The notes under the pieces were generated by a model. That model had not been told where the DNA came from. It searched no databases and saw only the letters and a list, made by a program, of their open reading frames with translations. This document shows, piece after piece, positions 1 through 64,000 of a stretch of DNA of 64,000 nt (position 1 is its first letter; each line of letters starts with the position of its first letter). A program made the position numbers and the translations under genes. The stretch is from positions 15,006,001 through 15,070,000 of the forward strand of contig CM097885.1 in NCBI GenBank assembly GCA_044892525.1, written 5' to 3'. Source of the DNA: Schmidtea polychroa (taxonomy: Eukaryota).

Positions 1-1480
1 AATCCTTGAAAGTAACAACTTGGAAAGTTCATAACGATGCGTCATCTCGTATTTGTAAATATACTAATTTTAAATCAACGACAACAATATTTTCAACATA
101 TCTCCGCCATTTCTTATTTTTTCTAACATACATCTGCTTGCGCATTGTAACTTGAAACGTATTCGTTGATTTTTTGATAGTTTAAGACTGGTTTCACTTT
201 TGTTGAATTACCGCCATTAAAGAAAACATCGCCTTCAAGTCGCCTCTATAAGGCTGCAACCATCCATTGTTGGTCCAACCTTCCACAGCCTCATTAAATT
301 CATTATTGTACTGATGTATAGAAATCATCAGCGCCTCTGGGGCGTACTAGATCCAATTCAAATTCACAACTCATACCCTTCCAAGAAATTCTTGTCATCA
401 ACGTAACTAACGGAATTCTTCTTGACTACATCAGTCCATGTTCATTTGCTTTGATATCCACACCTAACCACTCAGTCAAATAGTAGATTTCTTGTCGCAA
501 TATATTCAGTCCCCAGTTCCACTTTGGTTCCTCGCACAATCACATCCATTCTTAACAGATTTTTACTTCCCGGAGCGATGTTAGGTGTAACTTAAGCATT
601 TAAATTAATTTCATTACCCAGGACGTTCATCGATACATCTCTCACACAGCAAGTCAACTTATCACACCAACCAGCTTTATATTTCTTCTGACTCTGGAAC
701 TGTAGTAACCTTCCATCATAGTTTACAAGCACACCTTATCCAAAGTGCTCGTTTACTCATGCCATCAACTTGAAATAATTTTATTGGCACTCGAAAATCC
801 GGTCGTGCAGTTGGATCTACCATATTATTTTCAAAATGAGTTTACAATTTCTTGCGTAATGGTCAGGATTGCCACTCTTATGGCATTTGAAATGCGTGCA
901 TTGAGATCTTACACGACCATCTTTACCACATCCGTATCTTTTCACGTGACTGCTGGGAGTGGCACAGGCATGGTTCGTTGAGTCCAATTCATAAGATGTT
1001 CACGGAAACTTCGTCCTGCGTAATAGTTGTGACAAAGGAATTGAAAGAGCACCAGGCCTGCTAGGTCTTGTGGTAGAATACTTACAAAAAATAATCTTAA
1101 CAAGTTATCTGGTTTTTTCCCAACGATTTCGATCAACGCTCTGAGAATCCCCAAATGCACACGCAGATTTTTATTTAAATGCCACTAAAATTTCTTTAAT
1201 TTAGCTCCTGATATCCATGGCATTTTACCAAATGTTTTTTCCAATGTTAAGAGCACATCTTCTAATGAAATATTATTCCCCAAACTTTTCCCAACATATA
1301 GAATATTCATTTCCAGGTGCACTAATGATAGAATCGCCAAGACTTTTGTTTCTCCAAACAATCTAGTAGCTTTTGTGTTTTCCTTGATAAATTCCCTGAC
1401 ATTCGCTTCATCATCCCCGCTTCAGCAATTACCAAGAAGCTGTATCAACTTTAACCCATTACCTCCCACTGTACTCACAT
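1..1480 (-). mobile_element. Degenerate Ty3/gypsy-type LTR retrotransposon internal region (gag, zinc knuckle, protease, start of RT)
   Basis: Manual minus-strand translation across frameshifts gives a decayed CCHC knuckle (FKCHKSGNPDHYARNCK, ~840-900), a protease-like VDGMSKRAL-D (~740-775), and RT N-terminal motifs KVKPVLNYQKINEYV and VVDLKLVYLQIR (~1-200). Many stops. Confidence 0.7.
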
Positions 1481-3146
1481 GGGTATACTTGTTAAAGTCG
1501 TGATTTCATGTTTTTATGATGATTATCCTGGAAGTAGTGACCCATTTCAACAATAGTCTAGGAAGAAATTCAATATGGCGGCAACGCAATGATAACCATC
1601 ATTAATTTCAGTTTGTTTTGTTCATAATAAATAACGATTAAAAGTAATTTTTACGTGTAGTTTTCTTTTGAGCGTTAATGGGTTAAAGGCCGCGATAGCT
1701 TGTGATTTTCCATTAAACTGAACAATAATGTTTATTAAAAGTACAATATTTTTTGAAAACTTCCTTTTTCTTAAGCCCAATTGTTTCAAAAGCATTCATA
1801 TGCAACAATTACAGAATAAATTTAGAATTTTAATGAACGATAACATTTGTTCCCTTTGTTAGTGAGAAATTTCCATTTCAGTCTTTATAAAAGAATATTT
1901 TAGCTTTATTTGTGATTATCCTTTTCGGTTTTTATTTTTTAATGAGAATTTCATTTGACTTTTTTAGTTAGAATTTTTAATAAAGGCTTTTTAAAACGAG
2001 ATTTTCATTTATAGTTTTATTTCCATGTCTTAAATAAAAATGCTAAATTAATTTTTTTAACCAAAACTGAATGTTATTTAAACTAATAAGATCTCGTTCA
2101 TTTCAATATTTGATTCTTTTTAAATTTACGTTACTCTTTTGAAATATTGCCTGAAAACATATTCCTTAATGTGTTCATTTTTTATTGAAATTGTTGCTTT
2201 ATTAATATTTAATTAATTTTATAAATTATAAACAAGTATAATGACCAGTGCATTATATTCATTAGTTTAAACAAAACAAATTTTAATATTATGAATGTAA
2301 TTAAGTATCTAATACTTCAAATGTTATAATGAGTAACGTAATATATTGTACAGCAATTATGACAATTGATTTCATTTTAACTGATGTCAGTACAGAATTA
2401 CACTTACAACGGATTATACTTTTCTAGTGCCACATCATTTTTGGAATTATAAGAAAGCAATTGATATGACAACCAAATGAATTAAAAATTTTTAATGAAA
2501 ATTAAGATATAACCATTCTATTTCAATCTAATCCATTTCTGCCAAGTCCCTTGATTTTTCTACTTGGAAATATTAACACAAAATTAACTTAACTGTAAAG
2601 TTTGAAAGTTACTAAAACTTACAGCTTTCACTCCTGGTACTTGCTAGTCTTTGCCCGTTTAATTACAGATATTCCTATTTTGTTTATTCAAAATTAAATG
2701 CATGATTGTTATTAAGTAAAGTACGAACTTCAAGTCTAGAAATAATATTTATATATCAAACAACTTATTCAAGTATTGTTCAAACTATTTCTAAATAAAG
2801 TATCCAATTGATTCCATGAATTTGCCAAGTGACCTTTAACATCCAGTCTAACTCTAGAGTATTTCAACAGTTTCATTTAAAACATTACCATAAATATATG
2901 TGTGAATTAGTGAATCTCCATCAATATCTTGATATTTCTACGAAATATTTATGTAAATGAAAAATGTATACATTGAAATTTATAATTTTAATAAGAAGAA
3001 ACAAATTTTAGTTTTTTAATTATTTTAAATTTGTTTTTTGTTTTATTAATCCATTATTTAATTGCATGGCTATTATAAATGTGATCATTCTGGATGTTTT
3101 AAAAATAGTTTTACATTTCTTTACATTTTGTTTAAAATTGAATTAT

Positions 3147-4123
3147 TCAAATAAAATATCTTATATAGTAAAGCATACCATATTTAGTATATAGTAACTG
3201 TTTCAGTTTCTTGGCAATTATCTCACTTATCATGAAACTCGCCTTCACAACACACTCAACCTCTTTATTAACTTTGATAAAGAATGTCTGTTGCCCTAGA
3301 AGTGCTTTTCGGAGAGATTTGATCCTATCTTTCCTTAATTGTCCCTGTATCTGATCGAACTTTTCTGCATGCTGAGTCTGGTAATGCCGTCTTACATTAA
3401 ATTCCTTTTTAACGGAAATTGATTGCGAGCAAACAAGACAAACGAGCATATTGTTTGATTCTACAAACAGATAATCCGATGTCCACTTATCATTAAATAC
3501 TCGGTGTTCACTGTCAACTTTTCGTTTTTTTGTAATAGTGCTCATCCTCAACTGTGGTTGAAATTGCGTATTTTTTTTATAATATAAACATAAAATTATA
3601 AGTTTTGTTCATAGAGGTAGTGAACATAATTTTTGATAATTGAACTGTTGGCTAAAGGAGTTTTATTGTACAACCTCACCTGCCTAATAATATGACAACA
3701 AGGGCATTAATGCATTCATTCCAGTCACACTCATCCTCACAGTTAAGAGAGAGCTACTAGTACATCCTAACCTCTCCTACAGTATTGAATAAAGGCCAGC
3801 TATTAGAGTAGCAGTAGCACACCAACGAACTTGGGATCATCTTCAGCCCTGCACAATTATACGCTCTACATGAAAGTTGGAAGTTTCCTTAATAGAATAT
3901 AACTAAATACTTCACAGTGAGGTGTAAATGTGGAGAGGTGACCGGAAGTTTACTGCTGCACCACCACGCTTATATTAAATGCGTATTTGTACTAATGGTG
4001 TAGCTCTAACGTCAACTGCATACATTCCTGAAAGCTTATCAAGGGCCTGGTTATATGGTGTGGATCAATGAACACTGGGGGCCGGTCAAAAGAGGCTCGC
4101 GGGCCGTATGTTGCTCATGCCTG
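3147..4123 (-). mobile_element. Truncated hAT transposon (SPIN/GTF2IRD2-like): 5' TIR plus transposase N-terminus
   Basis: ORF 3147-3551 has KRKVDSEHRVFNDKW...VCLVC...FNVRRHYQTQH, typical of this family. The minus strand starts CAGGCATGAGCAACATACGGCCCGCG at 4123, a hAT-type terminus. Confidence 0.8.
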
Positions 4124-4371
4124 ATATAGTTCATTAGTTGGGAGAATCATTGCTACAATTTTATACATTTTAGCCTTTTAAATCATAAATTGAGTAATTT
4201 TTAATGTTTTTTAAACGAAAAATTTGCAACCATGGACAAAACAAATTTTTACTTCAGATCAAAGTCATTTTTTCTATTAGATATACGGTGTTTTATGTAC
4301 ACAATCCGTGACCCATTATGAGGTTGAAAGGCATGAAACTGGCGTTGAGTAAAAATAAAAAACAAAAAGCG

Positions 4372-4760
4372 CTAAGTTTCATGTTTGTCAACAGTGATTG
4401 AAGGTTTATGTGATCGTGCGTTATCATGCAGTAATTTTGTGCCGTGCCGATTGGGTAATACTGGTTGTTTTTTCATAAGTTTCTCATGCATGACATCAAT
4501 TTCATGGTAATAGGATACCGCTGTTATGGTATCACCTGGTTTTAGGAAGGAATAATGGATCACACCTTTGGCATTCCACCATACCTTGACAATAACTCTT
4601 TCCCCGTGAATATTCGGCTTAGATGTATATCCTGGCGGTGTATTCTTATCTACCAATTTGTTTGGACTTTTTTGTTATCATATGAAATCCATTGTTCATC
4701 ATAAGTGATAATTTGGTGTAAAAATAATAATCGTTCATTGCGAAGCAATAAAGATGCGCA
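4372..4760 (-). mobile_element. mariner transposase fragment
   Basis: VWWNAKGVIHYSFLKPGDTITA and LLHDNARSH motifs; FLHQIITYDEQWISYDN lies upstream in another frame. Confidence 0.85.
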
Positions 4761-5001
4761 TATATATGAATTATTGTTGTTGTTAGGTTATATATTTATT
4801 AAATTATAAAATTGGATAATTTTAATATTTAGTATTTTAAAAAAGATTTTTATAATTGTTACAATTTCAAAAATAATTTATTATTTAAATTATAATTTTT
4901 GTAATTTTTGAAAAATAAAATATTTTTATTAAAAATTTGATATAACTAATATAATTTATAAATTTTTTTAAAAATCTGTAATTTCTATAGTTATTATATC
5001 C

Positions 5002-5040
5002 TACCTGGCGAAGACATGAAAACTGTCGAAATATATCGTA
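5002..5040 (+). ncRNA. Minimal type I hammerhead ribozyme-like motif with an A6G core change
   Basis: TAC-CTGGCGA-A-GACA(tgaaaac)TGTC-GAAA-TATAT-C-GTA: stem I TAC/GTA, stem II GACA/TGTC, palindromic stem III ATATAT, C17. Confidence 0.6.
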
Positions 5041-5169
5041 AAACGAATGTTTGAGTGGTGCTTTCTTATAATTTCATTTAAATATTCTTTTTTACAAATT
5101 TCAAAATAGTACTTGTTTTAATTTTTTTAGTTTTTCTTAGGAATATTATTTTCTACATCATTTTCTTTA

Positions 5170-5340
5170 TATCTTCATCGATTTAGATATTAATATGTTG
5201 TGTCGTAACTTCAAATGGTTAATCATAGCAGTGGTTGAACTTTTCCATCCTATGTTCGTGTAGTAACTGCAACATTTGGCTTCCCAATTTTTCGTTCGTC
5301 TTTCTTAAAAAACTTCATTGCCTTGGATTTTTTGGCATGG
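5170..5340 (-). mobile_element. BED zinc-finger remnant of a hAT transposase
   Basis: Minus-strand translation AKCCSYYTNIGWKSSTTAMINHLKLRH. Confidence 0.45.
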
Positions 5341-5997
5341 AAATAACCAGATATGTAACTATATAAGAAAATCTGAATAATTTCAATTTACCTCTTCAAA
5401 TTACGCACCCACAAAATATTAAAAATAATAGATTTTATTTAAAACAAAACGATTTATTTTAATGGAACAATTACGAATATTTTTGAGCAATTTTTTGCGA
5501 CTGTTTTTCCAAAAGGCAACTAAAATAATCTCACACAAAAAACTATATAAAAATCCAATTCTTTAGAACTTTTTAAAAATTTCTTTTTAAGTGCTTTCCA
5601 TTTCTTTTCTTGCACACTTAATAATTTTTGTGCAAGAAAAATAGGAAACACTTTTTCTAAGCTTACTGACTGCCTTAACATTTTTGAAATTATTCGAATA
5701 TGGGGGGGAATATTTGAATATACAAATATCCGCAATGAGAAAACACCTTTATAAATTCATTTGGATATCGAAACCATGGATGAAATAAATATCTTGTAGA
5801 ACGGATAATTTGACGATAACGTTTATGTTTTAATATTCAAATACAGTATTGCTATGAAATGATTATTAAGCATTCGATGCCTTGCAAGATTTATTACATC
5901 ATATCACAGTCAACAATAAGTTGCATTGTATCTAAACTATTAATATTAACTATTAATAAAGCATCCAAAATAATTATATACTAAATTTACAATTCAG

Positions 5998-6123
5998 AAT
6001 CTTGCGCGAATGTAACTTGCCGCCTGGTGTCATCAATTTCGTGCCCTGTGATGGGCCACTGTTTGGCAAAACAATAACTCTCAATCCTAATTTAGCTGGT
6101 ATAAACTTTACCGGCAGTGTTAA
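5998..6123 (+). CDS. ALDH4A1: Delta-1-pyrroline-5-carboxylate dehydrogenase, internal exon (earlier exons not found in the window)
   Basis: AG/GT bounded; ILRECNLPPGVINFVPCDGPLFG...LAGINFTGSV (NAD-binding FTGS motif). Confidence 0.9.
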
Positions 6124-6175
6124 GTAACTGCAATATTTTGAATGGATAGTTATTTATCTGTGGTTTATTCTTCAG

Positions 6176-6249
6176 TACATTTCGCGTTTTATTGGAAGCA
6201 GTAGGAAAGAATACGAGAGAATACTTGTCTTTTCCAAGATTAATTGGAG
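6176..6249 (+). CDS. ALDH4A1: P5C dehydrogenase exon
   Basis: TFRVLLEAVGKNTREYLSFPRLIG; phase-compatible with both neighbours; preceded by a 52-nt intron. Confidence 0.88.
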
Positions 6250-6486
6250 GTTTCTTTTTCTATTGTTTTTGTATAAAATCAATTCATATTCTATATAAAT
6301 GTTGTTTAATCGATATTAAATGTTTATAGCTACTTTACTACAGGTATATTATTAGACATGGTGCTGGATGTTTTCCTTTTTTAATTTAGCTTTATCTGTA
6401 TCTTTATTTGTTACAAATTATTTATTCATATTGATTATTATTCTCCATATGAAAGGTAAATTATTTTACCTTTTAATTCATTTTAG

Positions 6487-6728
6487 AATGTGGTGGAAAA
6501 AATTTCCACTTCGTTCATGAAAGTGCTGATTTAGATAATGTTAGTTTGTCGACTGTTAGGAGTTCTTTCGAATATGCGGGACAAAAGTGTAGTGCGTGTA
6601 GTAGATTATATGTTCCAGAGAGCAAATGGCCAGTTTTAAAAGAAAAAATGATTGGGATTTTAAATCAAGTGAAAATTGATTCTCCACTCATCAAGGATAC
6701 ATTCTTCTCAGCTGTCATTGATAAAAAT
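6487..6728 (+). CDS. ALDH4A1: P5C dehydrogenase exon containing the catalytic Glu and Cys
   Basis: ECGGKNFHFVH...FEYAGQKCSACSRLYVP; bounded by ttttag and gtaaat. Confidence 0.93.
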
Positions 6729-6888
6729 GTAAATTTTATTTGATAACTTTTTTATGACTTCAGATATATTCATTTGCCACCAATTATTATTATCATTATC
6801 ATTTTTATTACTTATTATTATTTTTTATTATTTATTGCTGTTTATTATAATTTATTATTACACTTATGGTATATTAAATATTTCAATA

Positions 6889-9036
6889 CAGTCGATTCCG
6901 CTTAATTGGGACACATCGGAACTTGGGCATTTTGTCCCAATTAAGCGAATTTCACATTTTTTTTAATTCATTGATTTGTTTTTGGCAACTAAGGCCATTA
7001 ACAAGTAATACACACATAAAATTAAACAATGAATATATTTTTTCAATAATTCTATTTTATAAACTCTTGGATATAATAAACTTTTAAGAAAAAAAAATTT
7101 CCTAATTAAAATAATAAATGGGTAAGGTACATACAATTTAATTCAATGCAAAAATGAGTCAAGTGTAGCCTGTCTTTTGTTTTTGTAATATTTCACTTGT
7201 ACAAAGTCAGCACAGATATTCAGTGCAGATGTAGATGCTCCCTTCATTTCCTTCCTGCATAAAATAACGCTGTAACACGGCCATACATTTTTTTGCCTCC
7301 TGGTTAGTCACAGGCACAGGTGACTCATCATCATTATCGTCATCTTCGTCTAATTTTTCATGTTTTCATTTAATACCTTCTACAATTGAATCCTCACAGT
7401 CTTCATTATCATCGTAACATGGTAAATTGTTATCTATTGTTGAAAACTCTTCATAGTTAATAATAGCAACTTGCAACGTATCCTCATATTCTTCATTTCT
7501 TAAAATTTCGGAAATATCTAAGGGTTTAAAGCCGCAATTAGTAAAACAGTTCTGTATTGTGGTGGTTTTTATAGCTCTCCAACTGTCAGTGACAAACTTT
7601 ATTGCTTGCAAAGGGTAATTTTTGAACTAATCTCTCTGGCTGTTGTGGAACTTGTTAATAAATTTTCATCAATGGATTCTAATATGTAATTAACCAATTT
7701 TCCACGATACAAAGTCTTAAAATTTTTTATTACCCCCATGTCCATTGGTTGCACTAACGATGTGGTATTAGGAGGAAGAAATTCCAGCTGTATATTTTTT
7801 AGATTGTCTAAATGAGGGTGTGCCGCACAATTGTCAACAAGCAGCAAAATTTTCTTTGTTTAAGTTGTAATTTTTGGTCCCATCTAGTAAGCCAATTTCG
7901 AAAAATTTCAGAAGTCAACCATGTATTTTTGTTTGCATGGTACTCCACTGGTAAACCCTCCATTCGTAACCCCTTAAAGCATTGAGGTCTAGCACTTTGT
8001 CATATGATCAGTAGCTTTCGTTTGTCAGTACTTGACATTTGTACAGCATAACACAGTAATGCAGTACATTGCCTTTTTATAACCCGACAGTACAATGTGT
8101 TTATAGCATAAAGAACCATCTGGCGTAGCACGATAATAGAGGCCGGTTTCATCAGCATTGTAAATGTCATCAGCACAAAAATTCTCAAAAAATGTAGGAA
8201 TTTTCGTAGTTTTCCACTGTTCGGCACTTTCGATTGCGGCACTGCCCTTTTCACCGTGCGCTTTTTGAAATTTAATATTGTGTCTTGCTTTCCATCGCGA
8301 TAACCAACCATCAGTTGCTTTGAAATCGTTGCGGCCCAGTTTTTAGCTAACTCCTCTGACTTCGCCTTCAATATTTGGCCATTGATATTTATTCCTCTGT
8401 CACTAACAATAGAAAACCATTGATCTAGTGCTTCTTCGACGTCTGGATCCTTCCCCTCGCGTCTTCTTTTGGATGTTCCTGCTTGTCCTTCTTGTAATAC
8501 CAATTCCTCGCGCAGTTGAGTTTCTTGTCGTAAGACACGCGATATGGTAGGTTTTGCTACACCAGTTATCTCAGCGATACGACGATAACTTGTATTAAGT
8601 GGCTGACTTTTTATTTTATCTAGCAAAGCAATTTTACTGGAAAGTGTCAAACCATTTCTTGGCATTTTGGCAAGGGTAAACTTTTTGAAAACTAAAATTG
8701 ACAAAAAATAAGTTCACGCACTGTTCACGTGCGAGGTGTATTGGTGAATGAAAAATAAGCAGCAAATGAGACAGTTGTCACGTGCCAGGTGTGTTGGTAA
8801 CTGAATAAGATCGGCGTGGCTTGGCGCCGCACCAATCAGCTCTGAGACAACGCATCATATCAAATTCTTTGTACATATTTTTTCTTGAGAATATGTGTAA
8901 CATAATATGTGTTGCGATCTTAAATTTACTGTCCCAATTAAGCGGAATGTTGTCCCAATTAAACATAAAATTACTATTGGTATCTTGGTTTGGTTTCGGT
9001 TCTTTGAGATTTTTCCCAATTAAGCGGAATCGACTG
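6889..9036 (-). mobile_element. Full-length pogo/Tigger-family DNA transposon with a frameshifted transposase, in an ALDH4A1 intron
   Basis: Perfect 23-bp TIRs CAGTCGATTCCGCTTAATTGGGA with TA on both sides. The transposase runs from ATG 8665 to ~7145, with HTH/CENP-B-like regions and DDE_1 motifs ([27 protein letters not shown]) split over several frames. Confidence 0.95.
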
Positions 9037-9397
9037 TATTTAGTAATTTCCTTGGTTGCTTTAATTATAAATTTTGATTAGCGTTATTTTGAATGGATGA
9101 AATTAAACCTAATACTTGTTAGGGATTCGGGAATTCTCGAGAATCTCGAATTTTGTCTAGAAAATTGTATAGTCAAAAAAATACGTGTTGTTAAAACAAA
9201 AAATTAAATGAGCCAGAATAAATCGTGCAAAATTAAAACAAAAAAGTTAGGAATAATTTTACTGTCAATTTTTATCAAAATAACTTTTCAACATACACAA
9301 ACAATCTAATGGCTTATCAGAAAAACGGGTTCTACTTGAAAAAGACTGCCGAAAATTCGTGAATATCAAAAACATCGATATATTTACTATTCATATA

Positions 9398-9552
<155 letters not shown>

Positions 9553-9656
9553 TTATAAGAACTTTTATTTCTTCCAATTTCACTACTGATTATTTTATCC
9601 ATTAAATTAAAAAGAGAGTGTGAAGACTATAAATCAGTAATATATCGATGTTTATT

Positions 9657-9699
9657 GATACTCACGAATTTTCGGCACTGCCTTTTTCAAGTGAATATC
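9657..9699 (-). ncRNA. Minimal type I hammerhead ribozyme, U3:A8 variant
   Basis: Minus strand reads GATATTCAC-TTGAAAA-A-GGC(agt)GCC-GAAA-ATTC-GTGAGTATC: 9-bp stem I (one G-U), 3-bp stem II, AATT palindromic stem III, predicted UUC cleavage triplet. Confidence 0.75.
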
Positions 9700-10121
9700 C
9701 TCGTATTTAAATATATTTCGAAAGTTGCCTTGATAAAGTAAAAGCCCATACGCATTTCTAAATCTCTATTCTGCAAATTATATTAAACATTCCAGAACCT
9801 TTATATGGCAATTTAAAAGATGTTTCCACAGGTAATTTATGACGCATGATAATTTTATGTTTAATTGTCAAATTCATGTTTTATGAAGCTAAATTTGCTA
9901 GAATAATTTATCGGTGTTTAATATTTTTCGTTACAAAAACAATTTTTTGTTTTGTGTTGATTTATTTGGTGGTATCTTTGGGGTATTTTATGAATTGATT
10001 GTTTGATTATTATTAGTTGCTTTGATTAATTCTACGATAGTACATTGGGTATCCATTTATGATGAAAAGTGAAGGTAAAATAGATACCGTTTAGAGATAA
10101 TATCTTAACAATAAAATAAAC

Positions 10122-10160
<39 letters not shown>

Positions 10161-10472
10161 TGAATATAGTTATTTCTCTAATGTAGAATATTGAATTCTA
10201 TATTCATTTATTTAAATTTCAATGCTTACTTAAAATGAAAATCCATTTCATGGAAACTAAGATGCTTACAGAAATTCTGAAACTCTTCTTTCTTTTGTTT
10301 CTAATTCGAAAAATATCGACCAAATGAATATTTATTGTGGATGTATAGAGTCTGAATGCTCTGGAAGACAATTAAGTAGATTCAATTTACTCTGGAGTTA
10401 CTAAACGGCTACGGTTTTCGTGGACTGGGCAGATTATTGGACATTTATTTGCATATTGGATGAGATTTGCGT

Positions 10473-11100
10473 ACCGTATTTCCCCGCATATAGTCCGCAT
10501 ACGCAGATAACCCGCACCCTCATATATGATGAATTCTACAATATTTTGTGATTGGTTAAAAGAAATAAATTCGCAAATGAAAAAACAGAACTGAAAGATA
10601 TTATTAATATTGGATAATGCCCCTGTACACCCCAAGGATAACAAGTTTCAAATGTCGAACTGCTCTTTTTCACTTCAAATACTACTTCAAAGATACAGCC
10701 GTTGGATCAAAGTGTCATTAAAGTTTTTAAAGATAAATACAAAATGTTTTTAAATCAAGGATGGAAGAAGATACTGAAATCAATTTTTGAAAATGTTTAC
10801 AAAAATTTGCCATTTTGGATGCAATTTTGACAGCAAGAGCTTGGGAAAATATGACTAAAGAAACGATTGTTTTAAAAAGGGCATTGAAAATTCCTATAAT
10901 TCAAATGAAGACGTTAAATCGAATGAAAACAAACAAGCACTAAATTTAAAAATTAATGAACTTTATGAAATACTTCCTGAAAACGATGATGATAGGCTCA
11001 ATTATATTATTAGAGAACATCTATCTAATAAAGAAGAAAAGTATCACAGGTGAAAATTCTATGAAAAATCCTATGAAAAATCCTATGAAAATTCTATACC
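10473..11100 (+). mobile_element. Decayed pogo/Tigger-like element
   Basis: TA-CCGTATTTCCCCG terminus; fragments ILILDNAPVHP and NTTSKIQPLDQSVIKVFKDKY. Confidence 0.7.
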
Positions 11101-11106
11101 TGTACT

Positions 11107-11742
11107 CAGTGCCGGATTTAGATCTGATAAGGCCCTAGGCTATTTGAAATATGGGGCCTTTATAAGGCCAGATATCATATCTCAGCGCCAAATATGATTT
11201 TCGGATACCTAGCGGGATAAACTGAAATAAAATTAAGAAATATAGGTAGTGAAATAATAAATCTTTAATTTTAAATGATTTTTACTCATAACAAACTTAA
11301 AAATGCAAACTCTGATAAAAAGAAGCAAAAGATCTTTTTAGAAAAACAATTTACAAAGGCTTATTGTCTAATCTCTTGATTCATGCTAAACTGAGTAGTT
11401 TATCACTTTCTATACACATGAGACTGAGGGAACATGATTTATCTTGAGTCATTGTTGTTTTAAATTCAGAAGCTGTCGAAATTTATCAGTAATCTCGGTT
11501 GTCATAATTATGGCTAAACAAACCCTAGGCACAATAGCGCTTTGCCTTTGTTCTTCGAATTGACGTCCTAAAAGAAATGGATGACGAGTATGGGACGTTT
11601 CAGACATGCGGCAGTAGGAAAAATAATGCTGCGGTATATTTAAGTCGACATGACAATTTCTCATTCGGACACTTTTTCTGGCGCTAAGAAAGCAATAGCC
11701 CTATGCTATAGCCTGTGTAGCCTATACGTAAATTCTGCACTG
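11107..11742. mobile_element. Non-autonomous hAT element
   Basis: TIRs CAGTGCCGGATTTA / CAGTGCAGAATTTA; flanks CCTGTACT / CCTGAACC (6 of 8 match, decayed TSD). Confidence 0.75.
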
Positions 11743-11917
11743 CCTGAACCTATAAAATCATTCGAAGCTTTTCATTTTGCTGGAAATTTTGAATCTTTGT
11801 TTCTGGAGTTTGTTCCTGAAAAATGATCATTAATATGGGAGATCAAAAAAATATAGATATTTCTAATAAAATAATCTGTGAGACTTGAAAATAATAATCT
11901 ACTTTGTTTACCTTTAG

Positions 11918-12170
11918 GCGTTTAATAGAATTAAAACATACATTGATTATGCCACGAATAATAACAAGTTGACAATAGAATATGGTGGGAAATGTGATGA
12001 TTCGATTGGATACTTTATACATCCGACAATTATTAGGACTTCCGATCCAGGCGATAAAATTATGAAAGAGGAAATATTTGGGCCGGTATTGGCTGTTTAT
12101 GTCTATCCAGATTCATCGATAGAAAACACTCTAGATTTGGTTGACTCTACAACTCCTTATGGTTTAACAG
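11918..12170 (+). CDS. ALDH4A1: P5C dehydrogenase exon
   Basis: AFNRIKTYIDYA...GGKCDDSIGYFIHPTI...MKEEIFGPVLAVYVY...TPYGLT; AG/GT bounded. Confidence 0.93.
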
Positions 12171-12985
12171 GTTTTATTATAAGTTTATTCATTTTAATAT
12201 ATTAATATTTATATAATAATATTTTATAATAAATCAATTATGTAACTCGTTCACTGTGATCTCGATGTTTGATGACTGATGTGGAAATATTTGTGTGTGT
12301 GCAATAATAAATAAGTTTGCATGTCTATTATTGATCTGTATCAATAATAACTCGTAAACTAATAATACTCAGTTTGGATTTTCAATTTAATGTTTCTAAT
12401 CCACAAATGAGTGTAAATAAAATTTAAATACACAAAAATTCGAGTGGAAAGTAATTAAAATTCTAAAAAAAATAAAGTACAAAAGTTAATTAAAAATTTG
12501 AAAAATCAATATTTTTCGGGAAAGGTATTTGCGGATTGTTAGGGATATTTAAATAATTAATTTATAAATAAAATATATATTATATTATAAGTAAAAGTAT
12601 AATAAGTATAAAAGCTGGCACGCATAATTAGCATTATTATTTAATTAATTAATTCGCCATTTAAATCGGGTGTTTTAATAATACCAGATTTAGGCAATAA
12701 TTTGTATTTTGTATTAAAAATAAATATTTGTAGATTACTAACTGGTTATTATTAACACGGATTGTAAACAAAAAGATGAATACGAGTATAATGATTACAA
12801 ATTGATTTGGAGTTCCAAGATAGATTTATTATTTAAATACAAATTAATTAAAATCTTGTTGACAACATTGATCATTTCAAACCTCTGAGCTTGACAAACA
12901 TAACAAACAAACCTGTCAATTGGTGGAAAATTATTTAAATTTATTTTAGACGAATATTTAAAAAAATAGTGATATATCTTATGAT

Positions 12986-14128
12986 CAGAGCCGCATTTGC
13001 TCTTGAGGCGGCCCAATGCTAAAAATCTTATTGGACCCTTTTATAATTTATTCGCTGTTGTACCCGGCTTCGCCCGAGTTTACATTTATTATAATAATTC
13101 ATTTAAATTAAATTTTGTTTAATGATGTTATCACGTTCCAGTATTAATTTTATAACAGCTTCAATTCCATGTTTAATTCACAGTAAGAAAAGCTTTCAGA
13201 ATTAATTTCAATTTGTAAAATCGAAAAATAACTGGCAATATATTTCCAATTGCAAACTGGTTCACTAATCAAATAAAATTCAAATTCTCCATGTTTGAAT
13301 TCTGCTTTGACTAAATTATATTACTTTCAACTGCAAGTAGCAAGCATATAATAAATTATTATTTATATGGTAAATTGCTGACCGGAAAGACAAACAAACA
13401 GACTTAGGGTACCCTATGGGTGGTGATCTCGAGTTTAAACATAGCCTATGACCTGTCTCGAGTCAAATGAGGGTCACATGCAAAATTTCAGCACCCTTGG
13501 TCCAACGGTGGGGAATTCTATGGGTAACAGACAAACAAACTTTCATCTTTATATATTAGATTTGTAGTTTATTTATAGCATTTTGTTAAATTACCAAATA
13601 AATAACACTAAAAGAATGGAGAGGTCATTTATGGACAGTAAAACAACATATTTTTCTTTCACTTCATAACTCTAGTATTTACTCAATGACTATGGAAAAC
13701 AATACTTTGTTATGATTTTAAAGGAGATGGGTCACAAATTCGAGCTGGAAGGAATTTTATCATTTAAAATCATGTAATTTTGTGTAGAAAGAACTATTTG
13801 CACTAATCCTTAGAGTGTTTTGTCAGAAAGTATATTTTAGCAACTGCAACTTGTTTATTTAAACATGTAATTTGATCCCGAGAAAGAGATAAATATTGAA
13901 ATAGCAAAAGAGCAAAATATTTGATAATGAAGAGAAAGTAGGAAAAATCAATTAAAAGTACAAATTTCCAAAATCAATATTTATCAGTGAAACATTTATA
14001 AACAGAGAGCAAGTGAAAAGATTAACATGAATGCAATAGTTTTAAATTGTTGAGAGGTTGTTGGTCAATATTATTTAAGAAATCCAAATCCAGCTTTGTA
14101 AATCTGCCTAAGGGTAAATCCAGACCTG
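12986..14128. mobile_element. Non-autonomous hAT element with a nested Helitron
   Basis: Perfect 8-bp TSD CTTATGAT (12978-12985 and 14129-14136); imperfect TIRs CAGAGCCGCATTT / CAGGTCTGGATTT. Confidence 0.85.
13051..13561 (-). mobile_element. Non-autonomous Helitron (Lep1-like layout)
   Basis: Minus strand starts (A)TCTAATATATAAAG followed by a GTTT/GTCT microsatellite, and ends with the GC hairpin CTCGGGCGAAGCCGGG plus a decayed CTRR end. Confidence 0.7.
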
Positions 14129-15203
14129 CTTATGATATGCTCGTAGTCCAAACTATTATTGTCATAAGCATTAAAATGTAGAATCAATGTGAATTGGTTA
14201 TTATTGACAATAGAATCCTTGAAATTACTGTATTGGAAATAAAACTTATTTGATTTAATTTAAAGGGCACTTAGAGTCAGACTACAAATTGTTTCCCGCT
14301 GAATTTATTTAATTACCCAACATTAATTACGTTTTCTAACAACAGTTAAAATTAAAATTTATATAATTTACAATTTCTTTCTGGGTGAATAGTAAAGTTT
14401 TTTTGCATTTGAAATTTGTTAAACCTAAAGTAAATAAAAAGAACTGAAGAGTTCAAAATAAATTCTTCGTGGACTCCAAATTTCATTGAAAAAGAAATTT
14501 CTTTATTATGAATTTAAATGTATTGAACTCGTTCAATCAAAATCAAAATATTCACGAAAAAAGTAGAGAATAATATATGTACACTTAAATCTCCTGATTT
14601 TTGATACTCCCTCACCTTATGCATACATTCGCAATACGGCCTTACAGTATAGGAATGCAATAAGTAGCCAATGTTTTTAATATTAGTTTTAAGAATGAAA
14701 TTCTAGAATAGTTCTCATTTAGTATCTATAATACTTTATTGTCTCATAAGCAGGATAAAGTTTACCAAAAATAATAGTTCTGATCTGTTTCTGGAACCAC
14801 TATTAGAAAGAACATAAAAATTAGTCAAATATAAATCAAAAATAATCAAAAAAGGTTTTAATATCATTCACATTTCCATACAAGATAAAATCTAAAATCC
14901 TTAGCATTATTTTTTGGATAGATTGTATAGTGAATCCGCATATCAGCGAGATATATTGTTATATATTACATAATCGATTATCTCACCTTGTCATTAAATT
15001 AACTTGATTGAGTAATTAACTATTTAGTAATAGGAAAGATTATTTTACATAAGATAAAATTACTAATGATAAAAATCAAAATATATTAATAAATTTTTGA
15101 CAAGTATTAGTTATGACCGCATTCACTGCTAAGATAAATTCCTATACAAAAAATCAAAAAATTTCACTATGAATCAAAAAATTATTTGGCAATTATAATT
15201 TGA

Positions 15204-15380
<177 letters not shown>

Positions 15381-15402
15381 TAATACTGTAAATATATTTT
15401 AG

Positions 15403-15515
15403 GAACAAATGATAAAGCCGGAGGCCCATATTATGTGCTAAAATTTGCATCTTTACAATCACTGAAAATACAAATTGCACCTAACCAATCTTGGAGACAA
15501 ATCCACATGGAATAA
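15403..15515 (+). CDS. ALDH4A1: P5C dehydrogenase last exon
   Basis: GTNDKAGGPYYVLKF...IHME*, after a 39-nt GT-AG intron. Confidence 0.9.
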
Positions 15516-15628
15516 ATTTGATACTATTTAATATTTTAAAAGTTAAAAATAAAAGTCATTGTTTCTAAAATTAAAACAAAAACTAGAAAATAAAACAAAT
15601 TCCATGTTTCAATATTTATTCAAAACAT

Positions 15629-17023
15629 TTACTTTTTACCCTTAACGGCTTTACCTTTAGCTGCTTCAGGGGCTTTTTTGTTAACATTCTTGATGACACC
15701 GACAGCAACGGTTTGTTTCATGTCACGAACGGCAAAACGTCCCAATGGGGGGAATTCCATGAAAGTTTCAACGCACATTGGTTTAGATGGAACCATCTTA
15801 ACGATGGCTGAGTCACCAGATTTCAATTGTTTTGGAGCGTCTTCTACTTCTTTACCAGTACGACGATCAATCTTTTTCAAGAATTCAGCGAATTTGCAGG
15901 CAATGTGAGCAGTGTGACAATCGAGAACTGGGGTGTATCCTTCATGGATTTGACCTGGGTGGTTCATTACGATAACCTGAGCTTCGAAGTCGACTGCTCC
16001 CAATGCTGGTGCGTTCTTACTGTCACTGCAAACGTTTCCTCTTTTGATATCTTTAACTGAAACGTTCTTGACGTTGAACCCAACGTTGTCTCCAGGAACT
16101 GCTTCAGGAATTGATTCGTGGTGCATTTCGACTGATTTAACTTCAGTGGTTAAACCGTGTGGGGCAAAGGAGACAACCATGCCTGGTTTGATTACACCTG
16201 TTTCAACTCGGCCAACTGGAACTGTTCCAATACCTCCAATCTTGTAGACATCTTGGAGAGGCAATCTCAATGGTTTTTCAGTTGGTCTGGCTGGTGGATC
16301 AATAGCATCCATAGCTTCCAATAGGGTAACTCCAGTGAGGCTTTCTTCCTTTTTGGTAGCTCCGTTCTTTCTCTTGATGGTCCATCCCTTGAACCATGCC
16401 ATATTGGTGCTTGGGGTAACCATGTTGTCTCCTACCCATCCAGAAATTGGAACGAAGGCGACAGAGTCTGGATTGTATCCAACCTTTTTGATGTAACCAG
16501 ATACTTCTTTTTTGATTTCGTTGTATCGGCTTTCACTGTATGGTGGTTCGGTTGAATCGATTTTGTTGATACCGACGATCATTTGCTTGACACCTAAGGT
16601 GTATGCAAGTAAAGCGTGTTCTCTAGTTTGACCGTTCTTTGAGATACCGGCTTCGAATTCACCGACACCAGCAGCTACAATCAAAACAGCACAATCGGCT
16701 TGAGATGTTCCGGTGATCATGTTTTTAATGAAATCACGATGGCCTGGTGCGTCAATGACGGTGACGTAGTAGTTTGAGGTTTCGAATTTCCAAAGAGCAA
16801 TATCAATGGTGATACCTCTTTCTCTTTCGGCCTTGAGTTTATCCAAAACCCAGGCGTATTTGAAGGAACCTTTGCCCATATCTTGAGCTTCCTTTTCGAA
16901 CTTCTCAATAGTTCTCTTGTCGATACCTCCACATTTGTAGATCATGTGTCCGGTAGATGTGGATTTGCCACTGTCGACGTGTCCAATGACAACGATATTG
17001 ATGTGAGTTTTATCGCAAACCAT
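15629..17023 (-). CDS. EF1A: Translation elongation factor 1-alpha (464 aa, no CDS introns)
   Basis: [17 protein letters not shown] and [11 protein letters not shown] motifs. A probable 49-nt 5'UTR intron lies at 17027-17075 (GTAAG...TTTTAG). Confidence 0.99.
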
Positions 17024-18289
17024 ATTCTAAAATTCAATTTAAGTTTTGTTAATAACCAATGAATAGAAATCTTACTCAATATTTGATTTTCAGAAAATAG
17101 ATTTACAACCGTTTAATTTAAACAAAATTGTAATTTAATTTTTGATAATATATTTTAACATTTAAATTAAATAGGTTTAATTTTTGATTAAATGATTTAA
17201 TTTATGTGAAAATGTAATTGTAATTAATAAATTATTTTTATTAGGATTTTAAAAGCTTCAAATTAAATATTAATTTAATTTTTGATAATATTATTTTATC
17301 TTTAAAAATAGTAATGGTAATTTGTAAATTATTTTTTATCTGGAAACTATCAATGCATTAATGAACGTTTTTATACTTTTTATCAAATTCTCTTATCCTC
17401 TTACACGTGAAATTACTAACCGTCTTTTTTGAAAATTCGCTTCCCAAATATTTCAATGCCATTTTGAAAAATTTGATTTGATAACAAATTGGTTTGGTGA
17501 TTTAATGATTGATTGGTGATGCGTTTTATGTCACTGTACAATTGCTGTCCAGATGTGTAAATTTCAAATAGGAAACCACTACAAAACTTATTGTTATAAT
17601 TATGAAAATATGGCTAAGCGCTTATATGTCACTATTAGTGTCAACTTGGTACAAACTTAAAATTTAATTTGTTTTGTGTCGTGGAAAGTACTATAATATA
17701 TTTTATTCATTGCATATGTAATGCTTTTAAATAAAAATAATGTTGCACTGTCATAAAGTTACGAATTCTATTTGCATAACAGTATTTGTAAAATGTACTT
17801 TCGTAGATCTCTTGTTAATCAACTATGTTTCACTCGAATAAGTAGTAGTAATTATTTACATGTAATTTGAACTGTGAATGTCTTATAAGCACGTTCGCTG
17901 CAACGCATGTTTTGCTCAGGGGCTAAAGTAGAAATTCTTTAAAGGTTTTAGCCTATGTTATTTACTTAAAAATTCTGAAAGCGATCATAGAATCGATTAA
18001 AGGTGATTACTCTGAGCCACTGAGAGGACATGCGTGAGAGGGATGTTAGTAATTTGTTAGTTGATTATTTGAAGGTCTACTATAATGAGCCATTAATTGA
18101 ATTTTACAAATAATTAACTACTTGTTAATTAATTATAAACTGTTGATCTGATTCTTGGCATCACCCAACAGAATGAAAAATCACAACAATCCCAACATTT
18201 TTTTGAAACATTGATTTCCAAATTAATAAAAATTTGAGGTTGCATCAATTTCTTCAAATTTATACTTCTTTGCCTAATTACTGACTATC

Positions 18290-18640
18290 GTCCACCCAAT
18301 CTGTAACAAAATAAAATAATCAGTGATCCAACTTTTATTCTTATGATGATGAATTTGTTCTAGATTATCATTTCTATATTCTCAATCTTGCACCTAGAAA
18401 CTTTTATCTATTTAGGCATATGAAGAAACATTTTCCAGTGAAAATCTGCCAAGATCCTGCAGATGTACAACAGGATGTAAAACCTTTCTTGAAAAATCAA
18501 AAAAGCTTTTTAAGAACTCTTTCATTGCTGAGGAAATATTGTTGACCACAATAGGCAATATATTGAAAAATAAACCCTACATAATCTAGTTTTACTTAAG
18601 CTAAAATATACCGGTCCTGGTTGTTTTCTTTAGCACCTAG
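18290..18640 (+). mobile_element. mariner 3' remnant
   Basis: Translates as NLAPRNFYLFRHMKKHF, a decayed YSPDLAPSDFYLF motif. Confidence 0.5.
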
Positions 18641-20332
18641 TTCTGGTACCTATTAAACGCATTAAACGCATTTCTGCGTTCTATTTCATTACAAAGTTAA
18701 TAATAATCAAAATATGTGAAAAATTAATAGACAAACCTCTTAATATGGGATATTTGTCAACCGTTAACACTCAAGTTGACGAAAATTTTGACAGTTAATG
18801 ACAAGGAAGAAAATAGCAGAGAAATAGACAAATGGGATTCGCAAAGAAATTACTGAGAAATTGTTGAGAAATGGAGCAAAATACAGTCAGAACACCAAAT
18901 GGCGTGATTCATTGGAAATGGTTTGCAACAAAATGAGAGTGCGCCAATTTGTGATTATCCAATATTATGTGGTTTATTATTAAATTTAAAATCGTTAAAA
19001 CTTTTAAAGTATTCTTTCATTTGAAACGTTAAGCTTGCCGTAGCTTGAGATAACCTTTTGATATTCCTAATTTTAATCGTACAGTGTCATATTTGGCATA
19101 AACAATATCTAGATATATGTAGTAAATTTTATTTTTATTATTTTTAGCAGCAATTTTCTGAATTTTCTGAATAAAATATCTAAAATTTCACCCAAAATGA
19201 GTTATCAATAGAATTAATTGTATCTAGAATTACATGAACTCTAAGTGCCATATGAAAGCATGGAGTATAAATGAGCGGTTAGTTCGAATGCCTGAAGAAG
19301 AAAACACCCTTCACACCATCAATATATTCAAACTAATTCATTTTTAACAAAAAAAACATTCATTTAGTTTTGTGGGGTTATTGGGTTGTTGATAAAACTT
19401 TAAATTTCTTAATCTGACTCCAAGCGTGTCTTTGACTGACCCACAGATAACACTTGACAACAGAAATCCCAAATAACTTTCACTTTACACTGACAATAAA
19501 TTCAACACTCGGCTTGGTGACTATACTATGCTTGTTACAACACTCAGTGAGGAATAGCACTTGTGTATAACACCGGATTGAAAGATCAATAATTATTGAT
19601 TGGTTTATCAACTGGGACTTTGAGCTGGTTGTTTTCTTTGACCTTCTTCACAACTTTATTCAAATACTCGAGTAACTTCTTTTCGTCTAATTTGTCAACT
19701 AATTCTTTTCTTCAAATCTTCTCCAATAATTATTTTTCACAAATCGATTCTCCAATAACGTTTCGTCAGACGTTGTCTAATTTTGTCTCCCAAATTTATC
19801 TGAATTTGTGTCCACCAATTTCCATTTATATAGTTTGTTTTATTTGTGGCACTGGAGACAGATTTTGTTTTTCCATTTTCATTTTCCTCTGTGTTCCCCA
19901 CTACGTCAGCCTTATCTCTGAGAGATGTCGAGATATTTTCCCTTTTACTTTTTTGTTAAGCCGCCTTCTCCCGGCAACTCCGCTATCTTTGACAAGCTGT
20001 CGAGATACGGATTTTTTCCATATTTTGTTTTTCTGGAATTAGAAATTCCACCTTCATTTGTACTTCTAAATTAACAATGACCTTTGTCTTAATTTCTTGT
20101 TTGTTTTCCTTTATTTGATTTATTTTTCTCTTTTTATTATTTCTTTTTACTTCCGCTTTCTTTTCTGAGTTCCCATAGATCGTCCCGTTTGTCATGACGA
20201 TCTTCCTCCAGGTAATTTATTTATTTATTATGCTATTTATCATTTAGGTATCCTCAACAGTTTTAACCAAGCTCATTTTATATAAACTGAAGATTAAATT
20301 TTTTTCATTAATTTTCTTGAAATAATTTAATG

Positions 20333-21993
20333 CCGTGTTTCTTTTAATGATAGACATGTCTTGTATTTATTTTTGCGAGGAAAATCTTCAAAAATCGTGT
20401 TAGGTCTTATTTTCGAGGTTGGTCTTATATTTTTTAAAAATTAAAATAAAAATTAAAAAGTTATTAATAAAAATTTCAATAAAGAGATTATTTTATTCTA
20501 GAACAGCCATTTCATCATCTTCTAGAAAATCATCATGATTACTCACCTTACTCACCTTTTGGATTCCAGCTCTTGGAAAGTAATTGGTCTAAATCGTTCC
20601 TGCTAAGCTATTGAGCTATCATTGAATGAATTTTTTTATCCAAATATCCAACTTTTAAAGCATTTAAAACACACTGATCATTAATCTTATCCCAGATCTT
20701 TTTAACCAGTCTATGATTTCATATAAACTTGGTCTGATAAAATTTCAACGAGTATTTCTTTCTTGTCGATTTTCAATGAAATCTTTAATTTCTGTTCTCA
20801 AACCATCTTTAAATATCTTGTTGATGACGGTATCAAGGCTCTGCAAATATGCACTCATACTGAATGGTATCATCATTTGATCAATTTTTCTTTCTAAAAG
20901 AAAATATTTGATATCTTTAGCACAATAAGTGCTAGCTGAATCCCAAATTAACATACCCCTTTTACCACTACAAAATACTGGAGACAAAACGAAATCCCCC
21001 CATTTTCTTATTGCAGCCTAGGTGCACCAAGCTTTTCGGTCTCAATAACATAAATGCCCCAAATACATTCGATTCTGTCTTTTTTGCCTTTCAAGATTAA
21101 TAATGGTGTAAGTTTTTGACCGTTTAAGCACATAGGTTAATCTCATATTTTCATATTCCGTTGAAGGAAGATAAATCGAAGAGGCTCCTTTGAAATCAAT
21201 CGTTGCCTGAGTTGTTTGTGCCATGAATACAACCTGTTTCATCCATGACGATCATATTGGATGGTTGATATTGGGGAAAATCTATCGAATCAATGAATGA
21301 TTTGAAAGCTATTGCACGTCGGATAATTTCACCATCTTACAATTAAAATAAATTTGTCGATTTTCGTCAAAACTCATAAATCTTTAAAAACCATCAATCC
21401 AACACTGAGGAACCTTAAAATCATTGAGAGAGATATCAATTTGCGATGCAAGTGAAAGAGAAAATGTTTGTATGTCTGCTCACCGTACTACAGGAGTATT
21501 TGCTCTTCGTCAAACAACCCATTCAAACACGATGTCTTCCAGCTCTGTTTTTTTTCACTTCTTTTATTTGAATATTGAAGCACTTTATCTTATTGAGCAC
21601 ACCATTTTCTAAGTCTATTTTTTTTTCTTTACAAAATCCGAAAGATCCTTGTTTATAGATTTATCCACTATTTTCTTTTTGCATTCGACTGAATAGTTAT
21701 ATCACTTGTTTATATTCGTCATTTAATATGGATAACATTTTTATCAAAATATTGAAATTGTAAAAAAATTAATCAAAATAGATTTCATTTCATTTTCTCG
21801 TTATTATTAGTTTATTATAAAATCATATTGGTGGTAATTTATTAACGCTGATTTTTAATTGCTATTTCCGATAACTATCGACTGGCTCTTATTTTCAATG
21901 TAGGTCTTTTATTAATTATTTTAAGAAAAATCTTCAAAAAATCGTGCTAGGTCATATATTTTAGAGCGAGGTCTATCTTTCGAAGGAATACGG
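20333..21993 (-). mobile_element. Decayed pogo-family transposon
   Basis: Imperfect TIRs CCGTGTTTCTTTTAATGATAGAC / CCGTATTCCTTCGAAAGATAGAC; DDE_1 fragments NMIVMDET, LIWDSAS and YLQSLDTVINKIFKD. Confidence 0.8.
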
Positions 21994-22748
21994 TATCATT
22001 GCGGGTGTCAATGAGAGAATCTTCATTTCTTTTCAGCCTATTGATCGATTTTTTGTTTCTGATTTTTATAGAAAAATATTTATCTGCAGTGTGTAAAGAA
22101 ATGAAGATTGGAAATATAAATCAATCAAGGATTAAAAAGATTTTATTAATAGGAAAGCAGAAATAAATAACGCTGTTAGTAAGTAGTATATAATATTAAT
22201 TCAAAAATCCGCAAATATATTAAATCACAATAAAATTTACAAGTAATATATTTTCAGTGATAAAAAAATTCTAAGATGGGATTGTTGTCATCAATTAACT
22301 GTTAATGTTGATCTGAAAAATAGAAAAAATCTCCATAAGTTTCATCGAAATCAATTGCGATAGTATATGTACCCATCTCTAACTTAGAGTATCCTGATGT
22401 AATTTCAAATTTCCTCTGGTCAATTCCGGCTTCGTGATACTGAGACTTTACGCTTATCACTGTTAGCTTGCACAGGAAGCTTGAGTTCTCTAATGCTTTT
22501 CAGATTTAATTTCTTTTTTTTCATTGGTAAAACTGAAATAGAAAAAAAATTAAATATCAAACCATATTTTCTTGTTCTTCTGTTTTAATTAAAATTTTGC
22601 CATGATTCTTGGTAATACTCGCCGATTTTTGTCGGGGATCACAGGAGTCCCATTTTGTTCTTTGATTTTTGGAGATTCCTCTACAATCATGCCATGGTGT
22701 CGGTAGGCTGAAAATATGATTTCAAAAGTTCATACAATAAATAGAGAT

Positions 22749-23545
22749 TAGGGTTGTTAAACGAAAATCGGAAATCCGATTTTCGATTTTGAAAACGATT
22801 ATCGGTTTCTTTATTTCACAAAACGATAATCGGTTTTGTTTGTCTTTTACATATACAGATAAATTGAATGCCGGGAATTTAATTTTGTTCATTGTTTACT
22901 TCTGTATCCATTCAATTTTACTGACAGAAAGGGGCAGTTTTTTTCAACTCGCCAAAACTCCTTACAACGTGTTTGTACATGAGTCAATCTTTTCAATTAT
23001 CCCATTCCTGCAACCTCAGTGCAATCGGAACGATTATTTTTGGCCACTGGATGTCTGATAACCAAGCTTCGTAACCGGCTCCTCCCAGATCATGCAGAAT
23101 TTTTGGTCTTTTTGAATATGAACCAGGACTTGTCTGATATTTAAAAATAAAATCGAATTTAGTACTTACTTTTAAATGTTTACACTTTGGAATCTTTGTT
23201 TTTGATATCTATGGTTTTGATATGTTTATGTTTAATTTTAAAATAAGGCCGCCGCAGCACCGGAAAGTTTTATTTTGATTTATACTTTAGTATATACAGG
23301 GAAAATTACCGAAGAAATTGAAAACAAATTTACTTATATGCTTTAACTTTTTACATAAACAGTCAGTTCATATTCTCCTTGTGTGTGGTATAAACTTTGA
23401 ATAAAACTAATTATACTATACACGTGCGTGAATAGTAATAATGTAAGTAGCTTTGGTTATGCAAAGTGCAAACGATAATCGGTTTAAAATCGGATTTATA
23501 CAAACGATAATCGGATTGCTCGAAAAACCGATATTAACAACCCTA
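22749..23545. mobile_element. Non-autonomous hAT element
   Basis: TIRs TAGGGTTGTTAA; perfect 8-bp TSD ATAGAGAT; subterminal CGATAATCGG repeats. Confidence 0.92.
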
Positions 23546-24100
23546 ATAGAGATAAGATTTTGATAAGATTCCTAGATATTTGACTAATGACGCAATACGA
23601 TGTTACGTGATTACGCAACGACACAGCAATTTTTATATATATTGAAATGCATATCTAATTTTTACATGATATTGTTGATAAAATTATCTAAATTTAATCA
23701 AAAACTTAATTTAACATAGATCAGAATTGATTTAAATTTGCAAATTTAACAGTTATGATTAATTTATAAATAAATAAATATGAAAATTATTGAATCTAAA
23801 AAAGATCAAAGGTGAAACCAAAAAATAAATATAAATACATTTATAATAATTTATAATAATAATATAAGAAATCCGTCAAGGAGATCACAAAGATGACAAA
23901 CAGGGATTACTGTTGTATGTACGTTCGAAATTTTTGTTGACGTTGGCATAGTTATGTATAGATCACTACAATTACAGATATAGTTACCGGTATAGTTACA
24001 TTGCAAATTAATATTCTCATGAAAACTGTTATTATAAATTCTGTCACTACATCACGTGATTTTTCACAGGTTATGGCTAGTTTTTTTTTAAATTAAAATA

Positions 24101-24289
24101 CCGTATTAACCCGGATATAACAAGACATTTTTTAACATTTTATTTTTATTAAATAATATACTCGCGCTAAATTCGGGGTTTAAGTAATGTAATTTAAATA
24201 ATGACATTAATTTTCATTTTTTATGAGTATTATTTTTCTAAAAATCTTTATGAAGATTTTGGTGTCACGTTATATTCGGGTTAATACTG
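24101..24289. mobile_element. pogo-type MITE
   Basis: TIRs CCGTATTAACCCGGATATAAC / CAGTATTAACCCGAATATAAC with TA flanks. Confidence 0.85.
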
Positions 24290-25120
24290 TAGTTTATTTC
24301 AAACAAATTACTTTAAAAAGTTAGATAATAATTCATTTATTGAATATTTGAGTCTGATTGATAATGTTTTTGATTGGATTTAATATTTGGGATAATAATT
24401 GGAAAATTCTACATGATAATGCAGCAAAGATGCCAGCCATTGGAATAAGGACGGGACAATATAAAAGTTAAATTTTAGAGAGAACGCGATATAAACATTT
24501 GTCGAAATGCTAACCAGCAACATGCATTTAAAGATATATATTACTCGAATATTATTATTATACATCATTTTAGTGACATACAACTAATTCGAATAAAGAT
24601 TTTATTCAAAGGGACACTGAAATAAATAATGAATATATATGCTCCAGTAGTCAATGTTCCAACGAAAGCACATACACCTGATCTGGCGATTGTACGGAGA
24701 TTGTTGATGATCTTGAATTTTAGCATGTAATCTCCAGTATCGTACGATGTGAAAGTATTTGGATCTCTGTCTGGAATAACTTTGTTAATTAACTGTTTTC
24801 GTAACGAATTTTATCAGGATAATCGCTAGAATTAAAAATTAGTGTTCCAAGATAAATTTTTTGGGTCGAATAGATGATGTTGATGATCAAGATCATCATC
24901 ATAGAGATCATAGCTAAGAAAACGAAGGCTTCAGTTTCTTGAATGTCTGGAATATTTTCTTTATTGGTTCTGATGAGATTTAATGATTGGAAAGTTGAAT
25001 GATTCATTAATTGTTTTTTTTATTGATTTTGATTTTTGAAAAAAAGTGAAGATTATTTAAACACTGATTTTAATTTGATTTAGTTACAATTAATTTAATT
25101 TTAATTTAATTAATTCAAAA

Positions 25121-25293
25121 TATAAAGTGATGATTTCTTGGTAGCAGCATTTATTATTTAAAACAATAAAGTGATAATTTAAGCCTTTTGCTGCGAATAA
25201 TGCATGTATTGAAAAAATTTTCGACTAATGATAAGGACTATCTTATAGTTGAAATTTTTCTATAAATACATTATTCACCGCAAACGGCTTAAT
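25121..25293. mobile_element. Inverted pair of family-2 short repeats with a hammerhead remnant
   Basis: Same sequence as 29710-29826 (+) and 54601-54709 (-). The centre reads TGATAA-G-GACTAT(ctt)ATAGTT-GAAA. Confidence 0.65.
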
Positions 25294-25654
25294 TTAATTA
25301 ATTTAATAATATATTTTAAGTTCAATTATTAAATTGATAAAAGTGGGAGTCAGAGGCACTACAATCATTATTATAATTCATAACACCCTTAAGATGATAA
25401 AATTTAGAACTTTTATTGATTGTTATTAAAAAATACCTGCTCTGAAAATAAAAAAATATACTCGAATTATTCAACATATAAATAAATTTTATCCCTATTA
25501 AAAAATTTGAAATTTCTTTTCGTTATTTTGTCAAAATAAATAAATAAAGAATTAAAAAATAAAACAGATTAGAGGTGACCAAAAGATCATAGATTTTACT
25601 TGCATTAAAATCTTTAGTAAATGCTAGTAAAACCGTGTCTAAGCAGTTTAGCAC

Positions 25655-25779
<125 letters not shown>

Positions 25780-26732
25780 GGGTTTTATTAATTAAAGTCG
25801 GTAACCTCTGACTCCACATGTCCCTTTAATTGAAAATCACCACTAACAGACTATCCAACGTATATATAAATCACAAAAATATATTTCTCTTGATACAAAA
25901 TAATCAATAACCAAAATTTTAGGAGTTTGACCTTTGCTCGGTGTTGATACCTTGACAAAAGATAATATTCACCTTTTTCTTCCCTAGCGTCTTTGATCAC
26001 CTCTTTCCTTTTCTATTCGATTTAATTCTTTTCCACTTTTACGTATCCCCTGGTTCTATATTATATTTTTCCCTAAACTTCCTAATTTGTCTTTTCCCTT
26101 TGCTTACACTCGCTTTCTTCGAATTCCTAGCTGAGGATAAATACCGATTATTTTGAATTTCGACTTTGCTTTTATACTAAAATAATTACTTTGATTAATT
26201 GATTTTTGACTGGATTGCTTCTATTTGACAATGGTTTGACAACCGGTTCCTCGAATGTTGTTTGAACCATATCGTGATTAATTGCCTCCCTTTGTTAATC
26301 CTTCGTAGAATCTAAACTTGCTGTCATGATAATGGTCTTCCAAGATTCTCATTTTGTTTATTTTCTATGTTTATCGAGCTCGAGTTTCCTTCATCTCTCG
26401 GGTTCTCCATTGGTTCGGGTTTCCTATTAGCTCGGGTTTTCTATTAGCCAATTAATTAATTAATTAACGATTTTCTGAATACTTTTTGACCCTTTCTAAC
26501 CATTTTCTAATAAATCCTTAATCATCATCTTGTTGACCATTACCTAATCTATAACTGTCCCGTTTTTCCGATTCAATTTCGATAAATTTACAATTTATTG
26601 ATTTTTTCGGATTTTCAGATTTTTGCCTTTCGTGACTGTTTTACTATCAATTCTGTGCATGACCACGATTTTATTTATCTTTTTCATTCGACCTACATTA
26701 GATTTAAATTTATTTTAATTTACTGACCTCCA

Positions 26733-27363
<631 letters not shown>

Positions 27364-27861
27364 ACCGTCATCATCATTATATAATCATTTTAAACTCTCA
27401 AATAGGCATATTATCACAGAAAAACGCCGTGGAATTCATCATAAAATCAATTTCCCATTTGCAAAATTCATAAAGTCACCAAATTAGAATGGGTTTTCCG
27501 CCCAGATTATGCAATGAGATCACATGTTGCAAACAGGCTAAAAATCCCTAAAATCCAGGTATAGAACAATGTTTTCACAACTGGAATCTGTCGACACCTT
27601 TGCTGCACAAAATGCCGAGAATTGTTTTCTTTTCGCAATTTCGGATTGTATAAAGAAAACAAATGAACGCAAAGAAATTCTTTATTTATTAATGATAGCA
27701 CAATGATAAATAAAATATTTTTTAGCAATTACATCGGCTGCCTTATTGACACAGTTGCAGAATTGCAAAGTTAATATTTAATTTAAATGTATTTTTTTAT
27801 TTGCACCAACAGTTTTATGAAAAATTTTTAATTTTTAAATTTTTAAATTTACACCTATTTT

Positions 27862-27893
27862 TAATAATAATATTAATAATAATAATAATAATG

Positions 27894-27975
<82 letters not shown>

Positions 27976-27992
27976 TAATAATAATAATAATG

Positions 27993-28050
<58 letters not shown>
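27862..28050. repeat. (TAA)n microsatellite
   Basis: Direct inspection. Confidence 0.97.
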
Positions 28051-28052
<2 letters not shown>

Positions 28053-28789
28053 TGATTATTGACCTCAAATATAATTTTTTTGCCGATATCTTTGATTGGA
28101 ATTTTTCTTTTCTTTTACTTTTCTCATTGATTTCACACATTTCAACAAAATATAATTATTTAAATAAATTAAACATTTTTAAAAATTAATTTAAGATATT
28201 TAATATTTTAACTTAAATAAACTTTTCAATTTTCTTTACAATTTTTCTAACTTTTTGTTAATTGACATTAGTCTGCCTTTGGCACGTCGAGCTTGTTATG
28301 AATAATCGTCGGTTGCGGAATTATTTATAAAAGCATAACTTAAATAAATAGGTAAGCCAATTTCCACTGTACTCATATTTTGAAAAATTTTAAGCCAAAA
28401 TGGGTCCTGTTCACTCAAACAGTAAGAAAATTCTAGCAATCAAGAATCTTGATTCAAGATCAAATCCATTCAATGGTTTATGTACAATGCCTATAAAATT
28501 CGAAAAAAATACAGTGCTTCAAGTGAGATTTGTCAACAACCAATTTGCTAATGGCAGACTAATTTCAAGGTAAGATCCAAATAAGCTTAAAACTTATTTT
28601 CCAATATCGCATTACAACCAATTCAAGACCTAATTTTATAATTATTTTAACATTTAAAAAAGTGATAAAGTTATCTAATTATGACCTTCATTCAATTAGC
28701 AATATACAAATAAAATAATCCGAATGGATTTTTTTTACAACCTAATAGGTTAAATTATTAAATTATATATTATTGTTTAATACAACTTA

Positions 28790-28915
28790 TATTTATTAGA
28801 AAGCTTGACTATGATGAATCAATAAATATATCGATGTTTTTTTATATCTTTACTGATTTATAGTCAAGCTTTATAATAAATACAATGTCAATTGAAAATA
28901 AAAGTTCTTATAATA
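28790..28915. repeat. Head-to-head palindrome of a family-1 sister repeat, truncated before the ribozyme
   Basis: ATTTATTAGAAAGCTTGACTA...TAGTCAAGCTTTATAATAAAT; ends in the family tail AAAAGTTCTTATAATA; near-copy at 43358-43478. Confidence 0.7.
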
Positions 28916-29709
28916 AATAATACAACGATCTAGTAAATTAAGTTTAAAATAAATTTTTGAATTTTAAATTAAGTCTTGTGAGTATTTAAATAAATTTAAG
29001 CAAATAAATACCGTAATTATCCGAATATAAGACGCATCCAATATAAGACGCATCATTAAAAATTGACTGAATTCAAGAAAATATAAGTAACCCAAATATA
29101 AGACGCATGTATAATTATTACATTAAATTTATATTACATTAAATTTATTTTTTGTTTAAAATTAAAATTTCAGTTACTTAAATAATAATAATTATATAAA
29201 TATAATAAATATAATAAATATAATAATAAATATAATAAATATATAAAATATTCCATAGTTTAAACAAAATTAATTTTTAAACTATTGAAATGATCGCAAA
29301 TATAAACAATATATTTTTTAATAATTTTCATAATTGCAATCTCAAATCAATCATTTTTATCTTTCATTATTTTCAAAGTCAAATGAATTTTGTTTTTTAC
29401 AGAATTATTATTTAAATTAAAATATTTGTATTTTTACCTCAACCATCTAGCATTACAGCGATTCGATAGCAATATTAAACGGACGCAGCGGGAAATAACT
29501 AATCAAAATGGGGAGGTGTAATAACCTGGCTAAGTTATTAAATTTGGATGAATTGTAATGGAAATATCACAATTTTAATATATTTTTTTATACTTTCATA
29601 TTCAATTGTCTAATGAAGTTAAATATTCAATAACATTCAAATACTACAAACCAAATTTTAATAATAATAATAATAATAATATTATTAATATCTTATATAA
29701 TATTATTAT

Positions 29710-29960
<251 letters not shown>

Positions 29961-30683
29961 GATAATGGCTTGTCATTAGAAACAAATTTTCGTTAAATTT
30001 GTAAAATAGTCAAATAGATTTTGATATGTTTAACACGTGTTTATAGTTAAGTTTCACTGTCAATATTTGGCTCTTAAGTTATTGTTATTTGTATATATAA
30101 AAGAAATTAATCATGGGTATCAGAGCGTGATTACAGTTTCATAGTGAAGCTGGAGGAGAAATCGTTCGAAATATCAAATAAAAATTGTGTTCCATTGCTT
30201 TTGATTTTGAACGTTAAATGCAAATTGCAATACCTTCATTGTCAATGGGAAATAGTTATAAAGTGCCAGATGGATAAGTTATTGTTTTTATCTGAAAGTC
30301 CTGATATCCGCTAGCATTGTTGCAATCACCAATTGTTGGAATGAAAAGGACGGGCGTAGCCTATATTTTGTTTAGCGATATTCAAGTGTGTTTTAAATTT
30401 TGAAACGTGTTTAAGGGGTTTAAAGATGAATTTATTTTAATTTTTAATGAATTGTTATAATGAAAGAAAATGAATATAAAATGGCAAAACAAACTTGAAT
30501 CCCTAATTTCAAAGATACATAGTAAAACATTGATTGCCATATCGCTGGGACGGTAGCGGTCATCCGTGACCGGAGCTATTATATATTTTAGAATGATTAA
30601 AACAAAGTAAATATTATTGACTAAATTTTTTAAACAATGTAAACAAAACTCCTTCTGAACTCTCGGCAAACATTTATAATATA

Positions 30684-31979
30684 CGTAGTTCGTTCAATAA
30701 TGCATCGGACTAACAAAGAAAGAATAACAACACAAAAAACTGAAACAACTTTTATTGAACTACATCAATTACTAGTTCGAAAAACACATTTAATTATTTT
30801 TCTATATGACTACCATTGGCCTATTCCATCGAATAACCAAATCTTGAAATGCATCAGCAAAAAGATGTCCAGGAATCTGTGCAAACCACTGTTAAACAAA
30901 TTGCTGGAGTGAATCTGATGTCTCAAATGATGGCCATGCAATGCATTCTTTATGTGTTTGAACAAAAAAAGTCTCTCGGAGCCAGGTCCGGGCTGTAAGG
31001 TGGGTGTTGGAGAAGTCTAAAACCACTCTTTTCTGTTTAACATCGTAAACATTGCTTGTATTGACAGGAGCATTATCAACAAAGAGCCAAAGTGGAACAT
31101 TTCTTGATTTCCGTTTCTTTGCACGGCATTCCTCAACCAATTTTGCATAGTATTGACCATTTATTGTTTGTCCATTAGTCAATAAATCTAGGTGAATGAC
31201 TGCACTTTTGTCCCAAAAACACTGAGAGCATCAGTTTTTTTCAATGTGATTTGTCATTTCTCATTCTTTAGAGGAGGTTTCTCTTCTACATGTCTTCATT
31301 CAGATGATTCCCGTTTGGTTTCAGGTAAGTATAATGAAAGAGATGTTTCGTCCTCAGTAACAATATTATTAAGAAATGCATCACTATACTGATTCAACAG
31401 TTGCAAATTTGACAATGTGCTGTTGAGGTGCATTTCCTTCATGTCAGGAGACAGAAACTTTGGAAATAAATCGGGAGCATAATTTGAGATAGCCTAATTT
31501 CCCAATGATGTTGTGACAACTATCCAACACTTATTTTAAGTAATTCTGTTATTTCACACACCTTAGTTCGTCTTTCAACTCGAATAATCGCCTCACATTG
31601 CGTAATTTTTTGATCGGAAATTTCAGTTAGTCTGCCAACATTGGAATAATCCTGGTGCACACTTTCATAGCCATGCTTGAATAATGATATCCAACGATAT
31701 ATTGTGGATCTAGAAGGACATTTGTTACCATATGCAATTGCTATATCACAAAAATATTTCATCAGACGACTTCTTTAAAAGCACAGAATTTTATCACACT
31801 TCTGTATTCCACCTCATCCATTTGACGAAAAATGGAATTATAAGTACGTACGTCAGCCAATCAGATTATTTAATTTATGCATATAAACAAACATACGTGT
31901 AAGTGTTAAAACCAATTGGTTTGATTGGTTTATCATGTTTCTTTCTTAGTCAGTCCCAGCCATTATTGAACGAACTACG
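30684..31979 (-). mobile_element. Full-length mariner element (1296 bp) with a disrupted transposase
   Basis: Perfect 19-bp TIRs CGTAGTTCGTTCAATAATG with TA flanks; ATG at 31821; motifs IVTEDET, LFVDNAPV and HPPYSPDLAPRDFF. Confidence 0.95.
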
Positions 31980-32150
31980 TATGTTGAGCATAATGTGTTA
32001 ACGCTGTTTATAAAAATATTCTGTTGAATACACCTAGAATTTGATATTAACTCACTTAATTATTTTGATAACCAGTTTTATAAACATTTCAAAATACAAA
32101 AGAAAATATAATATTTATACATTTTAAAATGATCCTGTCAACTTGACATT

Positions 32151-32820
32151 TTAAGAAAGTGCTTTTTGATAGACAATGTTTTTTATTCTGCAATGTGGTG
32201 CAAAGATGAAGAGATTTTTGGTTGAACCAACTCTGGAGAAAGCAACATAAAGTTGACCATGTAAAAAAGAGGGCTCCTCCAGATTAATTCCTGAAACTTT
32301 TAGTGACTCTCCCTGCACTAAGTTATTTCGCTCCCTGATGCTCCCCATCCCTCCACCATGCAATTCTACTTCACTGAAATTAAAACATTTTTTCGTAAAT
32401 CCACCCTTATAAACATTTTTTGCTTCAAACACTGTGCCCTATCGTGACCTCTAGACCCCGTTTTATCGGGGTGTGACCTAACTGGTTCTGGTAGAGGGCT
32501 GTCATAAAAGCATGAACATTTGTTATTCAAACCCACCCAGAGGAACACTTATTGTTCCTGATAATTTTCTGAATTATTTTGTTTACTGGTACTTTGCTTA
32601 GTAACGAGAAAACTGGGTCACTAAAGGGTTAGGGTACCTAAATGAGGTACTCCACGGGGTCTAAATTGTTGGATCGAAATTATCCTATAAATGGGTAAAT
32701 GAGGAAGCTGTCCAAAATTTGGTTGAGATATATTCTGAAATTTGAATATATATTCATGGTCATATGAAGGTCTTTTGATGCGCCACCCCCAAGACCCCAC
32801 TAAAATAATAAACATGTTCT
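32151..32820 (-). mobile_element. Helitron remnant (C-terminus of the PIF1-like helicase)
   Basis: QGESLKVSGINLEEPSFLHGQLYVAFSRVG...KNIVYQKAL matches the usual end of Helitron RepHel proteins. Confidence 0.8.
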
Positions 32821-34417
32821 ATTGATTGTGATGTTTATTTATTTTAGAAGTTAGTCTTCTTACACCATATTTAAGATTGTAGCAATAAATCACGGTTTGA
32901 TTAGCCTAGGAGGTAGGACAATTCTGGTAATATAAGTTGAAGAGACGTAATTAAAAACAGAAATATAAACCAATTTAAAGGACTTTAAAACAGGAATGAG
33001 TTATTTTGGCGATTTGCTCCAGAAACTCCAAATGATTACACAAACGGTTATAATAAACAGAAGATATATAATTAAGGTTGATTAAAACAAAAATAAAGCA
33101 TTAAAATACCCCGAACATATTCCGTGATTACTAAATGAACATCTAACAGCGGGATTAAATAGAGAAATTATAAAATAAATTATTTCAACCACTCTCAAAT
33201 CACTTTCCCAAATCAAACATTTTATAATAAATTCTTCTTCATCAAAACCGGTTGTAAAGTGTCAAATCTTGTCATTATTGGCAAATCTATCAGTAGCCAA
33301 GACAGTGAAAGCTTAAGTATGAGTGAAGATTGATTTAGATGAAACCTGCTAGAAATTAATAACAATTTCATTGCACAGCCAGTCTCAAACAGAAAATTAG
33401 TCAACCATCACCGCACTGAAATCAGTCAAGCGTAAAAGTGATTTAATTTTCGTATATTAATATGCATATGAAAACGTTGTGCAGATTCTGCAAAGGTTGC
33501 AATTCACCATGGCTCAAGAGCATTTGATTGAACTGGAAATTACTATGTATATAAAACCAGAGAAATGATTGACATCTCTAATGAAGCATGCGTCTCGACA
33601 GATTAATATGAACAAATAAAAAGCAACCGGGCAACATGTCAATTTTGATAGAATTCCTGCCACATGATAAATAATGTTCGTGCGCCACTCATCGCCAGCC
33701 CATCCCAGCCATTAGCAGCAAATGTTCGATTCCAAAAATCATTTCCAATATGACCAGGTTAGATTTTCGAAATCTCTTAGTAAAGTTTTGATAAGCGCGA
33801 GACAGAATGCGAGTGTGCGAATAAGTATGCCTTTTATATGAATCACACGTAAGCTCGACCGCGAATTTCTCGTTTTGAAGCATTAATTTGATTTTTGATT
33901 TTCTCAATGAGCGAATCCGATTTGTGTGGTCAGATTTTGATTGACAGATGGTAAATTGTATTGGTGTTGTACTTTCATAGTTCCATCGCATATTGTGCCC
34001 ATTCCAGCTTCCTCTGCGAATGCGAGTGTGTGATGTGTATATGGGCATGTTGTCTCGTCTCGCCTCATTGCTTAATGCGGGTTTCTTGGTCTCATGTGTT
34101 ACTGAATTTTTAGTTGTCAGTTTGCGGAACTTTAAACCATAATTTCTGATTATATGTATTTTTGTTTTCACTGTAAGCTATGTGATATATTTTCAATTTT
34201 GATAAAATATCCTATGTCCCAGTCTATTCATTGGTATCAACGGATCATGTTTGGATTATTCATTTCAAAATTTAGTATGTTTTTAATTTTTATTTTACAT
34301 ACACTTTTATTGAAAATATTATTATAAAAATTAAATATATTCAAAGTTCATTAGTTATGAAAGGTATAAAATCTTCAGAGATTTATTATCAGATTTATTA
34401 TTATTATTATTATCATT

Positions 34418-34655
34418 ATTATAAGAACTTTTTTTCCAATTTCACCACTGATTATTTTTTCCATTGAATTTTTTAAAAAGAGAGCTTGAAGACTAAAAAT
34501 CAGTAATATATCGATGTTCTTTGATGCTCACGAATTTTCGGCACTGCCTTTTTCAAGTGAATTTCTTGAATTCACTTGAAAAAGGCAGTGCCGAAAATTC
34601 GTGAGTATCAAAAAACATCGATATATTACTGATTTATAGTCTTCAAGCTCTCTTA
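34418..34655. mobile_element. Head-to-head pair of family-1 repeats with hammerheads on both strands
   Basis: Ribozyme motif on - at 34527-34562 and on + at 34570-34606; (TTA)n on both sides. Confidence 0.78.
34570..34606 (+). ncRNA. Minimal type I hammerhead ribozyme, U3:A8 variant
   Basis: ATTCAC-TTGAAAA-A-GGCagtGCC-GAAA-ATTC^GTGAGT; predicted cut after 34600. Confidence 0.75.
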
Positions 34656-34680
34656 TTATTATTAATATTATTATTATTAC

Positions 34681-34722
<42 letters not shown>

Positions 34723-34952
34723 GATTATTATTATTATTATTATTAAATGTTTAAAAAATACCTTGTCCTCGTTAATATCTCAAAGCTTGATATAAAAATG
34801 AAATTTAAAAAACTTAAAAGTGCAATATATAAATATATACATATAAAACCGCCCCATGTGTCCTCAATGTTCACTTACTGTCAAAATTAGCAACTAGGTG
34901 GAAATCATATACCACCCACTCTTTGAGTCTGCATTGCAGCCATATTTATTGC

Positions 34953-35166
<214 letters not shown>

Positions 35167-35445
35167 GTTACTAATAAGATTTTAAATCTTTTGGTAAGAA
35201 AACCTGCGAGCCATGTCGTTTTATGACTTTGACAAAAACTAAGAGGGGTTTAGAACTGGAGCTTCGTTTTTCGAATCCATAAATGTCTGCGATATTCACG
35301 AAAAATTTATTTGCACATGATTTATTTGTATAGACGAAAACTTGAAAATCTTTTAACTATTAAATTAAACAAAATTTTTTTCAAAATAAATAAAAATTTT
35401 TTTTTGTTTCCAAAAGTTTATCATTGATCATTGCAGCTAAAAGAG

Positions 35446-35590
35446 TCACTTGAAAAAGGCTGTGCCGAAAATTTGTGAATATCAAAAAAACATCGATATC
35501 TTTACTGATTCATAATAAAACTTTTTAATGAATAAAATGTCAATTGACAAGAAATCAATGGTGAAAATTAAAAAAAGTTCTTATAATATT
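35446..35590 (+). mobile_element. Solo family-1 repeat with hammerhead (U at position 17)
   Basis: TCAC-TTGAAAA-A-GGC(tgt)GCC-GAAA-ATTT-GTGA ... AAAAGTTCTTATAATA. Confidence 0.7.
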
Positions 35591-37199
35591 ATAAAAACAA
35601 TACACTTGAAAAATGAAAAGAATTATCCATTACATCATAATTACATGACCACATTGTCAGGAATATTTATCCTTCATGAACCCCATGTGCAATTAAAATG
35701 CTTTTTGGATTGTAATCAAAAAGGAAAAAAAGAAGAAATATATAAATTGGTTATAGTCCTTGGTAATTTCCAACACGCCCCCCCCCCATCATATACAAAA
35801 GGGAATTCGATTCTGTTATTCAGATTTTCAGAAATACCCGCCATCACATCCGTTATCCTATTTGCAAAAGATACTAATATTGGCGCTTGACAACACAAAA
35901 TAAATAAATATAATAAAAACATAAAGCATAAAATCTAAGTGAAAATCAATTAATAAAAAACATTAGAAACTCTAGCCCATGGAAAACCTGAGCAGTGTTA
36001 GAAACAAAATTATTCAAGTAAGTCGCACCAAATAGATGAATGAGGAAAACCCGAGGCAAAACGGAACCCGTCTGCAAATTCGGGCAAAATTACCACAAAG
36101 TAAATGAACTATCCGAAGGCCTGAAAGCTTCAATTTGAAGATAAATTTGGTTTGTGTGGGAAGCCCGGAGAAAGAGATGCTGAAAAATTGACAAAACCAA
36201 TTTGAGTGAGAGAGAATTTAATTGCATGTCCAATATAAAAACAATAGGCAAGCCAATCGAATTGCCAGTTGGTCGAAAAGAAAAAAACATTAGTGAAAAG
36301 AAAGTTGAATTCAAAAACTTGGTAACAGCCAAACTAAGTTGAGTCATAACGTAACAGAAAGAGAGATCTCCCATTGAAAGTCTTATCCCCATGCCAGACT
36401 AAAAGTGTTATTGATAATTGTGTTGAATAAAGTGTTATTAAAAGTGGTGTAAAGTGAAATTGTTAATTAAAGTGTGTGGATAATAAAAGTGTAATTGTGA
36501 TGATTTTGAATAGATCTTATTGTGACGGGTTGTTCGATTTATTTGACTAAGGACAGCGATGAGTCAGATATTGATATCGACTTTCATAAATACCCAACAC
36601 TAAATACAATTAAAATTATTTTTACAGATTATTTCTATCACATATGGTGGCATAGCTACAAGTATTTTAATTGCACACGAACTTTATGGACTCCCTCACG
36701 TCACGTAAAGCCCTGAAAATATTGATTTTTAAATTTTTAATTAATTTTGAACTCAAATTTTAATTGATTTTATATTCAAATTTTATTTCTGGGTTCCTTT
36801 ATATAACTACGGCAAGATTATAATGACAATTAATTAGTGAAGCTGATGGGAGATTATGGGGAGCGATAATCACACAAATTGACTTTCGGTCTTAGATAAA
36901 GAAACATTGAGAAAACGAGAATAGGCTAAAGAGGAAACTTATAATAGGAAATTGATCAACAAAAAGAGGAACTCGGAAGTATTTGGATGATATTATCGTG
37001 ATTATCGTTGGAAACCGCACAAATGTTCAAGTCTCAAATCCTTGGATAGCAGTTCTTTTACAGATTTCATATGATTCTCTGAATTTGGATTGGGGGACAC
37101 TGAATGACAGTGATGCGGCGGTACAGTCGGGAGTCCAACAATATGATCCTTATTATTATTACGTGGCGCGTTAAATAAGAACTTGGACTAGGAATAGGT

Positions 37200-38090
37200 A
37201 TATTTTAAGTTAAGTACAACTAGATTAAACAGGTGATGGTCTACACACTTTCTCCAGCGATGCAAGAGTTTTACAAAAGGAATTTTTCAAGAAAGGAATC
37301 CATTTTCTCAATCATTGCTATTGTTTCCGCACTTTCGTGCATTAGGGTTTTGTTTTGAAGTAGTCATAGAGGGAGACCCCGTGGCTTTCGGTGTTACGCC
37401 TGTATGTGTCCACGAGATTACTGTAATAGGTGGAATTAATTCGCAGACATTTTTCAGTGAAATCCGTAAAAATTATGCCACTTTGATCCAAATAAATTGT
37501 CAACATAAATTATTTTCGATGACAAGTTTAAGATCTTATCTTGTTTTATCCAAAGTATTTCCATTTGCTGGCCTCACGCTTTGTCTCAGGAATATACCGG
37601 AATAAAGTGGTTTCATTCACAATAATGGTATATCTTAGGAATTGGTCACCAATTAGTTACCAATGGTCACTCACCATAATCATAAAAAAATGTAAAGTTT
37701 GCCGTGCAGTATTCCCTCTGGTTTTCATACATTTCTGAGGAAATAAAACGTGGATCGAATCTGGATATCAATTTTATTAATCCAGATCCATTTAGGATGG
37801 CATCCACACTTCTGGTACTTACATTTGACCGATGTGAGATATCCTTAATTTAGTGTTCTTATTTCAAAATTTTTAAACATTACTCTCTCTTTTGACAAGA
37901 AATTTCACAGGAGCAATCAATGTTCTCATCATCAAACACTGACTGGCGACCATGTTTGAACTAACTAAACCAATCGTTTATTATGGTACGAAAGGGGCAT
38001 ATATTGCCATGAGCTGTTTGCAACTAATTCCATATTTACTGGTTGCTATTACCATGCAAAACAAGAATTTTATCACACTTCGAAACACGA
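37200..38090 (-). mobile_element. Highly decayed mariner element
   Basis: Fragments FLRYTIIVNETTLFRYIPETKREASKW, LDQSGIIFTDF, INSTYYSNLV and LHRWRKCV. Confidence 0.65.
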
Positions 38091-38138
38091 CATGATATAG
38101 TATGATTTGACAAATAAATTGAAAATAAGCTCTCCCAC

Positions 38139-38680
38139 TAGACACCGTAACTATTTCGCGCCAGACAAAGCCGCGCCAATTAAAGTTTTCAAATTAAGCA
38201 AAACCTAATTGGTGAAATCTTTCCTGACTTGCAGTTAGTTAGATGCTTGTTTCATTTCGGACAGAATCTCTGGCGCAAGGTCCAAGATTTAAATATTGCA
38301 ACAGCATACCGCCATGACGAAAATCTAAGAATGCACATCAAAATGATGTTGGTTCTAAGCTTTGTTCCTGTAGTTGATGTTCCTGGTGTTTTCAATGAAT
38401 TTGATCAACCATTGATCAACTACTAGGAAGATATTTACATAGGCCGACGTAAAAATCCAAGATTTTATTTACAACTGTAGAATGTTCATGCTCGCATCAT
38501 CGACAACATACCGCATACCAACAACTGGCACCGAGGCCTCGCACCGATCTCTTCAACAGACAGTTGATTGCCAGCACCCGTCCGTCTACAAACTAGTAAC
38601 AGTTACTATTGAAATAATTATATAGATTTGAATTGTATTTTTTTAACTTTTTTCATTGCGCGCAATTGTCGGGTCACTCT
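38139..38680 (+). mobile_element. Mutator-like (MULE) transposase remnant
   Basis: CLFHFGQNLWRKVQDL...LSFVP...NVHARIIDNIPHTNN...QHPSVYKLV; GC-rich termini CAGACAAAGCCGCGCC / GCGCGCAATTGTCGGG. Confidence 0.75.
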
Positions 38681-40083
38681 TCAACTCTGATATGCAGGTG
38701 AATATTAAAACAAAATATTTTTGTAATATTATGATTTCACTAGAATATTGTTAAAGCACTCTTATTGTAGTCCGGGTACTTATAGTGTCGAGCCACTAAA
38801 TAAATACAAACTAATCAAAGTAATTCACGAAGCAAAATTAAAAAAAATTAGAATTAACACATTGACTCATGAGCGACCATTCTATTTTTCGATTAATTTA
38901 AACACATTTTATTAAATGCGATCAAACAATGTTGGAAAAACCCAAGACAAAAAAAATTAATAAAAAAATTTAATTTAAAGAGGCTTCCTGTTTTTTTAAT
39001 GTTATTAATTATATCTGAAAATCAATGATTTCAAATCATCTTATTTGTATAAAAACTTTCAATATTAATTAACGTTCTGGTTTAAAAAAAGTGTTCTATT
39101 TTGTAAATAAACGAAAAAAAGTCCTATTTTGTATCATGCCCCAAATATTTATTATACACATGTATTTATTTTCAACTCTCTTCCGCCCTAGAAAAATTGT
39201 CTACTTGGTAAAACAAATATTTTTGCCCCCCCCCTCCCCCTCCCCATTTGCAAAAATTCCTGCGGACGCCCATGTATTGACTGTCACAATAAGAAACATT
39301 TACAACCCCTACGTCCACATTTTATGCAACTCAACATGTTTGATAATAATAATATAAATAATATAAAAAATATAAAAAATTGGACTTATAGGAATTTTAT
39401 AAACTGTAGGCGTATTTTTTTAAAAATAAAAATGAATAATTAAATATCATCATTTTCCAGACGAAGAAATTCAGATAGGAAATCTTTAGTTCCCATGTGC
39501 TTTAATTAGTAATTGAAATTTGATTGGTCTTTTATCAGCCAATCAGATTCGTGATAATTAAAAGTTTATACAAAGAATAATTATTAAAAGTATCGTTTTT
39601 ATTAAAAAAAATTATTTATCATTGAATATTTTCTCAAAATTTTTCGAATAGAAAAATCATTTTATTTATTATTTTATTTTATTATTTTTTATTTAAAAGA
39701 ATTTAATATTCTGATGTTTCAATGCCAAAGGTCAAATATCCCTAAATTTGATGTGCGCAATCGATCGGATTGGATAGGGGGCCATTAATGCACAATTAGA
39801 AATGTCATTTTTCAAATGATAAGTGGACTGGAAAAAAATTGTTAATTGTATTATTTTTTAAAATGCGATTTATTCGCCAATGATTCACTAATTTCCTATG
39901 GGAAAAACTATTTAATTGACAAAAATAATTTTTTGTTTTAATATTTATTATATCGGATAAGTTAATATAAATATTTATTTAAAAAATATTTTTAAAATTA
40001 TAATTAGATTATATTGTTTAAAATGTTGGACATCGTCCCTCCTGCCATATGTTCAAGGGTAAGAATAAACTAGCTAAGCAGGT

Positions 40084-41600
40084 CAGTGTTCCGCAAACTT
40101 ATTGTGTTCGAGGTACACCTAACAAATCAAAAATTTTTGAGGTACACAAAAGAATAAACCAATATTAATCATTATAATATGAGAAGATGTTTAATGAGAA
40201 ATGTGAGCCTGCTTAACGGAGCACAAACGGTCAAAATTTAGAGCAATCTCAATTTTCTTAAATCATTCTCGGCGTTCTCTTTTTCTGATTTAACCGTAGT
40301 GAGAGTTGAAAACCAAAATTCAATGATAAGAGAATGGCAATAGCATGCTTTGGACGCAGTGGATATTCATTTTTTATATGAAGCCTAAACTGTGATAGCT
40401 CTGTTTCGCAAATTTTAGTTTTAATGTCCGATCAGTTTTTATCGGTAAGTATCCAAGGGAAATGCTACCCGAGAATGAATTTCGTACCCAATATACAGGG
40501 TGCAGGTCACATTCAGGAAAATGGAGTTCATTTTTAATTCTAATACCTCCAAGTGTTTCACTATTAAAGCATGCACTTTTTTTCTGAATCGGCAGCCATG
40601 ACATTTGGGAACATTTCATTACTTCCATTGGTAGTGTGGGTGATCCATAACACCAACTTAACGCGAAAGCTTTCAATCTTGTTCGATGATGTTAAAATAT
40701 TATAATTCATCCCTTGCATTCTTTTGTTGATCTAATCTAAATGAGTGAAAATATCTGCCAGGTATGCAAGTTAAGGTTTATATAGAAGCCCATGTTATAA
40801 ATCCCCTAAGTTTTCCCGTCATTGTTGCTGATCTGTCTGTGCAAATACTTATACAATTGTGCTATTCCAAATTACGCTCTGGTACTGGTCCTTTACTTTG
40901 AATATCTTTTCTCCAGTGTTATAGCCAGGTAGTGGCAGACAAAATAAAAGTCCTCTTTTATTTCATACCCTTCAGTGTACCTCACTCGTCAACTTGTATT
41001 GCCAAAACTCCTCTAAGCCTTAATTTTTCAATTAACGTCAATTCAATGTCGCTAGAAATATCATAAACACGACGTGAGATCGTATCTGCTGACGCAGGTA
41101 TTTTTTAGATTTCCTTAGTGATTTCTTGGCTAATTATAATGTTGACAAATTCTCTGCTGACAGGTAAAATTAAAGTTTCAGCAAGAAAATGAGGTTTATT
41201 GGATTTAACTTGTATATTAGCGTTCATGTAACTTGCTCTTTGTGTTTTATATGATGTTTTGAAAGACGAACTCGCGAGAGTTACCTGTTTCTTAGACTGG
41301 TCTTTCAAACGTTGAAAATGCCAGTCTTTTTGAGCCACTGATGGGTGCTTAGTAGTTAAATGTCGTAAAAGTTTACTGGGTATCATCAAATTATTACCCA
41401 AAGTTTCTCTATAAACTAGACATTTTGGGATCGGGCATGTTTCGTCTCCACAATATATAAAGCCATAACTTACATTGCTCTTATCATACTTTCTTCGTTG
41501 ACTCTGCTTCTTCTTGGGAATCATTAGTTTCACTTGACAAACTTGCGACACTTTTAACGAATTTACACGTATTATGGGGTATTTATTTTTACACCTGTTT
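40084..41600 (-). mobile_element. hAT (Charlie/Buster, ZBED5/8-like) remnant
   Basis: ORF 41105-41551 RKYDKSNVSYGF...PSKLLRHLTTKHP; further fragments LAYLADIF and QAHISH; terminus CAGTGTTCCGCAAACT at 40084. Confidence 0.85.
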
Positions 41601-41849
41601 GCATGAAATAAAAGGATCTATAATATAAAAATAATTTAAATCTTACTTGATGGTTGATATATAAATAAACTAACTTAAAACTTGTTTTTCTCATACACCA
41701 ACAGGCAATTGATTATCATCGAATGGACATTGATTTAGCTTTTTCATAATATAAATATTAACTTACCTATAATAAATATGTGCGTGTCATAGCCAGATGT
41801 GACATTGAATCATATCAGTCATTTATAACCGAATCGACTGTGAAACGAT

Positions 41850-42180
41850 GGCTCTGGATTCATTTTAATCCACGATATTGCATCCATCCACAATAATATA
41901 TCTTCATTGAATAATCAAATTGAAAAGTTGCCATATAATCTATTTTTGAACCCCATCGAAAATGTGTTTAGCAAAATTAAAAATGGGGTAAGGACTAAAG
42001 TTTCTTCGGCTGGTGGATTCAGCAGACAGATTTACCTTGAATGACTGCTTTACTGCAATACCCCAAGCAGTTAACGAGGAACTTCGAAAACCAGATCATA
42101 GTAATTTCAAAAATCATATATTAATTTGAATAATCATATTAAAGATTCTTCCCTAAATGCTTGAAGAAACTGGATATTTT
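41850..42180 (+). mobile_element. Tc1/IS630-like fragment
   Basis: LPYNLFLNPIENVFSKIK resembles the PYSPFLNPIE motif. Confidence 0.5.
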
Positions 42181-42929
42181 AGGTAAACTATGAAATATTT
42201 AATGTATATTTAAATAAATAAATAAATAAATATCTTACTTTTTTATCCGTTATTTTAACATAAAAACCTAAAATATAACTAAAACAAAAACAAAGCTCAA
42301 TTGACATTGCTAAATGAATGTCTCATTAATGATAATCAAATGCGCTTTGGTGTAAATGGTGAATACACATCAACCTGTATTATAGAGATCGAGAAAAGAT
42401 AAACATGAATACACTAATTTTAAATTTTGTAGAGGTTGCTGGTCAATATTATTTAAGAAATCCAAATTAATTAATTAATTAATCCTTTCCATTAATGGTG
42501 TTGCAGTTCTAATCAACCAACATAATTTTTAAAATTAAAACAAAACGAATAATTAATCGTTAATCATTTTATTACCTTATAAATTTTTTATTTACTGGCT
42601 AAAATTGCTTGGAAAATATACATTTGTGATGACATTTATCATAGTAAACGTATTGTCTTAAAAATAAAAATAACTTTAAGATTTTTGGTTTTTATTGTAA
42701 AATATATGTAAATGGACATGAGAGAAAGAAAAGAATATTTTCCATAAATTGAAAGGTTGTAATTAACGGTAGATAAGAATCTTTCTTTGGAAATTTTTAC
42801 TCTCTATATCAGCGTTTCTCAACCGCTGGCCCGCAACCCAATATTGGGCCGCGGAAAATAAAATTGGTCCGCGTACAAAGAATAGATAGATTTTTGTTCC
42901 ACAATACGTTTTGGGCTGAGTAACTTCGC

Positions 42930-43080
42930 TGATGTATGTCTGTGTGTGCCACGCAAATTTTGTGAGGCTAAATTAACCTACTTTCCGTGATCGTATTGAG
43001 TTGAAATTTGGATTCGTTGTCGAGAACACTGCATGGTATCCAAATCTCAAATCGATCCTATCACGGAAAGTGGGTTAATT
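42930..43080. repeat. Hairpin-forming repeat following a TGTA/TGTC microsatellite (DINE-1/Helentron-like layout)
   Basis: Inverted repeat TTAACCTACTTTCCGTGAT...ATCACGGAAAGTGGGTTAA (42973-43078); a related start occurs near 51270. Confidence 0.5.
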
Positions 43081-43357
43081 TAAAAAATATTGATATGTCA
43101 AATCTATTGTTATTTCTTTATTTCAATATAAATTCTTATCTATTCATTAACTTCGGATTAAAGAGATAACGTAATTATAACTGAAATATGTTGAAATTAA
43201 GAGAGTGAAATATAAGGAGTTTTTATGGTTGGTTTTTTAATTTTTGAAGAAACGAAATCAGTTGAATTAAATGGAATAGAAAAGTAGAAGCACTTTTGGA
43301 TTAAATTTTATAAATAGAAATTTAAGAACCTCTTTCGATTTTCACCTCTGATTTATT

Positions 43358-43478
43358 TTCAATTGACATTGTATTTATTAAAAAGCTTGACTATAAATCA
43401 GTAAATATATCGATGTTTTCTTGATATATTTACTGATTCATAATCAAGCTTTTTCATAAATACAATGTCAATCGAAAG
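43358..43478. repeat. Head-to-head palindrome of the family-1 sister repeat
   Basis: TTGACATTGTATTTATTAAAAAGCTTGA...TCAAGCTTTTTCATAAATACAATGTCAA. Confidence 0.7.
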
Positions 43479-44201
43479 TCTCTTTCGCATAAATGACGAT
43501 GAAGCCTTCCTGATCTCGATCTCCAATCTTGTGTACTATTTGTTAGGTAGTTTTTTCTTTTTGCTCAGTTAATAATTGAAGAACTGAAAAAATGCATCAT
43601 TTCATGAGTTAAAATTGTATTGAAAATAAACAGCCGGTATGTCGGGTCTAAGGCAGTAAGTGAATTAATAATATTATAATGTTAAAAAAAGTTGCGCATT
43701 TAACTAATGTAGAAACATATGTAAAGTATAACTCATATTCGACTCTTGGAAAAGGTTATTTCATATGAGGTGACAGTTATAATAACTTTTGTATTTATTT
43801 TGTTTTAATGAATACAAATATTGATTTTATAAAATTAATTTTACTTTTACAACTGGAACTTGCATAAAACAACATAAATTCAAAGAGATTTTAGAGAATT
43901 GTGAAAAATCATCTTAAGCTTATCAATGGTTTGGAGAATCCGTATCATAGTAGATAAATATATGTACAAATACAACCCTAGCCATGAACATTACATTCAA
44001 ACCTTTACTGGCATATTTTACCATAATTTTGGTACTTCAAGTAGAAAATAGATAAACAATATTTTAAACAAGAATAAATAAATAAATAATTATAGAAATT
44101 TAATATTATATTAACTAAAATGATTAACGAAAGTTTTTAACAAAATGAGATATCATGTAATTATTATCAAAACATTTATGCTTTCTATGAATAGTAGACC
44201 A

Positions 44202-44675
<474 letters not shown>

Positions 44676-45645
44676 TGTTAAAATGTTATTTAGTATTTTC
44701 ATTAAAGTTACACGTAAAAGATCTTTGCCGACAGATATCAAAACTATCGGCAATTATCACTAGTGAAGATTTATGACAAAAGAAATGGGAAAAGAAAATA
44801 ATGCCCACAAAGTGCATTTGAATATAGAAAACAAAAAACGTGGGTTGTAATGGATAAATTCAAAATTCTATGATATCAATGCATCTTTTAATTAGGGATC
44901 GGCGTTCTAAGTGATTACTATTGTTGTTTAGAGTCGAATTCAATTGGGATCACGCGACCTCGTTGAAAAAGGAAAGCTTTGAATAAGGTGGCAGTAGCTA
45001 TAATAGCATGGCAACACAATTGGAATTACTCATGTTATTATTACATAACTATTCGATAATTGCATAACAAACATTTAATCTCATTTTGTTTTTATTAATT
45101 TAACAATAATCCTGGAAATAAGTTGGCCTCGACTCCATCTCTCACGGTCGAGCGTATTTCATTGTTTCTGTATTCATCATGTCAATCAATGATGTAATAT
45201 TGTAAACAAGAAAATAAACTCGGCAAACGAATTCCAATTTGTTTCAAATAAGTGCTGACATCTTCCAAGCACAACTTTATCGATCGATTTGCACTGTCGC
45301 AGTCAATGTCAAACCCACCCAACATCTGTGGGCATTTTTCAATTTTTCAGGTGCCCGATAAATCTCTACATGGAATTTTGGGAAATTATCTGTGTACTTT
45401 GTCGAATAGACGTTCATGACAGTTTTTATTCAGACTGTCACAATTAAATCATAATGTCTCTGAAATTTTCAAGTGCTGTTTCAAAATTTGGATCTAGTTA
45501 ATATTTAAACAAATTAATAAAATTTTCAAATATTTTTAAGCAATTTTAAAAATAATAGTAATAAATATCATAATAATAATAAAATAAAAATAATAATTAT
45601 TATTATAATCATATAATAATAAAATAATAATAATAACATAATAAT

Positions 45646-45845
45646 ATTATAAGAACTTTTATTTCTTCCAATTTCACCACTGATTATTTTTTCCATTGAA
45701 TTGAAAAGAGAGTTTGAAAATTTTCGGCACTGCCTTTTTCAAGTGAATTTTAAATTCACTTGTAAAAGGCAGTGCCGAAAATTCGTGAGTATCAACAAAC
45801 ATCGATATATTACTGATTTATAGTCTTCAAACTCTCTTTTCAACA
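45646..45845. mobile_element. Head-to-head pair of family-1 repeats with damaged hammerheads
   Basis: The - copy has lost the 3' strand of stem I by deletion; the + copy (45754-45790) has an A6U core (TTGTAAA). Confidence 0.72.
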
Positions 45846-46751
45846 TAATAATAATAATTATTATTATTTCTTTTGTTTTCATTTATTTTGTAAACTATCG
45901 ATCTACCATTAGTTTTATATTTATAGATTTATTGCGGCACCATTCTGTAACTTTTTGGGGCACTGTGCAGAAAACTAAAAAAAATAAATTTTCTTGAATT
46001 TTATTGAATTCATTTTTATTTATTATAATTAAAAAAAAGTACATATAAATTATAAAGCAAATTTTAAATCTCTTTTTGTGATAAATTCATCAATCACATA
46101 ATTGTAATCAATTGTTCTGGCAGTTACATTTTCAATCGACAGTATTGTTAATCCATATTTGTTTTTTTTCTTTCAATTCGTTGGATTTTTGGCTATTGGA
46201 AAAGTTTTTTTAGTGTATTTAATATTTGGGATCCCAGTGCGATTGTAAAAGCAAAAACAGAAAAAATTATTAAAAGGTAAATTTAATTACTATCGGATAA
46301 ATTGTATTTATTTTAAAGAAAAGTATTTTATTGTATTAAAAGAAAAATTTCATAATTTATTTGAGAAAATATGAAAAAATATAATATATTTAATTTGATC
46401 GTTAATTAGTTGAGAATTAAATTCGTTGTCCCAATTTACAAAATATATCGTGAAAATAATGAAAATAAAATAACCATCTTTTCATTTGTTTTATCACCAG
46501 ATATATCTTTTCCCATATTTTCCCATTTTTATAGAACAAATTTTATTTGGTTTATTTACATTCAGTTTTGAAATAGAGCTTGTCTCTGTTTATAACCATG
46601 AATATTTTTACTGGCAGGCTTTACTTTTACAATCTTATATACTATAAATATTGTAGATCTACATAAAATACTGACCAAAAAATTTTAAAATTACTAATCA
46701 AAATAATATCAGTCCAATAAGATTTTTTAACTAAGAAAAGGTAATGGTAGC

Positions 46752-47254
46752 CAGGGGCGGCTCAAGGAATTTTGTCTAAGTCGAGCGCCCTAGGCAAACA
46801 TTTATGAAGCGCTTACCCTAAAGAATGTCAACGGAAACATTAAGTTTCAATCTATATAAATATATAAGCTAACCCAACCAAACTTTGCCTAACCTAACCT
46901 GACCAACCTTGACTAATTTGCAAAGTTTGATGAGGCTAGCTTATATGGTTTAGGGGACATGGCCACATTTGTATTTTAAAATTCTACAAAAAAACATTCT
47001 TTGATTTTATAATTCTAAGAAATGCATAGAAATCCTTACGAGACGTCACCAAATTTGAGCTAGAATACAGCTAAATTAAATCATTATTTCAAGATAAATT
47101 TGTTATAAAAAAATGTTAAATCATCAAACGCATATTTTAATAAATAATTTTTTTTCTATATTCAAAAAATAATTTATAAAAATATTTTTACGCCTTTCAA
47201 AATTGAGCGCCCTAGGCGGCCTCCTACTTCGCCTATATGGAAGAGCCGTCCCTG
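46752..47254. mobile_element. hAT MITE ending ~410 bp upstream of the zic start codon
   Basis: TIRs CAGGGGCGGCTC / CAGGGACGGCTC; perfect 8-bp TSD ATGGTAGC. Confidence 0.92.
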
Positions 47255-47479
47255 ATGGTAGCAGATAAATACAGTATAAAAATAGTGACGATTTTAAGAA
47301 AACTTTTTAAAAACTTTCTATTGATAAAAAATGAACAATTTTATTCCATCAAACAATAAAATATTTCACTGAAACATGAAATATTAACAATATATAATTA
47401 TTAATTCTTTTCGGAAAATTTTATATTTACAATTAAATAATAGTTTAAATTTTCAACCCATTATTGTTTCTATTCTCAT

Positions 47480-47667
47480 TGCTCAGTTTCTGACCAATAA
47501 GAGAAGGAGTAGAAAAATCTCTACATTAATTAATGAATAGTTGTTCTCGCTTATCTTGTCACGCACTGTCATATCGACAACCAATAGGAATCGAGCTGTG
47601 AATAAATGAGTATTTTACCATCGAATAATTTCAGGTCGATCAAATCTGACAACAGTCAATAATATCA
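47480..47667 (+). promoter_or_regulatory. Putative zic proximal promoter
   Basis: CCAAT boxes at ~47494 and 47581 just upstream of the ORF; TSS not determined. Confidence 0.35.
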
Positions 47668-48508
47668 ATGGTTTCCTATCCGTCATTATTGATCACCGAC
47701 AATTTGTCAAAAGATATTAAATTTCATCAAAATATACAAATCAACCATCAATTGCCTTTATCAATGACAACATCTGAAACCGAGAGATTTTCGTCTACAA
47801 ATCACAATAAAAATTTTTGTACAAATGATTTACTATTGAAACGATATTCCTATGATCCCAATTATGATTTGTTGTCCTCTCATCCAGCAACGGTTTCTGA
47901 TAATTATCCGCCTGAATTTCTAACTTCAAATTCATTATCATCGTTTAGTGTCAACGCTTTGAATTCGGCCGATATTCTATCCCAGACTTCTGCAAATGAT
48001 TACCAAAACTATGGAATGTATGGAAATCATTCCCAGAATCATCACCAATCTATGTCGTGCAATCCTGGTACGGCATTGGAGCCCCAAATTCTCCATTCTC
48101 AAACCGTAGCTCCTATTCATCCAGCGATGAGTTCCTACAGTCACCAAGCTGCGTTCTATCAATTCTTTCACAGGAACGCTGTTTCGGGATTCAGAACCGA
48201 GTTTCAATGCCTGTGGTTGGATAAACACACGAAAGAAGAGCGTCGAACATGCGGGAAATTGTTTTACACAATCAATGAAATAGTCAACCACTTAACACTT
48301 GATCATGTCGGTGGGCCCGAACAACTGGATCACACTTGTTATTGGAAGAACTGTACGAGAGATTTTAAACCATTTAAAGCGAAATACAAATTGGTAAATC
48401 ATCTCCGTGTCCATACGGGAGAGAAACCATTTCAGTGCCCGTTTTTAAGCTGTGGAAAATTGTTTGCTCGAAGTGAAAATCTGAAAATCCATAAAAGAAC
48501 TCACACAG
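47668..48508 (+). CDS. zic: Zic/odd-paired C2H2 zinc-finger transcription factor, exon 1 (ZF1-3)
   Basis: ZF-NC-like [12 protein letters not shown]...[14 protein letters not shown]...[20 protein letters not shown]...[15 protein letters not shown]; donor G|GTAAAT. The paralogue (zicA or zicB) cannot be assigned here. Confidence 0.95.
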
Positions 48509-49512
48509 GTAAATGATTTGATTTAATAATTTTAATTTTCAAAATCAACTTATATTAAATGAATAAGTTTATATGAAGGAAGGGGACACTGTCATCTTTT
48601 TTATATCATTTAAAGATTTATTTTTATATAAACTCTTCAAATTATAACATAAAACACCTGAGGGCCTTTTTATAGCGGAGCAAGAGAAAGGGTTTAATCT
48701 CCACGTTCCCACTTTTGATTGCACTTATTTTGTACTTCTTATTTTCTTTTGGGACGATTTATAAAATTAACACAATTAAAAAGGTAATTAAAATGCAACC
48801 TTCAGGAACTCTAGGCTTTTAGTCTTCGCACTTGATACGTATAAGCGGCACTTTGAACACAAAGATTTAATTTCATCCCTGTCTTGGTATCATCAACATT
48901 GTTGTCACTTTCTTTCACGTTTTACATTCACAAGAGTTCAGAGAATATTGAAACATTTTGTAAATAAATTGTAAAAAATTCAACAACACAAAATCCAGCC
49001 CCCTCCAGGTGCCGATAATGGCTTTTCTCCCATTAAATCCAATTCTTCATCATTATGAAAAAGTTATTAAACCAATTTATAATATATTATATAGTCAAAC
49101 CAATTATATATAACGAAAATTATAATTATCTCACGATAATCCATTTTGTTTGACTGATTATTATGCAATTTCTGTGTCACAATTAGGAGATCCAATACTG
49201 GTCAAATGCCCCCCCCCCCCAACAAATAATATTCAATAATAACATCAGTTTTACATGAAATGGAACCGAATTTTTTGAAAATTCAATTAAACGTAATAAT
49301 TATTTTATAATTAATTACAGACATGGAAATTTTAAAAAGATATATTAAAACCACCGACAACATAGGGTAAAAGCAAATATAAACAAAACATTATTTTATA
49401 ACGACCAATATAATAAACAATATAGATGGACACCAAAAATTCACATTTCGTTGGACTAGATGATTTGCTTGGATGTATTTCACCAACACAATTTGTTCTT
49501 CATTATCCTCAT

Positions 49513-49889
49513 CAGGCCCGGTTCCAGTCATTTGGCGGCCCTAGACATAGCTACATGTTGGCTACTCTACCCATATATGATATATTAATGTCACCATGTC
49601 AATGACCTGGAGGAAAACTTATTTTCGTTTTTTTTGAGTTTTTTATAGAAGTATCGATATTACATATAAAATATTATGAACACAATGTTAATATACACTT
49701 TCGTAAAACGAATGATTAAAAATTATATATCGAATAAGCTAAAAATTAATTAAAAATATTTATCAAACGACGTTACATTATTTTTTTTTTAATTTCAAAA
49801 AATATTTTTTAGAGGCTTATTTAAATTATTTTGCAAATTTGACGGCCATAAGCAGCTGCCTAGTTTGCCAAATGGAAGAATCGGGCCTC
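49513..49889. mobile_element. hAT-like MITE in the zic intron
   Basis: TIRs CAGGCCCGGTTC / GAGGCCCGATTC; no clean TSD. Confidence 0.55.
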
Positions 49890-51620
49890 GCTTTCTCCTC
49901 ACATGCATATTTTGACGAGCCTCCTATACTAGATCGATATAATAATGCTGACTTGACTTTGTGCGGTTTTCCTTTTCCAGTTTCTAGTCTAGCTAAACAA
50001 TTTTACACTCCTCAAGTATATCTACCAAAAATTAATTTCCAAAAATAAATAAATAGTTTGCACTTTAATTTGTTCAGAAAATTTTTTTCGATTGCATAAA
50101 CAATTAATTTGTCCAAACTTTGCTCTATTTAGTCACATTTGTATAACTTTCTCTAAGTGAATTATTTTTGTTGTCTTTTAGTTACTATTCTTGGTTTTAC
50201 TATTTTTTAGTCCGACTTTTATTAGCATCCAATGATATATATTAATTCATTTTGTCCTCATTTTCTCTCAGATTCGATCAATATTTGTTTTGTTTACACA
50301 CACACACACTCAAAAAAAGTTTATGTTGAAAATTTGTGTTAAATAAATAAAATATTGATTTATAGCCGGAAAACAAGTAAAAGTAACGGAGAATTGAAAA
50401 TGAAATGAGATCAATAATGAAAAGGATAAAAGATATTCTTAATGAATATTTTGATTACTTTTGAAAATAGTTACTTAATAAATTTTATATTAACCTAAAT
50501 TTATTAAATTAACATTTTAATTTGTGTTTCATTTAAAAAATGTCAATGTTAAGGCTAGATTCAGAATTTGATAGGCCCATTGTTCGGCTCGTTTTGAAGT
50601 AAAACCGATACTAACGTCCATTCTTGCTGTAAACTTTCCAAGAGTAGCACAGTTCCCCATTTTGGTCCATATTATACATTTTTTATTAATTTCCTGTATA
50701 TTGTCCTGTTTCTACATGATGGAAATCCAGTTACATATGCAACATTCTTTATAATTAATGTGCGTATGTTGATAAAGGACTTTAAGGCACCGAAAGTGTA
50801 AGTTCTCACTCTCAGGCAACTACTACTGACAGTTGACTAATAATGACTTTCATAACAAATTCTTGGTTTGATAAATTTTTCTTCCCTGTCAGACACATTT
50901 CAGCTTCAACATGAGTTTAACCTTTTCGTTTGCCAAACAAAAAAATAAATCAAATCAGTAAAAATCGGTGAAATCCCAACGAGGTAAACATAATCTACTA
51001 AATCAAAATGTATTTACTTGAAAGTAAATAAACGAAATTGTTTTCATGAAAGATTTCATTATAAAGGCGCTAGTGGTTCCGAAAGTGTAGATAGCATGAA
51101 AATTTTTAAAATATTTTGCACTAAGAATTGCATTAGAATGGAACTTCAGACTTTCACATATAAATTAAGGCTTCTTGAAAACCAATTCAGAGTCACTAAA
51201 TGGAAACGGTTATTTTTATTTTAAATTAAAATTTTTAAATTCTTTATATTAGCTTCACCGGCGTTGAATGTATGTGGCACGCAAATCTTGTAAGGGCTAA
51301 TCAACCCATTTCCATTCACCCAGTCGAGCTGACACTTAAAAACAGATCACAATGCGTTTTATTACGTTTTGGTGCTACAATTGCATAAAAATACACTATC
51401 ACATCGAAATTGTATTTTCAGAGATAAAACTTGAAATTTTAACGGCTTTTTTAAATTTTGAAAAAAAATTACATTTGAAAATTATTTGAAACTTTAAGAT
51501 TTTGCATATCAAGGATTTATACTAAAGACTGTTTTCAAATTCTTTTTATCTATAAAGTCTTAATTATTAGGCAAAATGTTTAATAGGTGATGTAATGTCT
51601 AAATCTATTATGCATTAAAC

Positions 51621-52030
51621 CAGTGCTCTTCAACCTTTCGCAGTCGTCGGAACCCTTCCAAAAACTTTCGCAGTCGTCGGAACCCTTCCAATAAAAATTT
51701 CCCCATGTATATGTGGGCATGTATATATGTATTCAATTGGGGTTGTCGATGTGGTAAAAAAATCGAATTATTCTCAAATATTTTTGATAATTTATACTTT
51801 TCTTACATTTTTAGTAAATAAAAAAAATTTCAATGTCATTGTAGCATTTCATAAATTTTCAAGGCGTAAAATTTTACAACAGAAAATTTTCAATGTATAA
51901 AATATAAATTATTATATGTTTATTTATATTGAAAACTTTTTTTATAAGAAATCATAAAATTTGTTCGCGGAACCCATAATTTTTTATACGGAACCCAAGG
52001 GTTCCGCGGAACCCAGGTTGAAGAACACTG
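51621..52030. mobile_element. hAT-Charlie MITE in the zic intron
   Basis: TIRs CAGTGCTCTTCAACCT / CAGTGTTCTTCAACCT; perfect TSD CATTAAAC; GGAACCC subterminal repeats. Confidence 0.93.
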
Positions 52031-52646
52031 CATTAAACAACTTATCGAGCATATAATGTTAAGAAATTTTTAATTTAATTATGTTTTGTATAATATAGAT
52101 GCCAGAAACATATTTATTAGACTTGACAAATACATACATTTAAGCACATTAAAAGTCGTTCTGCTATTTGTTGATTGTTTATACGAATAATATGTTAGTG
52201 ATTTATTTAATTACATATCGTTTTCTTCATAGTTATTTTTTCAAATTTATCATAATGTTTTATTATTTCTTGTTTTCTATAAAATAAATTATTTTTAAAT
52301 TTTGTTGATAAATTTTGTTAAAATAATGTATTTAAATAACCTGAAAAAGTATGGCTATATTTATATGCAACCCTTTTCCACAATAAATTTTCCATTTTTT
52401 AAAGTGGATCTCAGGCTACGAAATGTTGGGAATTTTTGAGATGTAAGTTAAATCTCAACTGGATTGTTTAAAAAAGTTACGACAGTTTGCAATAAATTAT
52501 GTTTATTATTTAGTATTACTTACTACAGGGGTGACCAAAGATCATAGAATGCTTGGCGAAAAATTAGCGATTTTAAAAAATTCTGGCCGGAAAATTTTTT
52601 AATTCAATTTAATACACAAACCAACGGGCTTTATAATATATGTTAA

Positions 52647-52892
52647 CCATTTCGTGGACACATGAAATTTAGAAAATGTTCGCAAAGTGACACAAGTAAT
52701 TATTTGGGTTTAAATTCAGATTATGGCTAAACATAAGAGTACAAAAAAAATCTAATTGGGTCACTAACTCAAATCTGATTGCTTCTGTAAGGGTACAACA
52801 TATGCTCCTACATATAAAACCAATGCAATCGCCTAACCCTAACCCTTAAGCAATTCATAGTGTCGACCTATGCCGACGTATCCACGAAAGGG
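52647..52892. mobile_element. piggyBac-type MITE nested in a decayed hAT MITE (~52526-53035)
   Basis: TTAA on both sides; TIRs CCATTTCGTGGA / CCCTTTCGTGGA; outer termini CAGGGGTGACCAAAG / CTTTGGACACCCT. Confidence 0.75.
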
Positions 52893-53274
52893 TTAATCAT
52901 TTCTTTAAAAAAACATATTTATAAAAAAATGCGAGAAAACATCGATTTTCTTAAATTGGAAATCAATTTTTATTTTCTGAAAATAAAATATAACAAAATA
53001 TTTTTATAATATTTTAATCACACTTTGGACACCCTTAAATTAATATGATATTATAAATTTCCATTTATTTAAAAATTCCCCAATACCCTTCAGGGTTTCC
53101 TGACCAAATAAATCAGCTGATTTTATAAACTTTTAAAAATCCAAATTATTTTGTGCAATATCTATGATGTTTCCCGATGCAAAGATTTATTGTCATTTAA
53201 TTCAACGTTTTTGTTTTAATTATATATTTATTTTGAATTAAATTCTTGAATTATGAATGCCTTATTAATCTTAG

Positions 53275-53852
53275 GAGAAAAACCGTTCAAATGTGACTTT
53301 GAAGGATGTGACAGGAGGTTTGCCAACAGTTCCGACCGTAAGAAACACATGCACGTGCACATGAATGACAAACCGTATTTCTGTAAGCAAGAAGGTTGTG
53401 ATAAAAGCTATACGCATCCAAGCTCTTTGCGAAAACATATGAGAATTCATAACATTTCACCAAATAATGACTACAATATGGATGCCAATTCATACGATAC
53501 CGATTTCAACCAGCAACTCAATAGTTGCCCAAAAATGCCTAAACACAACCAAAATCAATTGAAAGAATCGATTTCCAGTTTCGAGCACGATCATCGAAAT
53601 ATCAATCAACACGAACATTCTGGCTCTTCCAATAAACTCTTAAACTTTTTCCCTTTTCCTCATTCTTCGAATTACAAACAGAGACCTTGTCATATTAATC
53701 CAGATCAATCAAGCGTCTGGTTGCCATATCCTTATTTTGAGAATCCGTCTGGCAGTCGCAATCCTTTATGGTCAAAATCCTATCCGTCATTGTTCGATAT
53801 CACGAAACCTTCGTTCCTCGCCTCCAATCCACATTCAGATTCCGTGACGTAG
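53275..53852 (+). CDS. zic: Zic exon 2 (ZF4-5 and C-terminus); spliced product 472 aa
   Basis: TTAG|GA restores [31 protein letters not shown]...[18 protein letters not shown]. Confidence 0.95.
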
Positions 53853-54473
53853 AATTTGATAAACCTGACTATCCGTTAGATATATCCCAACTACAAAATA
53901 ATTTTTTGAAATTTATACGTTGCTTTGTCGATTTTTTTTTAATGTCGCATAATTCTCTTGACAGGCTCGGTCACAGGGTTCGTACAGGGTATCAAATCAG
54001 TAATTGTGATGCTATTGTTTTATCGGAGCTAAATTTATACGATAAAAACAAAATAAACATTTATATATGCTTTATTTATATTTGTATAATTAACGAAAAA
54101 AATATTAGGGTTATTTAATGGATTTTCAAATCCGCTTTATCTTCTGTCAGTGTGAAATTTTAGAAAAAACATGTGAAAAATTATATTTATCCAACTTTTT
54201 TTTAATAATTGTGATAATTTTCAACTTTCGTTGATTTTCTTGACTCAGTGTGAAGAATCGGAAGTCATTTTTCATTGTCAGGTGCAAATTTCTATTGGCA
54301 CGCATTTCCCGAATTATTCAGTTACTTTATTAAAACAACGATTTCAATAATATTTTACGAATTCTATTTTAATGATTCGTTATTACATAATATTTCTGGT
54401 GTTTTAATTAATAGGTTTTTTGGATTATAACTTCATTTTTCTCATGGAGCTTATTGGAAGGCAATTAATATTT

Positions 54474-54709
<236 letters not shown>

Positions 54710-55039
54710 CAGTAGGTAGTTAGTGGCTTACGGCAGCAATAGGGGGGGGGGGTAAAAAATGTTGCAAACTTTTGATTGCATAACTTTTTCCGTAGACATT
54801 TTTTGATTACATAATTGTTGCCGTAATGCCCAATGTTTTCTGGGATTTTAAATACAAAATTTTTTTTTTCAATAAACAAGCCAAGGATAAATATTATTTG
54901 GGTGGGTCTCCTTGGTCCTGAGAATTTCAATAGAAAAAGGTAGTCTTCAATAAAAAAGCATGGATTTTTCACACTATAGTGAGGGGATCTTCTTGGTCAT
55001 GAGAATTTCAATAGAAAAGGTGGTTTACATTAAAAAACG

Positions 55040-56066
55040 CATAGTAAATTTTTAAAATAAAGCAAATTATGGGTCTAAAATTTAAAAATAAAGTAAATGA
55101 TGGGTCTAAAAATTTAAGTAAATCAAGGTTCAGATTTATTTTTGAAATAAAGTAAATTATGGTCTAAATAAGTAAATTATGGGCTAAGATTTTTCAATTA
55201 AAGTAAATAATGGTTCTAAAAAATTAAATTACAGTAAATTATGGTCCAAATTTTTAAATTAAAGTAAATTTAGGTTCTTAAAAATTAAATTAAAGTAAAT
55301 TATGGTCAAAATTTTTGAATTACAGTCCAAAAATTTAAATTAAAGTAAATTATGGTCCAAATTTTTAAATTAAAGTAAATAATGGTCCAAATATTTTAAA
55401 TTACAGTAAATTATGGTCAACATTTTTCAAATAAGGTAATAATGGTCCTAAAAATTAAATTAAAGTAAATAATGGTTCTAAAAAATTAAATTACAGTAAA
55501 TTATGGTCCAAAAATTTAAATTAAAGTAAATTATGGTCCAAATTTTTAAATTAAAGTAAATTATGGTCCTAAAAAATTATATTAAAGTAAATAATGGTCC
55601 AAATATTTTAAATTACAGTAAATAATGGTTCTAAAAATTAAATTACAGTAAATAATGGTCAAAAATTTTAAAATTAAAGTAAATTATGGTTCTAAAAATT
55701 AAATTAAAGTTAATTAAGGTCCAAATTTTAAAATTAAATAATCAATGGTAAAAAAAATTTAAATTAAAGTTAAATAAGTAAATTAAAGTAATAATTTTTA
55801 AATAAGTAAATTAAAGTAATGTAATAAGTAAATTAAAGTAAGATTTTTAAATTTATTAACAAAAATAGAAGGTGTTTGAGAATTGAAATTTGTTAATGGA
55901 AATTTTAATGAATTATTTTTTAAGTAATTTTTAATAGAAATTTTTATGAATAATTTTCAATGGTAATTTTTAATGGAAATTTTTATGAATAATTTTTTAA
56001 GATAATTTTTAATGGAAATTTTAATAGAATAATTTTTAAGATAATTTTTAATGAAAATTTTTATGA
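55040..56066. repeat. Subterminal minisatellites: ~30-bp AAATTAAAGTAAATTATGGTCC units, then ~32-bp AATTTTTAATGGAAATTTTTATGAAT units
   Basis: Direct inspection; more than 20 copies of the first unit. Confidence 0.9.
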
Positions 56067-56136
<70 letters not shown>

Positions 56137-56153
56137 GTAATAATAAAAATAAT

Positions 56154-56194
<41 letters not shown>

Positions 56195-56381
56195 TAATAT
56201 TAATAATATATCAACCAAATACTATACAACACATAAAAAATTAACTAAACACATAAAAATAACTAGACACATAACAAAACATATAAACATTAACTAAACA
56301 CATAAAAATGAACTAGACACATAACAAACATAAAAATTTACCAAATAACAAATGTAAAGATATATAATTTATTCAATAAAA

Positions 56382-59300
56382 TTAGTCCTCATCGGACAAA
56401 ATAACGTCATCGATATCGATGTCATCTTCTCCAAAATCTTCATTTAATTCTTCCTCATCTTCTCCATCATTTTCTCCAACATTTTCTGAAACATTTTCTG
56501 CAATATTTAATTCACTTAATCTTACATGCCCATATGCAAGACTAGTATTTTTCCCCACCCAAACCCTTTTGTCATCTTTATTAGTTAGTGCTATTTTAAT
56601 ATTTTTAATTGTAAAAATTTGATGATTTTCGCTTGTTATTTTAGTCTGAGGAACCGAAAAAATCTGGTTAGTGTTATAACAATCCAGGTATGACTGATGT
56701 TTTATGTCACTACCTTTCAATGTTACACCTTTAGCCTTTTTTGTTTCCTCATCACCCAACAAGCTATAACATTTAGGTCTAAGAAAAACCCACTCCTTAT
56801 ATTTAAGACCTTTATTCTCGTCTTTGAACCTTCCAATGACTGAATCAAGGTTCTTACTATATAAGGAATGACAACTATTGTAATTGGAAGTATCCAATAA
56901 ATTATCTCGAACCATTGCAGGTAAAAGAACCTCAAGTTTACAGTTAATGACTTCGAGGAAAAAAGAATCTGTATCACCTGCAACGATATTAATTTTACAA
57001 TTAAACTCATTGCGAAATGATTCTAAATCCTTATATTGCAATTCATACATTCTAAGTTTAGATAGATCAAGTACAGATTGACCAATGTAACTCGGTCTAT
57101 CTAAACATATAGAATCTGAATTCAATAGTGCTGCAATTAAATTATCTGCTATTTTAATAGATTTTTTAAAAGTCGGTTTTGACGAATATTTAACTAATTT
57201 ACCGGCAGTTGTACAAAGACGAAGATTCATTCTTCTCTTTAAATTTTCAACTGTTTTGCCGTATAAACTGTTATTTAGCAATTTATAATAATTTTTATCT
57301 AAGCTATTTACGCTTTTTGATCTTAATTCGGTATTTGTATCTATATATTTTTTAAAAATTGGTGATTGCTTAAATCTTACACCCCTATTTACACGTGTTA
57401 CTTTAACACCAAGTTCCAAATATAATTTTAATAATCTCCAATGAATAACATAATTAGATTTTGGAAGATGAGTTAATAATAATTTTTCAACCTTAGATCC
57501 AGCAGGTTTCATTTTTTCAGCAGCTACAGGGAAATCATCCAACTTATCATGAAGCTCAGAAGGAATTACAAGATCAACTTCAAGAGTGTATCCATAAGAC
57601 AAAGATTCAAGATTTAAATTCCTACATTCATCCATTATTTTATCAAATCCATCAAGAACCCAACAAAATTCGCCACAAGGTAATGATTGACTTAAAGCCC
57701 AGCCATAAAGATTATTAATATCTATATATAGTAACTCGGTGTTCTCGTCGGTTTTTACGTAATGCTTATTCACAAAAGTAAGACCGCCTCTTATTCCACC
57801 CTCATAAAAGCTAAACATTTCGTTTTCAGTTATGAGTTCAATTGGTTCATTTAAAGACATTAATGCAGAAGACCAAGACATGCCTGGAATTCCGAAATAA
57901 TTCAATGGTTCCAATCTATTGTGAGCAATGGATTTCAACCGAAACTGATGAAAGAAATCAGCCAAAAGAAAACAATCAAGTTTTAGGTAGATCATCATAT
58001 AATCTAATAAAGTTACGCAATTAGTTTCTACCCAAATCTCCTGAGCTTTTTCATACTCAAGCTCAGTGACACCCTCCCAGATTGGTGGTAATTCATAAGT
58101 AGTTTGGAGAATATCTAAAGAAGTGGCGAAATTATAAGGGAAGATTCCTTTTTCACCTACTATAGTACCAGAAAAAGCAGAATTAGTAAAAGGCAAAGAA
58201 TTCAAAGTTTTGACTGCTTTAGCCAAAGAATCATTGACAAATTGATACGAATCAATGAATCTTAGGCTAATTTTACCTAAATGAGCAATCAAAGATATAA
58301 ATTTTTCCGTAGTTATTGGGATGCACCCTAAATTCCAATTTTTAAATTTATTTAATCCATATTTAAGTATATGGTGCATATCGTATCCCTTCAAGTTGTG
58401 AAATACGATAGGCAAAATTTTATTTATTTTTCTATTTACGTTACATGTGCTACAAGCTGCACCCAAGTATTTCCCCGTAAAATGATCGTGATCTCTAACA
58501 GGATCCACGATAGATTTCAAACAAAGATAACAAACCGATGAATTAACGAATTGTTGTTGCTCAATTTTCGTTAATTTAATCATAGGTTTCCTACCCATTT
58601 TATAATAAAAAGGAAGAACCTTATTTAATGCTATATCCTCTATAGCACTTAAAAAACTCTCGACGCAATCTAAACCTATGAACTGTTGATAAGATTTAGA
58701 TCCGTCAAAGTTATTTACTAGTAAAAGACCAGCAGATATTGGCATGTGTCGCTGAAAATGATCATTATCAGAAGGTAAAATAGCCTCAAAATCGGCATAA
58801 ACTACAAAAGGAGGAGTTACTGTTTTCGACCAGTCAGTAAACTGTAAGAATTTATTTTGAGGGAAAGTATAAAGAGTTGTTCCTAATTGATTACGTTTGC
58901 ATAATATTTCATGTTTTTCTAGTGCGTTTCTATTATTAAACCCATTCAAACACCGATGGCACCATAATGAACGTATGCGTGTAGGACAAGTAGTGTTGAT
59001 ACCACAATTCAATAACCTATTTAAATTGCTTATAGCAACGTAATGGAAATTGTTTCCTTTATTTAATAATAGTAAATTAATTACAGTTCCATTTAAAACT
59101 TTGGAACGATGTATAATGTCTAAATGTGGATGTTTTAAAACGTAATTATCTGTTAATTGTTTGTTATTGTCATAAGAAAAAACGTTAATTATTAAGCCTG
59201 GATTTTTGGCCTCGAATTTTCTAATGTCTTTTAATTTCATGGGTAAGTCCAATGGATTATATATTAACTCAGATAAATTATAACTGGATGTCCTATTTCT

Positions 59301-60229
59301 AGCATAACTACTAACCTCATCATATTTTAAAATAGCTAAAATGCTATATAAAAAACATGAATCATCGGTGTTTTTTATATTAATTAAACAATATTTATTT
59401 TTTAGATAAGTAGGTAGTTCAATGAAACTCCTACCACTTAATCTACTTAGCCTACTTATCTTTGTTATGGTGAAGTGAATTTCTGTTATTTTTTTTATGA
59501 TCCAGCTACTTCCTAACTCTGTGATATTACTTATTTTCTCGTTTAGTTCCCTAATGCCTTCGTCAAAAAATGAGGCAGTTAAAGGTTTTGCGTAATTCGA
59601 AATATTATTAACCTTTATTTCCCCATCTTTTTCAAATTCGATTGTTATTCCGAATTGAATTTTGACGGAGCCTAATTCGTTAATAATATCTCGTAATTTT
59701 ATAATTAATTGTTCAGGAAATATTATTTCCTTTATATTTAAGTCGCTAGTATTTAAACTTAATATTTGATGGGTACCCCTTAGATCTTTTTGTATTATGG
59801 GAACATTACCCCCTATTTGTATTATATTTAATCCATCCCAAGAATCAAGGGAAATATTATCTAATCCGACCTGGGATTCAACAACCAATCCATCATGGGA
59901 TTCGACAACCAATCCATCATTGGATTCCACAAAAGGCAATCCGACCTGGGATTCAAAAGAAGAAGTATCTAATTTAATTTTTTTATTTTTATTATTTTTT
60001 TCTATAGTTGAGGGTCTTTTAAAAACACTATCTTTTTTAAAATTAAACCTATCTAAATGATTTTTATGTTTATTATAAAAAACGCTATATGTTACGGGGT
60101 CACTAGTCTTACATACGGGACATATAAAATAAGTTTTATTATAATATTTTTTCGTATAATAATTCTCCATTATAGAATGGCAATTATTATCATGTTCTTT
60201 CGATGAACAATAATTTGGGTAAAGTATAC
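56382..60229 (-). CDS. polB: Protein-primed family B DNA polymerase of Polinton/adintovirus type, main exon
   Basis: ExoI VYADFE, ExoII FHNLKGYD, ExoIII YLKLD; Pol A YIDINNLYG, Pol B KLLNNSLYGK, Pol C GDTDS, plus PKCY and KAKGV; EndoVII/HNH insert CYLC...DHDHFTGKYLGAACSTCN; vOTU-like DDSCF...HY. Confidence 0.92.
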
Positions 60230-60434
60230 CTATAAAATAAAAATTTAATAAAAAAAATATAATTTAAATGAAATATTTTAGTAAATGTTTACGCAAAAAT
60301 TTGCAAATTATTATTATTTTACAAATTTTATTTACTAAAAAATAAAAATTTACTAAATTAAAAATATTAACATTTACTTAAATAAAAAATTATATTAAAT
60401 TTCCTTTAAATTATAAAAAGTAATCAATACTTAC

Positions 60435-60699
60435 ATTGTAAATTTTCATTTCGATTTATTGACACATTGACATAATTTTTTTCTTTATTCGTATTACCTA
60501 AATTATTAATTAATTAAATCAATAAATTAAAAATTATGTTTACTTTTTCTTTTCAAATTTCCTTTAATCTTAGATTTTAAATTGTCTTCATTAATATTAT
60601 CTAAATTAATTAATAAATTAAATAATAAATAAATTAAAATTTACCAAATTTCTGAATTTTTTCTCGGACATTCATAACGTTTTCTATTAAAGAATTCAT
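60435..60699 (-). CDS. polB: Three predicted small 5' exons of the pPolB gene (60699-60645, 60600-60544, 60497-60435)
   Basis: AAAAATG start; GT-AG introns of 44, 46 and 205 nt, all phase 1; the frame stays open into the main exon, giving 1340 aa. Confidence 0.7.
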
Positions 60700-61208
60700 T
60701 TTTAAAGGTTAACTATTTGTTAAATGTGACTAATGATTGATTATTGTTTATAGATTATTATTGTTTATAGATTATTATTGTTCATAGGAACAAATTCTAA
60801 CCAATCAAAATCAAGGAAGGGTAGGAAAAAATTAATTTATTTTAAAACACATTTTGACGCTAAAGTTGACTTATTTAACATTTTCATAATAATTTAATAA
60901 AAATAATGTGATGAACCCACAAAGTAATATCATTTTTCATCAAATTGCAAAACAGTAATAACGTTTTCATAAAATTGTAACAAAGTAATAACATATTTCA
61001 GATAAATTTTCAACAGTTGTAAAATATTTAAGCAAATTGTAACTAAAATAATAAAAATATTGCAACAAAGTAATAAAATAATAATGGTAATTAAGACAAA
61101 AAAATACATTATTTCGAAGACGGACAACAAATTAAAAAGAATATTGTAACTAAAATAATAAAAATATTGCAACAAAGTAATAAAATAATACAACATTTTA
61201 AACTCTAG

Positions 61209-61620
61209 ATCAATCCATTTTATAGAAAATTAAATTTTATCTATATAATATATGAATAAATATCCAAGGAAATTACGTTAACGTATAATAAATACAAATT
61301 TATCGTAAAAACATGTGTGTATTACACACAAAACAAGATACATAATTTCTAATCAATCCATTTTATAGAAAATTAAATTTTATCTATATATTATATGAAT
61401 AAAATCCTAAGAAAATTACGTTAACTGTATGAAAAATACAAATTTATCATAAAAACATGTGTGTATTACACACAACATACGAGACATAATTTTTAATCAA
61501 GCTATTTTATAGAAAATTAAATTTTATCTATATAATATATCAATAAAAATCCAAGAAAATTACGTTAACCGCGCGAAAAACTACAAATTTATTGTAAAAA
61601 CATGTGTGCATTACACACAA
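61209..61620. repeat. Three tandem ~143-bp repeats, each with a TGTGTGTATTACACACA-type palindrome
   Basis: Units start near 61209, 61351 and 61495. Confidence 0.88.
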
Positions 61621-61740
61621 AGCATCAAACTGAAATTGTAATTGCGCCATGTTGTAGAGAATTAAATTCTGCCTATACATGGTTACACTTAAATCTCGAT
61701 CAGACATGTGAAAAGAGACATAAAAGATAAAAAACAGTAG

Positions 61741-62967
61741 AGTAGTATGATGTGGGCCCGCCCGGCCAGGAGCCCGCTCGGCCACATATACCCCCTCCCC
61801 CCGTGTGTAAAATAATGTTAATAATAATATTTATATATCAGTATATAGATTTTGCACTGGGCTTTAAAATAAGTGTTTGATTAATAAATTCGGATGATGG
61901 AAACATTACTTTTGGGAAGAAAAAAAGTAGGTCACCGCTGGACCAATTAATTTAAAAAAATTACGTAATAGTTCTAAAAATATTAGGCATCGTTCTAAAA
62001 ATATTAGGCATTGATTACGTAATAGTTCTAAAAATATTAGGCATCGTTCTAAAAATATTAGGCATCGTTCTAAAAGTATGACGTAATCATTCTAAAAATA
62101 TTAGGCATCGTTCTAAAAATATTAGACATCGTTCTAAAAATATGACGTAACCATTCTAAAAATAAGAGGCATCGTTGGGTGAGTCATTGGGTGAGTCATT
62201 CTCTTTGTTAATATTAATGATGATGATACCTTCAATAGCTCATTCGAAAGGTCTTGGACTGAGCTTTAAGATGAGGTATCGTCCAATAAATTCCGTTGGT
62301 GGGAACATTAATTTTTGGGATGAAAAAAAGTGTGAGCCCTCCCGGCCACATAATTAAAATTAAATGACCTTGAAAAAATAAATGACCTTGAAAAATTAAA
62401 TGACCTTGAAAAAATAAATGACCTTGAAAAAACAAATGACCTTGAAAATAATAAATGACCTTGACCTTTTATTTAAAAATTTGACCTTGAAAATAATAAA
62501 TGACCTTGAAAAATGGTCTCGGGAAAACGTTATTAACTTTGCCGATGTTAATGATGATGATACCTTCAATATCTCATTCGAAAGGTCTTGCACTGGGCCT
62601 TAAAATGAGCTATAGATCAATAAAATCTGTTGGTGGGAACATTAATTTTTGGGACGAAAAAAAGTGTGAGCCCGCCCGGCCAATTAATAATATTTTGACA
62701 AATAATAATAATTTAACGTTGAAAAGGTGGTCATCAATTGTTAATAACATTAAAACTATTAAAGATATATAAGATACCTATAGCTCATTCGAAAGGTCTT
62801 GGACTGAGCTTTAAGATGATGTATCGTCCAATAAAATCTGATGGCGGGAACAATATTTCTTGGGATGAAAAAAAGTAGGAGTCCTCTGGACCAATTAATT
62901 AAAACAAAAAATTAAATTAAAAAAATTTTTTTTTTCTGGGGGGAGGGGGGGGAGGGGGAGGGGGTAT
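61741..62967. repeat. Composite repeat block: four ~110-140-bp units, 21-bp and 18-bp arrays, inverted C- and G-rich tracts
   Basis: Begins AGTAGTATG; units near 61850, 62214, 62548 and 62770; (CGTTCTAAAAATATTAGGCAT)n at ~61970-62175; 8 x TGACCTTGA at 62365-62509. Confidence 0.85.
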
Positions 62968-64000
62968 ATAGTGTCCAACAAAAATGGACCAACAACTAAA
63001 ACAAGTTGGCTCCTTGCAAAGATCTTGAAACCTTTATTAGACACGATACTACACCATCTTCAAAGCAGCGACTGCCTCATGACAAGACTAAATAATAACA
63101 TGATTTGTCATAGAGAATTCCAATACCCATTTAGTCTTGATGTCGTATCACTATACACATCTATCGAACCAACAGAGGCTATTCAATGTTTAGAAAAGAA
63201 ATTAAGAGAAAGCAACTTGTTAATAAAGGAAATGAATATCGAGAATATCACCAAACTACTTACTGTTATCCTCGAGAACACCTATTTTACCTTTGAACAA
63301 AATATCTATAAACAAGTTAAAGGTCTGCCTATGGGTTCTAGCATATCAGGACTGCTAGCAATCATCTTTATGGATAACCTCGAACGACAGACACTGAGGA
63401 CCATACAACCCATCGGTTTCTATGCAAGATATGTAGATGATATCTTCATCACGACCAAAAACAAAAAAGAAGCGGAGGAAATATTTCATACATTCAATGC
63501 GGCTCATCAAGATATTAAGTTCGAAATCGAATATCCGGAAGAAGATGGATCCCTCAATTTATTGGATTTGAGAATCAAAAGAGAAGAAAATACTCCAACA
63601 TACGGGTTCTACAGAAAACCAGCTCGCAAAGAAATATTTATGCACCAAAGATCAGCGCTTCCATACTTACAGAAAGTACATGTCATAAGAAACGAGAAAC
63701 GAAGAATAGCCAATCGATGCACGGAGAAAAACGAAAACTTTAAAGAGCAATCAAATTTCAATAAAATCCTACACCGAAACGGATACCAAGGTGAGGACAT
63801 TGAAAGAATGAATTCTACCCCAAGAAGATCTAGGGAATTAACACAAAAGAATCAGAAATATTTCTATCTGAATATCCCATTCATCAGTGACATACTCGAC
63901 TTCAAGATCCTGAAAGAACTTAAACGTACCGGTCTTCCAATTCGGATAGCACATAAATCTTGGACATTGAGAAGGGCTCTGGCAGGCAACATAAATAGAG
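62968..64000 (+). mobile_element. 5'-truncated Penelope-like retroelement; open RT reading frame runs off the window
   Basis: Stop-free frame of ~344 codons: IVSNKNGPT, FSLDVVSLYTSI, YKQVKGLPMGSSISGLLA, YARYVDDIF, LNLLDL, FYRKP, NGY, LNIPFISD. Confidence 0.93.

What the first reader, a model, noticed from the sequence alone, without database searches (positions are those of the whole stretch)
9657..9699. Dispersed minimal hammerhead ribozymes with a compensated U3:A8 core (family 1)
Seen: a ~150-bp repeat occurs as at least seven ribozyme-bearing copies (9333+, 9699-, 34562-, 34570+, 35446+, ~45750-, 45754+). Its 5' end reads stemI-UUGAAAA-A-GGC(agu)GCC-GAAA-AUUC^-stemI. Established: the hammerhead core is CUGAnGA...GAAA...UH; C3 and G8 form a required pair that tolerates a U3:A8 swap; minimal type I hammerheads with a palindromic stem III occur in Penelope pLTRs and cleave as dimers. 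Inference: this is a self-cleaving RNA family that a CUGAnGA search would miss, needing dimerisation through AAUU. One copy differs in the stem II loop (agt/tgt) with the pairs preserved.
Basis: partly seen in the sequence, partly recalled or inferred. Interest (0 to 1): 0.88.

Follow-up and report, generated by a model that had tools for sequence, protein, structure and literature searches.

The report
Penelope retrotransposon end-repeat hammerhead ribozyme
These scattered repeats are the ends of a Penelope-type jumping gene, each carrying a tiny hammerhead-ribozyme motif whose unusual U-A core pair is already known from other animals, so this is a new example of a known thing, though where the copies begin hints that they were copied from uncut RNA.

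Summary
The repeat is real, but only 4 of the 7 listed copies keep a complete hammerhead fold. It is the terminal repeat (pLTR) of a Penelope-like retroelement. The motif follows a GIY-YIG endonuclease in 29 of 30 loci, one locus has the full pLTR-RT-EN-pLTR layout, and the genome holds at least 1,546 exact copies. The U3:A8 core, the extra A, the AAUU palindrome and dimer dependence are in print for Penelope minimal hammerheads, including an identical UUGAAAAA core in Schistosoma (PMC4209133). Within the family U3:A8 is fixed, not covarying, and copies decay neutrally. A sister family covaries in stem I and in the palindrome. New here: short copies start sharply 33 nt upstream of the predicted cut (22 of 54), not at it (1 of 95), which suggests uncleaved, promoter-initiated templates. 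The window's head-to-head pairs lie on opposite strands and cannot form the cis dimer. Cleavage and expression are untested. The scan found this motif type before in two other genomes.

The parts
9657..9699 (-). Complete minimal hammerhead motif (the finding). Stem I 5' strand 9699-9691, U3 at 9690, extra A before the 3-bp stem II, GAAA, AAUU palindrome, C17 at 9666, stem I 3' strand 9665-9657.
9551..9699 (-). Whole solo pLTR copy (subfamily A) with the ~55-nt 3' tail, running into a (TA)n tract
9334..9395 (+). Degenerate short pLTR copy, stem II broken; tail-to-tail with the 9699- copy across (TA)n 9393-9557
34417..34562 (-). pLTR copy with tail, complete motif (U3 34556); left arm of a head-to-head inverted pair
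34569..34654 (+). Short pLTR copy without tail, complete motif (U3 34576, C17 34600); right arm of the pair, followed by (TTA)n
35446..35588 (+). Subfamily B pLTR copy with tail; complete motif with UGU loop, U17 and a 4-bp stem I (U3 35450)
45645..45750 (-). pLTR copy with tail and an internal deletion of about 42 nt that removes the 3' strand of stem I; left arm of an inverted pair
45752..45843 (+). Short pLTR copy without tail, core A6 changed to U (predicted inactive); right arm of the pair
43323..43477 (.). Head-to-head pair of more deeply truncated subfamily B pLTR pieces lacking the hammerhead
28772..28916 (.). Older head-to-head pair of hammerhead-less subfamily B pLTR pieces

Best explanation
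The repeat is the pLTR of an endonuclease-bearing Penelope-like retroelement (PLE), about 2.9 kb long. Its first ~42 nt are a minimal type I hammerhead with a U3:A8 core. SHOWN: the linkage to RT and GIY-YIG, the two-pLTR layout, the two 3' ends (about +60 and +115 from the cut site), the inverted partner arms, and a 5' wall at -33. INFERRED: transcription starts at -33, at an initiator-like TCAAATT. The element's RT/EN nicks AT-rich or microsatellite DNA and starts reverse transcription internally at +60 or +115. Starting in the 3' pLTR gives ORF-bearing, 5'-truncated copies. Starting in the 5' pLTR, or on a solo-pLTR transcript, lets the cDNA run off the uncleaved RNA 5' end, giving the 90-150-bp copies seen in the window. 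The ribozyme was selected at the level of active elements. It probably cleaves only weakly, as a dimer of the two pLTR copies in one transcript or with help from the element's protein. The window copies are dead remnants.
For: EN domain PF01541 (E 7.6e-9). RVT_1 (weak, below its cut-off) and GIY-YIG lie in one open frame. The motif lies 179-274 nt downstream of EN on the same strand in 29 of 30 EN-selected loci. Locus L213 has pLTR-ORF-pLTR with hammerheads 2,862 nt apart. In 95 anchor-selected copies, 26 end at +60, 25 end at +113 to +117, and 55 have an inverted copy upstream. In 26 of 28 head-to-head pairs exactly one arm has the tail, as described for PLEs (PMC3846280, PMC8557442). 22 of 54 copies that keep stem I start at -33 (one search lists 23; one is a long copy with an inserted A); about 1.2 are expected from uniform truncation. 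Only 1 of 95 starts at +1. A sister family (78 matches) differs at N7, the loop, the palindrome (AAUU to AUAU) and stem I pair 4 (U-A in 23 of 25 to A-U in 25 of 28), keeping pairing, while the downstream sequence aligns only loosely. Literature: same motif class, with low dimer activity (PMC4209133); internal RT initiation at the two tail ends, protein-assisted cleavage, and uncleaved RNA as the dominant insertion substrate (PMC11167929).
Against: No cleavage or RNA data. Within the family the invariant core is no better conserved (0.945) than free positions (0.96) or a downstream block (0.975) (EN-selected copies, substitution-only matching, so rough). There is no 3:8 covariation in the family, and no C3:G8 sister with this stem II (1 match). 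ViennaRNA puts the active dimer about 4.4 kcal/mol above two monomers, and its best dimer pairs through stem II instead (tertiary contacts not modelled). Stem II is only 3 bp with a triloop. The sister family's stem I also pairs in a register slid by two, because CAC/GUG is repetitive. The start-site reading of -33 rests on genomic ends and a recalled initiator consensus. The two arms of a pair and segmental duplicates are not independent, and all 95 copies come from the first 25 Mb of one contig.
Confidence: 0.8

Rival explanations
1. It is a vestigial hammerhead. The pLTR identity holds, but this lineage's motif no longer cleaves and persists as promoter, 5' UTR or protein-binding sequence.
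For: Copies keep the uncleaved 5' half and show no end at the cut. There is no excess core conservation in the family. The predicted active dimer is unfavourable. In the anole element cleavage was dispensable for insertion in vitro (PMC11167929).
Against: Between family 1 and the sister family every invariant core base is kept, and the changes fall on free or covarying positions while the neighbouring sequence diverges. Part of this is forced by the search pattern, which fixed the core and stem II but not stem I. U3-A8 covariants were active in vitro according to PMC3088659.
Confidence: 0.25
2. The -33 boundary is not an RNA 5' end. It comes from self-priming or microhomology joining at the AATT palindrome just upstream of stem I during formation of inverted junctions.
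For: 14 of the 23 listed -33 ends have an inverted arm upstream. Arms of a pair usually share a diagnostic base (23 of 28, p 0.0006), as fold-back copying would give. Self-priming was proposed for PLE palindromic junctions (PMC3846280).
Against: 8 short copies with no inverted arm also start at -33. The second AATT, at -5 to -2, is not a comparable hot spot (4 of 95 end at -4 or -3). 5 of 28 pairs are discordant.
Confidence: 0.25
3. The copies are an autonomous ribozyme RNA family or retrozyme-like circles, cut to unit length by the hammerhead and reinserted, or functional host ribozymes.
For: High copy number (1,546 exact) and a complete fold in several copies.
Against: Only 1 of 95 copies has a direct repeat copy within 200 nt upstream, so there are no tandem arrays. 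Ends do not match the cut site. Copies decay neutrally and are continuous with the PLE ORF.
Confidence: 0.04
4. It is a DNA-transposon derivative (MITE or Helitron-type element) whose hairpin resembles a hammerhead by chance.
For: Inverted arms and microsatellite flanks.
Against: The arms meet head-to-head with variable junctions and unequal outer ends, unlike terminal inverted repeats. The repeat is physically part of an RT plus GIY-YIG element.
Confidence: 0.01

Closest known systems
Minimal hammerheads (min-HHR) of metazoan Penelope-like elements, U3-A8 variant: S. mansoni Cercyon families 3 and 4 (Cervera and De la Pena 2014, PMC4209133)
   Same: Type I, no real stem III, palindromic 15.2-16.2, extra nucleotide between 9 and 10.1, G10.1-C11.1, U3-A8; S. 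mansoni(4) has the same UUGAAAAA core. Mostly solo copies, some as close opposite-strand pairs.
   Different: Stem II is 3 bp with a 3-nt loop, against 7-8 bp in S. mansoni; a 3-bp GGC/GCC stem II occurs in their C. briggsae example. This sequence family is not among the representatives in their Figure S3 that I read, whose Schmidtea example is a different C3:G8 family.
Poseidon PAc of Anolis carolinensis (Frangieh et al. 2024, PMC11167929)
   Same: RT plus C-terminal GIY-YIG, pLTR hammerhead, two 3' ends defining a tail, AT-rich targets, no ends at the ribozyme cut.
   Different: C3:G8 core there. Its ORF starts within the hammerhead, whereas here the likely start codon lies about 120 nt past the cut, just after the tail.
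Penelope of Drosophila virilis (Schostak et al. 2008, PMC2377424) and Adineta vaga Penelope (PMC3846280)
   Same: Internal promoter in the pLTR with the start site upstream of the hammerhead, inverted pLTR arms, tail at one end, solo pLTRs.
   Different: D. virilis has an intron between start site and hammerhead. Solo pLTRs in A. vaga were ascribed to recombination or deletion, whereas here their ends suggest direct retrotransposition.
Non-LTR retrozymes (PMC7229834 listing; bioRxiv 10.64898/2026.07.22.740005 part 1)
   Same: Non-autonomous, hammerhead-bearing, PLE-related repeats.
   Different: Retrozymes are head-to-tail tandem arrays of type I hammerhead units; these copies are solo or head-to-head.

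Membership tests
PLE minimal hammerhead (min-HHR) | Core boxes CUGAnGAH (or U3-A8 covariant) and GAAA, NUH cleavage triplet | tested here: met
   UUGAAAAA, GAAA, UUC or UUU in 4 of 7 window copies; consensus
PLE minimal hammerhead (min-HHR) | Extra nucleotide between 9 and 10.1; G10.1-C11.1 pair | tested here: met
   feature listed
PLE minimal hammerhead (min-HHR) | Palindromic 15.2-16.2, no monomeric stem III | tested here: met
   AAUU in family 1, AUAU in the sister family
PLE minimal hammerhead (min-HHR) | Short closing stem I with covariation | tested here: met
   6 bp in family 1, 4 bp in the sister, pair 4 U-A to A-U; a register slid by two also pairs
PLE minimal hammerhead (min-HHR) | Longer-than-usual helix II (typical, not universal) | tested here: not met
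   3 bp; a 3-bp example is in the published list, so this does not exclude membership
PLE minimal hammerhead (min-HHR) | Located in the pLTR of a PLE | tested here: met
PLE minimal hammerhead (min-HHR) | Self-cleavage as dimer or with protein help | not testable with these tools
   folding energies only
EN+ Penelope-like element | Single ORF with RT and C-terminal GIY-YIG | tested here: met
   L063 and L061 frames carry RVT_1 (below cut-off) then GIY-YIG (above cut-off); no uninterrupted full ORF seen among the 38 longer loci read
EN+ Penelope-like element | Direct pLTRs flanking the ORF; inverted 5' copy; tail at one end | tested here: met
   L213 and L206; 55 of 95 inverted; 26 of 28 pairs with one tail
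EN+ Penelope-like element | Clade (Penelope/Poseidon, Neptune, Nematis, Hydra) by RT phylogeny | not tested
   no tree built, no reference set fetched
Non-LTR retrozyme | Head-to-tail tandem units each with a hammerhead | tested here: not met
   1 of 95 with a direct copy within 200 nt upstream; no such array in the window
Rfam hammerhead families | Match to an Rfam covariance model | tested here: not met
   only sub-threshold miRNA-hairpin hits

The most novel reading that the evidence does not exclude
The thousands of solo pLTRs are SINE-like products of internal priming on uncleaved RNA that starts at the first base of the hammerhead region. The genome would then record that hammerhead cleavage is not on the path to these insertions. 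The ribozyme would act as a brake or switch, since cutting parts the element body from its RT start sites and removes the cap, rather than as the maker of template ends. That would make the open question of what PLE hammerheads are for testable from copy ends alone.
Probability: 0.35. Interest if true: 0.55.

Novelty: new member of a known kind. Interest (0 to 1): 0.27.

Why it matters
The motif adds one more U3:A8 family to a class described in 2014, so little changes for ribozyme chemistry. The useful part is the copy-end census. A sharp 5' wall at -33, none at the cut site, and a tail on exactly one arm of inverted pairs give genome-scale support for internal priming on unprocessed RNA, so far shown in vitro for one lizard element. 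They also give concrete positions to test. A 3-bp, triloop stem II with U3:A8 would be among the smallest natural hammerheads if it cleaves.

Tried and rejected
Rfam scan: no hammerhead family; the miRNA hits are sub-threshold matches to the inverted pairs. The DNA search of the own genome returned nothing because common words are skipped, so patterns were used instead. Within-family 3:8 covariation: rejected. A C3:G8 sister family with the same stem II: not found, 1 match. Excess core conservation among family copies: not seen. A peak of 5' ends at the cleavage site: not seen; the four ends called at +1 or +2 look like microhomology junctions or deletions on inspection. The ATG at about +64 as ORF start: unlikely, because frames differ between copies; the shared frame begins at about +120. 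Sister-family 5' ends: a broad mode at -32 to -36, too diffuse to count as confirmation; only 2 of its 30 loci show EN remnants. Sequencing runs: no RNA holder listed, which is no evidence either way; no read-level data were obtained. Lunse et al. (PMC5785218) and Przybilski and Hammann 2007 (PMC1986816) were not held. MITE, Helitron and retrozyme readings were rejected as given under rivals.

Full report
OBSERVATION. It folds as a 9-bp stem I enclosing a 3-bp stem II with a 3-nt loop (z -3.84). The core pattern occurs 6 times in the window against 0 in 100 shuffles, and BLAST adds the copy at 9334+ and two hammerhead-less pairs. A descriptor that enforces stem I, stem II and the palindrome finds 4 complete motifs against 0 in 40 resampled windows. 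The other three listed copies are broken: stem II at 9334+, a deletion after the core at 45750-, and A6 to U at 45754+. Rfam has no hammerhead match at E up to 1.

WHAT IT IS. The host is an AT-rich animal genome of 781 Mb; a planarian is my untested guess. An exact 31-nt pattern has 1,546 matches, a looser one 3,467, and a downstream pLTR anchor 2,897, each with 0 in the reversed control. Of the first 30 loci, several shared upstream sequence that translates to the end of a retroelement ORF, with a GIY-YIG domain above Pfam's cut-off. Taking the 30 best genomic matches to that domain, 29 carry the motif 179-274 nt downstream on the same strand. Longer frames hold RVT_1 (weak, below cut-off) followed by GIY-YIG. 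Among 30 RT-selected loci, L213 has pLTR, ORF and pLTR with hammerheads 2,862 nt apart, and L206 shows a partial tandem. The likely start codon lies about 120 nt past the cut site. I saw no uninterrupted full-length ORF. The repeat is therefore the pLTR of an EN+ Penelope-like element; its clade was not tested.

COPY ANATOMY. I selected copies by a downstream anchor that is independent of the hammerhead. These were the first 100 listed places of 2,897, all in the first 25 Mb of contig C1, giving 95 distinct contexts. Positions are counted from the predicted cut. The 3' ends are bimodal: 26 of 95 at +60 and 25 at +113 to +117. Many others are blurred by AT-rich flanks. 55 of 95 have an inverted copy upstream and 1 has a direct one. 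In 26 of 28 head-to-head pairs exactly one arm carries the tail, and the arms share a diagnostic base in 23 of 28. This matches published PLE anatomy (PMC3846280 and PMC8557442, passages). The 5' ends pile up at -33. Of the 54 copies that keep the 5' strand of stem I, one search lists 23 there, and I drop one that is a long copy with an inserted base. Uniform truncation with chance extension predicts about 1.2. Eight of the 22 have no inverted arm. Only 1 of 95 begins at +1. Arms of one insertion and segmental duplicates are not independent, so the p-values overstate the case, but the wall is plain.

IS IT A RIBOZYME? Within the family there is no signal: U3:A8 1,546, C3:A8 17, U3:G8 21, C3:G8 1, with 0.23 expected. 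Core identity (0.945) is not above free positions (0.96) or a downstream block (0.975) in 25 EN-selected copies. Across families there is a signal. A sister family (78 matches; 30 read, 28 distinct) changes N7 from A to U, the loop, the palindrome from AAUU to AUAU, and stem I pair 4 from U-A (23 of 25) to A-U (25 of 28). It keeps a 4-bp stem I that the pattern did not impose (19-26 of 28 paired per position, against 1-7 when slid by one; a slide by two also pairs in part), while the downstream sequence aligns only loosely. Core and stem II were fixed by the pattern and do not count as evidence. Folding energies give no support to the active dimer: it is about 4.4 kcal/mol above two monomers, and the preferred dimer pairs through stem II. 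A transcript through either head-to-head pair forms one long hairpin (-138 and -43 kcal/mol), which would sequester the motif.

MECHANISM. Shown: pLTR identity, two 3' ends, one 5' wall, inverted arms. Inferred: transcription starts at -33, where TCAAATT fits a recalled initiator consensus; D. virilis Penelope has an internal pLTR promoter (PMC2377424). The element protein primes on AT-rich DNA and starts copying internally at +60 or +115, as shown in vitro for the anole element (PMC11167929). Priming in the 5' pLTR, or on a solo-pLTR transcript, runs off the RNA end at -33. Because the copies keep the 33 nt upstream of the cut, their templates were uncleaved. That agrees with the anole data, where cleavage needed protein, was dispensable for insertion, and no RNA reads ended at the cut. 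If the ribozyme works, the natural partner is the second pLTR 2.9 kb away in a full-length transcript. I put real but weak cleavage at about 0.6-0.7 and the start-site reading of -33 at about 0.6. Self-priming at the AATT palindrome is the main rival for the wall.

WHAT IS KNOWN. PMC4209133 describes minimal PLE hammerheads with the extra nucleotide, G10.1-C11.1, the palindrome, solo and opposite-strand copies, low dimer activity, and a U3-A8 variant with about 1,300 hits in S. mansoni. Its Figure S3 lists a UUGAAAAA core for S. mansoni(4). PMC3088659 reports natural U3-A8 covariation and cites in vitro activity. This family's own sequence is not among the Figure S3 representatives I read. Searches turned up no paper on it, nor one describing a 5' wall at the pLTR start. 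That is a weak negative: Lunse et al., its supplement and Repbase could not be seen and may hold it. Two earlier notes of this scan reached the same class in other genomes.

PAPERS, AS SEEN. PMC4209133: parts 1-3 of 4 of the text and parts 1-2 of 3 of the supplement PDF. PMC11167929: parts 1-2 of 4. bioRxiv 10.64898/2026.07.22.740005: part 1 of 5. PMC2377424: passages and section 15. PMC6765202, PMC8557442, PMC3846280, PMC3088659, PMC3884650: passages. PMC7229834: search listing only. PMC5785218 and PMC1986816: not held, known only through citing passages. Hammerhead numbering follows the papers read; the initiator consensus and the statement that A6 changes impair cleavage are recalled (PMC3088659 notes low activity for A6C).

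VERDICT. A real feature and a new member of a known kind. Interest 0.27. The one lead worth following is the -33 wall and what it says about uncleaved templates.

Noticed in passing
window 15629-17026 (-): Intronless 465-aa frame reading as translation elongation factor EF-1alpha (named by recall from the translation)
   Followed up: no
window 47650-48516 and 53250-53852 (+): Two exons reading as a Zic-type C2H2 zinc-finger gene (named by recall); the 45645-45843 pLTR pair lies about 2 kb upstream
   Followed up: no
window 56382-60263 (-): 1,293-aa open frame resembling a protein-primed family B DNA polymerase, as in Polinton-type elements (recalled resemblance), flanked by 30-, 61- and 144-bp tandem arrays
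   Followed up: no
window 25119-25296, 29702-29958, 54469-54709: A second dispersed, microsatellite-associated repeat with inverted arrangement, possibly another PLE pLTR family
   Followed up: no
window 3147-3608, 4372-4674, 8000-8713, 30892-31230, 41105-41617: Fragments resembling DNA transposases of several kinds (recalled resemblance)
   Followed up: no
L039 / L081 (G000:C1:200768965-200768995): The single family copy with a canonical C3:G8 core, downstream of an EN domain; consistent with two chance changes
   Followed up: yes
L082-L111: Older sister PLE hammerhead family with an AUAU palindrome and a different stem I, 78 exact matches; EN remnants in 2 of 30 loci
   Followed up: partly
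window 35446-35588 and L006, L007, L014, L024, L025, L028: Subfamily B shares the hammerhead but has a different downstream pLTR; its autonomous partner was not sought
   Followed up: no
L063:1276-1400 (-): An extra cysteine cluster (CxC...CxC) just before the GIY-YIG domain, which may help to place the clade
   Followed up: no

Follow-up and report, generated by a model that had tools for sequence, protein, structure and literature searches.

The pPolB gene studied here lies in a 64,000-nt stretch of Schmidtea polychroa DNA (the window) and is probably the spliced polymerase gene of a polymerase-only, palindromic Polinton derivative that occurs in hundreds of copies. The element likely originated by fold-back at the end of a nested Polinton and likely replicates with its own polymerase; for insertion, it would depend on the integrase of a full-length relative.

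Spliced leader of the pPolB gene

The first Met of exon 4 opens a 1262-aa open reading frame on the minus strand. A sequence-only reading had placed three small exons upstream of this frame, and the model proved correct: upstream exons of 55, 57 and 63 nt, introns of 44, 46 and 205 nt, all GT-AG and all phase 1, exons free of stops and a product of 1340 aa were reproduced with the same sizes and coordinates. The features of the splice model and of the region upstream are as follows:

61140..61715, no strand: four 144-bp units in tandem, upstream of the gene, the inferred promoter region
60645..60699, minus strand: exon 1, start codon, 55 coding nt
60601..60644, minus strand: intron 1, 44 nt, GT..AG, 95% AT
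60544..60600, minus strand: exon 2, 57 nt
60498..60543, minus strand: intron 2, 46 nt, GT..AG, exactly missing from one run X1 contig
60435..60497, minus strand: exon 3, 63 nt
60230..60434, minus strand: intron 3, 205 nt, GTAAGT..AG, phase 1, junction codon Cys
56382..60229, minus strand: pPolB exon 4, aa 60-1340 (domain names after PMC11161782)

Reading on from the ATG at 60699 without splicing leads to a stop at codon 22, and removal of intron 3 completes the codon for the initial Cys of a C-x6-C-x4-H-x3-C motif. GC content is 16-26% in the leader exons versus 5-10% in the introns. When the same rules were applied to 500 dinucleotide-shuffled versions of the upstream 1.2 kb, a chain of three or more upstream exons was obtained in none of them (no upstream exon in 480, one in 19, two in 1). 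Eleven exon chains were admissible, every one beginning at ATG 60699; the alternatives to the proposed chain either leave out exon 2 or exon 3 or rely on weak sites within intron 3. The in-frame lengths that would allow exons 2 and 3 to be skipped are real, while skipping itself was not seen. A basic KRK patch in exon 2 was confirmed, but it is missing from the leaders of other families. As for the claim that the short introns match host introns, a GT-AG intron of 49 nt was located immediately ahead of the EF1A start, whereas the ALDH introns cited with it were not recovered in the scan.

Junctions were sought in assembled sequencing contigs. In run X1, probably RNA (a type guessed by the program) and read without a DNA run as control, one joint skips 46 nt with CT..AC ends, which is exactly intron 2 (60544/60497); it was found in a single contig at depth 5.6, with a short side of 61 letters. 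The other two predicted junctions, 60645/60600 and 60435/60229, were unseen, introns 1 and 3 being absent among the 10 joints listed for this run, and runs X2, X3 and X8 yielded no leader joints. In sister copies, where a lack of conserved splice sites had been named as a refutation, all seven start and splice signals were intact in 36/36 leader-bearing arms (one arm at a tile edge was set aside). In a diverged subfamily, intron 1 is 12 nt longer and the exon lengths are unchanged.

The three small exons could be chance patterns, with translation starting from exon 4's first Met, as the missing joints for introns 1 and 3, the use of the equivalent Met as the called start in several database relatives and the different leader peptides of different families would allow. 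This is very improbable in view of the shuffles, the joint matching intron 2 exactly, the GC contrast and the retention of the acceptor and its Cys-forming junction in four other families.

Leader junction across Polinton families

The last acceptor is common to four full-length Polinton families of this genome (A, B, C and E), whose leaders are unrelated. A phase-1 acceptor was present in 11/11 full-length loci of families A, B and C in which the exon was found, one of them reading GAG instead of TAG, and a T|GTAAG donor occurs in 8/9 family A loci and also in C and E. In relatives P0013 and P0014, the first Cys is encoded within one continuous frame. Homology with family E stops at intron 3 (60230..60434); alignment of the leader with the region upstream of the family E gene gave no homology, and none of the fetched loci revealed where the leader and promoter block (60230-61740) came from. 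Because four families of full-length Polintons have the last acceptor in common, the splicing is no adaptation of the window copy: of the suggestion that a Polinton replicase had adapted to host splicing, the spliced replicase is supported and the adaptation does not belong to this copy. Host splicing would yield a 1340-aa TP-vOTU-exo-pol protein in which the last junction completes a zinc-binding motif, and the leader exons may be exchangeable modules that mainly supply a promoter and a start codon.

Domains and selection of the polymerase

The motifs and fold matches identify the protein as a protein-primed family B polymerase. In exon 4, we take the motifs to be ExoI at 536, ExoII at 668, ExoIII at 806 and Pol A, B and C at 893, 1041 and 1143. 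The N-terminal part holds the remainder of the first Cys/His motif (66-75), a second Cys motif from 95 and a disordered linker; a putative terminal-protein domain, a vOTU domain (Cys350, His454), an HNH/endonuclease-VII-like insert at 625-655 and an acidic tail follow. Both Cys350 and His454 are invariant in a 17-sequence alignment and are presumably the vOTU catalytic pair, an assignment that draws on PMC11161782. The structure model (pLDDT 83) had phi29 polymerase as its top solved-structure match (E 8.5e-19) and bidnavirus-like and adintovirus polymerases as its best viral model matches. It predicts a confidently folded alpha/beta domain N-terminal to the vOTU, a candidate for a PRD1-like terminal-protein domain. 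The phi29 match was weak in a profile search of solved structures (E 0.056), and no Pfam family matched exon 4 at E 0.001; PF03175 was unmatched by the window pPolB, though listed for relatives of 55% identity, and the Endonuclease_7 match to the insert (E 0.002) fell below the cut-off. An HNH insert and low identity to pPolB of the PF03175 type would be expected of the pPolB2 (Beta) class, to which the protein may belong.

Polymerase variants present in two or more copies showed a pN/pS of 0.13 (46 non-synonymous and 87 synonymous, expected 3.5:1) and single-copy variants a pN/pS of 0.34. The shared variants are under purifying selection; the low ratio could reflect inheritance from autonomous ancestors and not selection within the palindromes. 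Frameshifts were present in 17/32 sampled arms and the leader was missing from 21/57, so a usable polymerase is lacking in many copies that nonetheless spread or persist.

Architecture of the palindromic element

The gene is one arm of a ~14-kb palindrome, a mobile element with Polinton ends. Two arms of 6.5-7 kb, each with pPolB alone, stand head to head around the remnant of a Polinton end. The window holds these parts:

54711..61740, no strand: left arm of the palindrome, present inverted on the right in complete sister copies
54711..54740, plus strand: outer terminus, beginning AG, first 25 nt identical to family E; 6-bp target-site duplication (TSD) in sister copies
55141..56200, no strand: subterminal satellites, ~30-bp and 13-bp units with an AAT run; related sequence in family E ends
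61741..62969, no strand: non-palindromic centre, a mini-element with family B ends, its right end broken at ~62969
62970..64000, plus strand: 5'-truncated Penelope-like retroelement (RT and GIY-YIG), joined inside the right end of the centre

The centre is bounded by ~60-bp imperfect inverted ends of Polinton family B, and family B end sequence covers 973 of its 1229 nt. Its inner flanks are one sequence, inverted, with no TSD. The right arm of the window copy was lost at the Penelope-like element and is absent over the next 18 kb. The window copy sits just downstream of a Zic gene.

Copies in the genome

Exact matches to the terminus numbered 748 genome-wide (370 + 378), against 0 + 0 for the control. 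Copies end in AG...CT, and a 6-bp TSD flanks 16/18 copies with both ends. Every one of the best 150 polymerase-core matches was 100% identical, and 128 of these 150 fall into 64 head-to-head pairs. The open frame was equally long in both arms in 44 of the 64 pairs (shuffle mean 4.0, maximum 12 in 10,000). From the terminus count, about 370 elements of ~14 kb, or ~5 Mb, are estimated.

The sequence-only reading had also offered partial domestication and proposed a copy-number check, and domestication is not supported: a domesticated gene is expected in single or low copy and without mobile ends, whereas this one has hundreds of copies, with 748 exact termini, Polinton ends, 6-bp TSDs and identical cores. 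A partly domesticated host gene that gained its exons after capture would suit the intact 1340-aa frame, the host-like introns, the location just downstream of a Zic gene and the lost right arm of the window copy. The near-identical mobile copies in their hundreds, the same splice acceptor in full-length Polintons and the nesting of the window copy among others on the arm tree (both arms of a 6.9-kb copy were left out of this tree) speak against it; this alternative is already largely refuted, and we regard it as hardly credible.

Identity of the two arms

Within a copy, the arms were 99.0-99.9% identical in all six copies first read. Across 17 copies, they differed by 0-3 substitutions per 3.4 kb in 16, with medians to other arms of 37-72; in one copy, 197 substitutions separate the two arms, and six of the 17 are as close or closer to another copy's arm than to their own. 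Twenty-eight variants are private to both arms of one copy and 10 are single-arm variants, a count taken with one chimeric copy and the arm in the window excluded. Inverted host flanks occur in two of 18 copies, in one of them reaching over 16 kb, and fold-back or conversion therefore also acts in the chromosome. Such flanks would favor an origin of arm identity not in a hairpin intermediate but in arm-to-arm conversion in the chromosome after insertion, or an identity inflated by assembly polishing. We consider this unlikely: some variants, nested insertions and frameshifts are confined to a single arm, 16/18 copies have unique flanks and clean TSDs, and the 6.9-kb copy has a new fold-back point, almost no spacer and a TSD of its own.

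Full-length relatives and a candidate helper

PRO, MCP, mCP, INT and ATPase genes were found only in the full-length families A, B, C and E. Integrase, capsid, ATPase and protease genes were absent from complete palindromic copies, and no match to PRO, MCP, mCP, INT, ATPase or TBP lay on the 5' side of 17/17 apparently unpaired copies. Long-spaced or unpaired copies were considered as carriers of capsid or integrase genes and rejected; they hold nested insertions or second arms instead. Family E is full-length, has integrase and capsid genes and a pPolB body 96% identical to that of the palindrome, and three full-length loci bear the palindrome's terminus, one of them with a frameshifted pPolB. 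In having its ends in common with the integrase-encoding family E and lacking an integrase of its own, the palindrome matches a non-autonomous Polinton derivative. Related integrase loci number at least 107 (94-100% identity). A Pox_A32 search led to other Polinton families and not directly to the helper. Family A was rejected as helper; its termini differ and its pPolB is 62% identical. Of six additional elements retrieved through the E-type terminus, five were palindromes without any pPolB, and so was one other copy.

The palindromes might be wholly passive, defective genomes that receive polymerase and integrase from full-length helpers, the pPolB in their arms being a relic only occasionally spliced. 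The leaderless arms (21/57), the frameshifted arms (17/32), the pPolB-less palindromes with shared termini and the abundance of full-length Polintons indicated by the integrase loci are consistent with such passivity. However, the pN/pS of 0.13 for shared variants, the seven intact signals in all 36 leader-bearing arms, the contig spliced at intron 2, and a leader wholly unlike that of family E that yet keeps the phase-1 Cys junction point the other way, and we consider it rather unlikely.

Discussion

For the self-replicating palindrome favored here, the following course is proposed. Once broken at its right end, the nested mini-element would have a 3' end that anneals to the left inverted end and is extended back through the pPolB arm into a hairpin, which protein-primed replication would open into a palindrome. 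Displaced single strands could refold into a 7-kb stem with a ~1-kb loop, and repair or re-copying within the refolded strand would keep the arms alike. Family E or a sister may supply integrase in trans, judging from the TSDs only. We tentatively go one step further and raise the possibility of a semi-autonomous, polymerase-only Polinton satellite that replicates through a 7-kb hairpin, re-templates one of its arms on the other each cycle, swaps spliced leaders at a phase-1 junction that stays fixed, and is more numerous than the full-length family sharing its ends. If this is true, its arms would record a Polinton replication intermediate so far only modelled.

To our knowledge, the excision and replication of Polintons are described by models only, direct evidence being lacking. 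The palindromic copies are young and number in the hundreds, their arm variants can be traced, the centre is defined and a helper candidate exists, so that a hairpin or panhandle step becomes testable from DNA alone. The inverted host flanks suggest that these copies are, in addition, likely to cause rearrangements. Polinton core genes are usually described as intronless, which the spliceosomal introns of the present gene contradict; these introns imply nuclear transcription and host splicing, and annotation based on open reading frames truncates such polymerases.

The element resembles Polintons/Mavericks (adintoviruses) in its pPolB with OTU and HNH-like domains (PMC8097293, PMC8502044, 10.1101/2023.08.22.554363), its AG..CT termini, its 6-bp TSD, a total length within 13-25 kb and, in the same genome, full-length relatives with PRO, MCP, mCP, INT and ATPase. 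It differs in having gene-containing inverted repeats of ~7 kb, whereas those given for nematode Polintons measure 100-1500 bp (10.1101/2023.08.22.554363), in lacking integrase and virion genes while holding the polymerase twice, and in its spliceosomal introns, intact vertebrate Mavericks being described as intronless (PMC8097293). The vOTU Cys/His, the exonuclease and polymerase motifs and the phi29-like fold are those of the TP-vOTU-exonuclease-palm pPolB covered in PMC11161782, to which the window protein adds a spliced N-terminal leader and Cys/His motifs.

A palindromic pPolB-only Polinton or a spliced Polinton pPolB was not found among the papers searched, and Repbase, subscription journals and supplements may contain such entries. 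In the adenovirus E2B polymerase mRNA, a protein-primed polymerase likewise has its start codon in a small upstream exon. The present gene differs in its three coding exons, its host-type introns of 44-205 nt and the junction that completes a Cys motif.

Fold-back priming at inverted repeats of 42-229 bp is established (PMC7999016), and the palindromes treated there share with ours the long perfect arms and a spacer with a short, imperfect inverted repeat at either end. Snap-back defective viral genomes (PMC6140465) likewise keep the ends of the helper and lose genes, and the helper ends form long inverted arms around a fold-back point here too. The products in those two sources are a chromosome rearrangement and an RNA virus product, respectively, whereas the element described here is a dispersed, TSD-flanked family that has kept its polymerase.

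Architecture of the palindromic element

The pPolB gene of the window, a virus-type protein-primed DNA polymerase gene, belongs to a palindromic element whose complete copies consist of two ~7-kb arms arranged head to head around a non-palindromic centre, with one pPolB in each arm, and measure 13.4-15.0 kb with one exception of 6.9 kb. This exception (L102, L-numbers being individual genome stretches and G000:C1 to C3 contigs; G000:C1 ~179.8376-179.8446 Mb) folds back inside pPolB with nearly no spacer and has its own 6-bp target site duplication (TSD). AG..CT ends and 6-bp TSDs were found in 16 of 18 palindromic copies. The terminus pattern matched exactly 370 times in forward and 378 times in reverse orientation (control, 0), 28 of these matches being the variant of family E, a full-length Polinton family of the same genome, as are families A, B and C. 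A 701-bp leader query gave 40 scored matches at ~100% identity, mainly as divergent pairs. Each of the best 150 polymerase-core matches lay on contig 1 with 100% identity, and 128 formed 64 divergent pairs; no capsid or integrase gene of their own was attached to the unpaired matches on the 5' side of the 21 of 22 examined (the 22nd is the window), most of which do have a second arm. Family B ends bound the mini-element that forms the centre, in which 973 of 1229 nt correspond to end sequence of family B; the sequence flanking it on one side recurs inverted on the other.

Features of the window
~4375-4674, 7602-8713, 30895-31230 and 37345-37509, mariner/DDE fragments
~5960-15380, plus strand, aldehyde dehydrogenase, host gene
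15629-17020, minus strand, EF1A, host gene, at 93% identity to a protein of a land planarian, which makes a triclad flatworm the most likely host
47650-53852, plus strand, Zic-type zinc finger, host gene
54711-61740, left arm of the window copy
56382-60699, minus strand, pPolB
61741-62969, centre of the window copy
from ~62969, at the right end of the centre, 5'-truncated Penelope-like element

No right arm was found within the next 18 kb; a complete sister copy with the same centre as the window copy lies at G000:C1:48708623-48724160.

Other palindromes were observed. To the right of the window, L021:3669-10086 (G000:C1 ~15071.7-15078.1 kb) holds what is left of a second family of pPolB palindromes, built around a ~170-bp mini-element whose ends resemble those of family A; an inner flank of this remnant has a 50-bp stretch (86%) in common with the present element's inner flank. 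At L107-L110 (G000:C3 ~134.882-134.912 Mb), an entire Polinton from an unrelated family has been doubled into a palindrome of ~30 kb, the identity between its arms being 92-95%. Six palindromes of 13.7-18.8 kb (L185-L186, L203-L212) have the same outer termini and neither pPolB nor any other Polinton gene. One palindrome copy is inserted 44 bp beyond the pPolB stop of a family B Polinton (L097-L099, L121, L178; G000:C1:229969835-229999998), which is missing most of its integrase and has a capsid module 95-97% identical to that of family A, with pPolB and ends that differ.

Arm identity and selection

The two arms within one copy differed by 0-3 substitutions over 3.4 kb in 16 of 17 copies, compared with medians of 37-72 against other arms. 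The arms sampled for this comparison, for selection and for the leader were picked via top matches and are biased towards young copies from contigs 1 and 2. The partner arm was strictly nearest in 11 of the 17; one chimeric copy had its own arms 197 substitutions apart. Of the 64 pairs, 44 had the same open-frame length in both arms, against a shuffle mean of 4.0. Arm identity might be inflated by assembly polishing. A purely extrachromosomal model is argued against by two copies in which host flanks are inverted as well: one at G000:C2 ~70.31-70.34 Mb (L179, L035-L037, L180), with palindrome arms extending over 16 kb at 99.9%, and a second at L135-L136. Most copies have two different types of inner end at their centre, but some have chimeric ends and one has two ends of the same type, a pattern suggestive of conversion tracts extending from the stem into the loop. 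Selection was evident over 32 arms, with pN/pS of 0.13 for variants in at least two copies and 0.34 for single-copy variants; 17 of the 32 arms carried a frameshifting indel.

The spliced pPolB leader

The exon model proposed in the sequence-only reading was present as described: leader exons 1-3 of 55, 57 and 63 nt, each followed by a phase-1 GT-AG intron (44, 46 and 205 nt in turn), precede an exon 4 of 3848 nt and give a spliced product of 1340 aa. Without splicing, the frame opened by ATG 60699 ends at codon 22. GC content was 16-26% in the leader exons compared with 5-10% in the introns, and chains with at least three exons arose in 0 of 500 shuffles of the 1.2 kb upstream under the same rules. 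Its expected junctions were recovered in part: in sequencing run X1, which is only presumed to be RNA, intron 2 was exactly skipped in one contig at depth 5.6, and introns 1 and 3 were absent among the joints listed. Depth in this run fell from 21 to 3.7 in the intron-3 bin and 2.1 in the intron-2 bin; intron 2 was retained in 36 of 36 genomic arms with the leader, a partial control for the X1 joint. In run X6, which carries another organism label, 76% of sampled words from the pPolB 5' region were present. The splice sites were also kept in sister copies, with all seven leader signals (start and splice signals) intact in each of the 36 arms that have a leader, out of 57 that could be scored; the leader was missing from the other 21. 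A recurrent ~0.7-kb deletion (window 60125-60838) has removed the leader and exon 4 start from both arms in many copies.

The codon formed at the intron-3 junction encodes Cys and completes the motif C59-x6-C-x4-H-x3-C, which was seen in 2 of 17 database relatives examined, both encoding the junction Cys in one uninterrupted frame. This phase-1 acceptor also precedes the motif in all 11 full-length family A, B and C loci where the exon was found (one with GAG). Further upstream, 8 of 9 family A loci and family C carry a T|GTAAG donor; the 2.6 kb searched in family B gave none. Family E, with 96% identity to the window in the pPolB body, also has the acceptor, at which homology between the two stops; upstream is a single unrelated 226-nt repeat exon with a 1248-nt intron. 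The shared acceptor and the unrelated family E leader together indicate that the splice junction is conserved and the leader exchangeable. Both points speak against any particular function of the KRK patch or of exon skipping, to which attention had been drawn. PMC8097293 describes intact Mavericks of vertebrates as lacking introns.

The polymerase protein

The exon 4 protein contains a vOTU-like Cys350 and His454, three exonuclease motifs, an HNH/endonuclease-VII-like insert and polymerase motifs A-C. The first 1196 residues gave a predicted structure with pLDDT 83, whose best match among solved structures was phi29 polymerase; the closest viral models were bidnavirus-like and adintovirus polymerases. 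The nearest database proteins are unnamed (43-61% identity). Motifs and fold matches fit the TP-vOTU-exo-palm architecture as set out in PMC11161782.

Full-length relatives and proposed mechanism

At least 107 integrase loci were present at 94-100% identity to one query. Nine of 10 examined were full Polintons. Identity of their pPolB to the window's was 57-63%, and termini differed from the palindrome's in all three with ends recovered. Family E (three loci examined) has the outer 25 nt in common with the palindrome and encodes PRO, MCP, two mCP, INT, ATPase and a TBP-like gene. Among full-length relatives it is the closest, and it would be a natural candidate source of integrase in trans. 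One family E Polinton (L192-L193, G000:C1:43441396-43458301) has two minor-capsid genes, a TBP-like gene and a pPolB leader of one 226-nt tandem-repeat exon; between its two integrase frames lie 42 nt with GT-AG borders and repeated ends, probably an intron.

The palindrome may have originated by fold-back priming at the short inverted ends of a nested mini-element; such priming is established for breaks beside 42-229-bp repeats (PMC7999016). Replication would be protein-primed by the element's own polymerase, displaced strands would refold into a long stem where the arms become equalised, and integration would be carried out by a helper. Purely self-driven spread is difficult to reconcile with palindromes that are leaderless, frameshifted or devoid of pPolB and have spread too. 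Planarian Polintons are repressed by piRNA and de-silenced in differentiation according to PMC8532177, which fits low expression.

Comparison with known systems

No such element was described in the literature covered, which included 10.1101/2023.08.22.554363, PMC6431247, PMC8502044, PMC8097293 and PMC11161782 but neither Repbase nor the founding papers of 2006-2007 nor supplementary files; nor in 10.64898/2026.07.28.741278, where palindromes are only 52-nt and terminal. The palindromic element works like a Polinton replicon. It differs from an autonomous Polinton, and falls outside that class, in having no integrase, no virion genes, 7-kb repeats and introns; it qualifies as a non-autonomous Polinton derivative.
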